Source: Pseudogymnoascus verrucosus
Lineage: Eukaryota
Length of the DNA stretch: 64,000 nt
Reading direction: 5' to 3' (one strand)
Assembly: GCA_001662655.1 (NCBI GenBank)
Contig: KV460228.1
Shown one piece after another: positions 1 through 64,000 of the stretch. The notes under the pieces were generated by a model. The model worked only from the letters and a program-made list of their open reading frames with translations. It was not told where the DNA came from and did no database searches. The position numbers were made by a program, and so were the translations under genes. Positions within the stretch are counted from its first letter, which is position 1; each line of letters begins with the position of its first letter.

Positions 1-2155
1 CGAGTTTGGGCCTGGAAAACAGGAGCTGGGATGGTGGCAGCAGTCGGGGCCTGGAAAACAGGGGTTGGAACGTTGGCAGCAATTGGGGCCTGGAAGACCC
101 GGGTTGGGTTGAAGACAAAGGGTTTGGCGTGGAAAGCAGCAGCTTCTTTGTGGGCCGCATAGTGCTGAGCAAGGACCAAAGGAGACATCTTATAAACTTC
201 GACTCCATTCCACATGGGGTGCTCCCAGAATCCAGGAGTTTTACAGGCATCTTCGTATGCCATGTCAAATGTGTCGCAGATGATATCCTTCGGAGCTGGA
301 GCTGGGTCCTCATTGCGGGGAATTAAGTGAGAAACTCCATGGAATATTTTGTAGGATCCAGATAGTCCCGTTGTCTGCACTCTTGGGGAAGTCATGGCCT
401 CAGGGGCTACGTTAGGGAGGAGTTTCTGAAAGCCATTTTCGCCACGGAAAACGGTACTCGATGGAATGTTGGCCAGGAATGGGAGCATGTCGACCAGTTC
501 TTTCTTGATTGGATGTTGCATCATAACCGCCTTTACTATAATCATGCCCGCCTCTTCGGCGGAAAGTCTCCCCACCGCCTCGCGGAGATTGTTTGCCGCT
601 CTGCTAGCACTGGGTCCAGGGGAACTGGGTCCATCCATGGGTGGCCCAGCTGCATAGTGGCTGGTTGGGATGGCAGCATCAGGGGCCAAGGTGGCATTTC
701 CAAGGCGGCTTGGTGGGTTGGGAGGAGTGAAGCCAATCTCAGGGGCTGGGATGGTGGCCTGGGTATTAGCAAGAATGTTCTGCACCGACTCTGTCAGGCG
801 GAGATTTGATATGGCGCTCCTAATTGGGTAGGTGATTGTGCCAGTACCATCTTCCTCTTTCTTGATATCTTTCTCCTGCTTGATATTTTTCTCTTGCTTG
901 ACATCCTTTTCTTGTTTGATATCTTCTTGCTTGATGTCGTCGACCACTTTGTCAACATCATCTTTGTTGCCAGACTCTGTCAAGTGAAGGTTAGAAACAG
1001 CCTCCGGGATCCCATAAATAGAGGTCTCAGCACCTTCATCCTCCTCCTTGATCTTGATTTCATTCTCATCCTCGTCTGACTCTTCAAATACTATAACATA
1101 AAAGTCAGCTCCAGCTATCTTAAAACCGCTCCCCAGATCACCCTTACCCATGCCCTCTGCCTCCATCTCTGCCGTTGCCTTCTCAATAGCTGCGTCAAGA
1201 GCTTCCAAGAACGCAGTACCATCATCGATCTCAGCATCATCGATCTGAGCATTCTCCTTAATCTCAGTAGCCTCCTCAGCCTCAGCACCCCCGTCAGCAT
1301 GATTGATCTCGGCATGATTGATCTCACCATCATCGATCTCAGTGTCATCAATTTTAGCATCATCGATCCCAGCATCATCTTCAAGCCCGGTGGCCTCCTC
1401 AACCTCAGTATCCCCCTCAGCATCGTCCTCGGGATCAAATCCATCAAGATCAAGGCTATAAACCGCCTCTCCAAGCTCGCTCTCAGAGTCATAGTTAGTT
1501 CCATCTTCCATCTTCTCAAGATAGCAGCGGATCTCTGGGTTAATCACGGCGCGGATACCGAGATCAAGGTAATCCTCAAAGATGCCCTTGTGCCCAATCA
1601 TCGGATAGCAAAGCTAGGTTCACATTAGTTAGTCTTCCATCATCTCCCACTTCATCGCAAGATCAGATCGAAAGCAAAACTCACTCTAGTATTCAACTCC
1701 GGATAGTCCATCTTCCTATCCTCCCACATCTCCTCGACTCCCTTCCCATCCTCTCTCTTTACCAAGTCAGCCAAACATCCCCCCGATCTAAGCCCAATAA
1801 AAGAACAAGAAGAAAAACTCACATCAAGCAATGCAATAACAACCCCCTCCACGTCTCCCTCCCAACACCAGGCCATCTTGACCCAGAACTCCATCACAAT
1901 ATTGATCCACAGCCGATCCATCTCCCTACGTGGCAAGGGCTCGATGTCTCCCTGCGCAAAGGCGGCCCAGCGCATATTCTCAACGGTGTATGCGAAATCA
2001 ACGTAGCCCTCGGCGGTGAAGGTCTCAAAAGAGGTGTGCGCGTAGTTGCGGCTGACATGTTTCAGGAGGGCAGACTCGGAGTGAACGATGTCTTCGAATG
2101 GGGGGAAGGAGGGGGAGGGGGGAGGAGGTAGGAGGTTGGGTGATGGCGAAGCCAT
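1..2155 (-). CDS. Hypothetical multi-exon protein, 3' end outside window; acidic low-complexity middle and Pro-rich repeats
   Basis: ATG at 2155 (MASPSPNLL). GT..AG introns with branch sites at about 1822-1758, 1684-1615 and 1147-1091. The spliced frame reads LCYPMIGHKGIFEDYLDLG, DDAEIDD repeats and KQEKDIK repeats, and stays open to base 1. Confidence 0.7.
5..100 (-). repeat. 39-bp coding tandem repeat (VFQAPxAAxxPxP)
   Basis: GGGCCTGGAA recurs at about 7, 47 and 86. Confidence 0.75.
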
Positions 2156-5100
2156 GTTTGTCTTCTTGCAAGTTCTTTTGAAGATTTGTTTGAAGAATTG
2201 CTAGAAGTTAGAATTGGAATTGGATTTAGATTTTCATGCTTTCTTGCAAGAGACTTCGATGATTGGAGTGGTTTTGATAAATGCGAAGAGCAAAGATGAA
2301 GTTCGACGCGTGGTGGATGAAGAAGGTGGATTGGGCAAGTGTGTAGGAGTGAAGATGAAGTGTAAGATCGGAAGGACAATAACAAGTCTTTAATATTACA
2401 AAGGTCCGCCTATTTTTATGAGCGCGTACATACTTCTAAGAAGAGGGGGGGTGGTGGTTGCCAAGGCGTCCACCCCTTTCGGTGTGCCAGCTGACCCGCT
2501 CCTCGCTCTGCCGCCCCTTGCCGCCCACGCCGCTTTCTTCTTTCGCTCTTTCAGAGCTCGTCTAGAGCTGGCAGAAAGGAGATAAAAGCAGTTCGAGTTC
2601 ACCGGCTGATCATATAAACATGGAATACCATTTTATGAGGCATTATCATATGCCCCGCCGCAGAATATGCTAACCCGATATTATACCCCGCCGCGGCATA
2701 GATTCAAAACACGGTATTTGAAACTTCCTCAAGCTCTTCCTGATGTGAATTCACTTATAGACACATGATCGGAACTACTGACTGTATAGTCAGATACACG
2801 CTTTATACTCACAGACGCTGCTCCCAGCGCCTTGTTACCAGCACATTGAAACTCCATTCTCTTCCCGCGCGCATCCCTCCTTTCTGCCCCTGATAATATA
2901 AAGCAACAATAGAACTTTTATAGCAATGCTGGGCGAGTGGGAATTGATTCTCGCTCCCCAAATCTCTCCCGCTGGCCGATATAATACCTGGGCCGACAGT
3001 TCCTCTCTCGCCCTTTTCCATATCTAGCTCAGGGCAGTTACTGTATATCGTAGACTTCGAACCATACCAAATACAGCTAACACTCCTACCATAGGCGTAT
3101 TATACATCTTATGTGTGTCTCTCCCTGCCAACACGAGAACATAATTTGATGCGCTGAAAATATCATACCAAACACCCTATTCGCCTCCCCATCAACCGCT
3201 CGACCTCCCACGACAATTTGCACCGCAGGTGGCAAAGAAAGGCGGGATATACCAGATAATCTCAAAAGCGCTTGCTAATAATGGAATTGTACAGAGGTGT
3301 TGCTGGGAGTTGGGAGGTGGACAGGGCATGGGCCGTTGCTGTGGGCGCTGGGTCGAACGGGTTTGGGGTAAGCCATGTGAGAGACCGGGGGCCAGGCGCA
3401 TATACACACCATGTGTATTTATTGAGTGTTTGAAAAGACATATTGGCTTTGAAGAATGCCGGGAGAGGGAGTGAAATGGTGATCGGGAGGAGCTAAAGGG
3501 TGGGGTGAGAGTGGCGGATGAAAGTTGGTCAATGGATATGATGGCTCCAACTTGGAAACTTAAGGAGATTGGGGAAGGTCCTGCAGGGCTGAGTTTATTT
3601 GATGATAGAAGAGATATATATGGGAGGGTTATATGACAGTCCGAAGATATAGAGTCGTGCCTTATACTTATACCACATGGTTGTAGCTGTCCCTGGAATT
3701 CTCTAGACTTTAAAAACACAATAATATATATATATATCCTAACATTTATATAAAATTCTTCGGCTGCTCTTTTCATAAAGCGTCACGAGGAAAGCAATAA
3801 TGGTCATATAATCCCGGCGGCAGCTGTAACAACATGCTAAGATTTTTAATTATAATATAAAGACCGCAATATATATATTCATATTTTAAAAAACCAATAA
3901 CCCAAACCTCCAACCTACCCAATCGAAACGCCATATACTAATGAAATCAAAAGCTTACCTACAAATACCCATCACCTACCTACCTTACCATCATCCACAT
4001 TAAACTTCCACTCCCCAGTCCTCGCTGTCCATACCTCTACTACGCTTCCATATCCCAAGCGCCGCGCCGCCACACTCATCATCCAGCAATAACAATCCAT
4101 AACCCCCCTCCCCCCATTCCCCAAGCGCCCTCACTAACCACGCTCGCAGAGAGACACACCTCCATGCCACCCCAACAAACCCGCACACCACCTCACCGCC
4201 CCCTCCAGCGCCAAACCCAACCAACATAACATCCCATCTGCCGCCTGTCCCACCACACCTCACTCCCCCTCCCCCGGCCCCGCAGCGGCTAAATCGGTGC
4301 CGACTGCCTATATACCCGCCCGCTGCCATACCCGGCTCTTAGCACTCTACATATATTGTACAAAACCAGGACAGGGAGTACGGAAGCACCGATGCTGGGA
4401 CCCTCCTGGATGCATGCTGGATCCTCTTGGATGCATCATGTCGGGGGAAAAAGGGGTGGGAGGTCACGAGATCATCTGATGTTGTTTGTCGAGACGCAAG
4501 ACCGGGGTTGGCCCATTGTTGTGGAGATGGGATGGAGAGGGAGAGCTGGGATGTTGTGCTGCAGCTGTCATTTGAGATATCGAGATATCTGTCCCTCTGG
4601 TGCGCGGAGGTTGTCCTCATGGGGGAGGGAGGAGTATTGCGCTGATGTTGCCTTGAGAGCTGCAGGGCAGCTGGCAGCGCTGTATGCACCTGCTCCGCCT
4701 CATCTCCGGGTATCTCCTCTCAAAGAGGCCGGCTTCTCCCTGAATCTCAAATTAGCGACGTCAAGAATCCCTCCTACAACGCCTTTGGCAGATGAGATGC
4801 ATCAAATCACCCCCCAAGCTCCCTGATTCCGCAAACAACCAGCGCACAGACCTACCGGGCCCCTCTTAGGTATAAGACTCCCTCGCTATAGCCGCAAAGA
4901 GGCAGCGTGGGGTCGCGCATGCGGCTAGTGCAGGGTGTCGGAAATCGTATTCCTCATTAGTAGACCCTGGGGGTACGCTGCGTGCATCGGACATTAAAAT
5001 CTGCTGTGGGTGCTGGGGAGGACCTGGTGAGGATGGGATGTAATATGTAATATTGAGTAAATGAGATAGATCCCGGGTCTGCGATGGGAGGAGGCTGGAA

Positions 5101-8100
5101 TGGAGGCCTTTGGAGTGTATAATTTGGACGACGAGGAGTTTTGTGTCATGGCGTATCTCGTGTTGTATGGGGCGTCTGTCTTGTCCCTGGTTAGTGTCGG
5201 GCCCGGACCTGGGATTATTTTTTCCTTCGACGTAGATTGACATATCAGTACCATCATCAGTACCTTCATCGTACAGTACATCGCCTCATGCCAAACACTT
5301 GTAGCGCGAGAAGATAATCCACAACCACCTCCACACCACACCATCCTAACAAAACCGCCCATCCCCCATCTACCCCAAACCAAAAGTGCTACTCTCGACC
5401 CACGTGGCAAGACCGTTAGCACAACTCCGTAAAAAAGCGGAACACTCTATCCACACCCTCAAAAGTGGAGAAAAAAGACCAGATAGCAAAGTGGAGAACT
5501 TTATGTTGTCGAGGCGGCAGGGCAAGTTTGCCAAAAAACAAGGCTTAAGATTCTCTAGCTTACAGCGGAGCAAATGCTGTCTCGCCGCGATTTTTCTTCT
5601 GAGACGGGTTGGCTGCTGCTGCTAAAGATGCAGGTGGTCGGGTCAGTGCAGTGCAGACTCCAGGTAACTGTTGCAGAACACAACTGCCTCTTCTAAATGC
5701 CGTTTTCTCTCGGCGCCCGCAAGCTCCGAGATTAATCCCTGGAAGAAAGGGTCTGTAGGAGGGGATGGATGGGGTACTTGTGCTGTGCAGTTTTAGGGTC
5801 TCTTAACGGCTGTGCAGTACGTCAGTTCCAGTATTTAATATACCGCGGAAGGAAGGAACAAAGGAAGGAAGAATGCACGACCATAACGCCCTCGTCATAT
5901 AATTGCGGAACCCACTACCCATCAAACTCCCCCAAGACCAAACCTACTTGTCCCAAAAACGGCGCGGAGTCACGCCCTTCCTCTAGTCTTCAAACCCGCC
6001 AAATTAGAAGAAAAAGGAAGGTAAGGTGTGGACACCTAACCAGCCTCCCAAGCGGCGCACCTACCTCCCTCCTCCCCAGAACCGAAGCCTTCTGATGCGA
6101 GTGCCAATCCAAGCTACCGTTTGACCCTCCCCTCCCCACCCCCCGTCCCTCCCTCTTCATTCGATGGTTGTCTTCCCCCGGTGCGTCGCGATCGTCTGCA
6201 CGCCTGACACCCCTCCACTCCCTTTCCAGTACGGACTTCATCAGCCGCGCCAGGGCGTGGAGGATACGATACGATACAACCCCACACGGCACGCTCCGAG
6301 GAGAAGATCGAACATGGCTGCTGTGGTTAGGAAGCCTTTCAGGCCTCGTAAGGAGGGGCCAGAGCGCAACAGCGTTGAAAGCAGGGCAGGGTAGGGTGGG
6401 TGTTTCTCCAGCCGGGCTATGGCGGTGATCAACTAGGTTGGGTTGGGTCGGCAATGGGGGGAACGTGAGTGCCATGTGGCAGACAGGGGAGGGAGGGGTG
6501 GGGATGGATGGATGGTATGGGATGGAGTTGTGTCACTGGATGGGGGGGGTATGCGGGTGGGTTTTGGGTGGATGGTATAACGAAGGGAGGGGGGTATAGT
6601 GGTGCGATATCTTGTGGTTGTGGTGAGTGAGTGCTCTGTGTCGGTTTGAGGTGGTTTTGCATGAAAGCAAGCAGTGCGTGCAGACTCTTCCTTCCCCCTC
6701 TCTGACTCTCTCACTCTAGCTAGCCATCACTCATAAGCCCCTCCGTCTTCCCGCCTCACTAAGCATCAAGAAACAAGAAACGATCAGCCATCTTCCCCTC
6801 CCCCTCCTTCTTCCCATCCCCCATCCTCCCAAACTTGCAGAACATCTAAGCATACTATACCACACCAGCACTAGCCCCAGCCCGACGCAGCGGCGTGCAT
6901 CCTGAGTGGATCCCGAGCGGGATATTCTGCATGACCGCTGTCCACTCTTGGCGGACCTGCTTCCTCCCTGATGGGTTGAGGTGAGACGGGGAGGGAGTGT
7001 GCGTATGTATGGCTTCGACGCCCGACGGCCTCACAGTAGAGGTCAGTACACTCGACAGACGCAATGCGAGGAAGTCAAAGCAACAACCTCCCCATCCCGG
7101 CGGTTTCGCACCCGCCCACGCCCGCCCCGCCTCGAATTAATGGCGCGGACGGATGTCAACTTGCCATCGAAGCCGAAGAAGAAAGCCACAGCGTAGTAGG
7201 AATGAGGTCAGAGTATCCACCCTTTGATGGGTGAGAGAAGAAGTCTATACTACTTCTTTGGCCGTCAACTGAAACCTCACCACCCAGCGTCTCCATAGCT
7301 TCCCCGTTCGGGGTTCATAGGGAATATGCCGTGCTGGTGACAAGCATATATCCCTCTATCCTACTCTAACGAACGCCTCTTTTCTCAACGGCCGTTCGAG
7401 ATCCACGGATGGAATATCCCACACCTGCAAGAACCATAAAATCGACCCATTCTACTATAACTAGGCCAGCTTACGCCTCTCTCCTCCAACGCCCGAGACA
7501 CCGCGAGCGAAACAGGAACTCGGCGTGTCGATACATGCCATCCATATGGACCTCGATGCACACAAATCGGGATATTCCTTCAAATGGAGTTGCAGTGGAG
7601 CGGGCTGGTAGCGCGTCCCCAGCGCGCGCCGCCGGTGCGAGATACGACTGCCCGCGCCCGCCGCCCGCCATTCCCCGCACAGACATCAAGCTTACATCCC
7701 TATCCCGCCGGAGCTTGCCATGCGAGGCATCCGGAGCGCTGTGGGAAATGGAACGGCGTCGTCGGGGTTTGCTGGTTGATAGCGTCAGTGGGTGAGGCTG
7801 TCGTGTCATGTCATTTCGCTCTAGTTTGAGATTTGTACCGTACGAGTACGTTTACGAGTGTGGATTTCGAAGCTCCTGTGCCGCGCTCGCGCGATGTCGC
7901 GGGGTTTTGATCTACACTCGGATGTCGGAGGTCGGAGGACTGCCAGTGCCAGTTTTGTGCTATTCTATGCTGTGCTGTGCTGTCCTGAAATAACCGCAGG
8001 TGCCAAGCACAAAAGACAGAACGGTGTGAGATATCCCGCAGCAGGAGGGTACATGTCATAACGACAGTACTCTCGTTGAACACATTTCGCCGTCACCTGA

Positions 8101-11100
8101 GAGCTCCGACGCAAGGGGGGGAGCTATAGCTGTCCCCCCTTGCGTCGGCATACACACGTCACCATCTCGGCATCGATGAGTGGTGCTCCCCTTCCTGCCA
8201 GCGTGGTGGAGATGTGATAGACTGGAATCATGCGACGAGACTGGTTTTCTTTCTTTCTTCGCAAGCTGGGCGAAGGATGGGTGATAGGATAGATGGAGAG
8301 AGAGAGGGAGAGAGGTTTAGGAAGTCGTAAGCGGCAGCTCGCTCGCTCGTTATAGACTCTGTTGTACTGTATGCTGTATGTACTGTACACAAAATCGATG
8401 GGAGAGACGGACCCTGGCAGGAGCTAATGCCGCGAGTGCAGGAGTCGGTAATGAAAGCTTGACGCCCTCTCTCGGGGATAAATGCGCGGCGGTATGGTGA
8501 TGTCTATCTTGCATTTGGGGTCCGTTGTTGCCGTCCGTGTATTGCGGTGCATGTACATACGATATAGTACAGTACGTCCAGCACTATCGATCGCTTGCTT
8601 GCCTGCCTGGCGACCGACTGACCATGCCTATAGTACCCATCCCCATTCCCTTGAGATTGTAAGAGTGACCAGGTTCGCATTTATCCCCGAGAACGTCCGT
8701 GCTTCTCGTGCGTCACAACGTGGTGGGCGAGGTTAGCACAAACCAGCTTGTCTGCGGAGATATAGCTAAATCCTTGAGCAGCATCCCGCCATTGCAGGAG
8801 GTAGTAAGGTAGGGTAGGGTAGATAGAATAGCGGCGACTTATTCGAAAACCTCCAACCGAGATAACACAACGAAACTTCCTCCTCCTTCCTCTCTCGAGT
8901 CTGTTTAAAAGGGCGGGCATGCATTAAACAGCCTGAATCCCCCACCCCCCCCCAAAAAGTACGCGTGGGAATCCACACTGTGAAATCCCATCCAGTCCGT
9001 GCAGCCCAGCAGCATGCAGACACGCGCCGATCCAGTGGCGATTGCCCTTTTCTTGGCCTGGTAGCTCCTCCCCCCCCACCGCCAAAACGCCAACGCTGAA
9101 ACAGCGCTGGAGGGAAAACGCGCACTGATGGAGGGAAACAAGGCGATTGACTGTTGGCGGTGTATGGTGTTCTAGCGGCGCAGGCGCAAGAGGCACACTA
9201 GATAGAGTAGCTCTCGCTCTACTGCATACGACGACTCTGGGCTCCACACGGGTGTGTGGCCCACGTGCATGGCAGGAATATAGTATGTGTCTGGCTGCTC
9301 ATTGCTGCTTTGTTTGGAGGGTGAGCTTGGTGGTGCCTCGCATAGAACGGCATTGTTTTACATCTCAGTTCAGGTCCCTTTGCGCGTCAGCCCTCGCTCT
9401 CATCCTCGCCCGGTCTCACGCATTGGAATTGCTGGGGGACGACGCACAGATGACAGCGACGGACGCACAAACGGTAGGCGTGCTGAGGTGGCCAGACAGG
9501 CGGCCACCCACCCTAGTCCAATGCAAGGTCCACATGGCGATTTTTGTAGGGTGCAGGATGGCAATATGTCATCAGTCAGGGCGCGTCAGGGATCCGCGGT
9601 CGGTTCAACGACGACGCCCTGGATATCCCGGCCAACGATTGCGGATCATAATAGGGCGGAAAGAGCTGAAGGGGACGGATGGAAGTGGCAGGCAGGCAGG
9701 CAGGCAGGGTGATAGAGTACGAGTAGTGCAGATAGAGATAGATGTAGTCAGTCCAACAGCCACCAACAAAAGTTGATGTATGTATTGTAAGTTTACTGTA
9801 CTGCACTGTACTGTATGTACAGTGCGGCACTGCACGACGCGGCATTAGTGTTATTGTTGCAAACGGCCATCATCCATCCATCGCAGCTTGTTTGCCGGTC
9901 CCCGGAAGTAGATAAAATCTTCCAAGCACCAAAAAGCTGTTCCATGTCCCCATCCCATCACAAAAAAAAAGCCGTCCAAGCACATTGCCGCCCTCGGATA
10001 TACGCAGGCCAATCGCGAACAGCGCTCGTTCGTCTTCGTAATCTTTGGCAAAGGAGATTAGCGTCGCACTGGGGCCATGTTGGTCACACACCATGGCTGC
10101 AGACGCCACAGATCTGAGCATGTACTGTGTGTTTCTGTATGGCTGTATGGATTACCCACGCTGTGGTCGGCGGCCAGGTCAGAGAGCGCGGTGGAGTGTG
10201 CTGTTTGTGTTGTGTTATGTTGCGTTGTTATCACCTGATGGGATTGCAAAGGGGACAGTGGACAGTGGTCAGTGTTGCGAAAAGTAATGCCGAGAGGAGT
10301 GAAGCTGAAAAGGCGCATCATATCACCCACCTACCTACCTACCTGCCCATGTCCCCTGTCCCCTGAGAACAGATGAATGAGATGATGATATTGCTTGCGC
10401 TTGGGCATTTCGGAGGATATGCACGCCGTTTGCCGTCTGGGCTTGTCGTCCCTGTCGTTCAGGGTATAGAGTTCAGTGTGTATGGACAGAGGCAGGTACA
10501 TCATTTCCGCCCATGGGCTGATGTCTTGCCTGGTATCCATGCTCTTGTCAGTTTGTGTAGGAGGCGTACGTATAGAGACGAGTAAGAGTAACTATCGTGT
10601 GTGCGGTTAGTGTCGACGGCAGATTCCTTGCAATAAGAGAGGATTACAGCTTGTTGGTTTTCCATGTGAGAGAGGGAATAAGAGGGAAAAAAGAGCGCTC
10701 TCGGCGACTCTGCGCGCGTAGGTGGCGGCGACGATGACATACTCTTCTAACTGTGCACCTCGCCGTCATCGGTTACCGCCCCACCACCGGCCAGCTTCAG
10801 CCCATTTTTTCCTGACGCAACAGTGCGAAGACATCATCGCCACAGAATAGAGCAACTTCGTTAGTAGTTAGTAGTTAGTAGTATGTATGGACGGGGAAGT
10901 TAATGAAGCTAATGTCGATCCCAACGTCCTCTAGAGCGTCTCGACCCCGTGGCCGCAAGAAGAGATGCTCCGCTTTGCGTGGTCAAACGCCACAGATACC
11001 CACAGATACCCACAGATGCCCACAGATGCCCACTTTCACACGCGCGTTGCTGGTGTGGAGGAGGAGAAGGAAGGAAGAGTAGTGTAGAGGAGGTGTAGCG

Positions 11101-13084
11101 TACAGTAGTGTCATTGTTAGTGTGGAGGTGCAAAGATGCAAGATGCAAAATGCAAAATGCACAGTACGTGTGGTCTGTTATGTACCCCCACAGCATATTT
11201 TGTACTAAACTGTGCTTTTGTATGCATAGCCCACATGCATACTAACATACCAACATACTAACATTCTAACATTCTAACATACTAACGTACTAACAAACTG
11301 TAACATTTCTAAAATCCCCTCATCCTTCTCATCCCGTCGTCCTTTCCCCATCCACCATCCACAGTCATATATCCACAGTCCACACTCCTCCATACACCTC
11401 CACTCACCTCCACTCACCTCCACACAAACCTCCACTTACCCCCTTCCATATCCACGAGTTACAACCCTGCTCATGCCACTACCTCCACTACTGCCACTAC
11501 TGCCACTACTCCACTGCCACTCAAAACTCAACAGGCCCTGCATGGACTCCATCTAATCGCCCGTCGCCCTGCACCTGAACCTGCACCCATACTATGTACT
11601 GTACATACAAAAATACTAATCCCATCTAATCCTATAGCAATTGTATTGTACATAATCCACCGTTTACATCGCCCAATAACAGTTCTCTGCTCTTTTCCAA
11701 TTACCCCCCCTAACCCCCCCCCTACACCCCCGTCCATACCCTTGTTTTACGACAGGGTGAGCTCCAAATGTACTCTCTACAGTAGTGATATTTGCGATAC
11801 TTGCCCCGGCCGCTCACTCATCATTACTTCACCACCAATTCTTCCCCCCCATCCCCCCCACCCCGTCATACCCCCCCTTCTCCGCCCTCTCCTCCTCGCC
11901 GCACTGTTCTCGCCCCATCGCCTCAATAAAATACCCGTTGGTGCCTTAGCCATGCACTATTATCATCAGCTCAGATAGAGTAAAAGAGGGCTCCCCTTTC
12001 AAACAGACGACAGCCCAACCAACCAACCCTGTCCCGCCCACTGCTCATTTCAACCGTTGGCATATCTTTTTTGTCCACCGCTGCTGCTGGAGAAAAAAAA
12101 GCTCACGCGGCCCCTTGCCAATCCCGTAGTCGATCTTCCTGCTTCCTCTCCCCTCCATGGTCAAAGCCCTAACAGACCCTCTCTTCGATCTGTCCGGCCC
12201 GCGTTTCGGGCTACCCTTGATCTTGCTTCTACATAGTATAGAATGCCCTCTTCCCCCCACAATCGCCGGATGACCCGAGGCTTGTCGTTTTCTGCTGACG
12301 CACTTGCAACTGAGCCCTGCGACGTCAACCGCCGATTCAGCATAGTATAGCTCCCTTCCTGATGCAGCCTGGTAGCAACGTCACCATCACCGCGCACCTC
12401 ATCCACCAGACCTTGGACCTTCAATCATCAACACCACCTCCACCGCTGTCACCCACTGCCGGCACTACTGGCTCTCTTGGATCCGCATTCTTCTATTGCC
12501 TGCCCTGTGCATCCGTTGCTCAACCGTGGTATCAATATCCGCTTCCCCCATCCCGAGAAAGAAAACGCCCAATTTCATCTCTTGTGTTATCTCTCATCCC
12601 GGAACAAACGAAAAACCTACCCAGCTTCCGTTCGTTCCTTCCCGTTAGGGCGGGCCGCGAGCAGGCCAGGACGATCAGCAGCTTGCGCATCGTGCTCGAG
12701 GGAATCTGTTGGCTGTCTACCCGCCCATTTTGAAGGATCTCTAACACCCAGAAACTCTTTTGGTGGCTTAGCTTGGCAACCTGTCTCCTGCAGGAAGTAG
12801 GCGATATCACTGTTCTGCTCCCAACTCGGCATTGGCGACACTCGAGACTGCCTTCTGCAGCTATTTGGGCCCGAAGTAGTGTGAAGTGGTGTTACATTGC
12901 TGTTCGCTCTTGCCAAACCTACAGAATTGGTCTGGTTATCCCGTGGTTCGACGTCTTCGGCTCCAGAGCTCCTCGACCTACTTGACCATTATCAAGGTCC
13001 CCAACACCAACACCGAACCAGGTTATCCCGAGGAGCCAAACTTCAATCAACGTTCTCGCCACAATAGTCCGCGTGGCTTCAAAG

Positions 13085-13177
13085 GTAAGGGATTATTTAA
13101 CTCGCAGCATCTGGCATCTCACGTGCGAGAGCCTCAACGCTGGCTGCCGAGTTAAAGTGTACTGACATTGACGTTAG
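13085..13177 (+). other. Probable 5'-UTR intron of the vosA-like gene
   Basis: AAAG|GTAAGG donor, ACTGAC branch site at 13161, TAG acceptor at 13175-13177; no credible coding frame around it. Confidence 0.6.
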
Positions 13178-13626
13178 ATAGCGCCATATTCTTTCTGTCG
13201 CGCCACCCATTCGCCGGGAAGTGCCAGAATCGGTCGCCTGTCTACGTAGTCAAAGAGTCAACAAGCAACGCTCTTTGGCTGGATCGACCAAACGGACGGT
13301 GGCGGGATCTACTACCACCCCACTTGTATCTATCCCACCTTGGGGGGCGAACCGGCTGGCCATGTTAGGTAGCTTTGAGAACCACCTTGAAGATCAATAA
13401 GTTCGCGCCTTCATATGTACATGATCCTCCCATGTATCTAATCGCCTAGTAACGCCTCTACCTACCTACCAAAAACTGCACATCCACGGTTCCAGGCAAG
13501 GAACAACTTGGCAGGGACCTCAACCTTATTCTTTGGACTCGCGGATCTACGCTCGTCTCACCATCTGCCATCTAGGCCGGTCAGCCTCAAGGGAACACTA
13601 ACTCCCTGGGCCTGCCATCCACCTTT

Positions 13627-15529
13627 ATGAGCCAGCTACCTCTGTCGCAGCAGTTCGCGCCCGCGGGAGCCTCGCATGGTCGGGTTATCAGCAAGTGAGT
13701 TCCGCGACAGATTCTCATGGGGTTGCATGCTTTGGATTAAACTACCTGGACTCGTTGCTGACCATGGACTATAGCGCGGACCATGAGCTGATTGTGAGGC
13801 AAAAGCCTCTGAATGCGAAGGTCTTCATTGGCAAGGAAAAGGGTAAGTCGGCGCATGGAATGATGACCTTGGAATATGTGTTGACCGTTATGCAGATCGG
13901 AAACCAATAGATCCGCCACCCATCGTACAGCTCAAGATCAGCGAGGCGGTTGATCCCTCGCAGAACTTTCTTCAAAGTAAGGGCATCACCGTGTTGTGAA
14001 TTGGTGTCGCCACCTACTGACCCTCATGTTTCGCAGGCCCCTACTATTTCATCTCAACCTCACTGGTTGACGATGATGAGAACAAATCGCCGGAGGATCG
14101 CGAGGAGGTCAAGAACGCTTTGGCAGGCACGCTCGTTTCGTCCCTGCATCGGCTGAAAGACAGCGATAACATTGACCGCGGGTTCTTTGTCTTCGGTGAC
14201 CTCTCGGTCAAGATAGAAGGCACCTTCAAGCTCCAATTTACACTCTACGAGGTCCGAGATAAGGAAGTGGAGTATATCACTTCCACCCTGTCAGAACCAT
14301 TCAAAGTCCATCCAGCAAAGAACTGGCCTGGCATGGCCGAATCGACCTTTCTGACGAGATCCTTCAGTGACCAGGGCGTGCGATTGAGGTTACGAAAAGA
14401 GCCCCGGTTTCGACTGAGCACGAGAGGTCCAGGCTCTGATAACTACGAACCTCGCCACTATAATACAAGTCGCCGGCGGCAGAGCAAGCAGATGGAAGCT
14501 GCCAATGCCCAAGAAGGAGCTCAACTCCCAATAACGCCCATAACACCCCAATCTCAAGTGGCGATCGGCGCATCGAGGACAGCAAAAATAGAACCACCTG
14601 ATACTACAGGCCTTGGTTCCTTATCTTCCCAGGGCGGGATGTATCCTATGGATAACAGGAAACGCGGCTTCTCGCAAACATCTCAGGCTAGCTTATATGG
14701 AGGGCCTGCAGATGAATCTGCAGCGAAGCGCGCAAGGCAGGAGATGGATGAAGCTGCCCAGCTACCCTTCACCGGACAACCGCAGTTTGCGGGGGGCCAA
14801 GGGATGGGTTACGGCGGACAACAATTCTCAGACCCATTTCAAGTCCAACAACCTCTGATGTATCAACAAAACCCCCAACAACCAATGCAAACCTTTGACC
14901 AGTTCAGCCCGACATACATGGCGCCAAGTCCCCAGCAAAGAATCAACAGAGGAGACCAACAGCAACAAGGCTATTTCAGCCCGCGCCGCGGCAACGTCGA
15001 ACCCTTCCAAGCACCCTCACCCTACCAATCACCCACCTCCCGCCTCCCCCAAACCACACAATTCCAGCGCTCCCCTGCCCAAAACGCATTCCAATACAAC
15101 CAACCCATGCAACCGCCCCCCATGCAAGCACCCTACGGCATGCAACCCCCGCCCCAACAACAGCAATACGCCCCGCAACCCGACCTCCTCATGCAACCTA
15201 TGCCACCGAACCGCTCCCCAGGCGGCTTGGGGATGTACCAGCAGCCTGGCCCGGAACTGGATCCGTTGCTGGGGGCGCCGCCGAAGGGGGGAGATATTCT
15301 GGCGGGGCAGGGAGGGATGCAGCCGCCGGGGATGTTTTATGGCGGCAGGCAGCAGGGGCCAGGGATGCAGCAGGTGAGGACGAGTCAGCAGATGGGACCG
15401 TCGGGGCAGCAGATGGGGACGGGTGGACAACAGATGGGGCCCGGTGGACAGCAAGGGATACCAGGGCAGCACCAGATGGGATCGGATGGGCAGAATATGG
15501 GAACGGGACTTGACCTTGGTGAACGTTGA
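13627..15529 (+). CDS. vosA: Velvet-domain regulator, VosA/Ryp2 type
   Basis: Splicing (introns 13695-13774, ~13843-13896, ~13977-14036) gives ADHELIVRQKP..GKEKDRKPIDPPPIVQLKI..LAGTLVSSLHRLKD..GFFVFGDLSVKIEG..PGMAESTFLTRSFSDQGVRLRLRKE. The velvet domain is N-terminal and followed by a Q/P-rich tail, as in VosA. Confidence 0.85.
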
Positions 15530-16218
15530 TCGTTCCTTTGCTGTTGATGTTGTTGTGCTTTTAATCCTTAATTATTATTAATAATCTTACTTGATTTGGG
15601 ATGGGGGGGAGATGGCGAAGAAAGGTTACTACCTGGAACCCGGAACTATACACGCATGGAAACTCGAGCTGGCTATTATTCGCTAGTGCGGGCTGTTGCT
15701 GTTTTTTGGGGGGTGAGTGAAGATTGGCGCGGTGGCGGGGGTTGCAGGTGTTGGGTGGACTTTGGGGAGGAGGTATGTGTGTTTTTCCGAAGTGTATATG
15801 TAGGTTTGGGGCTGACTGAGTGTTTAATAGCCGTCATCTCACCTCGGACCTTTCGATCGACCAAGAGAGACTTGTTTGCCCCCGCTATGTCCTCACGCGA
15901 AGCCTTCCTCGCCGACGTCCCCTCGCCTGAGGGGAAGTGTATAAATATAAATATAAACCAAACCATGGATGGGCTGGGCTGGGCTGGGTTTTTGCTAAGT
16001 TGTGTGTATATGTGGCTCTATGTCTGGGAGGAATTGTAGTATTATTACATTACTGTTATTACTTGTATGTCACCGGTACCGTACGGGGTGGAGGGGTATA
16101 TCAAGTGTCCAGTCCATGGGAAAATGAAACATTTAAATTCAAGGGTATAATGATTAGAGAACTCTCTCTCAATCCCGTATAATAAATATATACGCACACA
16201 AACACCACTACTACCACC

Positions 16219-18000
16219 TCACGCATCCGCCCAAACGTCCGCAATCCTCGCACTCAACACCCTCGCCACCTTCTTCCTCCCCACCAACCCATTCATCTGC
16301 CCGCTAACCATTTCCTGCTTCCTCTTCTTTCCCTCCTCCCCGCCCCCACAGGCCTCAAACGCCTCCACAAATTTCTGTGGCGTCTTCCACCGCCTCTGGA
16401 TCTCGAGGGCTTTATCCCCCGTCACCCCGCGCGTGCACATCAGCATCTTCAGGAAGACGTCGCGGAGGGTGAGGGTCTCTGATTTAGAGGCCAGGGAGGC
16501 GAATGCTTGGTACGTGATGTTGTGTGTCACTCCAGGGTGTTTTTCGGATAATTGTGTTAGGAGGGGGAGGTAGTTCTGCGTGGTGAGGACGCGGGTGGGT
16601 ATCACTTTTAGGGGTTTGGACTCGTACAGCCCCTTCAGCATCATGGTCATCCGCGTGAGATACCGGATCGTATCATCCATCTTCTGGGTCTTCTTGATGA
16701 AATATCCATTCACGACCTGCGATGAGGCGATGGCGGATTCAACAGCTTCCTCGTACTTCTGGAAGTGCTCCGCGTTCATGGAGATCTCCTCGATGATGTA
16801 TATCACATTCTTGACGCCCGATTTCCGCAGCCGGAATTTCTGCTCGTGGAACCGCCCGTCTTTGATGCTGCCGACCAGGTCGTCGAGGCGCTTGCGCTCG
16901 ACTATCCAGTCGAGCATTATTTCGGAGCCTTCGAGGCCGTGGCGCTGGAGGTAGAGAGGGTCTTTGCATTTTGCTACCCAGAGCGCGTCGCCGAGGTCGA
17001 GGCTGCGCATGATGGGGGAGACGCCTTTCTTGGTGAGCTCGACGCGCATGTAGTCTCTGTCTTCTTTGGCGCGGACTTCGCGGACGTCGAGGACGAGCTC
17101 GAGGGTGAAGGCTGAGGAGGGGATGGTGATGGGTGAGAATGTGGGGAGGGCGGTTTCATCTGCTAGCGCATCTCCGAATGGTACGATATCATCTTGTACA
17201 CCCTCCATCCCATTATCGTACTGTGGTTCTGATCGTGAAGGTGGGGGTGGACTCGAATTAATGGCCATGAACCCATCATCGTCCGCTGCACCGAGTACTG
17301 GTCCAGATGGAGCAGGTTGTCGAGATTTCGGCGGCGCTGCAGGGGCGTCGAGCGTACTCTGCTTGGGATCCGCGGTTGGCTGGGATGCCTTGATTCGTGA
17401 GGCGACTTCGTAGCCTTCTTCTGTGAGACAGTATTTCCTCAGCGGCCGACCCTTCTCGGCGACGAGGTCCTTTTCAAGGAGCGTCTTCATCGAATTCCAC
17501 GCTGTGTAGAACTTGGTTGGGTCACTCGATGCGGTGAACGAGGAATCGCAATATGGCTGAGCTAGCTCGATTGTTTGCTGCTTTGTGATACCGGAAGGTG
17601 CACTCTCTGGAATGGTGGACAGCGCGAGGATCAGCGCATACGGCCCCGATCGTAAAGTTGGGACGTAGGCCTTCTTTTTCCTGGCCGGCTTCGCGGGAGC
17701 AGTGCCATCGTCGGCGGTGGTTTTCCCTTTACTAACCTTTCGGGGTAGGTCAGGCATGGGAAGTCCATTTGTTTGGCAATGGACTTTCAGTTTATCCGTC
17801 AGTCGCTCGCAGAGTTTGGGACCGAAGCCGTGTAATTGCTGTGCCTCTGCAGGATGCTGAAATGGGAGCGGGCATGACTTCAAGGAGTCGTAGGCCTTTC
17901 TATAAACTGTGAACCCCTTCGAATTGCGTTCTCTTGCCGTATCCAACCATTCTTTGACCCAGCCAAGGAGTAATGGATTGGCACACTCTTCGTCTGCCAT
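16219..18000 (-). CDS. MUS81: Crossover junction endonuclease MUS81
   Basis: 593-aa ORF with N-terminal HhH (QQLHGFGPKL), winged-helix region (YVPTLRSGPYALILAL), ERCC4 nuclease motifs (LDLGDALW, VERKRLDDL..SIKDGRFHEQKFRL) and C-terminal HhH. Confidence 0.95.
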   Translation of the reverse strand: MADEECANPLLLGWVKEWLDTARERNSKGFTVYRKAYDSLKSCPLPFQHPAEAQQLHGFGPKLCERLTDKLKVHCQTNGLPMPDLPRKVSKGKTTADDGTAPAKPARKKKAYVPTLRSGPYALILALSTIPESAPSGITKQQTIELAQPYCDSSFTASSDPTKFYTAWNSMKTLLEKDLVAEKGRPLRKYCLTEEGYEVASRIKASQPTADPKQSTLDAPAAPPKSRQPAPSGPVLGAADDDGFMAINSSPPPPSRSEPQYDNGMEGVQDDIVPFGDALADETALPTFSPITIPSSAFTLELVLDVREVRAKEDRDYMRVELTKKGVSPIMRSLDLGDALWVAKCKDPLYLQRHGLEGSEIMLDWIVERKRLDDLVGSIKDGRFHEQKFRLRKSGVKNVIYIIEEISMNAEHFQKYEEAVESAIASSQVVNGYFIKKTQKMDDTIRYLTRMTMMLKGLYESKPLKVIPTRVLTTQNYLPLLTQLSEKHPGVTHNITYQAFASLASKSETLTLRDVFLKMLMCTRGVTGDKALEIQRRWKTPQKFVEAFEACGGGEEGKKRKQEMVSGQMNGLVGRKKVARVLSARIADVWADA

Positions 18001-18379
18001 TGCGCAGGAATCCGGTATACAAAAAGATACAAAAGAAGCAATTTAGCACAGAAAGAGCCCAGGGACAGCACTTGTGTCTCTAATTCAAGCAACAGCAATT
18101 ATATAGGCCGGCTGGAGCAATGGCCATTGTTGATGGTGTCGAACTTTGGATATAGTTGGTGAGGTAACCGCGACGGGGGGAGAAACGATGACGCGCTGGG
18201 GACGCGGGGTCACGTGTTGGACCCTTATCTCACCTGTGCCTCGTTGTTCCCATACGCCAAAAGCGGGTGTGCCCGCATTAAGCCCCAAACATGCCAATCT
18301 TCGTATAAAGAGAGCTTCTCCGCTCTTTTGCCATCACGCATTATCTGTCCCTCCCCTCCCACAGCCTACGAGTTACGCA

Positions 18380-20061
18380 ATGTCTTCCACCGACAATATA
18401 CTCGCTGCTTCGAAAAAGCACCCAAAGCCTGCTGATCGGGTTTTCCAATATGGCACGGCTGGCTTTCGCATGAATGCTAGCCTCTTGGACTCTGTCGTAT
18501 TCAGGGCAGGGTTAACAGCAGCCTTGCGGTCTCGAAAACTTGGCGGCCAAACTATTGGCGTCATGATCACGGCTAGTCATAATCCTCCTGAGGACAATGG
18601 CATCAAGCTTGTTGATCCCATGGGAGAGATGCTCGAGAACTCCTGGGAGGCACACTCTACGGAGCTTGCAAACGCCCAGTCGGACGAGGAGCTGGTTCAG
18701 ATCTACAAAAAGCTGGAAGCTTCGCTCAAGATAAGCCCCGAGACGACCGCCCGTGTCATCTTTGCCCGTGATACGCGCCCGTCGGGTCCTAAGCTCGTCG
18801 CTGCGTTGGTTGATGCGCTCGAAGCTACCGGGGCAGAGTACACCGACTACAAAACTTTGACGACACCTCAGTTGCATTACCTCACTCGCTGCATAAACAC
18901 AGAGGGGACCCCGCAATCATACGGAGAGATCAGTGAGAAGGGATACTATGAGAAGCTGTCGTCCGCCTTCAAGAGGGCTATGAAGGGCAAGACGACCTCT
19001 GGCCACATCACCGTTGACTGTGCCAATGGTGTTGGAGGACCTAAGCTTACCGAGCTGATTAAATACCTGGACAAGGCATCGGAAGGCGGGATTGATATCA
19101 AAATCGTCAACGATGATGTCCTGAAGGCAGAGTCTCTGAACCATGAGGTACGTTGTTATTTACCCCGCCATTTCCGCACGGACCAGCTAACAAAAGTCAG
19201 TGCGGTGCAGACTACGTCAAGACCAAGCAAAGAGCTCCCCCCGCTTCAAAAGCTGGCCCAAATGAGCGCTGCTGTTCTCTCGACGGAGATGCTGACCGCA
19301 TCATTTATTACTTCAGCGATCCTGAGAATGGTTTCCGTCTTCTCGATGGAGACAAGATTGCCACTTTGGCTGCGTCCTTCATTGGCGACCTAACTCGCGA
19401 AGCTGGTCTTGCTGAGGAGCTGAAGATCGGCGTTGTCCAGACTGCATACGCCAATGGCGCCAGTACTAACTATGTGACCAAGTCGCTGAAGCTTCCAACT
19501 GTGTGCACTCCAACCGGAGTGAAGTGGCTTCATCACGCTGCAACCAAGTTCGATGTCGGCGTCTACTTTGAGGCCAACGGCCATGGTACCGTCGTCTTCT
19601 CGCAGCAGGCTGTGAAGGCGTTCCATACCAAGGAGCCCCAATCCCCCGCTCAGAAGAACGCCCTAGATACCCTTTGTGCCCTTTACGACCTCATCAACCA
19701 GACCGTCGGCGATGCCCTGTCTGATATGCTCCTCGTGGAGGTAATCCTCGCCCACAAGTCATGGACGCCGAAGGAGTGGGACCTCACCTACGTTGACCTT
19801 CCCAACCGCCTCGTGCGCGTTGAGGTTGGCAACAGGAACCTCTTCAAGACCACGGATGCAGAGCGCAAGCTTGTTGAGCCACAGGGTGTGCAGGCTCAGA
19901 TTGATGGACTGGTGGCCAAGTTCAAGGATGGCAGGTCCTTTGCGAGAGCTAGCGGAACAGAGGACGCTGTCCGTGTTTATGCTGAGGCCGCCACTAGGAG
20001 CGAGGCGGACGATCTCGCTGCCAAGGTTGCGGCTGTCGTCAAGCAGAATGGTAGCATTTAA
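18380..20061 (+). CDS. PCM1: Phosphoacetylglucosamine mutase (AGM1/PCM1)
   Basis: YGTAGFR, catalytic TASHNP, metal-binding DGDADR, YFEANGHG and RASGTED; one intron at about 19148-19200. Confidence 0.95.
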
Positions 20062-20701
20062 TGATAGGCTAAAGATCGGATGTAGACGCAGTTATGAGAT
20101 ACAAAACAAGAAAAGTCTGTTGATTTGAAGCTAGAGGAGTTCCGTTGTTAGGGATACCAAAATAAACGTTAGATATAGTACTTAAGTTTGCAACGTGAGT
20201 AAGTGTAGTCAAAGGGCTATAGCTTTACTCCCAACTCTTTAGTCTCCTTTCCGTCTACTAACTCTAAATATTGATGTCAAGAATTGAAGGTCTTTGACGC
20301 CAATAAAGAAAGACCATCAAGAAGGGAGCTGGATTTGCCGACGTTGGAACGAGGCCTCGGGGGCGTAAGAGGTAGAGCTAAAGTTAGAAACCGTTAGATC
20401 AAGCGTTCAAACACGGATAGACTCCCTTCTAAGTGATCAGACCTCGAATTTAAGCATTATTTTAAGGTCTCATAGGTTTACAACATAAAAAAAGTCATTA
20501 AAGAGCCATAATCTCAGCTCTAGTTTTCACCCTTGTGGGTTTGCCGCCCGCTGCAGCCGAAAAACGCAGTGGCATAAAAGCCTCGCCGAACCACAGCCAC
20601 GATTGCCCTTTCGATGACCTTGCCTACCAAATATAGCCCGTCAGAAGTAGGGAGGCCAAAGATGAAAAGTACACGCCGGTTTCTGTGTCGGATGAATGGA
20701 C

Positions 20702-22024
20702 TTAGGCGTCCTCGGCGCCCTCAACGTCCCTTGCGTCCCGAGAATTTTCATCTGCGTATTCCTTAACTTGCTTATCCCAATCGTGAAGACACAAAGTACC
20801 ATTCATCCTCGACTGGACTAGGTATGGCGTAATAGCCTTGTCGGTCAAAGTGCTTGGTTTCTCCGGAATTGATCGATAGAAAAAGTCTTTGCTGTGCTTA
20901 AATATAGTTACAAGTCGCACGAGTTTTTTTTCGCGAATGTTCGTAAATACTACTAAAAGGGTAGGCTTGAAAACGCAGTTGCTGAAGACTAAGGAGCGCA
21001 GTGACTTCCGCACCATGCCCAAGCACTCAAGTAACGCACGGGAAAGGATGGCGAAACCATGGAACTCAAGGTGTCGAAGTTGAGGGTAAAGCATAGGCAT
21101 CAGTCGCATGAAGGTGGGGCGCTTCTAGACATAGAGGAGCTCTTCTAATGGTCTAGCCAAGTGCCCCTTCTCATCCACGGCGTGGGGGTGTGTCTTCATT
21201 GTTAGCGACTGGAGGTTTCTATTCTTTCTAGGATTTCCGAGATGGCGTACAACGGTTGATACTTGCCCAGACAAAGGTATCTCCGAAAGACAGAAATCAA
21301 TGTAAAGGTGTTGGACGTTTTTAAACATAAATAGCGGGACATATATCCCAGATCCCCTGGGGGGGAAAACATCCTCGTCCCGCTTTGACCCTTGTGTCTT
21401 GATAGAAAAATGCGTGAGAGTATGTGGTGATTCAGACAATGGTTTCAAAATCAAGGCATACAAACCCCCATGTTGCGGGCGAGGTTGTACCATTGTGCTC
21501 CACTGGTCTGGATTGTTTAGGATTTCTGGTGCATCGAGTGCAACTGGATATTGCTCAGTCCGAAGTTCACAGCCATTGTCTACTGAAACCCTCTTTAGGT
21601 TGATGAAAGACTCAAGATGAAGTTGTGCGCTTCCATCATATAAAGGAGAGTATACGCTTTCCTGGTCCCTGTACATAGTGCGGTATTTCTCATGCCACTG
21701 AGCGACGTCATCACGTGATAGCCCGGCAAACCTCTCCTTGAAGGTGTCTTGGAAAGCCTCTAAGTCGTCGTGCAGGTGATATTGAAGTTCTCTATCGGCC
21801 CAGCAGATCTCTTCAACGTACTCTCTGTAAGGCGACTGAATGAGATTGGCAACATTAGCCACGGATTTGCTCGACAACATGATGAATAGCCGTTTGAAGT
21901 AGATAGGGTCGGCACTTCTCCGACACGACGATGAAACCAAACGCAGGGAGGCTAGAGTCTTTTTATCCTCAATGTGGCTTATAATCAAATTAATAAGCTC
22001 TTGTGGAAAATAAATGGAGTCCAT
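20702..22024 (-). pseudogene. F-box protein gene interrupted by a single in-frame TAG
   Basis: N-terminal F-box-like FPQELINLIISHIEDKKTLASLRLVS. ORFs 21125-22105 and 20702-21109 are in the same frame, separated only by TAG at 21125-21127 (..LLYV*KRPTFMRLMP..). Confidence 0.6.
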
Positions 22025-22351
22025 GGTTGCGATTTCGAGTGAGATATAGCCATAATGTCGGGTGGTTACTCGCCGAAGACAATGTAAGGTAGACAAAGCG
22101 TCCATCAGCCCAAAAATTGTGTTCGGGTAATATAAAGTAGTGGTGAATCCTCTTTGAGCAGCCCAATACCGAATTTACATTAAATATGTAGTTTTGTCAA
22201 ATAATTTATAGATATATAGATTAATAGGACTATAATACCATAGGATTATAACATTATGCAAGAATGAGTTAGTGCTGGAGCCGCCATCTTTGGCTAGCAT
22301 CGGTTGCTGCTTTACAGAGCCCTCGGCATCCTGAACCCTCTTTCTCTTAGC

Positions 22352-22455
22352 ATATACGCTCATTCTTGTTGCTATATACCCTCTTTCTTCTTCCCATATA
22401 CGCCCTTTGTTCTTACTATATACGCTCTTTCCTCTTCGTATATACCCTATTTCCT
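22352..22455. repeat. 22-bp period minisatellite, 5 copies
   Basis: ATATAC(G/C)C(T/C) starts at 22352, 22374, 22396, 22418 and 22440, each followed by a pyrimidine tract. Confidence 0.8.
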
Positions 22456-24236
22456 GTTTTGGCGGCCTCCACGCTCAGTGACCCGCACCCACAATTCAGA
22501 CTGGATCCACAAGCCAACATTTGCACTCTTCCATGGACTCGTAGAATCCACAAGCTCAAAGTCAAAATTTAGAAGCAACTATTGAAGTTAGTCAGGAAGT
22601 TTTTCACTTCAGGATTTTGGAGACATACCTCTACAAACACCTTGTTCAACTCCATCAAAGCCACGGGCCTACCGAGACACTGGTATTTCCCGTAACCCCA
22701 GATTAGTTCTGCAGTTCGATTCATGACTGTTAGCTTTGAGGCATCTTCAGTAAGCCACCTTTCAGGGCGGAACATGTCTGCGTCTGGGCCGAAAATCTCT
22801 TTGTTTCTATGGATGCCCCAGGCGCAGTAGCCGACGCTGGTGTCCCCGGGGATAAAGATTTTTTGTCCATCCAACTCGAACTCATCGCCATCTAGTGGCG
22901 ACTGTTTACTCAATAGTCCTGTGACAGGTGGCCAGATTCGTAGTCCTTCTTTAATCACTGCTTGCAGGTATTTCATTTTCGAAGCTTCCGTCTCCTTGAC
23001 GACAGGGGAGGATATAAGGCCCTCTTGGAGATGCTTGTCTATCTCTGCTTGCAGCGTACGATAGGCTAACGGGTGGGTTATCAGGTGAAGGATTGTGGCT
23101 CGGATGGCTGTTGCAGATGTGTCCGCCCCAGCGAGGATCTGTAGGAGAGACTCTGCAACGAGATCTGTTTCAGAGAGCCCATGTGCAATAAAGGAGGCCA
23201 TCATGTCGTTATCCACTGACGACTTCTTAGTAAACCGCTCATGTACTAGTTTTCTAGCGATCCTATATAACAAAATTAATACAGCTACAGCAAAGAGTAT
23301 GCAGCACAGATACTCACCCGATTAGCTTTCCTACACCAGTAGTATCCTTATCATTGGGTGAAAAGACTTTTGCTACCCATGGGAATTGGAAGAATGCGCT
23401 AAGTGCTGGTATTGAAGTTAGAGTGATCATAATTGGCAGCATCTCCTCCGTTGACTGGATGTATCTGTAGGTGTCGCAATCGTCGACAAGGTTTCCAAAT
23501 GACTGCCGGAAGGCAATATCTGTGATAACATCCATAGTAAAATACGCTGCTTTCCTTGCGATGTCCATTGGAATAAACTCCGCAGAACTGGAAACGTATT
23601 TGGTCCGAACTAATCTGACGAGGTTGAGGATATGAGTGTCGATAGTACTCTCAAGAAAGGTATTTGTCTTCCCAGTATACTATGCAGCATGAACATCAGC
23701 CCTGTTGTACATTTGATGGGACATGTGGATGCCAACCCCATCGGCCATCTGCGCCCTCCGCCGAGTGTGTTTTTTCTCATCCATGGTACTAAATATATTA
23801 TCTTGCCCTGGCGGTAACCTCAACCCCGCATACCAGTCGCTTCGCGTATATGGGGATCTTGCAGCGCTCATTCTAAAAAGAAGCTCCGGCGAACTCGTCA
23901 CCAATTTGTTCGGCGCGATTCGTGCGACAGGTCCTATGCAAGGCGTCAGTGTCTGCATATGTGCATCACTATGAATAAACAGAATTTGAAAATCGGTCCG
24001 CTCTTACCATATTTCTCGCAGACATTCGCAAAATCGATGTGGGTGTTCTGTCGCATAACTGCTCTTACGAGCCAGAAGTTTGACCATCCTGAAGTCAGCG
24101 GTCCTCTGAATGCCCTCAGTTTCGAGTATTGTTTATAAGATTGTGCTAAATATGCGGCAAGAGCAAAAGCAAAGACAACTGCAAGTAAATACCAAGCAAC
24201 ACCCCCCAGCGCATTTTTGACAACAGTAATAGCCAT
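22447..24236 (-). CDS. Cytochrome P450 monooxygenase (pisatin demethylase/benzoate hydroxylase-like clan)
   Basis: N-terminal TM anchor, I-helix AGADTSA, EGLR (ExxR), FRPERW, heme motif WGYGKYQCLG; four introns; last exon ends at TAG 22447. Confidence 0.92.
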
Positions 24237-24668
24237 AATAATTCTGACTGGTCATTATTGTACGAATTTATTCCGAAGGAAAGGATATGGGTGGGGAAAG
24301 GATATGGGTGGGGGGATATGGTAGCGGCGGGTGCAGCGGCCACGGGTGGTTAATGGCGGTGTAATACCACAGAGTGCATTAGCTCTTCTTCAACGGTGGG
24401 TCTGGGGATATGCTGTACAGCCCCCCGGTCCAATCGTTATGAAGCTGGTATGCTGTTCCACACTAGCACGTGTTGGACACCTCCCACCCCTCGCTCCCAT
24501 CGCACCCCTACTATCTCTTCACAGCAAAGATGCAACTCGTTACTTCCCCGCTGCTGCACAGTACATATACTTTCCCACACCCAACGGTTATTGTGAACAA
24601 GCACAACTCGCAGACCTCTTGAACTGTCCGACTGGGTATTTGTACCCTGGATATTTATCTTTAATGCA

Positions 24669-26241
24669 ATGATACCAACGACACCGCCAGTTGAAGCGCC
24701 GGCCGCGCCGTCGGCGACAATAGCCGCTGCTCCATTGACCCTAGGTTCCGCGCAGCTAGTTCCCGAGCAAGGCAGCCCCACACTTGAGCAGCCAGCCGAT
24801 AGTTCACCATTACCAACACAAAGCGATCCCAATGTTGAAGATGTAGTGGAGGCGGAAGAAGTAGTTGAAGGAGGATATTATGAAGTATATATGGCTTTGC
24901 GCTGATCTTGCGGCTGCACGAACTATGAACTAATCCAACGATTTATCGCAGACTGACAATGACTCGGGCTACAGTTTTGAAGATACCGGGTGAGTTGTTC
25001 AAACTCCGGAAAGGGAATTGTATGTGCGCAAAATTTTAATATCTGGTTATAGGTCAAGTACTACATCGCTTGCAGATAGTGTGAAACAGTATCGTCGGGA
25101 GAATGGCCGCACATATCATTCCTTCCGCGAAGGAGGTGAGAAAGCATCCATGATTATTACCAAGTTTGCTACTGACTCCTTCTTTCTGCACAGTTTATGC
25201 TCTACCAAATGATGAGGTATGTAGTCACTATTATATATGCATTAAAATATCTTCTAATTCTACTATTAAGTTCGAGCAAGAGCGGCTAGGTATGTTTCAT
25301 TGAGAATACTGTCACATCCCATACATAGTTAGGTATTGACTATGATACAAGACCTACAACATCACTTGTTTCTGCTATCCTTTGGAGAGAAACTGTTCCT
25401 TGCTCCAATCAAAAAACAAATCCACAATTGCCTTGATGTTGGTACAGGCACGGGAATCTGGGCGGTAGATTTCGGTCAGTTACCTTGTCCCCAGTTCAGC
25501 CTCATCTAACATAATTTTACTACAGCGGACGAACATCCTGAGGCTCAGGTCATTGGCATCGACCTCAGCCCTATCCAACCCGGCTTTGTCCCCCCTAACT
25601 TGAAATTTATTGTTGACGACGCAGAGGATGAATGGGTCATCAGCGAAAAGTTTGACCTCATTCATGTTCGTATGATGGTTGGTTCCTTCCTCAACTGGCC
25701 ACAATTTTTTACAAGAGCCTACAATCAACTCCACCCCGGCGCATACATTGAATTGCAGGACGTCACTGGCCTTGCTTGCGATGATACAACATTCACCTAT
25801 GATCCACCATCTTGTCGGTTTGCAGAATGGTGGAAACTAGTAACGGAAGCATTTGAGAAATCTGGTCGAGATATGGACGCTGCGGTACAACACAAGGAGA
25901 GAATGGAGGCGGCTGGCTTTGTCAATGTCACAGTCATTGACTTTAAGTGGCCGATAAATACGTGGCCAAGAAACAAGAAGCTGAAAACGATTGGTATGTG
26001 GAGTAAGGAAAACACGCTCGATGCATTGGAAGCCTTGGCTATGGCGCCATTGACGAGGGTTCTTAAGTGGACGCCAGAGGAAGTGCAAATGTTATTGCAG
26101 GGTGCTAGACAGGACATTGAAAATGAGGGTATCCATGCATACTGGAATATGTAAGTGTTTGCATGTGCTTAACTAAGCTTCGTCCGCAAATATTCTAACA
26201 TCTCAAATAGTCGCGCAGTATATGGTCAGAGACCGGAGTGA
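24669..26241 (+). CDS. SAM-dependent methyltransferase (LaeA-like/TAM, Methyltransf_23 family)
   Basis: YRRENGRTYH, LPNDE, EQERLDLQHH, LDVGTGTGIWA, IGIDLSPIQP and FIVDDAEDEW over about 8 exons, including ~19-24 nt micro-exons; stop TGA at 26239-26241. Confidence 0.9.
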
Positions 26242-26631
26242 ATAGGGTAGGGTTTTATGCAGTAGACAGCGGATATCATATGTGCTGCGTAGGGCGGGAA
26301 GTTGTGATACTTAGATGAATATATTCACTTCTGATCAGGATTCTTGGCCCTCTCACTATGTACCGGGTGGTCCTAATTACCCCTGACCCCATAGCACCGC
26401 CCGTTGGTATCCATGATCTCTTACAATCACATGTGATGTGGCTGCTTGATTAGTAGTTAATTTGGGACTTCGATCAAACACAAGCTGCAGTGGTTGGAAT
26501 GGCAGCGTAAATACGGCTGATCAGAACCCAATATCGGCTCATTCTCGCACCTGGACCATTCCATGTACACTCTAATGCTGAAGGTGGCTCGTTTCTATCA
26601 CAAGCTCTCGGGGATGTAGAAAGGGGTCGGT

Positions 26632-27288
26632 CAGTGTTCGGCACGGATACCAATATACCCGTAGTATCCGGGTATATCCTCGAGTATATACCTACCCGGC
26701 GATATTTGAAGAGTATCCGGCGTATCCGGATACTCTCGAGTATATATCCGGATACATGCCAAGAGTAGCCAAGCATAGCTAAGGCTTCTTTTTACAGACG
26801 TCGTCTTAACGTTATGCTTAAACTATAGCCTTATAAGCATACTAATATCCTTAATATCTAGTTATTACCTATTACTTAGGCTATTTAGTAGTTCTAGTAA
26901 CCTCTATAGCCTTAGAACAAGTATTTAGTAATAGTAGTAATATTATTATAAAAAAGCGAAATAGGTTATTACTACTAATAATTATTTACTTTACTTATAG
27001 AATTATATTTAGACATAAGAGGCTAATAGTAATAGTAATAATACTACTAATAAGGTAAATGAATAAGTATAGTAGGCATAGGAGTAGAGGGAGTATAGGG
27101 AATATAGGGAGTATAGGGGGTTAGGTTGGTTAGGGTATTACTATTCTTAAAAGCTTCATTTTTATATGCTCTATTTCAGCCTCATGTATCCGGATATATA
27201 CCTACTCTACCCGTGAGATCTTGGCCGGGTATATACCCTACCCGTGAGCATCACGGATACTACCCGGATATGTATCCGCCGAACACTG
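26632..27288 (+). mobile_element. Non-autonomous hAT DNA transposon (internal deletion derivative) with RIP-mutated core
   Basis: TIRs CAGTGTTCGGC...GCCGAACACTG; perfect 8-bp TSD GGGTCGGT at 26624-26631 and 27289-27296; subterminal TATCCGG/CCGGATA motifs; AT/TpA-rich core encoding a hAT dimerisation-domain relic. Confidence 0.93.
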
Positions 27289-27587
27289 GGGTCGGTTATC
27301 AAATGCTACAATCTAGGTTATGGGATAATATTTTATTTGTCTATTAAATTACTCATAAAATAAAATCTATCAATTTCGACATACATCTTAAATTTCAGCG
27401 TGATGTAGCTCCACTCTTAACAGTAGCTGACCAAATAGCAGACCAAAACTCAGTCTGATACTATTGAAGACGGGAAGGGTCCCCGTTAGCTTGGTGATGA
27501 GAGCGATTGTGAATTTACGTTTCATGGCTTCTGCAACAGGACCACTGCAACAGGACCACCATCTTAAGGTGCCAATTGAGTATTCCT

Positions 27588-28332
27588 CTATTTTGCCTGC
27601 AAAGCCGCCAACTTATCCTCCACAATCTTCTCAATCAACTTTTGCAATGCCTCCGGCACACCCCCTCCCTCAAAGTATCCCTCCACACTCTTCGCCGCAT
27701 ACTTCCCCATCATATCAACCTCCACATTCACATCCCCACCCACCGGCTTCGCCGCCGTCACAACCCGCGTCTGCGTATACGCAATGAGCATGACCTCAAA
27801 CCAGCCCTCCACATCATCCACCTTCGTGATCGTCAAGCTCGCCCCATCCAGCGCCACAAACCCTTTCTCAACAATATACTTCATCACCTCCTTATCCCTC
27901 GGTCTCAGCCTGAACGTCACCGCCTCTCCATCCGGGGTCTTCGCATCGATAGTCGCAACGGTGTCAACGTGTCCCTGCACGAAATGTCCGCCCATGCGCG
28001 TGTGTGACGAGACGGCGCGCTCGAGGTTGACAGAGTCACCCTGCGCCAGCGAGCCGAGGTTCGTGCGGCGCAGGGTTTCGGGCGCGACGCCGACGGTGAA
28101 GGTGGAGTCTGTGAAGGCGGTTACGGTGAGGCAGGTGCCGTTGACGCTTATGGAGTCGCCATCATGGCAGTCGATGAGCACGGGGGCGGCGTTGGAGATT
28201 ACGAGCGTGGTGCCGCCGGATGCATCGGAGGGGTTGAGAGAGGAGACAACTGGGGAGGGAGGTTAGCGGGGCATTGGGAGCGGAGAGGAGGGAAGATGTA
28301 CCTCCGAGGATTTCGACGATGCCGGTGAACAT
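27588..28332 (-). CDS. RIB5: Riboflavin synthase (alpha chain)
   Basis: Exon 1 MFTGIVEILG, intron at about 28301-28250, then GDSISVNGTCLTV, VNLERA, GGHFVQGHVD, KGFVALDGASLT and VNVEVD. Confidence 0.95.
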
Positions 28333-28903
28333 CTTGGCTGGGGAGAGGGTATTTTGGAGTGTCTGTTGAGCTTGGTAATGGGGTTTGGAGTCACCTTGGG
28401 AGGGTTTGGCGGGGTGCTACTTTATTGCGGGGTTCATCCCGATTAGCGGCACGTCGCTTCGTCGGGGATTCTTCTGGAACACTGGAACGCCAACTCCCGA
28501 GCCTTGGTGCACTGACTTCCTTCTCCACCTCCCTGCGCTACCCCAAAATGATCGTCGGCGCTACAACCTTTTGAAGCCTATTTTTTGTCGGAGGAGGTGT
28601 CTCCGTTGAGACCGGCGAGACGGAGACATGGGTGTATATTGCTTCGCTCGCTTTTTTAACGCGTCTACTATCACTTTTCAGGTCGCACAGGCACAGGAAC
28701 GAAATTTAGCCATTGGGAAGCCTTAGCGGGACTGGGGGATAGGGATGACCCCGAATTATGATGGCCTTGTTATGTTGGAACTGTGCGGGGAAAAGCATGT
28801 TTTTGTTTTGGGAGATTGCAGCCTTGTCAGTATAAGTACTGTTGTTAAGGCCCGTCGCTGTCGTTCTCCATTCCATTGAGTCGCGACAGCATCACTCGCC
28901 ATC

Positions 28904-30425
28904 ATGTCCATCTCGAAGCTCTCACTCCTGGCGCTCGTCTCCGCCGCGGCTGCTCTGCCCGGAGGCAACAGCTGGACGTCTTCTCTCTCCTCCTGGGGAA
29001 CCGGCACCTTCGCCCCCTTCAAGCCTATCATCAGCTCGCTTTTCCCTCAGCTCGGCGCGCCCCTGACGCCCGAGATCCTCGCCACCTTCGCGCAGCCGAC
29101 TCTCGCCAATATCGCGCGCAACTCGTATGTTACGCGCAAGGGCTCCAAGCTGCTTCTCAATGGCGAACGCTACGTTGGTGGAGGCGCAAATGTTTACTGG
29201 CTCGGCCTTGACGAGAATGTGATCCCACCTGCTGGAGAGCCGTTCTATGAGCCGTTCAAGGCGAGCTATCCGAGCCTCGGCCGCATCACGGAGGTCATGA
29301 ACACGCTGGTGACGATGGGAGCGAAGACGATCCGCAGCCAGACGTTGGGGGTCAGCACGGGGAACCCGCTGAGCATCATGCCTACGCTCGGGGTGGTCAA
29401 TGAGGAGGCCTTCGCGACGATTGACTGGGCTGTGTTCCAGGCGAGACAGCACGGGTTGAGGATCATTATTCCTCTCACAGATGCCTTCGTATGTACAATT
29501 CCACCCAGTCTCTCATGACCTACTAACAGCTCCACAGGACTACTACCACGGAGGCCGATTCAACTTCCTCCGCTGGCGCGGCATCAACATCACGCAGAAC
29601 GACGCCTCTCCCCTCGTCCAGGAGTTCTTCACGAACCGCCAGATCATCAACGACTTCAAGAACTACATCCGCATCCACATGACGCACAAGAACCCCTACA
29701 CCGGGCTCACCTACGCGCAAGACCCTACCATCCTCGCCTACGAGACGGGTAATGAGCTATATGGCAACGTCTGGGGCGACATGAACGTGCCTCGCGCGTG
29801 GGTGCAGGAGATCGCGAAGTATATCAAGACCCTTGGCCCACACAAGCTCGTCCTCGACGGCACGTATGGTATCAACACCACGCATCTTGATATTCCGGAG
29901 GTGGACATCTACTCGGACCATTTCTACCCGCTGGACACGAAGAAGCTGTCAGCGGGGATTGAGAAGGTGAGGGGCGCTGGGAAGGTGTATTGGAGCGGGG
30001 AGTATGATTGGACGGGATTGAATGGGAAGGAAACGCCGCAGGGTGACTCGCTGGAGAGCTGGTTTGCAGTCATTGAAGCGGATCAGAAGAGGGCGGATTC
30101 GGTGGTTGCGGGGGATGCGTTTTGGAGCTTGTTCATGCACAATGTTCCGGATTGCCAGGTAAGCGTGCATTCATCCACTCCATTTTCCTCTTCACATTTC
30201 AAGGCCGGAAGCTGAACCCCCCTACAGAGCTTCGTGAACCACACCGACGGCTTCACGCTGCAGTACAACAACCCCTTGAACTCGGCCTACATCGACGGGC
30301 AGATCAGCCTGGTGCGCCAGCACTTCTTCCGCATGCAGGGGATCGCCGTCGACGGGTACTTGCCGGCGGTGGCGTGTCCGCAGAACTTCGTGCCGGGGTA
30401 TGATGCGCAGTACACGAATTATTAG
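28904..30425 (+). CDS. Secreted GH5 glycoside hydrolase, beta-mannanase-like
   Basis: Signal peptide MSISKLSLLALVSAAAA; GANVYWLG; acid/base motif YETGNEL; SDHFYP; nucleophile region GEYDW; two introns (~29489-29538, ~30159-30227). Confidence 0.85.
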
Positions 30426-31446
30426 GTGCGCGGCAAGGCAAGGCAAGGCATGGCAATGGTTTGGGACGGATCTGCGCATGTTTAGATAGGGAGTTCTCGT
30501 ACCATACGCAGTGCTTTCTTGGTTGATAGGGATAACTCGTGGAATATGCTGTGCTTCCTGCTACCTGCTACAGGTGGGCAAGTGGGAGTGAAGTGCGTTA
30601 TCTTTATTTTCGTTGGGCAGCAAGAGTGGTTTTGTCGTATGGTTTTTCCCCGCCATCACTGTCGCTGTCAATGTCGCCGTCACCAGAAACCACCCCGCAT
30701 TCTGACTATTCCCGAGCCACCTACGCATTTTCTCTTCTGACCCATTGCTACTACGAGTTTCACGCATCATTCTCTGTCCTCCTCCTGCATCATCCTCACA
30801 TCATCCTTGCTCACGTGCGGTCCATTCCCCGTAACGTGTTCTGCACCTCCCTCGGCACTCCCCACCTCCGTCGGGATCTTCCGGATCCGAGCGTATTTCG
30901 CGCACACAAAAACTCACGTACAACCCCAACCCGGCTGGTTTTCTTGCCCGTGACTAGCAAACCTTATTCCCTGCGTGACTGATCCACTCATTGGTCCAAA
31001 AAAAACCGGCCTTATGACACCGCACACTGGCTGGACTCTGACTGGTAAACTGGGGTACAAACCCACGCTGGCCTGGACTGGGCTGTGCTGTGGCCCGGCC
31101 TGGTGAGAAAATGTCACGATAACTTGGCGGGGCTGGCTGGTGGTCATCAATTACCTAGACAGTATATTTACCTTATAATAGCAAACAGATCCCCGGTTTT
31201 TGCTTATTTTGATTCATTTTTCTCAATTATACCTAAATACCCTAAATACCCTCAAATTGTCCTCAAATTGACCTCCTACGAACCAAGTAGCAGTTGGAGT
31301 TAACCTCGCTGTCGCTCGCTCACCCACAGCAACAGACGACAGACGACGTGTGTACAAATGTCGCAAATGTCGTGATCTCCCAACCTCACCACCTACCTAC
31401 ATACAATCCACCCACCAAAGGCTCTACAACCACTCTACCCGCAACA

Positions 31447-33753
31447 ATGAACTGCCCCTCTCGCACCGACGACACAGACGGCCGCGAAGGTTGGAACCAG
31501 AGCCCCAACCTGCTCGCTGGCACCACACGTGCCGACTTCAACGGCCGCACAAACGCCACTGCGCGCCGCTCTTTAGATCCGGACGTTCCAGGAGAGGATG
31601 TTCCTATAGCTCAGTCCCTGGTCGACACACCGCCGCCCGAGAAGGGGGGATTGGGGAAGAAAGGGCCGGTCGTAGGGGAGAAAGGTGATCTGACGCATCA
31701 CGTGACGACTGGCGGCGGTGATGGTGGAGGAGGAGGAGATGGAGAAGGGGGAATTCATAGGAGGAAGAGGTTCTATGAGAAGGCTGGGAGGATGTTTATG
31801 AAATACGCCAGTTTCATCGGGCCTGGGTTTATGGTAAGAGAAAGGAAGAGAGAGTAGTTTGGGTACCTGTGCTAATTCCCAGCACAGATATCCGTCGCCT
31901 ACATTGATCCGGGTAACTATTCAACAGCTGTGGCAGCAGGCGCGAGCTACGAGTTCCGGCTGTTGTTCATTGTGCTGCTGGCGAATATCATTGCGATCTT
32001 CCTGCAGTCGCTGTGTATTAAGCTGGGGACGGTGTCGGGGATGGATTTGGCACAGATGTGTCGTGCGCATTTGCCATGGTGGCTGAATATATTTCTTTAT
32101 GTGTTGGCAGAGGGAGCAGTAAGTGTTCTATTGAGCCTGCTATTTAATGTGGGACAAAGCTGACTTGTGTATAGATTATTGCTACGGATATTGCAGAGGT
32201 ATGTACCACTTACAACCCAATCTTCACTATCACACCCCCAGACACTCTTCCCATGGAACTCACGTTTGCATCTAACTGCCTACCCCTCACTACCACACCC
32301 AGACACTCTTCACACAGAATGCTAACCAATCCTAGGTCATTGGCACTGCAATAGCCATCAACCTCCTCATCCCCCAGATCCCCCTCGTCGCAGGATGTGC
32401 CATCTCTATTGTGGATGTCATGCTTATCCTCATCTTCTACCGGCCAAGCGGTTCCCTCAAGGGCCTGCGCGCATTCGAGTTCTTCGTCATGGCTCTCGTC
32501 CTCGCCGTCGTCATCTGCTTCTGTATCCAACTCTCCCTCATCAAGGATACCTCCGTCGGCTCCGTCTTCCGCGGCTACCTGCCATCCAAGGAGCTCGTCG
32601 AGTCGCAAGCGTATGTCCCTCTATATCCCACCATCCCAACCCCATATTCACAGAACTCTCCCAACTAACTTGCACCAGCATTTACCAAGCCTGCGGCATC
32701 CTCGGCGCAACAGTCATGCCTCACTCCCTCTACCTAGGCTCCGGCATCGTCCAACCCCGCCTCTACGCCTACGACGTAAAACACAAACACTACACCCCCA
32801 CCCCCCCCACCAGCGCCACCTCCTCCTCCTCCGCCCTCCCCTCCAAAAACCCCTACCACCCCTCCCTCCCCGCCATCCGCTCCTCCCTCAAGTACTCCAT
32901 CACCGAACTCACCATCTCTCTCCTCACATTCGCCCTCTTCGTCAACTCGGCCCTCCTCATCCTCGCCGGCTCCTCCCTCCCCGCCTCCACAACCGACGCC
33001 TCCCTCTTCGCCATCCACGCCCTCCTCACCTCCACCATCGCCCCCGCAGCTGGAACAATCTTCGCCCTCGCCCTCCTCCTCTCCGGCATCTCCGCCGGCA
33101 TCGTCTGCACCATCGCCGGCCAAATGGTGTCTGAAGGCGCCCTTCGCTGGACCGCCGCGCCCTGGCTCCGCCGCCTAATCACCCGCTCAATCAGCATCAC
33201 GCCGAGCATCATCATCGCCGCTGCAGTAGGCAAGGATGGCCTCACCGCCGCCCTGAACGGAAGCCAAGTCGCCCTCTCCGTCGCCCTCCCCTTCGTCTCA
33301 GCACCACTCATCTACTTCACCTGCCGTAGCCGCTACATGACCGTGCGGCCGCCGCGGCCGGTCGAGCCGCACGCCGATGATGACAGTGATGACGAAGCCG
33401 AGGTGGTGGAAGGTACGACTACTGCTGGGGAAGGAACTATGGGGGGTGGTGCGAGTGTTAAAACGGAAGGAGCGACCACAGCCGTACCTGCCGTTACGAC
33501 GACGCTACCGCCGGCGGGTGGTAGCGAGGCGAAGACTAATTCTGCGCCGCGTGATAGAGAGCCACGAAGTGATGTGGCGGATGTGGTTGAAGGGGCACGC
33601 GTCGTGGCCTCGCTGGACGAGGATGCGAATGCTGGGGTGGTGAATTTCAAGAATGGGTGGGTGACGGCGGTGTTTGCGGTGTTGGTGTGGTTGTTTATTA
33701 CGGTTATGAATGTGGCGAATTTGGTGTTGTTGGGGATTAGTAAGGGGGAGTGA
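31447..33753 (+). CDS. NRAMP-family divalent metal (Mn/Fe) transporter, Smf1/Smf2-like
   Basis: MNCPSRTD start, FIGPGFMISVAYIDPGNY, ATDIAEV (24-nt micro-exon), GATVMPHSLYL and AGQMVSEG; four introns. Confidence 0.93.
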
Positions 33754-34789
33754 GGGGGAGAGGGAGTGAGTTTGAAGATGGCATCGTGTTGGTGATGTGT
33801 CACGAGCTGTGGAAGGTGATGGATTGTTTACGTGTGTTGGGCTTGGGATGGAAGGTAGTTTAGGTGGGAAAATAGTCAATTTGATCATGCTTTACGATTT
33901 ACACATTATTGAATATGCTAGTGACGTACCTGCCCTGTGATGTGTGATGTCCTTGCTTGGAGTGCTCGGTAACTGAATTGACTACGCTGGCGCTGTTTAC
34001 TAGCCTTTATTTGCGTCCACAACCCCTTTTCATTTCGTAGGGCTAGAAGCCTCTCCCAGCCACATTGTTTTGGTTTATGGCAGGAACCTTCAACGAACGA
34101 CTTCACGTCAACAGCCCACTCAATAGGATGAAGTCGAGGAGTCATACTTCGCTCACCAGTTTACAGGTAGGGAGGGAATCATTCTTTGCGTCAAAGCTGA
34201 CAGACATTGATGCATCCACCTCACGGAGCTGATGACGCAGGTGAGAAATGTCTCCTCCCCCCTGAATTGGCGTCAACGCTTGTAATTTTAAGCTTCACCC
34301 AGTGGAAATAGCTGAAGGAACAATGACAATACTGCCACGAATCGTCCGTCTCTACGTCAGAGTTGACAGCCACTGCAGTTCCAAAGTGAGGCTAGAGATG
34401 GGAAACGTCACCCCCCCCTTGAATTGGCGCCGACGCTTGCATTTAAGTTTCCACCATCTCTAATAGCTCACCACCCCACGCTGAGTTCCTACACCATCTA
34501 TCAGCTTCGCATTTGACAGCTCTTGACACTCCTAGCCTCCCCGTGACACTGGAACTGGCCACCAGAGGATGGGTATATTAACCCAGCCCTCTCCCGCCCT
34601 GGTGTCCCTTTCCTCTTTCCTCCTACAACTATTTTCCCAGCTGCCAAAACACCGTGACAACGCCTCACGACCTGCTCTCACAGCCCCAAACAGCCTTCTC
34701 AAGATCGCTGAACTCAATTACTGAACTCAATATCCATCAAGAACCGCAACTGTTCGATTTTCGATAGCTCACAGACTGAAAACGCAAGG

Positions 34790-35280
34790 AAACAAGTGTA
34801 TTCCAAGTGGAAGGGAAAAAAGCACCCACAGAGTCAGAGAACGAGAAGCAAAGAAAGAGCAACTGGTTGAGCAACAAGCTCCCAAAGAATCAGAGTACGG
34901 AAAGGCAAGTGCAAGCCAACTGGTAGAGCAACAAGCTCCCACAAAGTTGAAGCAAGGAAAAGAAGTCCAAAGCGCCTGATCTGGCATCCAGCTCCCTCAA
35001 CCTCCAAACGGAGAAAAGCAAGTGTGCTGAAACTGGTCGAGCGACGAGCTCCCTCAGCCTCCAAACGGAGAAAAGCAAGTGCAACGCACCTGGTCGAACA
35101 TCAAGCTCCCTCAGTATCTCAACGCAGAAAAGTAACTGCAAAGCAACTGGTAGAGCAACAAGCTCCCAAGTCGTGCAAGCACGAAAAGCAAGTTTGCGGC
35201 TCCTGCTAGAGAACCAAGCTCTCTTAGCGTCTGACGCAGAAGAGTAAGCGCAAGGCGTCTGGTAGAGCACCTAGCTCCCA
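34790..35280. repeat. Degenerate 56-57 bp tandem array, about 9 copies
   Basis: Anchor AGC(T/A)C(C/T)C at 34821, 34877, 34934, 34990, 35047, 35104, 35161, 35217 and 35273; consensus about GAAAAGCAAGTGCAAnnnAACTGGTAGAGCAACAAGCTCCC. Confidence 0.85.
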
Positions 35281-35563
35281 CAGCCTCGTGGCACGGAAAC
35301 TAGCGGCTCACCTCTAGCTTCAATACACCTAAAAGTGATAGTTAGAGCGATTGAAGCCGAGAAGGGAGAGTTAAGCCAGAAGTTCAACTGCAAACCTGTC
35401 GAAAGGAGATAAATTCATCTCAACCTTAAAAAACCACTACACATCACCAACCTCAAAAATCGTAACATCACCAATCTTACGAACAAAACTATACTCGTTT
35501 ACCTTATTTACCTTACTCTTACACATACCTATCACCTTTCTCAACATCTATAATCTCCCAAAA

Positions 35564-36447
35564 ATGTCCGCCCTACCAACCCCGCCGATCACCCCCTTCG
35601 AGGCTACCTTCCTCGATGTCGTGAACGACATCGCTGAAGCTCACCACCCAAGCCCTGCCATTCCTGCTATCCCTGCTATCCCTGCTATTCCTCATAATTT
35701 CTCTCTGACGCCCCTCCAACTGCTCCCTAAGAGGCTTAATTACCGCCGTCATCAAGCCCGCCAAAATCCACAAGCTCAAGTAGTTGTGGTCACTGAGGCC
35801 GAGATCACTATAGCGGGGCCACAAATGCAGAATGCCATGTGGGGCATCGACAGGGTCAGCGAGAGCGAGAGAGCTGAAGCAGCAGCGATTCTTGAAGCGA
35901 CGGTCGACCGATGGGTTGTGTCGCAGAGAAATGGCGGGATGTTGCCAAGATGGTTGTGCGATGACGAGGTTTGTATGCCCCTGCTGTTATTACCGGGAAT
36001 TGATGCTGACAAGCGATTTAGAAAAAGAGCGGCCGTGTTTACGACCGTCTCTGGAAGGTCGAAACTGCAAGATTAATCCCATGGAGATACGCTCCCGCAG
36101 ACTACACGGGGCCTACGCTCTTGTATGATGTTTTGATCGACCGTGTCAGAAGAATACAAATCCAGGACCAGGCAAGGCTTCGAGATGTTGAGGACAACCT
36201 CGGCGTTTGGGGGAGGGAAATGGAGGTGACGATAAAGAGGAGAGAAAACGAAGAGGACACTGAGGATGAGGCGGATGAGGACGTCGAGATGAGAGAAGAG
36301 TCCACCGAAGACGAAACGGAAGATGGTGACTCCGAGGAAGAAGAAACATCCGGAGAAGAAACTTCGGACGAAGAAACCTTCTACAATGAGGAAGATTACA
36401 TGTTCGATGAGGCGGAAGAAGATAACTGGAGGTTGAGGTGTGAGTGA
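35564..36447 (+). CDS. Hypothetical protein with D/E-rich C-terminus
   Basis: AAAATG start. Intron ~35969-36020 (GTTTGT..GCTGAC..TAG) joins ORF 35564 to KKSGRVYDRLWKVET..LYDVLIDRVRR and an acidic tail. The exact 3' end is uncertain. Confidence 0.7.
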
Positions 36448-37794
36448 GATATTACGAGTGCGCAGATAACCAAGTTAACGGTACTGCACTGGCGTTGCTA
36501 GCAACTTTTAAGCTCGGCATCGGACGAACAGTTTTGACAAGCAACACATCACCAAAAGCAAAAGTGTGACTCGGCGTTTTATTTTTACTGGCGGTTTAGG
36601 CATTGGCTTGGGATGGATGCATTATTTCATGAGCGGTTTTCGGGATAGCGTTTTTTTGTATCTGTGGGTTGGTGTCTGGGACCGGCGAGTGTCCTCGGCA
36701 TCAACCTAGAAAGCGAGCGTTGTTTATGGCGATGGATTGGGTGGATTGGAGTTATTCTTAGCGCACGTTCATCAATATCAGAAAGTGCGAGACTCCACAT
36801 TGAGGCATTTGTTCATGGCTTGCGGGAATAGCGAGCAGCATTATTGCAATGACAACACATTAACTTCATGATGAGAACCTTGCATTAACATTTGTATTGG
36901 TATTCGTAAACTACTCCAACTCAGCTTGTGTGAGTACGCATTGTGGGAGCGCGTACATTATTTGAACTCTTTCTCCCTTCTGTAGTACAGTCTCGTATAT
37001 ATGCAGTGTATCAGCCACGACAGAGAGGAATTGTCAGACATTATCCATGAGTCGGGGGAATTTGACATCTCGTCTGCTCTGTCTTACTCCAAAAATGGCC
37101 TTCTGCTTGTGCGATTCTTACCGAACCATAGAGCTTACACCGTTGGACCTGCATTACTGTACAAAAACTTCCACATCAGGCCTAAGCTGCCAGCGAATTG
37201 AATTGTATACTCTGTACTAAAATCCACGTTAGACAAGGGTGTAGCGGGCCAATCCGACGGCAGAGCTCGGTAGTTGGGTTATTTTGGGATCGTTGACGTC
37301 AGATGCGGGATTGTGGCTTTCCCCAAGAACTAAATACGAGGGTTCAGCTAGAGAATCAGGTCCCATGGATACTCAACGATCAACATGACAGGTTCCTTAA
37401 TTGATTAACAATACGAGACGATCAGCATGACAGGTTCCCTTCACGACGCATTTCCGACGCTTTGCGGCTGCTCAACCCATTCCTGTGGACTCGATCAACA
37501 CGTCAACATGTCGATCACCTATCTCACGTGCCTTTCGCTGGCTGGCCACATACGAGGTGGATGTAAGCCTTGAGCGAGCATTCCATTTTTTCGTGCAACA
37601 GTGAGACAAATGTTTGATATGGATATATAAACAGGAAGAGCTTCCCAAGGTTTTAGTTTGATCATGCTCAGTATTCTCCATTGCTCAGTATTCTGCCTTG
37701 ACCAATATCAACTCCAATTACCACACACCTACCTCTCCCCAGTACTCAATCAGATAATTATACAATACCAAAATAATAAACCCTCCTCGCCACC

Positions 37795-38262
37795 ATGCGT
37801 ACAGACTTCCTCGCCGCCCTCCTGGCAACAGCCGCAACCTACACCTCCGCCTCCGCCATCCCCCAACACCAATCCCACAACACCTGCCTCAACATCCCCA
37901 CCTTCCAAGCAACCGACTACAACTGGGGCTGCTCCCCCGGCGGCTGCGGCTCGAACTTCAAACTCGCCGCCGCAACCGGCTACCGCGAAGGTGCTCCCGG
38001 TTTCAACGTCCAGTGCAGTCCCATCTTCATCCAGCAGCTGTGGGTGCCCTGCCGCAACGCCGATGGCAGCGAGTTGCCCGCCACATCGAGGGTCGAGGCT
38101 ATCTGGACGCAGGGGCCGGATTATGAGCGTCAGTTCCTTGGGGTGGCACATATTTATCTGAGGGAGGATGGGAAGACGGTTAATGCTACGGGGCGCACAG
38201 ATATCCTGCCTGTGAGGGGGGCGCCGATGCAATTTTTGTTCCCCGTGACGATTATTAGCTAG
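37795..38262 (+). CDS. Small secreted Cys-containing protein (155 aa)
   Basis: CACCATG start, signal peptide MRTDFLAALLATAATYTSASA, WGCSPGGC motif, TATA (TATATAAA) near 37624. Confidence 0.8.
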   Translation: MRTDFLAALLATAATYTSASAIPQHQSHNTCLNIPTFQATDYNWGCSPGGCGSNFKLAAATGYREGAPGFNVQCSPIFIQQLWVPCRNADGSELPATSRVEAIWTQGPDYERQFLGVAHIYLREDGKTVNATGRTDILPVRGAPMQFLFPVTIIS

Positions 38263-38270
38263 GAGGAGAG

Positions 38271-38785
38271 CACGTGCTTCCTACTTGTTTTGTGGGCATA
38301 GTTGATAGCGCCGTCAGTTTATGTTTGAGCGAAGCTGGGTATAATGAGAAATGATTAGACAAAAGCACTTGTTGAAGGAATTTGTCCTAAGGGAAACGTG
38401 CCATGGTGTACAGAACGCGCGTACACCAGCGCCCGCCAAGTATCACAACTGCGGCTCATGTCCCGTATCCCTACTATTCCACTTGTATAATTGCAACGAG
38501 CCGTTATTATACCGCCATGTCTTCCGGGATCGGAACGTTTTCCAGCCCTGAACGGCATCCCGCTTGACATGTGTGGAATAAAATAGTGGGCGGCGATAGT
38601 GATACAGGGGGAGCTCCACCATGACCCACAAACGGAAAATAAGCAGGCCGACACCCGATCTTGGCAGGTGCCGAGGCGGCAGCAAAAGGTGGGGGTTATT
38701 TGGGGCACAGCAAGGGTCTCGATATTAAGCACATGGTGCTAAGGGAAGCCAAGAAACAACATCATCTTATGAAGCCCAGCACGTG
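38271..38785. promoter_or_regulatory. Candidate PHO boxes upstream of the phytase
   Basis: CACGTG at 38271 and 38780; AACGTG (CACGTT on minus) at 38395. These match the Pho4/NUC-1 bHLH consensus. Confidence 0.4.
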
Positions 38786-39183
38786 TCTCTTGTGCCTCCA
38801 ACGTTTCTCCTACCCTCCAATGAGTTGGCCATGATAGCCCACGGATAACGGACGTGAAAGTCTCACACGATAACAATTGCTTGGGAGCTCGCTGAGAACG
38901 GCATCTTTAAGCTTGTACCTGTCAGGCGTGGGTTCTGGAAACATGCAAGCGAAGACATTGCATCGTAGATCACTCTCAGTATCTACGATCCTTGCGCTCC
39001 ACGAGCCGATCACGGCTGCGTTGAAGGGATGGAAGACTGATTAGAACATCCTTGGGAGCTATAGCTCGGGAATTTTATATTGCTTTTGCATCATGGCTTC
39101 GTCCCTACATAAACAGAGGTGTGACCTCGCCATAAACCCCTTCTCACTATCCCATCCAACCAGTCCGCTCGTTTAAAGCTGCG

Positions 39184-41510
39184 ATGAAGTCCTTCTCCTT
39201 CGTCCGCGACGTCGTCGTTGCCTGCGGCGTGCTGCAGTCCGTCGTCCATGGCGCAACTGTAGCACTCCAGGTCGACCTCCCCATCTCCGCCAGCACCCCG
39301 GATGTCGAATCAGACATCTCTGCCGTGTACTACTCCTCCCACCCACTTCTCTTCGGCAACGATGGATCAGCAGCAACAGGTGGCTATCACGCCTGGTCCC
39401 TCGACAGCAATGCCGCGATCCTGCCTGAGGTTTCGGCCAAGACGGGCGGCAGGTCGAAGCTCGTGGTGCCTGTGTATGGTGTCGGGAAGAAGGATTTGAT
39501 TATCACGATCGCGATGCCAGATAGTGTCTTGCGTGTCTTCGATGCTGGGAACAAGGGAGCCCAGTTGGCCGAGAAGAAGAACATTGGGGATTGGTCGGCG
39601 TTGTGCCCATGGAAGAGTGCTGAGAGTGGGAACCAGTACTTTTATATGTTTGGCAAGAAGCAGGCTATTCAGTACCTGGTTAGGCAGAGGGAGAAGAAGT
39701 TTGAGGTTGTTGAGGTAGGTTTATGGTTCTGGCCAGGAAGAAGAATCTTGCTAATTGGGACTAGATTCAAACCTTTGATCTGCCTGTGGAGGCTTCGGCT
39801 TGTGCTGTGTCTTCGAAGTCTGGCCTTGTCTATTTCAGTGGCGACGACAGCAAGGATGTGTACGCATTCAAAACTGCAGAGAGCACTGCCGCTGCCACTA
39901 TCAGTGTTATTGGAGAGGCCAGTGATGATGTGACTGGGCTCGCCATTTATGTTGGCAAATCGTCCGATTACCTTTTCGTTGCTCAAACAGACGTTGTTGG
40001 TGTATACTCAACCAAGTTCAAGGCTATAGGCTCTATGAAGATCACCGGTGTCGAGGATGCCGAAATTCAAGGCCTGTCGGTATATCAAGGAAAGACAAAG
40101 AAATACCCCGCGGGCGTTTTGGCATTCGCAATCGAACATGAGGAAGGAAAGGGCTTCGCCATCGGTTCCCTCCAATCTGCTTTCAAATCACTGAAATTAG
40201 ATGTCAACACTAACTACAACCCGAGCGCTAAGACCGATGATAAAGAGACCATCTGCGACGACTGCAACGATAATGGCTTTTGCGTCAAATCGCCTCGCAG
40301 GTCGTCTAGCAAGACCTGCTCCTGCTTCGCTGGCTTCACAGGAAAATCTTGCAAATCAGTCACCTGCACCGATAACTGCTCTGGCCACGGAAAATGCGTC
40401 GGAGCCAATGAATGCCGCTGCGACGCCGGCTGGGGTGGTCTGCACTGCTCATTCCTGCTTGTTGCGCCAAAGATCGAGACCGAGGCCAATGGCGGCGATG
40501 GTGACGATCCAGCTATCTGGATCTCTCCCATCTCCCCCGACCAGTCCCGCATTGTCACAACCACAAAATCCGAATTGGGTGCTGGTCTCGCAGTATTCAA
40601 CCTCGAGGGTAAAATCCTCCAGACCCTCCCAGCAGGCGAGCCTAACAACATCGACATGATCTACGGCTTCGAGCTTGGCAACAACCGCACCGTTGATCTC
40701 GCCTACGCCGCTTGCAGAAAGGAAAACACTCTGTGCCTCTTCGAAATGAGCGCCAATGGCACCCTCTCCAACATTTCCGGCGGCGAGCAGCCCGTCGTCG
40801 ACGACTACGACGTCTATGGCTCTTGCTCCTACCGCTCCCCCAAAACGGGAGTTCAGTACCTCTTTGTCAACAACAAGAAGGCAGTGTACCTTCAGTACGC
40901 CCTAACCTCCTCTTCTAACGGAACCCTCTCCACCACCCTTGTCAGGCAGTTTATCGCTGGCTCAGGTGGCCAAGTCGAGGGTTGCGTCACTGATGAAGAG
41001 AACGGTTTCCTCTTTGTCGGCGAGGAGCCCGAGGGTCTCTGGAGATACGACGCCGAGCCCGACGTCGCCGCACCCAAGGGCGTCAAGGTCGCCAGCGTAG
41101 CCACTTACCCTAACCACAAATCCGGGGACCTCTACTCCGACGTCGAGGGCGTGACGCTTGTCCCTGGGAAGACGGCCACTGAGGGCTTCCTCATGGTCAG
41201 CTGCCAGGGCGTGTCGGCCTATAATGTGTATGAGCGCGCGCCGCCGCATGCGTTCGTGCAGACATTCACTATTACCGACTCCACCGATGGGAGCGTGGAT
41301 CATGTCACTAACACGGATGGTATTGCGGTTGTTGGGAACAGACTTAATGCGGCGTTCCCTGCTGGATTAGTTGTGGTGCATGATGATGCTAATGAGTTGA
41401 AGGGAGGGGGAACGAGCGAGGAGGCGAGCTTTAAGCTGGTTAGTTTGGCGGATGTTTTGAAGGGGGGGTTGTTGGATAAGGTGGATAAGGAGTGGAATCC
41501 CAGGGCTTGA
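39184..41510 (+). CDS. Secreted beta-propeller (alkaline) 3-phytase with central EGF-like repeats
   Basis: Signal peptide; intron ~39715-39764; CSCFAGFTGKSC and CSGHGKC..CRCDAGWGGLHC; GDGDDPAIW, PNNID, QVEGCVTD, DVEGVTL and TDGI phytase motifs. Confidence 0.92.
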
Positions 41511-42080
41511 TAGTATGGTACAGGATGGCCATAGGGGAATTTGTGATAATATCTTTTTGGATTAGAGTTGAGGCCTGCCTTATTTGAAAGGCCTCAATTT
41601 ATGTAGCAGAGCGCTGAACGCCATATACTAAGGTAACACCGCCCTTTACTAATTTTACAAAAATAACAAAATCTAACAAATTCTCTGACTCTAACCTGCC
41701 TCAGAACCCCCTCAAAGCTGTCTTGCCCCTATCATTCTGTTGTCTTAGTCTGTTACAAAAGATGCAAGACAGTCAGCTAGGCTGAACTTGGCTAGTGCTC
41801 AGCGATTGCGCGATGAGAACGCGCTAGCAGCCCGTCTGGAGCAATTTCCGCTATTCTCTAACGTTGGACTTCGTCGATCAAATTGGGTCGGAGGTTATCC
41901 TGCTGAGCACGAATAGACCGCTCGCACTGTACGATTCTATTCCGCGAAGTAGAAGCAGATCGTAGGTGATATTGCTCGCAATCCGCAATGATTTTGGTCA
42001 CGACATTTGCCCTTCCCAATCTATCAACATTGTTGCCGCTGTTGTACAGAACCTTTATTATCGGTCAACTCCCTTCATCT

Positions 42081-42926
42081 CTACCCCTTAACCCATACCG
42101 CACCCGCAAATCTATCCGACGGCTGCGCCGCATTCGGAGCAGGAACATCCTTCCTTAAAAAGCAGTTTCCATCCGTATTCCCAATTGCCAATGTGAGATT
42201 CCCAATCCACACTATGACGCCGCAAGGGTTCAGGGGATTGGCATCGCTTTGCTTTGCGCACGCATCCATACACTGATCGATGGTCCTGGTCCTGGTCTTG
42301 ACGAGGTCGTTACCAGTGTAGTTGACATCGCAATTGATTAGGTAGGTATAGTTACTCGATGAGCCTGAAGGGACCGTGCTGTATTTTGTGGAATTGATCG
42401 CAGGGCAGTCGAGAGGTAAGAGGCCGGTGGTTGGGAAAGGTTCTGCTGGAGTGATCGATGATGTGGGCGTGCTACTGCTGGTAGGCGTACTGCTGCTGGT
42501 TGGAGTACTGTTGCTGGTTGGGGTGGCGGGAGAAGTGGAAGAAGGGCTAAAAGTTAAAGTCAGCGTATGCTAGATGGTATAACTCAAGAGCTCCAGCCCG
42601 ATTGGCACCAACCTTTGAGTATCCTTCGACTTATTGGCGTTTTTCGCAGCTATGGAGCCCCCAACGCCTCCGCCAACAGCAGCAGCCACAATCACGATGG
42701 CCACAAGAACTAAAATCCAGAATGTTCGTTTCGCCAGCCCACATATCCTTCCATCTCGTACTGCACTGCGCTCCTCACCCACGGTATACTCCTTAGGATA
42801 CGGTACTGGTGGCTTTGTGGACTCGACTGGCTTGATATAGTGCTCTAAGCCTTGACTATCCGTATTGACGAGTAAACCGTCCCTTTCGACGGCGACTTGT
42901 AAACCCTCGCTATCTGGATAGGCCAT
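42081..42926 (-). CDS. Type II single-pass membrane protein with S/T stalk and Cys-rich PAN/apple-like C-terminal domain
   Basis: ICGLAKRTFWILVLVAIVIVAAAVGGGVGG TM; intron ~42611-42547; PTSSST repeats; CPAIN..CDVNYTGND..IDQCMDAC..CGVIVW..NCFLR. Confidence 0.75.
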
Positions 42927-43804
42927 GGTGGCTATAATTCGTGAAAAAAATCGACAAATGGCATTGATTGTTAGAGATAGCGAACGGGCTCCGATTAATA
43001 CCAAAGAGGAGAACACGGCTGGGAGATGGGCTTATGAAGGATCAACTCAGCCGCGGCTAAGTATGCGCTAGGTATGCGAGTGAGGGGACCGACCGTCAGC
43101 ACAGCCGTTGCTCCCACCCAATCAGCCAAGCATTGCTTATTTCCAGGGCTATTTATGGACCTTCCTGTAGTGTAACGGAAATAATGGGTCATGACTAGAT
43201 CTGGGCAATCATTTACTCGAAAAGGTGGAGCATAATTGGACAGCAGGATATTTCACATCAACAGGAAGTTTACTATATCGTAGCGTTAAGGTAGTATAAA
43301 TAAAGTGGCCTAGCAAGGACAATCAATTCGATCAGACTTGGTGATGGCGGACCTTACCAATGGTCCGTCCCGCTGTCTGGGGTCTGGGATGCTGAGACCC
43401 CTTGGCCGCGATAAGGCTTAGCGGCGATTAGGCTACCAACCACTGGTCCTGACCTGCCCACCAGCCTGGTTAGGACGACCTTCCCGAACTGCTGAACTAA
43501 TAACAACATAATTGCAATCAGATTTAATTGGGATCATTGACAGCTGGCACAGAATTGTAGCATTAATGGTTTGTCCACCGCTTCCTGTGGTGATTTGTAT
43601 TGACGAACTACCAACTAGCATTTCTTGGCAAGCCTCGTGACGCGCACAAGTTCAACCTCAATCGTACTCAGAAGTAACACCAACAGGCTTCTCCAGCGTG
43701 TCTCGCCTTTGTTTGGAGTTTCCATAAGACGGCATCATATCGACTGTGACGGAGGTATCAGATTTAACAGTGATATCCACAGATCTGCTGCAAGGTTAAA
43801 AAAC

Positions 43805-44991
43805 ATGTCGAGATGGCAAGATTCTGTCACGCTCGAGGTCCAAGGCCCTCACAAGGAAGACGACGATGGCCACAAGGAGGCGCTACTCAGTCAACTGCAA
43901 AATGCACGAAAGGATATCCAATCTCTAAAAATCGACGATGATACGCCTTCTGACACAGAATGGAGACTTATAAGCGACCATTTCAGTGACGTCCAGAATC
44001 TAGAAATGGAAGCTGACTTCAATGAAGAGTTGAATGACGGGCCCATCCCAACAAATTGGCCGCTTGAACGCTTATTAGTCAGCTCTTCATGCGGCGAGAG
44101 GTTTCGCAGCCCCGTCATACTAGAAGGACGAGTTAAGCACCTCATCCTTCTCCTCACTTCAGGATTGCGTTTCGAAGGGCCGACATCGAATGAACTTTCA
44201 AGCGCAAACAAGGAAGCTATTGAGCGAGGCGAGGCGGAGGCGAATTACATTACAGTGCGTGAGGGCACGCCAGAAGAACACAAAGTCGAAATTGTGTCGT
44301 TGCCTAGTCTTGCTTTCGACTGGCTAAAAGACAAATACACCAACCCCGGCCGTTCGTCTGATCCGGAAACTCCAGTTCCAGAGCTCGTCTACATGGAGAT
44401 CCTGGAGATTCTCGAGAACGACGCCCTTGACACCTTCACGCGCATGACCCTTGCCCTACCGTACATTGTGGGGAACTTGAAGACGCTGAATCTTCGCTCG
44501 TCGAACGGACACGACTTCCAGCTCACCCCGAAGGAGATGTTCCACGAGATTCTGCCCCAGCTTACCGAGCTCAAAACATTTGTGTTCACCGTGGGCGACA
44601 TATTCGATGAGGCCGATTTCCTCCCTCTGTTTTATAAGCAGTTCCCCCCAACATTTCCACGCTTCGCTTCCGCGGTTCAGTCTCCCTCGCCAAATCAGAG
44701 CATTGGAACAAATGGCTCGAGGCTTTCGCAAACCCGGAGTACCTCCCCAACCTCACAAGGCTGAGCTTCGTGCTCGATCTTGCATATGATGATAAGGAGG
44801 AAGGCGGGGGGGAAGGCGGGAGGAAGAGGCGACCAACGGAGGAGGAGCTGAAGGAGAGTAAAAAGGCTTGTAGGGAGTTGTTTGAGAGAATGGAGAGCCG
44901 GGAGATAGCTATTGAGGCTTTCCACGATGAATGGGCCGAGGAATCTGTATCCTTTGATAAAGTGGATGAGCGCTGGGAGGAAATTGAGTAA
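43805..44991 (+). CDS. Conserved-looking fungal hypothetical protein (LRR/RNI-like strands) with one apparent frameshift
   Basis: Open from MSRWQDS; LKTLNL and LTELKTFVF repeats. Adding one C to the C6 run at 44644-44649 continues into NISTLRFRG..LPNLTRLSFVLDL..WEEIE*. Confidence 0.65.
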
Positions 44992-45195
44992 TGGGCGGTG
45001 AGGTCGTGGTTGTAGTTGTAGTTGAACAGCGCAGGTCGTTAATATGAGAAACTCGCCACCCTTGAAGCAAGTCTGAACCAGCACCGATTCGAGTGAAGTA
45101 AGCAAGACCTCTCAACATCGGCTCTAGTATCCGCACGCGATAGCTCAGTAGTATTGTATTTGATGATTGCTCGAGACCGAGGCATCATCCGGAGC

Positions 45196-46517
45196 CTACA
45201 AAGCCTTGAGCACATCTGCACCATCACGAAGACCTCCATCAACAAAGACTTCAATACTGCTGAGAACTTCGCGGTAATAGGTACGGATCTCTAGAAGAGT
45301 TAGGAGGGAACTCGGAGATCCATGGCTCTGTCTTCCTCTGTGATTGCTCAGGAGAACACCTTGGCATCCATATGCAGCAGCTAATTTGGCATCCGCTGCG
45401 GACTGGATTCCTTTGAGAACGATGGGCCCAGCCCATTCTTCTCTGATCCACTTCAAATCTTTCCATGTCAGGCTAGAGCTTAACTGTCCTGGCACTGCCC
45501 TACCTCCAAACGCTGGCGCGAAGCTGTTCTCACCTCACGCTTCTTTGACAATAGGTTTGGCTTCTTCTTCGACGCCCAATTCCAGGGCTTCTTGTGCTTG
45601 AAGGTACCGCGGTGCGTTTACCAAGCACAGGAGCGTCAACAGTAATCCACAGGCCCTTATAACCTGCCCTTTTCACCTTCTGAATGAGAGCCTTGGCTCG
45701 ATTTCGATCGGTGGAGATGTAGAGCAGGAAGTATAATTGTGCAGGAGCGGCGACACTACGCCCTTTCTGTTGGTCCACAAGAGTCTGCATGATTTCCTCG
45801 GCTGGCTTGGACGAAGCTGTGCTGATCACAGTGTGCACCCCTTTAGGTGTGACTCCCTTCACCAAGCCAAATTCTGCAGACGAGTGAGCCGAGCCCAAGG
45901 TTCCCATGGATGATACAAAAAATGATATTGTGAGGCATGGCCAAGGATGGACCTTCGCATGTCGATGGTCTCCACGTCTCATAGAACACGTGGGCGGAAA
46001 GATATGAGGGACCAATCATCCAGATTACGTCTCATGGATTGGCCCGAGTTAGCGGTGGCAGAGGCGTAAACCCAAGACTTGTTGGAGAGGATAGCCTTGG
46101 CCGGCGCTTCAAAGTCCGAGACTCTTACACAGAGAGATAAATGAGGAGGTGTATTGTCCTCACCAGTTGGGACCGACTGGGTCGAGGTTGACTTAGCCAG
46201 TGCCATATCCTTTGCCGTATTTGGATCCAGAGGACCTAAATGGCTGCCAGCTGGGAGCTGCTCTACGTAGTCTGGGGAATGGTACATACGCCGCCGTTGC
46301 ATCCTGGCGATAAATTTATCAATATGAACTAACGAAAAGCAAAGGAAGGGTGGCAGTGGAACCACGTGTGACATACGGTGCCTGCATTCCTCAGCAGGAT
46401 ATTAGCGCCTCCGGGGTGCTGAGAGAGAAACGCCGTGATATCGTATACTTGGAGACCGATAACGATCCAACATGACTCCTTTGACGAGTGGACCGCCACT
46501 TCAGCGCCGGTTAACAT
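45196..46517 (-). pseudogene. Flavocytochrome b2-like (cyt b5 + FMN-dependent 2-hydroxy-acid dehydrogenase) pseudogene
   Basis: CWIVI..VYDITAFLSQHPGG heme domain, FRPRVL, ITVDAPVLGKR, IVLKGIQ, SNHRGRQ (canonical SNHGGRQ) and DGGLRDGADVLKAL. Stops at 45979, 45535 and 45196; frameshifts near 46285, 45920 and 45610; C-terminus truncated. Confidence 0.88.
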
Positions 46518-46785
46518 TGTTGCTTCATGGGCCGGTCTTCACAGGCCAAGGTGTTTGGAGGAGACAATTGCGTAAGGAAAAGCGACCCCGAACGGGCGGT
46601 TTATATCATCTTCCACATCCCGTCCCAGTAAAATGCCGGCCAAAGAAAGGTGGGCCCAGCAAGTGTTGTAGGAATTATTTACACTAACCGATCGTGGTTA
46701 CTAGTAGATGTTAGACCTCATAGTCGGTAAGTCTAGCTCGTGCTGGTCTAGCTTGTTGTCTCGTCACCCTTTTTTTGGTGTTCTT

Positions 46786-46814
46786 TCGCCTCGCATCGCC
46801 TCGCGTCGCCTCGC
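46786..46814 (+). promoter_or_regulatory. (TCGCS)n element in the cyb2-like/transporter divergent promoter
   Basis: TCGCC TCGCA TCGCC TCGCG TCGCC TCGC; 46794-46808 matches the reverse complement of 55633-55647 exactly. Confidence 0.6.
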
Positions 46815-47129
46815 TATCTTCATCCCCACTCCCTTCCGCGCGCCTCCTGACCACATGGCGGCGTCTACCCCATACTCCGGACTCCAGACTCCATACTCCA
46901 TACCCCATATCCCGGGTTTGGGCTCCTGACTGCAGACTCGGCACTCCACAATTCAAATCTAGTATGTCTGTGCATTTTGACTGCTGGTTACAAATGCCGT
47001 CGATTCCTGCATCTGAAAATCCCAGCTTGAACCACTCGACTATGAATTTTCAATCTTGAGAATTACCATTATCAACACTGCTGTACCATCATCTCTTCCA
47101 CCCTTCAGTGTTTTTGTACGTTGTTCATC

Positions 47130-49230
47130 ATGGGTGGCTTTCGTGCTGCTGAAGATAGGCCTACGCCCAAAGAGGTTTATAACTGGCGCCTCTATACCGA
47201 AGCCATCATTATTGCTACTGGATCTCTACTGTGAGTTCGACACATTCTCCACTCCTCCACTTACTGATGACCTCATCTTACAGATTTGGCTATGACTCTG
47301 CATTCATTGGAACCACTATCTCCCGCACTAGTTTCAAGAATGACTTCGGCATAACTGCTGCCACAGCCAACTCTATATCCAGTAACATCACCTCTGCCTT
47401 CCAAGCTGGCGCCTTTTTCGGTGCTCTTTTTTGTTTCTTCAGTAAGTCCTATTCAAATTCACGTTCGCTATAATCCCTAATCCTCTTTCTCTTTTAGTTA
47501 CCGAGCGTCTTGGCCGGAAATGGGCTCTCCAAATCAACGTCGTCGTCTTCATTATCGGCTCAATTTTGATGACCGCTGCAACTAACCAGCTCTCGTTCAT
47601 ATGTAAGCCCCCCTGACACCCTCAATTAGCAAGTATTTACTAATGATTAACGTAGATGTGGGACGGGTTCTCACAGGACTGGGTTGCGGTGCTATCACGG
47701 CGACTGTCCCCAGTTACATTGCCGAGCTATCCATTCCATCCATCCGAGGAATGCTCACTGGCTTATTTGAAGTTGCTTACCAGATTGGTTCCGTCATTGG
47801 CTTCTGGATCAATTATGGAATTACTCAAAACATGTCATCCAGCTCGCCGAACAGCTGGAGAATCCCGATGGCTTTTCAGCTTGTCCCATCAGTTGTGCTT
47901 CTCATAGGAGGATTTTTCCTACATGAAAGTCCTCTCTGGCTCATGCGCAAGGATAAGCTCGAACAGGCTCACAAGTCTCTGGTGGATTTGAGAAAGCTGC
48001 CTCTGGAGGATCCTTGTAAGTCTTACCAGGTTTCAACTGTAGCTAAAATTAATGTCTGTAGATATTCAAGAGGAGCTTTCTGCCATTCGCTCAAGACTTC
48101 TGGAAGAGGCAGCCGTTTCGGGCAAGTACGGGACCGGTGCCTGGGCATTTTTCAGGGGTGCCATGGATGAGTTCTCCCAGAAGGGTATGAGAAATCGGCT
48201 CTTTCTCGTCTTCTGCGCTTTCTCTCTGGCAAATCTCTCTGGTGCATCAGGTATGTTTGACTTTCAGTTCTCTTTCAGATAAATAATCTGGATACTAATA
48301 TCTAGTTAGCGATTAATTACTACTCTCCAACGCTATTCGGATCCCTAGGAATTACTGATGTTGCACTTTATACTGGCATCTATGGTCTGGTCAAAGGTTT
48401 ATATCCAATCCATTTAAACCCATGCAAATTTCTAATATAAATACTAGCCATTGCTTCGATTATATTTTACGTCGGGCTTATTGACAAGCTTGGACGACGT
48501 CGCCCTGTTATTATTTCATGTTTTGTCTGCTCACTCTGTTTGTGGATTGTGGGTTCTTATGTCAAAATCGGCCACCCAGCTTCTATTATCAAAGAAGGAG
48601 GTGTATTGTCTGCATCTACGGCTGCCGGCGGCAAAGCCGCGACAGGAATGATTATGATCTATGCCTTCTTGTAGGTTCAAGTGGGCCATCCCATTCTCCA
48701 AACTTGATTGCTAATCATGAGCCTAGCTGGTCCTTCGGTTTGAATGGTATCCCATGGATCGTTTCCGCCGAAATCTTTCCTGGTGCTCTTCGAAACTTAT
48801 CTGGAACCTATACTGCTCTTGTGCAATGGTAAGTGAAGCTCAAGTTAAGCCGTGCGAACTTGAAGGAGAAGCTAACAATTTTTTGTTTTGCAGGGCTACC
48901 CAATTTGCTATCACCAAGGCCTTACCCTATATTTTTAGTTCCTTTGGCTTTGGCACCTGGTATTTCTTTGCCGCCTGGATGCTAATTGGCACGGCATGGG
49001 CATTCTTCCTCCTGCCCGAGACCAAGGGTCTTACGATCGACCAGATGGACCTGATTTTGTATGTCTTTCTCCGATCCCTTTCTGCAAAAAACTTACTAAC
49101 TTTTCGCAGCGGTTATCATAGTAGCGAACGCGTCGGGATACCACATACCTCGATCAGCCGCCGCTATACCAACATGAACCAAGACAAGGCAGGTGTAGAA
49201 GAGACTGAGAATGTTGATGAGAAGGTTTAA
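47130..49230 (+). CDS. MFS sugar-porter transporter, quinate permease (QutD/Qa-y)/sugar-acid type
   Basis: MGGFRAAEDRPTPKEVYNWRLY, FGYDSAFIG, ERLGRK, PSYIAELS..IRG, ESPLWL, DKLGRR, PWIVSAEIFP and PETKG; about 9 introns. Confidence 0.9.
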
Positions 49231-49909
49231 GAAATGATACTCCAGTGAGAGTTTTAGGGCAAAATTATATAGCTTCTACCTAATGCTCATATTTAACGCA
49301 ATATACTTTTCTAATATGTGGAATGAGACCCTTTGCCAAGTTACTACGAGATTTTTAAATAGGCTAATGACGAAAACTTTGAAGTTGTAGGCCCATATTG
49401 TGGTACTATCAATGTAGTATGGCGAGGGCAACAAGGGAATGGTTTTGTTTTATTATACGCAGCAAATGTTGAGTTTATTATTAAGTCAAGCTTATCATGC
49501 CGCAATAGCCATTCCTGGGGCATACTCTCTCTGATGTGCTCAACTCCCTACACCTACTTCCTCTACCAACGACATTAGTAGTTTGGGGTGTCTGTCTTAT
49601 CAGCGTAACGTCTTCCACTACAATGGTGCCGCTAGATATTGGCCTACGATCACATCCCTAATCCTGTCGCTTCATGAGTCCGTAATTGTGAGGCTGAATT
49701 CCCCGCTAAATTCTACGTAATACCTAACAACGCAAATAAATCCAATTTATGCGCTTCGCTCCCCATTCACGACATTGAGGAGTATCTGCGTGATTGATGC
49801 ACCTGAGTCGCCACCAAGAAAAATACCCAGACCTGTAGTGACGAGGATAGAACCGTTGGCAGTGAGCGACGCGACCACAAGGGACTCGATGAATACCCCG
49901 CACAGTGGC

Positions 49910-49929
49910 TCGCGTCGCGTCGCGTCGCC
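49910..49929 (+). promoter_or_regulatory. (TCGCG)3TCGCC element upstream of the aldolase
   Basis: TCGCGTCGCGTCGCGTCGCC, with an inverted GCGACGCGA at 49866. Confidence 0.55.
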
Positions 49930-50378
49930 CTGGGGAAAACTTCCCCGCACTATGTACCCCGCACCCCTCTCCCCCCTCATCCCTATGGATGATCATGACT
50001 ACCTATTACCATTTTAACAAAACGCGACCGCCAGTTAAAACTTCATATTTACGGTTTTTCACCAAAATTGCCTGCTAAAAGTGGATATCTACGAACTTCA
50101 AAGTAGCAGGTCACTGCGATCATTCACGAGGGATGGTGGGGGGTGGGGGTGGGGGTGGGGGGACACCCAACATGTAGGTGTGAAAGAAAGGGCTGACGAG
50201 AGACGACTACGTATGGTCTGAATTATCGTTTAATACTCACCTGCAATCATTAAAGCTGAACTATTTCATATTCTCTCCTGGCTCACTTCTGACTCTTCAT
50301 CATCACTTTCATACATACGAAGACCAATTAGTTTTATATCAACTGTACTAAGATATCTTGCTTTCAATAACGAACATC

Positions 50379-51542
50379 ATGGCAGTCTCTAAACTCAACG
50401 GAACGAATGGAACAGATGCACAGGCCGTAGGCAAAGCGTTTCCTCCTGGAGTCCATGTCCCCAGCTTGACATGGTTTGCCGACAACAAGACTCAAGAGAT
50501 TGATTGGGAAGTGCAAACAAGGCACATCCGCTTTCTAATTGAGTCAGGATTACACGGCAGTATGTTCTCTGCGCTGAGTAAACTCTGGGGACTTGAAATC
50601 TGACTTCTTACAGTTGTCATCGCCGGTACCAATGGAGAGGCGGTAACGCTCAGCTCCTCCGAGAAAGCTCAACTTATTAAGACAACACGCGACCAAGCTA
50701 TTGAGTTGGGTCGACCGGAACTGCCTATCACTGTTGGATGTGGTGGAGGATCGACAAGACAAGTGATTGAGGATACACAACTGGCAAAAGATTCTGGCGC
50801 TGATTTTGCACTCGTCTTGGTGCCGAGTTATTTCCACTTTGCCATGAACGAAGATGCGATCGTGGGATTCTTTGAGGAAGTATGTAGCCGGTCATATGTG
50901 TCTGACTCCATTTACTGACTGCGTTAATTTGTAGCTTGCCGACGCGAGTCCTATTCCTGTACTCATCTACAATTTCCCGGGAGTCGCAGCTGGCCTCGAT
51001 GTCAACTCGGAGATGCTATCAAAGCTAGGCGAACATCCCAATATCGTGGGAGTCAAGTTGACATGTGGTGGTATTGCTAAAGTTTCTCGGATACGAAACC
51101 AATTCTCTCCAGAACAGTTCTGTGCACTGGCTGGTCAAAGTGACTGGTTGTTGCCAGCAGTCTCTGTCGGTGGCATTGGAACCATTACAGGTCTTGCCAA
51201 CATCTACCCTAGAGTAAGTTTCATCTGGTTTCGAGCCCAATATTACTTCCACTAAACCTCATACCTGTCTAGACCTGCATAGAACTCTATAATCTATCAA
51301 TTGAAGGCACAACTCAAAAGGCTACGAAGGCCCAAAACGAACTGGCCGCGGTTGAGTGGGGCTTTGCAAAAGGCGGCATCAACGGCACTAAATGGGTAGT
51401 AGCTCAGTACCTTGGGTATCCAGAGAGTAGTTGTCACACGCGCAGACCATATCCACGATTCAGCGACGCCAAGAAGCAGGCTTGGATCACAGAGATTATG
51501 AAGCCCCTCGAAGAGCGGGAAAAGACACTTGCTAACTGTTGA
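50379..51542 (+). CDS. DHDPS/NAL-family class I aldolase (2-keto-3-deoxy sugar-acid or HOGA-like)
   Basis: PPGVHVPSLTWF, AGTNGE pyruvate-binding loop, LIYNFPGV (catalytic Tyr), IVGVKLTC (Schiff-base Lys), AGQSD and GTITGLAN; three introns. Confidence 0.9.
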
Positions 51543-52100
51543 GATTTCACTCCGTGCTCGGCGAAAAGAGGGGCGCCATGGCTACCGCCACTAGTCGCCA
51601 TCCCTCGGCACTCCTACTCTGGGTCTGGCCCAGGGACAGCAGCTGTAGCATATAGAACAGTTAAAGTGTTAGAATAGCTACCTTAACATAGAATATAATA
51701 TGACTTGATTCGGAGAATACCGTCTCCAATATGGTTCTATTTCTACTTTCTATTCTCCATCGCTACGTTGAATAATCTGGGGTAGGTACTTACCCCGCAT
51801 TACTTATACCATACAAATTTGCTGGTGCCAGCAGTTTGCCAAGAGTACCGCTCGTCGACAAACATTTGCGTAGTATGTCTTAGCGAGCAGCCGTACGTAC
51901 ACTGGAACATTCAACGCTAGATGACAGTAACTTATGCGCAAGAACCTCTGGATCCTGTGCTGATTTAAAACGTCCCAAAGGAGACGAAATCAGCTTTGAC
52001 GTGTCCAGCAATGGATCTGACATTGGTTTCTAATATACTTTTTAATATACGGTATATTACTTAACCATCTCTCGTCATACACCCCGGTGTTGACGCTGGT

Positions 52101-54092
52101 ATGGCTTCCGAGGCAGCCTCTGTGGCGGGCTCTGGGGCGGGCTCTGGACCTTCTCGCCGGCTTCCTAGATCTAAAGTTGGCTGTCTCACATGTCGGTATG
52201 TACCAATTGATGCCCTCACAATAGTTATACTAAGCAATAGCTAGTCGTCGGAGAGTGAGATGTAATGAGCAAAAGCCTCGATGCTCACACTGCGAGCGGC
52301 TGAATCTAGAATGTCTCTGGAGACCAATTGCGCCACTCTCAGCTAACCAGCGGCAACATACACCACAAACTGCCACAGACCAAAGGACTTTGCCCTACTC
52401 CGATGTTGGACAATCTACTGAAACTCCGAACGCCTTTGTTCGGAATAATAATAACTTCGCTACAGTCAATAGTGATTTTAACGATACTTTCAGCTATGCT
52501 AACTTCATGTGGGATCACGAGCTGCAGAGGAGCATGGTCCAGGACAGTTGGAATGACTGGGGCATTTCGAGTGCAAGCGGTGTTACAGAAGGCATCATGG
52601 CTGTATGTATTAAACCTTGGAAAGATTGCCCAATCTATACGATATTAACATGCTTTAGGAGGCATCAAGGCCGATGGAACAGTCATCCACCTTCTCAAAT
52701 CGTCCCAACTTCAATCACGAGAGGATTATCCCTGATATAGGCCCTGCGCGTGCTGAAACAAATCTAGTCATGGCATGGAATGACTCAGGAGGCGATGAAG
52801 ACACTTCTGAGGAGGATATCTTGAAGGATTATTTCGCCCAAACAGTCGTCCCGCCAATTATTGCGCAAGTGGAGACCCAGTCGAAGTGGTCATCCACGCG
52901 TCAAATACTTATCACTATGTCAACGAACTCTAGCATGGTCCACAATGCAATCTTGGCCTTCTCAGACCTTCTCATGAAGAGAACTCAAACCGCCCACAAT
53001 TTAAGTCGCCATCGGTATTACAAACGTGCTAAAGCTGAACTATTAAGGGCACGTAAAGAGCAGTTGCTTGGGAAGGATGCTGCATCGCCAGCTTCGTTTG
53101 ATGAGATGCTTGCAGTCCTGTTCTTTCTTAGCTATATTGATCTGCTGGAGAGCAGAGTAGCCAATGCCCACGATAATCTTAAAGAAGCCTATAGTATCTT
53201 CCAGCAGATTGGCAATGTTCAGTCTCGAACGGTCACTAGGCGCCTCATTTCTTGGATACGTCTCCTAGATGCAAGGGCCGCTACTACTGGTGGCGAGGGG
53301 CTTTTTCTCGCAGAAGATAACGATGTCCTTACACAGCCTTCACCCTCATTCACCGACGGTCTAGAAGCAGGAAGCAACAGCAGTAATCACGAAGCTCTGG
53401 GTGAGACTGACATCGAGGATGTTCTTTTTGAATCCCTCTATCAACCTGGCTTTGTCTTCTTCCAAAAAATACAATCTTTCATGGGTCGTATTTCAAATAT
53501 CGACCCTTGGCATCGTTCAAGAGGGACCGTAGCAGATGAGACAGAGGTGATGAGAGTTGCTGATAAGATTTCCCATGACCTTGGGACGCTATGGGAAGCT
53601 CGCCCACCACTTATGGACTATACGTTAACAGGACAACTGGCTGCACCACACGTCTCAGCAAGCTTGGCCTACACCTTGACACGAACATTTCGGACATTCT
53701 TTGCTAACTACCATGCGTCTCATATTCACCTCCACCGTGTGGCATATAAACACCTTCCGCTATCTCCACAAACATTAAAATCCATCGCCAATATTCGAAA
53801 TACAGCGCATGACATGGTCCAGCTACAACCTGTAGCACAGGATCCTTCCCGGGATATGCTTCCTGTTAATATGCTATGGCCTTTGCTCATGTGGGGCTGC
53901 GAAGAAGACGACCCGGAGGAGAGATTATGGATTACAACGCAAATAAAAACGATGGAGACGGTGGCCACGAATGCGAATATCACAGCTCAGGTGCTTAATG
54001 AGGTACAGGCGAGGCAAGACGCACAGAGGCAGAGGATCGATGTGCGAACTGTCATGCACGAGATATTCGATTCGTGCTTTGCTATTGTTTAA
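52101..54092 (+). CDS. Zn2Cys6 transcription factor with Fungal_trans_2-type C-terminal domain
   Basis: RSKVGCLTCR|RRRVRCNEQKPRCSHCERLNLEC across intron ~52196-52244; second intron ~52604-52638; C-terminal MLWPLLMWGCE. Confidence 0.9.
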
Positions 54093-54221
54093 ATAGCTTG
54101 TGTGTTTTACGATGACACAATACCAGAAGTATTAGAAATGGAAGAGACACCAGTACAACACACCTGTACAACTAGCAGTGTTGTTTGTACTTTATCAAGC
54201 TCTATATTTCCAGTACAACTC

Positions 54222-55196
54222 TCATATGGGGCCAACTTCATCTGCCCAAGGGATTGCCACCTGCGCCCCTCTCTTGCCAACTGTTTTTGCAGCGGCGGCA
54301 TTTGCCTTTCGCACTGCAACATCGATGTCGAAATCCACCTTCACTGCCTCCAGCGCATACGCTCCAACAAACGTATCTCCCGCCGCAGTCGTGTCCACGA
54401 CCTCGACTTTCTTTGCTTTGACAAATCCGGAGAGGCCTGCGTCCTGGGAGTAGAATACCCCTTGGCTTCCTAGCGTGATCACTACGTTGTGTACGCCTCT
54501 GGAGTGAAAAACTCGTGCAGCTATCGGCAAAAGACTATCGTTTTTGATCTGCTCAACGCTGTAACCTGATAAGATTGATGCCTCTGTCTCATTCAGGATC
54601 AAGTGCCGTAAATTGGCGTATGCCTCTGCTGGAAGCTCGATTGCGGGGGCGGGGTTGAGTAGGATCTCAATGCCTGCTTCACGTGCTGCCTTCAGGATCT
54701 GCAGTGTTGTCTGAAGCGGTATCTCGAGTTGGAGAATTAATAGCGATGGTTTTGGATTGGGGATCGTGACAAATAGTGATGGTGAGAGAGAGTAGTTTGC
54801 TCCACCGTTAAGAAGAATTCGATTCTCGCCTGTTGATTCTTCGACAAGAATAATTGCCACTCCCGTTTCAATTTCGGTTTGTATCGTGATGCCGGATATA
54901 TCGACGCCGCTAGCGCGCAGGTTGTTTAGTAGAAGCTGCCCATGCTGGTCGTTTCCTACTGCGCCAATCATGCGGATGTCTGCTGAGCCATTGTTTACAT
55001 CATTCCTTGTTCTCGACAGCTTTGCACATGCCGCTGCTTGGTTACCGCCCTTTCCTCCTGCGCCAGTCTTGACTGATCTGGCATGAAGTGTTTCGCCGCC
55101 GCTAGGTATCCTCGAAGTATAGGTTGTTATGTCTGCATTAAGAGAGCCAATGATAGTGATGAGTCTAAGGGGAAGAAGAGATTCATGGCTCGCCAT
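54222..55196 (-). CDS. RBK1: Ribokinase (PfkB family)
   Basis: IIGSLNAD, GGKGGNQA, LQLEIP, LNPAPA, LNETEA, ITLGSQG and DTTAAGDTF; intronless, 324 aa. Confidence 0.9.
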   Translation of the reverse strand: MASHESLLPLRLITIIGSLNADITTYTSRIPSGGETLHARSVKTGAGGKGGNQAAACAKLSRTRNDVNNGSADIRMIGAVGNDQHGQLLLNNLRASGVDISGITIQTEIETGVAIILVEESTGENRILLNGGANYSLSPSLFVTIPNPKPSLLILQLEIPLQTTLQILKAAREAGIEILLNPAPAIELPAEAYANLRHLILNETEASILSGYSVEQIKNDSLLPIAARVFHSRGVHNVVITLGSQGVFYSQDAGLSGFVKAKKVEVVDTTAAGDTFVGAYALEAVKVDFDIDVAVRKANAAAAKTVGKRGAQVAIPWADEVGPI

Positions 55197-55531
55197 GTTT
55201 TTATAGTGTAACAGAGAGCAAATACCAATTGCTCTGTAAAGTTGATTATAGAAATGTGCAACAGTGGCTCAAATCGGTGTCAGATAAATGTCTCACTGAA
55301 AGGAATATTTAAAATAATTAAGTTATTAAATATAAATGGCGACGTACGCTGTTATGCTTATTACGAGTGTCACTTGCATGTTTGCAACTAGTATAAATAG
55401 TAAAGCAAAATAGTCTTTAGCATTGGTAATATTTCTGGCACCTCGGAGCCTGGCTCGCCACCCTTCAGACAGTGAGGCTTCTGTAGTCACACTTGCAAAA
55501 CTCGCCGCTCTGCCGGTGCAACTAGTTTAAT

Positions 55532-55647
55532 CGACGCGATGAGGCGACGACAGGTGCTCCCTAGTAAACTATTGGATGTCGAAACCATAGTGAAAGGAAA
55601 GTGGGGGAAGTAAGGTCAAGTGTTAAAATAACCGACGCGAGGCGATG
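55532..55647 (-). promoter_or_regulatory. Two (TCGCS)n-type elements upstream of ribokinase
   Basis: Minus strand CATCGCCTCGCGTCG (55633-55647) and TCGTCGCCTCATCGCGTCG (55532-55550). Confidence 0.55.
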
Positions 55648-56043
55648 GCAGCTAATTCGTCGCTTGGGTTCCGGCTTCACTTGGCGAAGCTCTTGTGCGG
55701 CGAACTCAAGCAGTAGTAGTCCAATCAGAAGCACCGAAAGTATTGTATTACTTACTGATATATTTGTTACTGCTCGCTGAGTTCTCCTGAGAAAGTCTAG
55801 ACTGTAGACTAAGTTTGTATATTGGAGGAACGCATGCTTCGTATTCGCCGCCGCACTGTACCACAATTATTTATATTCATGGCATGCTTCTAATGGCAAG
55901 AGACTGCAGTGGCATATACATGGAAAGAGACCATTTGAGTTCAGTGAATACGAAAACCCACTGTTCGTATTATGATATGGTATTATAGGCGCACGAGTAT
56001 AGGCGCGGACATTCTCCAAGATATCTACCAGAAAAGACAGATC

Positions 56044-59000
56044 CTAACTGGAAGCACCTTGCTGGCACCATTCTATGAGTGCGGTTAGAGTCCCGACCGC
56101 CCTCCGACTATCCCCCCACCTTTTCAACTCCATCAACAACTTACGCCCCTCGATTAGTACGCGCATTGGTCCCCGCGCGCCACACAGATTCCCCACCCCC
56201 GTAACAACTGCACGCATTCCCCCACCCTTCTTCACAAACAGCTGAACCAACTCATCATCTGCCGGCCGATCCAACCGCATTAACGTTGGAAACAATGCGT
56301 CCACGTCGTCCTCGTCCTCGGGCGACTCCCCGTCTTTCAACGCTGGTGTATAAGTCGCAAATGTCCCATACGCCCACATCGCGAGAGTAGCGAGGAACAC
56401 CCCGGCCGGCTCGTAGAACGCGTCGGCTGAGTAGCGGCGTACATGCCAAAATAGCACCCCTGCATGGATCATGGCCAGGCGCGCTTTATACTGGTCCTCC
56501 TGCGCCCAGCGGCGGACGTAGTCCTGCATGCTAGCCAACTCAGCATCGGATGCTGGTATAGCTTCTCCGGCGCGGAAGCTAGCCAGACCCACAATGTGAC
56601 TCAATGGCGTGAGGAGGACGACGCGGGCGAGGTGGAGATGTAGGACCGTGGGGTGTTCCATCCCAGAAGCGACACCAATGACGCTGTTAGCATGCCAGTG
56701 TAGGATGTCGAGGACGTCGCAGGCCGAGTTGCGCCATTTGGCATATGTCGAAATACCAGGGAGCCAGACAGGCATAGACTTTTCTATAATGCTTATACTC
56801 TGCTTTTCTGCTTTCGGGCTCCAGAGAGTGAGGGGCTGCTGGAAGAAGGCTGCTACTTCATGGGTTCGCCGGAAGAGGGCATGAATGCAGAGGATACGGC
56901 TGAATTCGCCCATAGACGATTGGAGATGCTTCTCCACGTATGCGAGTTGGATGGCGGCATGTAGTGAGGGGTTTGCTAAGGCTTCGTAAGCATTCTAGCC
57001 TAGAGTTGACCTCGGGAGGTAGGCTTCTTACGTGTAGAGGCTCCGTAGAGCTGCTGCCAGTCAAGTGCGGACTCGGCCTCCCAAAGGACTTCCTGACACG
57101 GTAGGGGAACTCTGGCATCTTCCAAGGTCAGGACTGAGCGTGCTCTAAAGTGAAAGCTCGACATGCAGTCTAACATCTACAAAATCGCTTGTTAGTTGGC
57201 CCGCTAAGCTTGCCACGTAAACGTACCCATACGCAGTATCCAGTCCGGCGACGACTTTCTTCCTTGTACCAAATTTTCCAGCCATTGCTTGCCGTGGCTA
57301 AATTTCCAGACAGATCAGAGCCGGTTGGCGACGTTGATGAAGCCCATTCGCTGCAGCAGAAATAATTAAAATCGCTTTGGTATGCACTAACAAATCTCTT
57401 CAGACGTGTGTCACCACCATACGAGATCCCAATAATGTTAAGTAGCTTAGCTTGTATTAAAACTAGCCCGTCAGGTCTTGCACCATCGTCGGCTTCAATC
57501 TGTTCACAAGAATGGTCAGGGCTTCACTTAATCGATGGAGTGGCTAGCAATTGGAGCTTACAACAGTCTGGATTGCACGACGTGTAAATTCATGCATGGC
57601 AACGATGAAAATACCATTGTCTTCGGATTCCATGTAATGGCTTCCGATTGAGGCCAAAGACAATACTAGCAGCCAGTGCATTGTCGATAAATCGAGCGTG
57701 GGATGGTGTAAAAAAGGGAGAATTGGTTGGAAATTATCCAAATAAAGGAAAACCAGTTGGCTGAAAATTCTAATAGGGGGAAACGTTTCTCTTGCAAACG
57801 GTGAGTAATGTGTACTTATAATACACGTCTGTTTGAATACTCGAAGAATCTCATTATATGTTGTGTGCGGGAGCTCTTTGATGTTGGGGGTGGAGTTCTC
57901 GAGACGTTCGCTAACCTCTGGGAAGATGAATCCGTCACCATGCATTGCATTCTCATGGTGGTGTGTAGGTGTAAATGACTCGGTCCTATATGGTGCCTTA
58001 CGGACTCGAGGTAGCCGCGCACCGTCTCCATCAATATAGAAGTGGCCAGCAGACGGTGTGCTTTGTGACCTTTCGGCGCCTTGATTCCCTATCGGAGATG
58101 GGTAACTGTGAGGGGAACTCCGTTCTTGGGGTGATGACATGTGTAATGCTGCGTTCTCATATGTCATAGCACAACTCACAGCGCCAATTCCAGGTGCATT
58201 CCCGAGAAGATGAGAAGGCCTCTGATCAAATGGTTCGATGCCCGCGTCTCTGTCCTCCATAGGGAAGTCTGGTGTCCAAGCATCTGACAGCCAGTTTATG
58301 GACGAGAAACCATTTTGATACCACGGCTCCGTGGCTTGGGTAGGTCCGTGGTAATCATTCTGTGTATTTGGAGGCTGGGAGACTGCCGTATTTTGAAAGC
58401 TAGGACTGCTAGGCAGTGGGGGGTTATTAGAGCTGAAAATTGTCTGATTTTCAGAAATTAGAGATGAGATGTTCATTGGCGACTGAGACTCTGCAACATG
58501 GAGTTGGGCTCGCAATGGAGATATTGGATTATCAAATAAGTGGCCATTCTGCGCAGAGTGGCCGTTGTACCTGATTTCAGCACCACTCTTAGGGTTCAAA
58601 GTATGCTCACCTACACCAGCTTGGTCACCAACGACTGGGCGGTAACCAATGTCAAGGCCCTTGGAGGCAACCGGCGACTGAGAGGCATTGGACCAGGACA
58701 TGATCGATCCATGGGGACTCGCTACCATATGCTCGGCGCTCGAGCCATTCGACGCTTCCTCAGGAGTTGAGGTCAGATTCTCCGGCCGGCTCTTGCCCGC
58801 CGCGGGATACTGGCACTCGAGGGAGCGCCTCTCGCAGGTTGAGCACGGGGTCTGGCCGCTGCACTTTGTCCGTGACGCGGCGCAGGAAAGGCATGCTCGA
58901 GCCCCCCTTCCAAGCGCGCTACGCTTGGGCTCGGAGTGAACCTTCTCATGGCGCTTCAGGGCGTCGCTGCGGCTAGCTGTTAGACCGATAATATCACGTG

Positions 59001-59230
59001 CTTCGATGAAACAGAACTGAAGCTGACCCAACTTACAGTCTGTAGAAGCCCTTGCGACAGTAGCTGCATTGCAGGTATCGCTCAGTCTTGTGACTACGCG
59101 CGTGGCGAGTGAGATGCTCGACGCGTCGGAATGCATAGTGGCACTCGAGGCACTTGAAGGGCCGCTCTAGGTGGCTCCTCTGCGCCGCATCGAGAGCGTT
59201 TATGCTGAGTCTAGCGCTCTGATCTATCAT
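56044..59230 (-). CDS. Hybrid transcription factor: two C2H2 fingers + Zn2Cys6 cluster + Fungal_trans domain
   Basis: FKCLECHYAFRRVEHLTRHARSH, CSYCRKGFYRL|DALKRHEKVH, ACLSCAASRTKCSGQTPCSTC..C, FQPILPFLHHPT and LPCQEVLWEA; four introns. Confidence 0.9.
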
Positions 59231-59878
59231 GGATAGACCAGTTAGTAATGGAGTAGGAGTTCAGAGGCGGGCCTCCAGAGCTTGCTTACCCATGTCCGGC
59301 ACGGTCTACCAGTCACAATCACCAATTATAAGGGCGATTGGTAGTCGTTTAGTCGTTTAGGTAGGGGTTGGAGATAGAGTCTTCGGGTTCCTGTGGGGGA
59401 AGGGACCAGCATATACTGTCTCGTTCTGCCTCTGTCTCACGTGCCAGGTAGAGTTGACAGGGTTGACATCAAAACGGCACTCGAACGGTATTGTTAGAGT
59501 TCTGTAATGGTGTATTAGGGGAAATGCGCGCACACATTGCATGTAACCGGGGTAGATTTGGTGGTGCTCGAGTACCGCCCAGGCCCCGGATCTGCCGCTC
59601 AAGCTGTTGTTGCCCTGAATGGCACCCCCATGCTTGGTAGGTAACCCCACCGGAGTTACCCCGCATTCTAACATCTACAGTTGTGTAAGCGGGTCCCCCG
59701 ACGACCCCACATCGGACGGACCCTGCTTTCCTTTCCGGCCGGATAAGAGCTTCTACGAATATCGTGACGATAACGATTCTGTCGTCAGTCACGCGTCACG
59801 GTACATCGACAAATTTGAGTTTTAACAACCGCAAGCAAGTCTATTCTATGTTCAGAGTGTACTGTACTATTCTAGCTA

Positions 59879-62046
59879 CTATGACAACCTCCTCATTCCT
59901 ACTCGCATATGGCCCTTTCCGCCACGATTGTCCCTCAGCGCGTAAGGAACAAAGTTTAGCTTGTCGACCTTTACATCACTCTCCTGTGTGGTAGATCCAC
60001 GAGGCAATTGCGGGGCGAGACTTGCATCAACGCTGAGGAAAGACGCACAGTTCTGCCCGGTCAATGCGACATATGGCTCTCCCGTCCCTGGAATTGACGC
60101 TTCAGTCTCAGAAATAGCCGCCGCAGGATCAAGAACAAGGCTCTTAAAATGGTCATTCACCCATGGGTTATCGACGTCTTCAAGACAGTAAACCAGAGGC
60201 CCTCTCGCCAGCGCTATGATGTCCTGATTCGTGTACGGATGCGGAGACACAAATCTCGACTTCAAAGGAATGTTGAGTGTGAAGTTCGGATTATCCCTGA
60301 GCCAATCCGCAGGAAGCATTAAGTATCCCTTCACAACTTGAGGGCTAGGTAAGTCTGGTGATATCTGGAAACGGATTAGCATTGCTCGGTATCTGTTCTC
60401 GGAGACGCACCGTCCACTCAGTTGCCCAACCGGGAATTCGGAGGTTGATTGTCGTCGGCACATCGGATGCATTCCTAACAGCAAATTCCATCTTCCCTTC
60501 CCACGGCCAGTTTGACACCTGCTCGATTTCGACTGTGGCGCCCCCAACATCGACAGATAGCGTTGCCGAGGAGTACATGTGGACGTTCACGGATAAACTT
60601 CTATCGTCCACTTTCGAGGTCCACAGATATCCGCCAACGTACCCAAACAATCGAGTGACATTAGGGGGACAACAAGCGCAAGTGAACCACTCAGCTCGCT
60701 GTGACAAGTCAGTATCAGTCGATGCGAGCTGGTTGACATATGTGAATCGCTTCCCGTCAGCAGACATTCCTGTCATAACGGCATTGTAAAAGCACAGCTC
60801 CATGATATCGGCGACTTTCCCGTCCAAATCGAGCTTCACAAAAGTTAGTCGTCCGTGACAATCGTCAGTAATATGAAACCCACCTGAAGTAATCTCTCCG
60901 CGAGCATCATGACTCCAATTCCTGCACAGGTTTCGGCATAGCATCCGCCTTCATCGGTTCCGGATGGGAGGAAGTAATCGATTCCGAAACCCTCCCACTG
61001 CTTATGTGCTCCAACCCCCCCCGTCAAATACATCTTCTTATCTACCATATTCGACCACAGTCGCTCCAGAGCGTCTCGCTTAGGCTTGTTGTCTTTCGAA
61101 CCGTCGAGCCGGACGAGATCGGCCACAGCCGTGAGCAAATACATCGCCCGCACGCTGTGCCCTTCAATGGTAGGCTGATCGATGATAGGTTCATGTGCTT
61201 GATAGTACTGGTACGGCCTCTCGGCAGGCCAATACACCATCATGTCATGTGGGCTCTCTCCTCTCTCCTCGGCTTCGACATCAAAATAGTGCCGTCCACC
61301 CTGTCCAGTTGGGTTCCCACGCTCTTCGATGAAATAACGAGCGAGATCTAGATGTCGAGAATCCCGTGTATGTTCGAATAAGCGGAGAAGTGCCAGTTCG
61401 ATTTCTGGGTGTCCAGGGTAACCATGCCTATGCTCCGGGCCTGGACCAAAGGTTTTGTGTAGCAAATCGACATACTTGAGGATTGGCTCCATGAGATCGT
61501 CGGTACCATAGTGCTTGTTATGCGCAAGCGCAGCTTCGATGAGATGACCAGCGTTGTACCTGCCCGCAACCATGTCAGTAACCGTACTTACTAATTTCGC
61601 AATATCTTCAAGGGTGGGGACAAGGCATCTTACAATTCATGAAAATCTCGCAAGCACACAAAACGCTTCTCAGGAGCCACGACAGTGAAGTGGATGTTGA
61701 GGTACCCATCCGGCTGTTGTGCTGCGCGGATCATGTCAACCAGCTCCTTCACAGCGCCATCGATAGTCTCGTTGTGTTTCCAGAGCAGAAAGTAGCAGGC
61801 GCCCTCAATCCACTTCGCAACGTCGGAGTCCCAGAACAGATGATTTGGGACTGGCCACACGTTTGGTTTATCGTTGTAGGAAGGGTCCCATTGCAACTTG
61901 AAGGCATCGTAGCGGCCTGTCGACTTGAGGACGTCAAGTTGGTAGAGTAGGGTGCTTTGGTAAACTATTTCGCGCCGGCGGCTGATGAAAGATGGCTTGG
62001 GAAAGGTAGTATTCGAAAAGGCCGTCTGTGGGTGTGCGTGTGCCAT
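59879..62046 (-). CDS. GH127 glycosidase (beta-L-arabinofuranosidase family), no signal peptide
   Basis: FWDSDVAKWIEGACY, HEL|YNAGH, GHPEIELAL, GHSVRAMY, YAETCA and WFTCACCPPN (Zn/Cys-nucleophile site), RGPLVYC, PYALRDNRG; three introns. Confidence 0.92.
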
Positions 62047-62269
62047 GATTGAGATGGAGGAAGGTAGCCCTGTCTATCTTGATATAAAATTATGTATGAG
62101 AGAAGAATATATAAACTCAGGCAGAATATAGTAGCGCCTCTACAGTAGCTTATGCTGATTATTTATGAGCCAATGACAGATGCTTGATAGAAAAAACGTG
62201 CCAGCCTTGATGTTTTATACATGCTCCACTGTTCGGTGGACGGTGGGTGATGGATAGAGCTGTCTCCAT

Positions 62270-62445
62270 GTAATAAAACCCCAACTTCGACCCCTCGCAA
62301 TGTCAACCCTCACCCCACCCCACCGGAGCACCAATTGAGCGGAACCCCGCACCCCGAACGCCAAGCTCTACACTAATAGTCTAGCTTCCAGTGTAGCTTA
62401 CCCCACAAAACGTCAACCCCACGAAATTCCACCTCACCCCACGAA
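62270..62445. promoter_or_regulatory. Dense ACCCCR (CreA/C2H2-type) motif cluster in the GH127/permease divergent promoter
   Basis: About 8 ACCCC(A/G) copies, several matching SYGGRG on the minus strand; includes ACCCCACCGGAG at 62317-62328. Confidence 0.55.
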
Positions 62446-62689
62446 CTCCGAGCCGCCTTGGCCCTGCCCATGGCTCGGATACCAAACTGCTTCGTTGCGG
62501 GTTTAGCTGTATAGCTGATCCAACATCTGTTAATAGCTTATCCTCCACGAGGTCTATGCGGGGTACGCATGAGTATATGATCACCTCGATGGAACCAAAT
62601 TAAAAGCTATTCGATACCATACCAAATATCTCCTCAGGTTCCTTATATCACCTCAGCTTTGACAATCAACTTATGCTACGCAAGTCGCC

Positions 62690-64000
62690 ATGGCAACAGA
62701 AAAGGTCGTCCCGACTGAGCATGAGCTCCAAGGACTTGACCTGAGCAACCCTGAGGTTATCGAGCTCATCCACCATGCGCAAGAGAGCGATGCAGCCGAC
62801 CGCCAGTTGACGGTGCGCCAGGCCTTGAAGAAGTATAAGAAGGCTGTCTTCTGGGCCATGTTCTTGTCTACTAGTCTCATTATGGAGGGATATGATCTTG
62901 TCATTGTCAGTAGCGCTTCCTGAATCATTGATTGACTTCTCCGTTTATTTAGAATGGTCGCCCTAATGTCTCCTACAGATCACTTCATTTTACGCCCAGT
63001 CACAGTTCCAAAACCGATTTGGCTCATTCGACGAAACATCGGGAACGAACCTCATTACTCCCGCCTGGCAATCGGGTCTGTCTAACTCAGCTGTTGTTGG
63101 CCAACTTGCTGGGCTGTTGGTGAACGCATACTGCCAAGACCGATTTGGTTGTCGAGTAACCATGATGATTTTCATGGGGTGGATGACAGTGACGATCTTT
63201 ATCCCTTTTTTTGCGCCGTCGCTGTCCGTCTTAGCCTTTGGGGAGGCGATGTGTGGTATTTCGTGGGGTGTCTTCCAGGTACGCCTCGACTTGACTTGCA
63301 GAGCGCAGTAACCCGGCTAATATTGTTATTACCATCTAGACCCTCTCTACAGCATACGCTTCCGAGGTCGTTCCCACTGTCCTCCGACCGTATGTCACCG
63401 CCTATGTCTGCATGTGCTGGGGTGCCGGTATTCTCCTCTCCTCTGGTGTCGTCCGAGCCGTAGCAGGCGTTGAGGGCGATCTCGCTTGGCGTCTCCCGTT
63501 CGCCCTCCAATGGGTCTGGCCCATCCCTCTAATGATTGGCGCATACCTCGCCCCTGAATCTCCCTGGAATTCAGTCCGGCGAGACAAGGTGGATGAGGCA
63601 AGAGAAAGCCTGATGCGTCTTCGCGAAGATTCGCCAGATAGAGAGCGGGAAGTGAACGCAACACTGGCATATATCAGGCATACGACGGCTCTAGAGAAAG
63701 CCGAGACGGGTGATGCAAGCTTCTGGGAGTGTTTCCATGGAACTAATCTTCGACGAACTGAAATAGTAATCATGCCCCCTTTCCATCACGCCGCGTCGGG
63801 AATGTGTAACTGACTATTTCTCTTTTATTTTAGAACTGCGTAGTGTGGGCCGCCCAAATCCTTTGCGGCAATGCCATCCTTGGCTACTCTGTCCTCTTTC
63901 TCCGCGCTGCGGGGTTTTCTGAAATCCAGGCGTTCAACATCAACATCTCCCTTTCCGCATGCTACATTGTCGGCGGCGTAATTTGCTGGTTTCTGTTTCC
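62690..64000 (+). CDS. Maltose/alpha-glucoside permease-like MFS sugar porter (3' partial)
   Basis: LTVRQALKKYKKAVFWA, MEGYD, WQSGLSN, DRFGCR, YASEVVPTVLRPY, WRLPFALQWVWP, APESPW and GTNLRRTEI; runs off the window. Confidence 0.92.

What the first reader, a model, noticed from the sequence alone, without database searches (positions are those of the whole stretch)
45196..55647. Candidate undescribed keto-deoxy sugar-acid catabolic gene cluster (cluster A)
Seen: five contiguous genes, namely a 2-hydroxy-acid dehydrogenase pseudogene, an acid-type MFS permease, a pyruvate-releasing class I aldolase, a Zn2Cys6 factor and a ribokinase. Established: DHDPS/NAL aldolases cleave 2-keto-3-deoxy acids to pyruvate plus an aldehyde or aldose, and the known fungal galacturonate (GaaC) and rhamnose (LRA4) routes need a dehydratase and no kinase. 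Inference: there is no dehydratase here but there is a pentose kinase, so the imported substrate may already be a 3-deoxy-2-ulosonate. An 8-carbon one such as Kdo (plant rhamnogalacturonan-II, bacterial LPS) would give pyruvate + D-arabinose for the kinase. Alternatively the flavocytochrome once oxidised a 3-deoxy-aldonate to the 2-keto acid, or recycled lactate. I do not recognise this gene set as a characterised fungal pathway.
Basis: partly seen in the sequence, partly recalled or inferred. Interest (0 to 1): 0.85.

Follow-up and report, generated by a model that had tools for sequence, protein, structure and literature searches.

The report
Conserved fungal acid-aldolase-ribokinase gene cluster
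A Pseudogymnoascus-type fungus carries a transporter, a pyruvate-releasing aldolase, a regulator and a ribokinase side by side, the same neighbours recur in many other fungi, and the compound they break down is still unknown.

Summary
All five genes are at the stated place. Four are intact: a QutD-like MFS transporter of 536 aa, a DHDPS/NAL-family class I aldolase of 331 aa, a Zn2Cys6 factor of 628 aa and a ribokinase of 324 aa. The flavocytochrome b2 gene is a true pseudogene; contigs of related strains carry the bases this strain has lost.

The linkage is conserved. Aldolase and ribokinase lie at most 2 genes apart in 8 of 11 named Leotiomycete and Sordariomycete species checked, and on metagenome contig L003 in a different gene order. 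MFS-aldolase-TF is the wider core.

A rare 8-mer, TCGCGTCG, occurs 8 times in the 64-kb window (1.3 expected). All 8 copies lie in the cluster, 7 of them upstream of the MFS, aldolase and ribokinase genes.

The aldolase family is distinct. Its closest characterised relative is human HOGA1. Top hits include no Aspergillus or Trichoderma, so a GaaC/LGA1 orthologue is unlikely. No dehydratase lies in any of 5 loci.

The ribokinase is the ordinary orthologue with a canonical ribose site. This weakens the Kdo-to-D-arabinose idea, which stays untested.

Verdict: a real, probably co-regulated, undescribed catabolic cluster with an unknown substrate.

The parts
45196..46517 (-). Flavocytochrome b2-type (Cyt-b5 + FMN-dependent L-2-hydroxy-acid dehydrogenase) pseudogene. 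ATG at 46517, one intron after the heme domain, decayed tail running to about 45040.
   Evidence: Pfam Cyt-b5 and FMN_dh pieces leave profile gaps at 41-58, 155-196 and 293-350. The three-frame reading shows a frameshift near 46285, TGA at about 45981, a frameshift near 45920, a frameshift near 45606, TGA at 45535 and TAG at 45196. Related strains have +5 nt behind 46284, CGA instead of TGA at 45981, +1 nt near 45916-45925, +5 nt behind 45606 and about 457 nt more at 45198/45199.
46794..46809 (+). Candidate shared cis-element (CATCGCCTCGCGTCG) in the divergent flavocytochrome/MFS intergenic region, 329 nt upstream of the MFS ATG.
   Evidence: The same 15-mer occurs upstream of the ribokinase.
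47130..49230 (+). MFS sugar-porter-family transporter of the QutD/quinate-permease-like subfamily. 10 exons, 536 aa, intact.
   Evidence: Pfam Sugar_tr on four exon pieces. Spliced model open with 9 GT..AG introns. Homologues are widely named quinate permease or QutD by their sources.
49866..49928 (.). Four copies of TCGCGTCG, three in tandem on + and one inverted, 450-510 nt upstream of the aldolase ATG.
50379..51542 (+). DHDPS/NAL-family class I (Schiff-base) aldolase. Exons 50379-50559, 50614-50879, 50935-51213 and 51273-51542. 331 aa, intact.
   Evidence: Model; Pfam DHDPS. 81% identical to the Hyaloscypha orthologue. The GTNGE motif, the Tyr of IYNFP and the Lys of GVKLT align with Ser77-Asn78, Tyr168 and Lys196 of human HOGA1.
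52101..54092 (+). Zn2Cys6 + Fungal_trans_2 transcription factor. Exons 52101-52195, 52245-52602 and 52659-54092. 628 aa, intact.
   Evidence: Pfam; model. Orthologues lie next to the aldolase in L001, L003, L005, L041 and L048. Fused gene models occur in public annotations: P0028 and P0049, and P0452, P0463, P0486 and P0492.
54222..55196 (-). Ribokinase (pfkB family). Single exon, 324 aa, intact, convergent with the TF.
   Evidence: TIGR02152 279.8 bits against a cut-off of 299.65; best non-ribokinase model 82.5 bits. All 15 PDB matches are ribokinases, and the NAD, GGKGxNQA, LQLE, NETEA and DTxAAGDTF motifs are kept.
55532..55640 (-). Two copies of TCGCGTCG, 336 and 437 nt upstream of the ribokinase ATG. 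One lies inside the 15-mer shared with the MFS promoter.

Best explanation
This is a conserved catabolic gene cluster of filamentous ascomycetes, controlled by a transcription factor. The window comes from a Pseudogymnoascus-like Leotiomycete.

The core is three genes: a QutD/quinate-permease-like MFS symporter, a HOGA/NAL-like class I aldolase and a Zn2Cys6 regulator. Two accessory genes join it in many lineages: the ordinary ribokinase and a 2-hydroxy-acid dehydrogenase.

The proposed course is as follows.
1. The permease takes up an organic (sugar) acid. It either already is a 4-hydroxy-2-oxo (keto-deoxy) acid or is one oxidation away from it. No dehydratase is part of the cluster.
2. Where present, the 2-hydroxy-acid dehydrogenase interconverts the 2-hydroxy and 2-oxo forms, or handles the small aldehyde or acid product. 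It is FMN/cytochrome b2-type in Pseudogymnoascus relatives and NAD-dependent, D-mandelate-dehydrogenase-like, elsewhere.
3. The aldolase forms a Schiff base through its Lys and splits the acid into pyruvate plus an aldehyde.
4. The ribokinase is expressed with the other genes and phosphorylates D-ribose or a close analogue that arrives with the same nutrient or arises from it.

In this strain the flavocytochrome step has been lost.

Shown: the gene identities, their intactness, the pseudogene, the conserved linkage and the shared promoter 8-mer. Inferred: co-regulation by this TF, acid uptake, the aldol cleavage products and the role of the kinase. The substrate is unknown.
For: Identities and models.

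Conserved aldolase-ribokinase linkage, from accessions or locus tags at most 2 apart:
- Cadophora sp. M221 IFR05_016079/016077 and Thyridium E0L32_010261/010263.
- Acephala KAF8860392/94, Pleurostoma KAJ9136908/09 and Thozetella KAH8894574/72.
- Phialocephala CZR69287/89, Mollisia KUJ20802/04 and Hyaloscypha bicolor PMD60000/02.
- This makes 8 of 11 named species checked.
- In Pseudogymnoascus VKM F-3775 the ribokinase is V491_00930 and the MFS V491_00933.
- One 7249-bp contig length is shared by an MFS, an aldolase and a ribokinase cluster.

Locus L003 has the order TF(+), 2-Hacid_dh(-), ribokinase(-), aldolase(+). That order differs from the window, so proximity has survived rearrangement.

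Core MFS-aldolase-TF: 5 of 12 orthologous metagenome loci have the MFS next to the aldolase and 5 of 12 have the TF next to it. Adjacent locus tags occur in Cosmosporella and Stylonectria.

Shared cis-element: TCGCGTCG occurs 8 times in the window against 1.30 expected, and 0 of 100 shuffles reach 8. All 8 lie between 46801 and 55640. An empirical null of random four-segment draws from outside the cluster reached the observed value in 4 of 500 draws. A 15-mer is identical between the MFS and ribokinase upstream regions. The motif is also in the aldolase promoters of L047 and L005.

Dehydrogenase: L003 and L041 carry orthologous D-2-hydroxy-acid dehydrogenases, 55-66% identical, whose best PDB match is D-mandelate dehydrogenase at 279 bits. 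The flavocytochrome looks intact in relatives.

No dehydratase family was found in the window or in L003, L005, L012 or L041.
Against: - The ribokinase is not a cluster-specific paralogue. Linked and unlinked Sordariomycete orthologues are equally similar to it, and no species appears twice among the 120 listed hits, apart from two assemblies of Ustulina that are 98.5% identical. Its presence could therefore be inherited synteny.
- The ribokinase is unlinked in 3 of 11 named species: Microdochium trichocladiopsis, Stylonectria and Cosmosporella. It is also absent within 6-10 kb in L012 and L041.
- The motif was found by exploration. As a single 8-mer shared by 5 of 16 promoters it lies inside the shuffle null of 4-6. 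Three of the 8 copies are overlapping tandem units and one lies in a coding exon. It is absent from the ribokinase-aldolase intergenic region of L003.
- There are no expression data.
- No known natural 3-deoxy-ulosonic acid yields D-ribose on aldol cleavage (my knowledge).
- Whether the permease carries an acid rests only on names given by sources and on a recalled N-terminal motif.
Confidence: 0.5

Rival explanations
1. Only MFS-aldolase-TF is a functional unit. The ribokinase is the housekeeping ribose-salvage enzyme and sits there through inherited microsynteny, without a biochemical link. The flavocytochrome was likewise just a neighbour.
For: - The ribokinase belongs to one orthologous group whether linked or not.
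- It keeps a canonical ribose site.
- It is absent from the cluster in 3 of 11 named species and in L012 and L041.
- The core trio is much more widely linked.
- No chemistry connects ribose with a pyruvate aldolase (my knowledge).
Against: - Adjacency persists across two classes of fungi.
- It survives a change of gene order and orientation in L003.
- The rare 8-mer and a 15-mer are shared between the ribokinase and MFS upstream regions.
Confidence: 0.25
2. A glyoxylate-type module. The aldolase is a true 4-hydroxy-2-oxoglutarate-like aldolase, acting on a small hydroxy-oxo dicarboxylate and giving pyruvate plus glyoxylate or a similar C2-C3 oxo-acid. The two kinds of 2-hydroxy-acid dehydrogenase interconvert glyoxylate and glycolate, or hydroxypyruvate and glycerate. 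This parallels human HOGA1, GRHPR and HAO1.
For: - Human HOGA1 is the closest characterised relative by sequence (124 bits) and by fold (TM 0.79-0.87).
- The Asn that binds the distal carboxylate of HOG is kept, and the Ser that binds the 4-OH is replaced by Thr (residue roles from passages of PMC3188589).
- Both dehydrogenase families that handle glyoxylate or glycolate recur beside the aldolase.
- Sources often name family members 4-hydroxy-2-oxoglutarate aldolase.
Against: - Identity to HOGA1 is only about 29%.
- In human HOGA1 the S77T variant lowers kcat and S198T raises Km 7-fold, and the fungal family has Thr at both positions.
- An invariant polar Q-S-D-W stretch replaces S-A-G-F of HOGA1 next to the pocket Gly.
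- The L003 dehydrogenase is nearer to D-mandelate dehydrogenase (279 bits) than to glyoxylate reductases (151 bits).
- A sugar-porter-type permease and a ribokinase are not explained.
Confidence: 0.2
3. A free 3-deoxy-2-ulosonic acid of 8-9 carbons, such as Kdo or Kdn, is imported and split into pyruvate plus an aldose. The pentose, D-arabinose from Kdo, is phosphorylated by the ribokinase.
For: - No dehydratase in 5 of 5 loci.
- The kinase is linked and possibly co-regulated.
- The sister clade of this aldolase family (100/98 support) contains L006, where the aldolase sits beside a sialidase-like BNR_2 protein, an aldo-keto reductase, a flavocytochrome b2 and an MFS.
- Invariant polar residues (QSD) lie where NAL binds the polyol tail. 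The positional equivalence is recalled, not tested.
Against: - The kinase is the generic ribokinase with an unchanged ribose site.
- D-arabinose is a poor ribokinase substrate, and fungi are not known to have arabinose-5-phosphate isomerase (my knowledge).
- No ulosonate-releasing hydrolase lies in the window.
- The only hint in an orthologous locus is one Asp-box in L005, with BNR_2 at E = 0.002, below threshold.
Confidence: 0.08
4. A semi-phosphorylative keto-deoxy-acid route of the archaeal type. The ribokinase-like enzyme phosphorylates the imported keto-deoxy acid itself. KDG in its furanose form is 2-deoxy-D-ribofuranose carrying a carboxylate on the anomeric carbon. The DHDPS-type aldolase then cleaves the phosphate ester to pyruvate plus glyceraldehyde 3-phosphate.
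For: - The family pair pfkB kinase plus DHDPS-type aldolase is the pair used by Sulfolobus and Thermoproteus (recalled).
- The archaeal KD(P)G aldolase model hits the family at 88-96 bits.
- There is no dehydratase.
- The gene for fungal KDG cleavage is reported as unknown (passage of PMC9781776).
Against: - The kinase scores 279.8 bits on the ribokinase model but only 58.8 and 41.8 bits on the KDG-kinase models.
- It is the general ribokinase orthologue.
- The aldolase family seems absent from Aspergillus, where KDG aldolase activity was described: none among the 120 best hits.
Confidence: 0.07

Closest known systems
Fungal D-galacturonate genes (GaaA/GAR1, GaaB/LGD1, GaaC/LGA1, GatA transporter, GaaR)
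   Same: Both combine a DHDPS-family aldolase that releases pyruvate from a keto-deoxy sugar acid, a QutD-like permease for the acid and a Zn2Cys6 regulator. The pathway is taken from passages of PMC9781776 and PMC12370193. The family membership of GatA and GaaR is recalled.
   Different: Here there is no reductase and no dehydratase. The TF carries Fungal_trans_2 (PF11951), not the domain recalled for GaaR. The 120 best aldolase hits contain no Aspergillus, Trichoderma, Botrytis or Neurospora, genera that have GaaC/LGA1. A ribokinase is attached.
Fungal L-rhamnose cluster (LRA1-4; LraA, LrlA, LrdA, LkaA)
   Same: It is a catabolic cluster ending in a keto-deoxy-acid aldolase that gives pyruvate plus an aldehyde. 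L-lactaldehyde to L-lactate would give a role to a flavocytochrome b2.
   Different: The aldolase of locus L019, which sits beside an enolase-superfamily dehydratase, falls in a separate, well supported clade. The window has no dehydrogenase, lactonase or dehydratase. Calling L019 LRA-like rests on its gene context only.
Human HOGA1 (4-hydroxy-2-oxoglutarate aldolase), with GRHPR and HAO1
   Same: It is the closest characterised relative. The Schiff-base Lys, the relay Tyr and the GxxGE motif with Asn are conserved. The same two dehydrogenase families accompany it.
   Different: Identity is about 29%. The fungal family has Thr where HOGA1 has Ser77 and Ser198, and a different pocket stretch, QSDW against SAGF. 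A permease and a ribokinase are present. The N-terminus has no Arg/Lys-rich stretch by eye; no targeting predictor was run.
PDB 3QFE, putative DHDPS-family protein of Coccidioides immitis
   Same: It is the best sequence match (199.9 bits) and the best fold match (TM 0.81-0.88).
   Different: Identity is only 32-33%, so it is a paralogue. The entry states no function.
Bacterial sialic-acid genes (NanA lyase, NanT transporter, NanK kinase)
   Same: The logic is the same: import a free ulosonic acid, split off pyruvate with a DHDPS/NAL-family lyase and phosphorylate the released sugar (recalled).
   Different: The kinase family differs: ROK in nan, pfkB ribokinase here. The NAL models score only 70-93 bits against cut-offs of 281-382.
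Archaeal semi-phosphorylative Entner-Doudoroff module (KDG kinase plus KD(P)G aldolase)
   Same: It uses the same two superfamilies, pfkB and DHDPS (recalled; for the aldolase model hit).
   Different: The kinase belongs to the ribokinase subfamily, not the KDG-kinase subfamily.

Membership tests
DHDPS/NAL class I aldolase superfamily (PF00701) | TIM-barrel fold with a C-terminal helical bundle | tested here: met
   The model of orthologue P0001, which is 81% identical to the window protein, has pLDDT 85.8. Its TM-scores to 3QFE, 3S5O and DHDPS structures are 0.75-0.89. The window protein itself was not folded, because it is spliced.
DHDPS/NAL class I aldolase superfamily (PF00701) | Schiff-base Lys, relay Tyr and the GxxGE carboxylate-binding motif | tested here: met
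   The window protein has GTNGE, IYNFP and GVKLT. In the orthologue these align with G76-E80, Tyr168 and Lys196 of HOGA1. They are invariant in 14 of 14 family members.
4-hydroxy-2-oxoglutarate aldolase (HOGA1 type) | Asn78 (distal carboxylate) and Ser198 (4-hydroxyl), named as unique substrate-binding residues in PMC3188589 | tested here: inconclusive
   Asn is kept in 13 of 14 members. Ser198 is Thr and Ser77 is Thr. In the human enzyme the S77T and S198T variants are impaired.
4-hydroxy-2-oxoglutarate aldolase (HOGA1 type) | Cleavage of 4-hydroxy-2-oxoglutarate to pyruvate plus glyoxylate | not testable with these tools
   This needs an enzyme assay.
[quoted passage not shown] | Orthology with the Aspergillus niger and Trichoderma reesei enzymes | tested here: inconclusive
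   No reference sequence could be brought in. Indirect evidence points against orthology: none of the 120 best hits (72-89% identity on exon 3) comes from Aspergillus, Trichoderma, Botrytis or Neurospora, although the family is 61-84% identical across three classes. One member is named after LGA1 by its source (P0047).
Ribokinase (EC 2.7.1.15, TIGR02152) | Score on the equivalog model | tested here: inconclusive
   279.8 bits against a cut-off of 299.65. The model is curated for bacteria. The best non-ribokinase model scores 82.5 bits.
Ribokinase (EC 2.7.1.15, TIGR02152) | Ribose- and ATP-site motifs of E. coli ribokinase: N-x-D, GGKGxNQ, the Glu of LQLE, NETE and DTxAAGD | tested here: met
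   All are present and aligned with 1GQT/1RKD. The residue roles are recalled.
Flavocytochrome b2 (L-lactate or L-mandelate:cytochrome c oxidoreductase) | An open reading frame spanning the Cyt-b5 and complete FMN_dh domains | tested here: not met
   The frame has two in-frame stops and at least three frameshifts, and FMN_dh profile positions 293-350 are missing. Relatives carry the missing bases.
Sugar-porter MFS, quinate-permease (QutD/GatA-like) subfamily | Sugar_tr domain; carboxylate-sugar or quinate specificity | tested here: inconclusive
   Sugar_tr is met. The subfamily is suggested only by names that sources give to hits 66-92% identical. Specificity is not testable here.
Fungal catabolic gene cluster with a pathway-specific Zn2Cys6 regulator | Conserved physical linkage of transporter, enzyme(s) and regulator across species | tested here: met
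Fungal catabolic gene cluster with a pathway-specific Zn2Cys6 regulator | Co-induction of the members by the substrate | not testable with these tools
   No RNA run was available. The shared 8-mer is only indirect.

The most novel reading that the evidence does not exclude
Filamentous ascomycetes have a dedicated route, so far undescribed, for free keto-deoxy (3-deoxy-2-ulosonic) acids taken up from the environment. Such acids could come from bacterial or plant glycans or from lyase products. The route needs no dehydratase and couples a HOGA/NAL-like aldolase with a ribokinase-type kinase. The kinase acts either on a pentose released by cleavage of a C8 acid such as Kdo, or on the acid itself as in the archaeal semi-phosphorylative Entner-Doudoroff branch. 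That would supply genes for an orphan activity (Kdo aldolase or fungal KDG cleavage) and a new role for ribokinase.
Probability: 0.13. Interest if true: 0.8.

Novelty: new variant of a known kind. Interest (0 to 1): 0.55.

Why it matters
Fungal sugar-acid catabolism still has orphan steps. One paper states that the gene or genes for cleaving 2-keto-3-deoxy-D-gluconate remain unknown in the six fungi it studied (passage of PMC9781776).

This cluster is conserved in many plant-associated and soil ascomycetes and has a simple make-up: permease, aldolase, regulator, kinase and sometimes a 2-hydroxy-acid dehydrogenase. It also offers natural knock-outs of one member, because the flavocytochrome is dead in this strain and looks intact in relatives.

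It is therefore a tractable entry point to a nutrient that these fungi use and that no model of fungal carbon metabolism lists. If the ribokinase really is part of the pathway, it would be an unusual link between pentose salvage and an acid-cleaving aldolase.

Tried and rejected
- No whole genome is held for this window. I could not test whether a second ribokinase exists or where the dehydratases lie.
- Earlier-findings look-ups by place and by sequence gave nothing.
- The protein atlas only returned 'dihydrodipicolinate synthase' clusters.
- Names of ten paralogue representatives did not identify GaaC/LGA1. No reference GaaC, LRA4, HOGA1 or NAL sequence could be put into the tree. The tree therefore separates clades by gene context only.
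- A search for CGG/CCG-type Zn2Cys6 half-site pairs shared by 17 upstream and intergenic regions found no pattern in more than 6 of them.
- The roughly 35-42% identical metagenome loci that I sampled (8 loci) turned out to be eukaryotic paralogues with sparse ORFs and not bacterial operons, so no operon context could be used.
- No RNA holder was listed for the region, so expression and splicing were not checked.
- The ORF downstream of the aldolase in L005 has one Asp-box, with BNR_2 at E = 0.002 and no PDB match. I rejected it as evidence for a sialidase.
- The Kdnase preprint mentions aldolase only as a synthesis reagent.
- Literature searches found no description of the cluster:
  - ribokinase + dihydrodipicolinate synthase + fungal + gene cluster
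  - ribokinase / Zn2Cys6 / D-ribose / Aspergillus
  - 4-hydroxy-2-oxoglutarate aldolase / fungus / quinate permease
  - Pseudogymnoascus + ribokinase
  - N-acetylneuraminate lyase / fungi / Kdn / gene cluster
- I did not open Supplementary Table S3 of PMC9781776, which gives gene numbers per reaction and may bear on ribokinase copy number in other fungi.

Full report
**What is in the window**

The window is fungal. The ribokinase is 95%, 87% and 85% identical to proteins of three Pseudogymnoascus species. The best named aldolase hit is Hyaloscypha. No whole genome is held for it.

These are a Cyt-b5 plus FMN_dh gene on the minus strand, a Sugar_tr MFS, a DHDPS-family protein, a Zn_clus plus Fungal_trans_2 factor and a PfkB kinase.

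I built gene models from the sequence. All introns are 46-65 nt and GT..AG.
- Aldolase: 50379-51542, 4 exons, 331 aa.
- MFS: 47130-49230, 10 exons, 536 aa.
- TF: 52101-54092, 3 exons, 628 aa, with a regular C-x2-C-x6-C-x6-C-x2-C-x6-C zinc cluster.
- Ribokinase: 55196-54222, one exon, 324 aa.

Because spliced proteins could not be handed to the other tools, searches used single exons or stored orthologues.

**The flavocytochrome is a genuine pseudogene**

The three-frame reading shows these breaks:
- a frameshift inside the heme domain near 46285
- an in-frame TGA at about 45981, in the conserved FRPRVL-x-DV stretch
- frameshifts near 45920 and 45606
- a TGA at 45535
- a TAG at 45196, after which the last roughly 60 residues of the FMN domain are missing (Pfam profile gaps)

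I laid contigs of four related strains on 45100-46600. They carry:
- 5 extra bases behind 46284 (3 of 4 runs)
- G for A at 45981, which turns TGA into CGA on the coding strand (3 of 4)
- one extra base near 45916-45925 (3 of 4)
- 5 extra bases behind 45606 (4 of 4)
- about 457 more bases between 45198 and 45199 (2 runs)

The nearest strain, X2, shares some of the lesions but not all. The gene therefore decayed stepwise in this lineage and looks intact in relatives. The ancestral Pseudogymnoascus cluster thus included a working L-2-hydroxy-acid:cytochrome c-type dehydrogenase.

**What the intact proteins are**

*Kinase.* It scores 279.8 bits on the ribokinase equivalog TIGR02152 (cut-off 299.65). 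It scores 242.7 bits on a second ribokinase model. The best model for any other activity gives 82.5 bits, and the KDG-kinase models give 58.8 and 41.8 bits. All 15 PDB matches are ribokinases. The alignment with E. coli ribokinase keeps the N-x-D, GGKGxNQA, LQLE, NETEA and DTxAAGDTF motifs. The residue roles are recalled.

*Aldolase.* It belongs to a tight family, with 61-84% identity to Hyaloscypha across Leotio-, Sordario-, Dothideo- and one Eurotiomycete and 75% mean column identity.
- Its best PDB relative is 3QFE, a Coccidioides protein of unstated function (199.9 bits). Human HOGA1 follows at 124 bits and then the DHDPS enzymes. A model of the orthologue gives the same order by fold.
- The Schiff-base Lys, the relay Tyr and the GxxGE motif are conserved.
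- The motif reads G-T-N-G-E, keeping the Asn that binds the distal carboxylate of 4-hydroxy-2-oxoglutarate in HOGA1. The Ser that binds the 4-hydroxyl is a Thr (residue roles from passages of PMC3188589).
- None of the NCBIfam equivalogs (DapA, NAL, KdgD, archaeal KD(P)G aldolase) comes near its cut-off.

*Tree.* In a tree of 37 rows, the window protein sits in a clade supported at 99/98. The sister clade (100/98) contains locus L006. There the aldolase lies beside a sialidase-like BNR_2 protein, an aldo-keto reductase, a flavocytochrome b2, an MFS and a Zn2Cys6 factor. Locus L019, whose aldolase lies beside an enolase-superfamily dehydratase (a rhamnose-type context), is in a different clade.

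*GaaC/LGA1.* I could not bring in reference GaaC/LGA1 sequences. The 120 best hits of exon 3 (72-89% identity) contain no Aspergillus, Trichoderma, Botrytis or Neurospora. These genera have the galacturonate aldolase, so orthology with GaaC/LGA1 is unlikely, though not excluded.

*MFS.* Its homologues are widely named quinate permease or QutD by their sources. This fits an acid-type permease but is not a test.

**Is the linkage conserved?**

Yes.

Aldolase and ribokinase have accession numbers or locus tags at most two apart in 8 of the 11 named species for which I could compare both:
- Leotiomycetes: Cadophora sp. M221, Acephala macrosclerotiorum, Phialocephala subalpina, Mollisia scopiformis and Hyaloscypha bicolor
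- Sordariomycetes: Thyridium curvatum, Thozetella sp. and Pleurostoma richardsiae

They are apart in Microdochium trichocladiopsis, Stylonectria norvegica and Cosmosporella sp. Sarocladium strictum could not be judged, because the contig lengths differ and may come from different assemblies.

In Pseudogymnoascus VKM F-3775 the ribokinase (V491_00930) and the MFS (V491_00933) bracket two genes, as in the window.

The one metagenome scan returned 80 loci. Twelve of them hold orthologues, 57-76% identical.
- The MFS is the neighbour of the aldolase, or of the TF next to it, in 5.
- The TF is next to the aldolase in 5.
- The ribokinase is present in 1 (L003).
- 3 short contigs show no neighbour.

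L003 has the order TF(+), D-2-hydroxy-acid dehydrogenase(-), ribokinase(-), aldolase(+). Its order and orientation differ from the window, so proximity has been kept through rearrangement.

L012 and L041 have no ribokinase within 6-10 kb. L041 and L003 share an orthologous NAD-type D-2-hydroxy-acid dehydrogenase, whose best PDB relative is D-mandelate dehydrogenase of Rhodotorula (279 bits).

Fused gene models support the core trio. Aldolase plus TF is fused in Oculimacula and Monosporascus. MFS plus TF is fused in four Aureobasidium clusters. MFS and aldolase have adjacent tags in Cosmosporella and Stylonectria.

No dehydratase family appears in the window or in L003, L005, L012 or L041. ORFs under 110-130 aa were not scanned.

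**Is the ribokinase a special copy?**

No. Its identity to the window protein is the same for Sordariomycetes in which it is linked (53.5-55.2%) and unlinked (53.7-54.5%). Among the 120 listed hits no species appears twice, apart from two Ustulina assemblies that are 98.5% identical.

So it is the lineage's ordinary ribokinase. Whether it is the only one in this genome could not be tested.

**A hint of co-regulation**

Looking for words shared by upstream regions, I found TCGCGTCG. It occurs 8 times in the 64-kb window against 1.30 expected, and 0 of 100 shuffles reach 8. All eight copies lie between 46801 and 55640:
- one in the flavocytochrome/MFS intergenic region
- four 450-510 nt upstream of the aldolase
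- one in aldolase exon 3
- two 336 and 437 nt upstream of the ribokinase

A 15-mer, CATCGCCTCGCGTCG, is identical between the MFS and ribokinase upstream regions. The word also sits in the aldolase promoters of L047 (twice) and L005.

The caveats are real. The motif was found by exploration. As a word shared by 5 of 16 promoters it is within the shuffle null. Three copies are overlapping tandem units. L003 lacks it.

I drew an empirical null of four segments of the same lengths from the rest of the window. It reached the observed count in 4 of 500 draws. I take this as moderate support that the MFS, aldolase and ribokinase genes share a regulatory element in this species.

**Interpretation**

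The firm result is a conserved core of permease, class I aldolase and regulator. The ordinary ribokinase and a 2-hydroxy-acid dehydrogenase, of either the FMN or the NAD type, recurrently join it.

The most economical mechanism has four steps:
1. Uptake of an organic acid.
2. Where the dehydrogenase is present, interconversion of the 2-hydroxy and 2-oxo forms, or handling of a C2-C3 product.
3. Schiff-base cleavage into pyruvate plus an aldehyde.
4. Phosphorylation of ribose, or a close analogue, that comes with the same nutrient.

I cannot name the substrate.

- The kinase has an unchanged ribose site and is the generic orthologue.
- No hydrolase is present in the window.
- To my knowledge, fungi lack arabinose-5-phosphate isomerase.

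The sialidase-linked sister clade (L006) keeps a ulosonic-acid theme alive for the wider family.

A glyoxylate-type reading explains the HOGA-like residues and both dehydrogenase families. It does not explain the permease type or the kinase.

A purely syntenic, non-functional presence of the ribokinase remains a serious rival.

**Novelty**

Five full-text searches found no description of this gene set. A 2022 survey states that the gene or genes for KDG cleavage remain unknown in the six fungi it studied (passage of PMC9781776).

I rate it a new variant of a known kind: a fungal keto-deoxy-acid cluster without a dehydratase and with a ribokinase. It is of moderate to good interest as a lead. 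The decisive work is expression profiling, deletion of the TF and enzyme assays.

Noticed in passing
window 56047-63810: A second possible sugar-use cluster lies directly beside the first. It has a large Zn2Cys6 factor on the minus strand (Zn_clus at 57547-59166; the ORF 56047-56994 looks like its C-terminal part). It also has a GH127 beta-L-arabinofuranosidase (59882-62073, minus strand) and another Sugar_tr transporter (62967-63810, plus strand, running to the window end).
   Followed up: partly
L006:7351-17853: A paralogous metagenome cluster holds a Zn2Cys6 factor, a DHDPS-family aldolase (42% to the query), a BNR_2 sialidase-like protein, an aldo-keto reductase, a flavocytochrome b2 and an MFS. 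It looks like a candidate fungal cluster for a sialic-acid-like or Kdn-like ulosonic acid. Its aldolase clade is sister to the window's family.
   Followed up: partly
L019:4834-17337: A DHDPS-family aldolase lies next to an enolase-superfamily (MR_MLE_C) dehydratase, a Fungal_trans factor and a ketopantoate-reductase-like gene. The layout is of the L-rhamnose/L-fucose type and the aldolase falls in a separate clade.
   Followed up: no
L013:12494-13090 and L016:14249-15271: D-isomer-specific 2-hydroxy-acid dehydrogenase genes lie 2-3 kb downstream of aldolases only about 40% identical to the query. The aldolase-dehydrogenase pairing therefore recurs outside the window's own family.
   Followed up: no
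L012:5268-6863: An FAD-dependent oxidoreductase (DAO family) lies directly beside the MFS of an orthologous MFS-aldolase pair. That locus has no TF, ribokinase or 2-hydroxy-acid dehydrogenase.
   Followed up: no
window 49910-49928: The aldolase promoter holds a short tandem array, (TCGCG)n reading TCGCGTCGCGTCGCGTCGCC, with an inverted copy 40 nt upstream. This resembles a clustered binding site.
   Followed up: partly
window 39765-41507: A phytase-domain (PF02333) protein carries EGF-like repeats at its N-terminus, an unusual pairing.
   Followed up: no
window 20000-28000: This stretch has lower G+C (0.44-0.46 against about 0.52). It holds a cytochrome P450 fragment (22572-23321, minus strand), a methyltransferase (25510-26151) and a riboflavin-synthase-like gene (27591-28262).
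   Followed up: no
window 14021-20058: Ordinary housekeeping neighbours: a velvet-domain factor, a MUS81-type endonuclease and a phosphoacetylglucosamine mutase. Further on lies an Nramp transporter (32326-33750).
   Followed up: no

Follow-up and report, generated by a model that had tools for sequence, protein, structure and literature searches.

Period-5 TCGS arrays in the promoters of a small, putatively catabolic gene cluster of Pseudogymnoascus verrucosus

Arrays upstream of three clustered genes

A short TCGC-containing repeat recurs upstream of neighbouring permease, aldolase and ribokinase genes of P. verrucosus, raising the question of whether it is a regulatory element and, if so, which protein reads it. 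The window analysed is a 64,000-nucleotide stretch of contig KV460228.1 (assembly GCA_001662655.1). It contains genes for a sugar-porter (MFS) permease (47130..49230, + strand; Pfam Sugar_tr; spliced 10-exon model of 536 aa with an open frame), a DHDPS-family aldolase of the class I, pyruvate type (50379..51542, +; Pfam DHDPS; 4-exon model, 331 aa), a transcription factor (TF) with Pfam Zn2Cys6 and Fungal_trans_2 domains, the candidate binder (52101..54092, +; 3-exon model, 628 aa), and a ribokinase-family kinase (54222..55196, −; single exon, 324 aa), for which two further paralogues were found in the genome. The TF and aldolase genes are also adjacent in named genomes (BP5553_08456/7, FOCG_11543/4 and VTK73DRAFT_2513/4). 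Beyond the permease lies a broken flavocytochrome-b2-like gene (Cyt-b5 + FMN_dh; 45000..46517, low end approximate, −) with frame changes and in-frame stops; it was rejected as a core member of the cluster, having no match in 32 related loci.

The initial annotation had noted an exact 15-bp match between the permease and ribokinase promoters, in the same orientation relative to each gene. Both copies of this 15-mer, CATCGCCTCGCGTCG, are present, at 46794-46808 (+) and 55633-55647 (−), 322 bp from the permease ATG (47130) and 437 bp from the ribokinase ATG (55196), and they are the only matches in the 30-Mb genome. The permease copy lies within an array longer than first noted, comprising six TCGS-N units with a period of 5 bp (46786..46814, +), in the divergent promoter that the permease shares with the broken b2-like gene. 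This is the longest TCGS-N array found genome-wide, with three overlapping 4-unit matches where the next best locus has two. The ribokinase copy forms part of a three-unit array, TCGCC-TCGCG-TCGG (55632..55647, −; ~437 bp upstream of the ATG). The array claimed for the aldolase promoter was likewise found, as four units of (TCGCG)n (49910..49929, +), 450 bp from the ATG at 50379. All three main arrays lie on the sense strand of their genes. The two variants mentioned earlier are also present, namely a two-unit site, TCGCGTCGC, in the aldolase promoter in the opposite orientation (49866..49874, −), and a degenerate second site in the ribokinase promoter (55532..55550, −), with the core TCGCGTCG at 55532-55539, 335 bp upstream of the ATG. 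The arrays thus consist of 2-6 TCG(C/G) half-sites in head-to-tail order, one every 5 bp, with the core TCGCGTCG; 16/17 array units in the window are TCGC or TCGG. Arrays lie ~150-620 bp upstream of the ATG, in either orientation.

Rarity and conservation of the arrays

Three-unit TCGS-N arrays occur in 3/3 of the permease, aldolase and ribokinase promoters and nowhere else in the window, the remaining 61.4 kb holding 6 two-unit matches, which bears out the earlier impression that other promoters lack comparable arrays. With at most one mismatch, TCGCSTCGCSTCG matched 8 times, where shuffles averaged 0.13 and never exceeded 2; genome-wide it matches 23 times at 20 loci, of which 3 fall inside this 9 kb. 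The chance of finding arrays in 3/3 600-bp promoters was estimated at ~1e-9 to 2e-8 using 54 background loci (a hand count of 57 gives the same order), for a pattern defined after the data had been seen, with genome-wide counts that are possibly lower bounds.

Such repeats could instead be neutral pentanucleotide microsatellites produced by slippage, the 15-bp match being coincidental. Runs of (TCGCA)n and similar repeats are present elsewhere in the genome, and since arrays range from 2 to 6 units, their copy number may be shaped by slippage. The array units are, however, mixed and do not form a pure tandem. The looser pattern TCGSNTCGSNTCGS has 73 matches genome-wide at 60 loci (hand count), 3 of them in the cluster; a reversed control gave 78, so this class is not enriched genome-wide, and the element did not prove to be a common genomic microsatellite. 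Three-unit arrays occur at ~57 other loci, and the flanks of the 16 examined are mostly unrelated genes. Unlinked targets were sought among these 16 and set aside, since only one, L062, looks metabolic: it is a divergent promoter between a sugar porter and a sulfatase, and its transporter differs from the cluster type. No array was found at the genome's nearest 2-hydroxyacid dehydrogenase or second ribokinase.

Conservation was assessed in related loci, all retrieved through the TF and so all containing it. TCGSNTCGS occurs in 14/15 enzyme or transporter promoters of the ribokinase-bearing relatives (shuffles: mean 1.0, maximum 4), clusters that come from metagenomes and whose promoter limits were set by hand once motif positions were known. 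Three-TCG arrays occur in 10/15 of these promoters, compared with 0.08 in shuffles. The element therefore marks transporter and enzyme promoters of the relatives as it does in the window, and lack of conservation in orthologous promoters, previously named as grounds for doubt, was not found. In regulator-only promoters of related loci, TCGSNTCGS was found in 0/14. TCG-TCG distances of 5 and 10 bp were observed 40 and 18 times in the related promoters, versus 4.8 and 4.9 expected, and across 20 loci there are 12 three-unit arrays within 18.4 kb of promoter DNA and 0 in the remaining 172 kb. De novo motif discovery on related promoters, which the initial annotation had proposed, returned TCGCGTCG as the top 8-mer, present in 10/12 promoters in either orientation, and the top seven 8-mers are all variants of it. 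The 15-mer match, real in both copies, carries little meaning beyond this common core, the exact 15-mer being absent among the related-promoter arrays listed.

One relative's contig is collinear over the cluster. The promoters of related clusters otherwise barely align, with the best local alignment falling on the motif in 42/66 pairs, and the element persists despite rearrangement. In L026, L029, L032 and L033 the permease gives way to a transporter of a different family, and the element lies upstream of that gene too. The element is absent from the 2-hydroxyacid dehydrogenase promoter of L035 and the short aldolase stub of L045. Among more distant, ribokinase-free loci, a period-5 pair occurs in 6/15 promoters and a three-unit period-5 array in 0/15, and the element is absent from L049 and L050. 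Its recurrence in non-aligning promoters of rearranged clusters, and its absence from the rest of the loci, appear largely to refute neutral slippage, which we regard as very improbable. The sense-strand position of all three main arrays in the window would fit an element that acts at the RNA level, within the 5' leaders of all three mRNAs. The ribokinase promoters of L026, L027, L028, L029, L033 and L045 carry the element on the antisense strand, which argues against that reading and leaves it scarcely any probability.

The candidate regulator and the half-sites

Most probably the arrays are upstream activating sequences that serve a small regulon of catabolic genes, with the clustered Zn2Cys6/Fungal_trans_2 protein as their putative reader. 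The promoter of the TF gene lacks the element, so the gene is probably not autoregulated through it. In the alignment, the zinc cluster, at about residues 15-65, leads into a long linker that is not conserved and has no coiled coil, and no conserved heptads were found after Cys6 in 44 TF sequences. With such a linker, each zinc cluster would probably dock on one half-site of the array, as in TerR or AlcR.

Upc2 recognises a TCGT-type site and dimerises through its C-terminal ligand-binding domain. The top match to the predicted structure of the TF C-terminal domain was this ligand-binding domain (Z 14.1, rmsd 3.8, 154 aligned), with an unrelated chain within 1 of it, and a Foldseek search with the C-terminal domain gave no significant match. 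Upc2 (PDB 4N9N, 7VPR) combines Zn2Cys6 with this ligand-binding domain, the clustered protein Zn2Cys6 with Fungal_trans_2, and the structural match covers 141-154 residues only. The title of PDB 7VPR indicates a bound small molecule. Upc2 itself is a sterol sensor. The Upc2-like domain of the clustered TF would detect a metabolite of the pathway and might also keep a pair of zinc clusters together.

The arrays may be functional and yet have another reader, such as the paralogous TF at L076 (G000:C15), a second TF adjoining the cluster (56.0-59.2 kb), or a general CGCG factor of the MBF/APSES or Rsc3 type, whose consensus sites contain CGCG. The core in reverse contains ACGCGA, resembling the MCB box, and the commonest unit, TCGCG, yields CGCG; yet 22/62 units in related promoters are TCGG, which breaks CGCG, and a general factor would not spare 14/14 regulator-only promoters. 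The L076 protein, encoded in the same genome, has a very similar zinc cluster and its promoters carry two-unit TCGS pairs, but they lack a three-unit array. For the second TF, related loci yielded nothing beyond short zinc-cluster matches. A different reader is accordingly unlikely, and the clustered protein is preferred.

The initial annotation had described the repeats as CGC/CGA rather than CGG and the site as possibly non-canonical. The first statement was too strong, since TCGG stands beside 35/62 TCGC units in related promoters, the two together making up 57/62. As to the second, the element is unusual in repeating every 5 bp and in how long its arrays are, whereas the half-site is known: TCGS is documented for AflR and TCGG for TerR, making the element less non-canonical than claimed. 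According to PMC4360782, the TerR site in the terrein cluster of Aspergillus terreus is TCGGHHWYHCGG, and TerR monomers bind TCGG direct repeats, their monomeric DNA-binding domain lacking a coiled coil; two CGG half-sites are separated by a 5-nt spacer (period 8), and a 4-nt spacer is not recognised. The present system is similar in having a cluster-specific Zn2Cys6 factor and direct-repeat half-sites with a 5' T, in either orientation, in the target promoters of the Zn2Cys6-encoding cluster. The third base of the CGG-type triplet is relaxed to C or G, and the direct repeats keep a preferred distance. It differs from TerR in its 2-6 TCGS units, mostly TCGC, its period of 5 and its catabolic cluster, and the TerR-type 5-nt spacer between triplets was not found, the spacer being 2 nt in the window's clade and 4 nt in a sister clade. 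Given that TerR fails at 4 nt, adjacent units at 2 nt may not be filled together.

The AflR site, as given in PMC12501005, is TCGN5CGA / TCGSWNNSCGR with the half-site TCGS, and requires inverted half-sites, direct repeats abolishing two-molecule binding. AflR shares the half-site letters and has a zinc cluster flanked by disordered regions without a coiled coil; the arrays in the window are same-strand direct repeats, not inverted half-sites of this type. The 5-bp period is tighter than the TerR and AflR sites described in these two papers. In the sister clade of clusters, which includes L043, the period is 7 bp, and the zinc cluster is nearly identical to that of the period-5 clade, the clades being drawn from quick trees, of which the TF tree left out L053 and L057 (low coverage). 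In a reading that is possible, if doubtful, the spacing would then depend on something other than the zinc cluster itself.

Putative pathway and substrate

Judged by family chemistry, a 2-keto-3-deoxy sugar acid would enter through the permease, and the aldolase would cleave it to pyruvate plus an aldose that serves as the kinase's predicted substrate. GaaR, in Aspergillus niger, is a pathway-specific activator for uptake and catabolism of the pectin sugar acid galacturonate, a pathway with a DHDPS-type aldolase, GaaC. By description, the present cluster is like GaaR/GaaC in its putative pathway-specific activator, predicted sugar-acid uptake and catabolism and DHDPS-type aldolase. The cluster aldolase has a well-supported clade of its own, and the genome holds at least four diverged paralogues of it. 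The best PDB matches of a close relative of the cluster aldolase are 3QFE and HOGA.

A secreted protein adjoins the aldolase and TF in L040 and L053, with a profile match to the N-terminal propeller of BT1020 (E 2.4e-9); on its own, the L053 sequence matched no PDB entry. BT1020 (PDB 5MQR) is described in PMC13501991 as the GH143 Dha hydrolase of RG-II. The match is distant and the activity putative, and the gene occurs only in the period-7 clade; a search with that query did not find it in the window's genome. A KDN/sialidase function was considered and rejected, the profile preferring BT1020 over sialidases (E 0.007 or worse). The GH143-like gene in L040 and L053 hints at catabolism of the Dha and Kdo of pectin RG-II. 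In the Kdo pathway, Kdo is converted to pyruvate and D-arabinose. The cluster kinase retains the ribose-type lid A98/I100/I110, which disfavours arabinose in E. coli ribokinase, and the position after K43-G44 is G in the window's clade and A in L045 and L087. It is possible, if doubtful, that the TF family regulates catabolism of RG-II keto-deoxy acids (Kdo, Dha) through TCGS arrays with a clade-specific period (5 versus 7).

A literature search found no fungal genes for Kdo or Dha catabolism, nor did it turn up a paper on the cluster, on the locus tags from Fusarium or on TCGCGTCG in combination with Zn2Cys6, subscription journals being mostly outside its scope. Fusarium oxysporum depletes Kdo from culture (bioRxiv preprint, the main text of which names no aldolase or ribokinase for it). 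The TF and aldolase are adjacent genes in this species (FOCG_11543/4), which, with the Kdo depletion, makes the cluster a concrete candidate for the Kdo pathway.

The arrays yield a predicted binding site and a predicted regulon of three genes for a fungal regulator that is widespread and of which no description was found in the literature search. The split between periods of 5 and 7 in sister clades would offer a natural experiment on what determines spacing in zinc clusters that lack a coiled coil.

Head-to-tail TCG arrays in the cluster promoters

The cluster comprises a sugar-porter permease (47130-49230, +), a DHDPS-family aldolase (50379-51542, +) and a Zn2Cys6/Fungal_trans_2 factor (52101-54092, +), each with an open spliced model, and a ribokinase in a single open frame (55196-54222, −). 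The permease promoter contains six TCGS-N units (46786-46814), the longest array of its kind found genome-wide. Within the assembly, the window corresponds to G000:C23:124001-188000. Its re-examination reproduced all coordinates of the initial annotation, and the exact 15-bp match by which it tied the cluster together (46794-46808, +; 55633-55647, −) was found to have two genome-wide matches, both in the cluster. In the 30.17-Mb genome, TCGCSTCGCSTCG occurs 23 times across 20 loci, three of them in the cluster, and the looser TCGSNTCGSNTCGS 73 times across about 60 loci, compared with 78 times for a reversed control; these counts may be lower bounds. The pentamer class is thus neither common nor enriched across the genome. 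Arrays in all three neighbouring promoters greatly exceed chance expectation (about 1e-9 to 2e-8), although the pattern was picked post hoc. No three-unit array was found in the window outside the cluster promoters, as originally observed. A (GGGGGT)n run also lies inside the aldolase promoter (50129-50167).

The TCGS element is absent from the neighbouring cluster, in which a second zinc-cluster factor (after the ribokinase), a GH127 gene and a divergent sugar porter occupy 56044-62046 (−) and 62690 onward (+). According to PMC13501991, the GH127 family includes an aceric acid hydrolase acting on the pectin rhamnogalacturonan RG-II. Divergent from the permease is a flavocytochrome-b2-like gene (45000-46517, −), broken by several frame changes and in-frame stops. 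On a relative's contig of about 95% identity, the gene carries small insertions at three positions, so its decay may be recent.

Conservation and a second spacing in related clusters

A metagenome scan with a 43-sequence alignment of the factor yielded 32 loci, in most of which the aldolase adjoins the factor; a ribokinase and a sugar transporter are often present, and gene order varies. Named genomes show the same adjacency, including two gene models that are aldolase-factor fusions, and the closest named relative of the factor is a Pseudogymnoascus protein (89% identity). A D-2-hydroxyacid dehydrogenase gene lies within the cluster at three loci (L035, L045 and L049). Near-identical loci were reduced to one representative, leaving 20 of the 32. 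With promoter limits drawn by hand and motif positions already seen, TCGSNTCGS was present in 14/15 enzyme or transporter promoters of ribokinase-bearing loci (mean of 1.0 and maximum of 4 in shuffles) and in 0/14 regulator-only promoters. Of the 15 enzyme or transporter promoters, 10 had three TCG spaced at period 5 (mean of 0.08 in shuffles). Outside the 14/15 count are a 28-bp stub (no match), a segment lying 3' of the L035 aldolase (one) and the L035 dehydrogenase promoter (none); adding this promoter alone gives 14/16.

An unbiased count of TCG-to-TCG distances revealed peaks at 5 (40 vs 4.8 expected) and 10 (18 vs 4.9). Three-unit arrays numbered 12 within 18.4 kb of promoters, with none in the remaining 172 kb of those loci or in 68 kb of own-genome loci picked independently of the motif. 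Motif discovery, proposed in the initial annotation as a check, returned TCGCGTCG as the top 8-mer (10/12 promoters of the window's clade), followed by six variants of it. The promoters are otherwise barely alignable; of 66 promoter pairs, 42 have their best local alignment at the motif. Distances to the ATG range from about 150 to 620 bp, and sites occur on both strands. At L026, L029, L032 and L033 the element is also found ahead of transporters from another family, which share about 30% identity with the window permease. It thus tracks cluster membership rather than promoter ancestry. Position, conservation and orientation independence of the arrays are thereby established. Neutral repeats and an RNA element are each a highly improbable explanation.

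At ribokinase-free loci (15 promoters), the distance peak shifted to 7 (30 vs 5.5 expected, shuffle maximum 12). Clear period-7 arrays occur at L040, L043, L053 and L057, whose aldolases form one clade (support 98) apart from that of the window (98) in a quick tree. A quick tree of the factor, from which L053 and L057 are absent, is concordant for L040 and L043, and the zinc clusters of the L043 and window factors are almost identical. With a single split between periods 5 and 7, co-evolution is not demonstrated. No clear array is evident at L049 and L050. Mixed spacings (7,5,5,5 in L027; 6,5,7,7 in L040; 5,6,5,5,6 in L029) suggest loose spacing rules.

The half-site and its putative reader

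The repeat unit is a TCG(C/G) half-site. The description of the element as CGC/CGA rather than CGG is overstated: 15/17 units in the window are TCGC, and the relatives have TCGC in 35/62 and TCGG in 22/62. The half-site is also more conventional than proposed, being TCG(C/G) for AflR (PMC12501005) and TCGG for TerR (PMC4360782). As described in these sources, AflR requires inverted half-sites, unlike the direct arrays here, while the TerR half-sites stand 5 nt apart and a 4-nt spacer is rejected, compared with 2 nt here.

The clustered factor is probably the reader of the arrays. Its zinc cluster has an invariant RSxxG basic lead-in (44 sequences), followed by some 100-200 residues that are unconserved and without heptads, except for an FxYxxFMW island about 57 residues after Cys6, kept in 42/44 relatives. 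For the C-terminal domain, predicted at a mean pLDDT of 74, Foldseek returned no significant match; its best structural match, a modest one, is the Upc2 ligand-binding domain. The factor's own promoter is without the element, and reading of the arrays by another factor is unlikely. We propose that the clustered factor would dock on the half-sites via separate zinc clusters, occupying adjacent (5 bp apart) or alternate (10 bp apart) units, that its C-terminal domain may sense a metabolite, and that it would jointly activate uptake, aldol cleavage and phosphorylation.

Substrate and further genomic loci

The aldolase family presumably acts on a 2-keto-3-deoxy acid, as judged from family chemistry, and D-arabinose is the expected cleavage product of Kdo, which with Dha is a keto-deoxy acid of RG-II. 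A secreted fungal family (98 matches) lies beside the clusters at L053:2961-4274 and L040:5020-6048, and its profile distantly matches the Dha-hydrolase domain of BT1020 (GH143; E 2.4e-9). The L053 gene is preceded by a five-unit period-7 array, and the promoter of its L040 counterpart has none. A Fusarium RG-II preprint describes GH143 as absent from many fungi, and F. oxysporum, reported to deplete Kdo, has a factor-aldolase pair. The GH143-like genes and the F. oxysporum observations argue for a role of the factor/aldolase family in RG-II Kdo/Dha catabolism, which we regard as a tentative assignment, somewhat less likely than not for the family and possible for the window cluster. Against it are the failure to find a GH143-like gene in the P. 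verrucosus genome when queried with the L040/L053 family, and the ribokinase, which retains the full set of seven ribose-binding residues together with the A98/I100/I110 lid, a feature that works against D-arabinose in the E. coli enzyme (PMC9604405).

Elsewhere in the genome, a paralogous MFS, aldolase and factor cluster (L076, G000:C15:356500-366400) encodes a factor 45% identical to that of the window, with a similar zinc cluster, and its promoters hold only two-unit TCGS pairs. Other DHDPS paralogues (L074, L075, L077), neighboured by dihydroxyacetone kinase and dehydrogenases, an enolase-superfamily gene and another Fungal_trans_2 factor, have no three-unit array. A TCGS array with spacings 7,5,5 lies in a divergent sugar porter/sulfatase promoter (L062:2962, G000:C15:423261), possibly an unlinked target or a related factor's site. 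A kynureninase-like gene is preceded by two three-unit arrays 146 bp apart (L059, G000:C2:985024 and 985170).

In the literature covered, which excludes most subscription journals, neither the cluster nor the motif was found described. Zinc-cluster sites specific to one gene cluster are already familiar; what is new here is how tightly the units are spaced, how long the arrays run and that the period changes with the clade.
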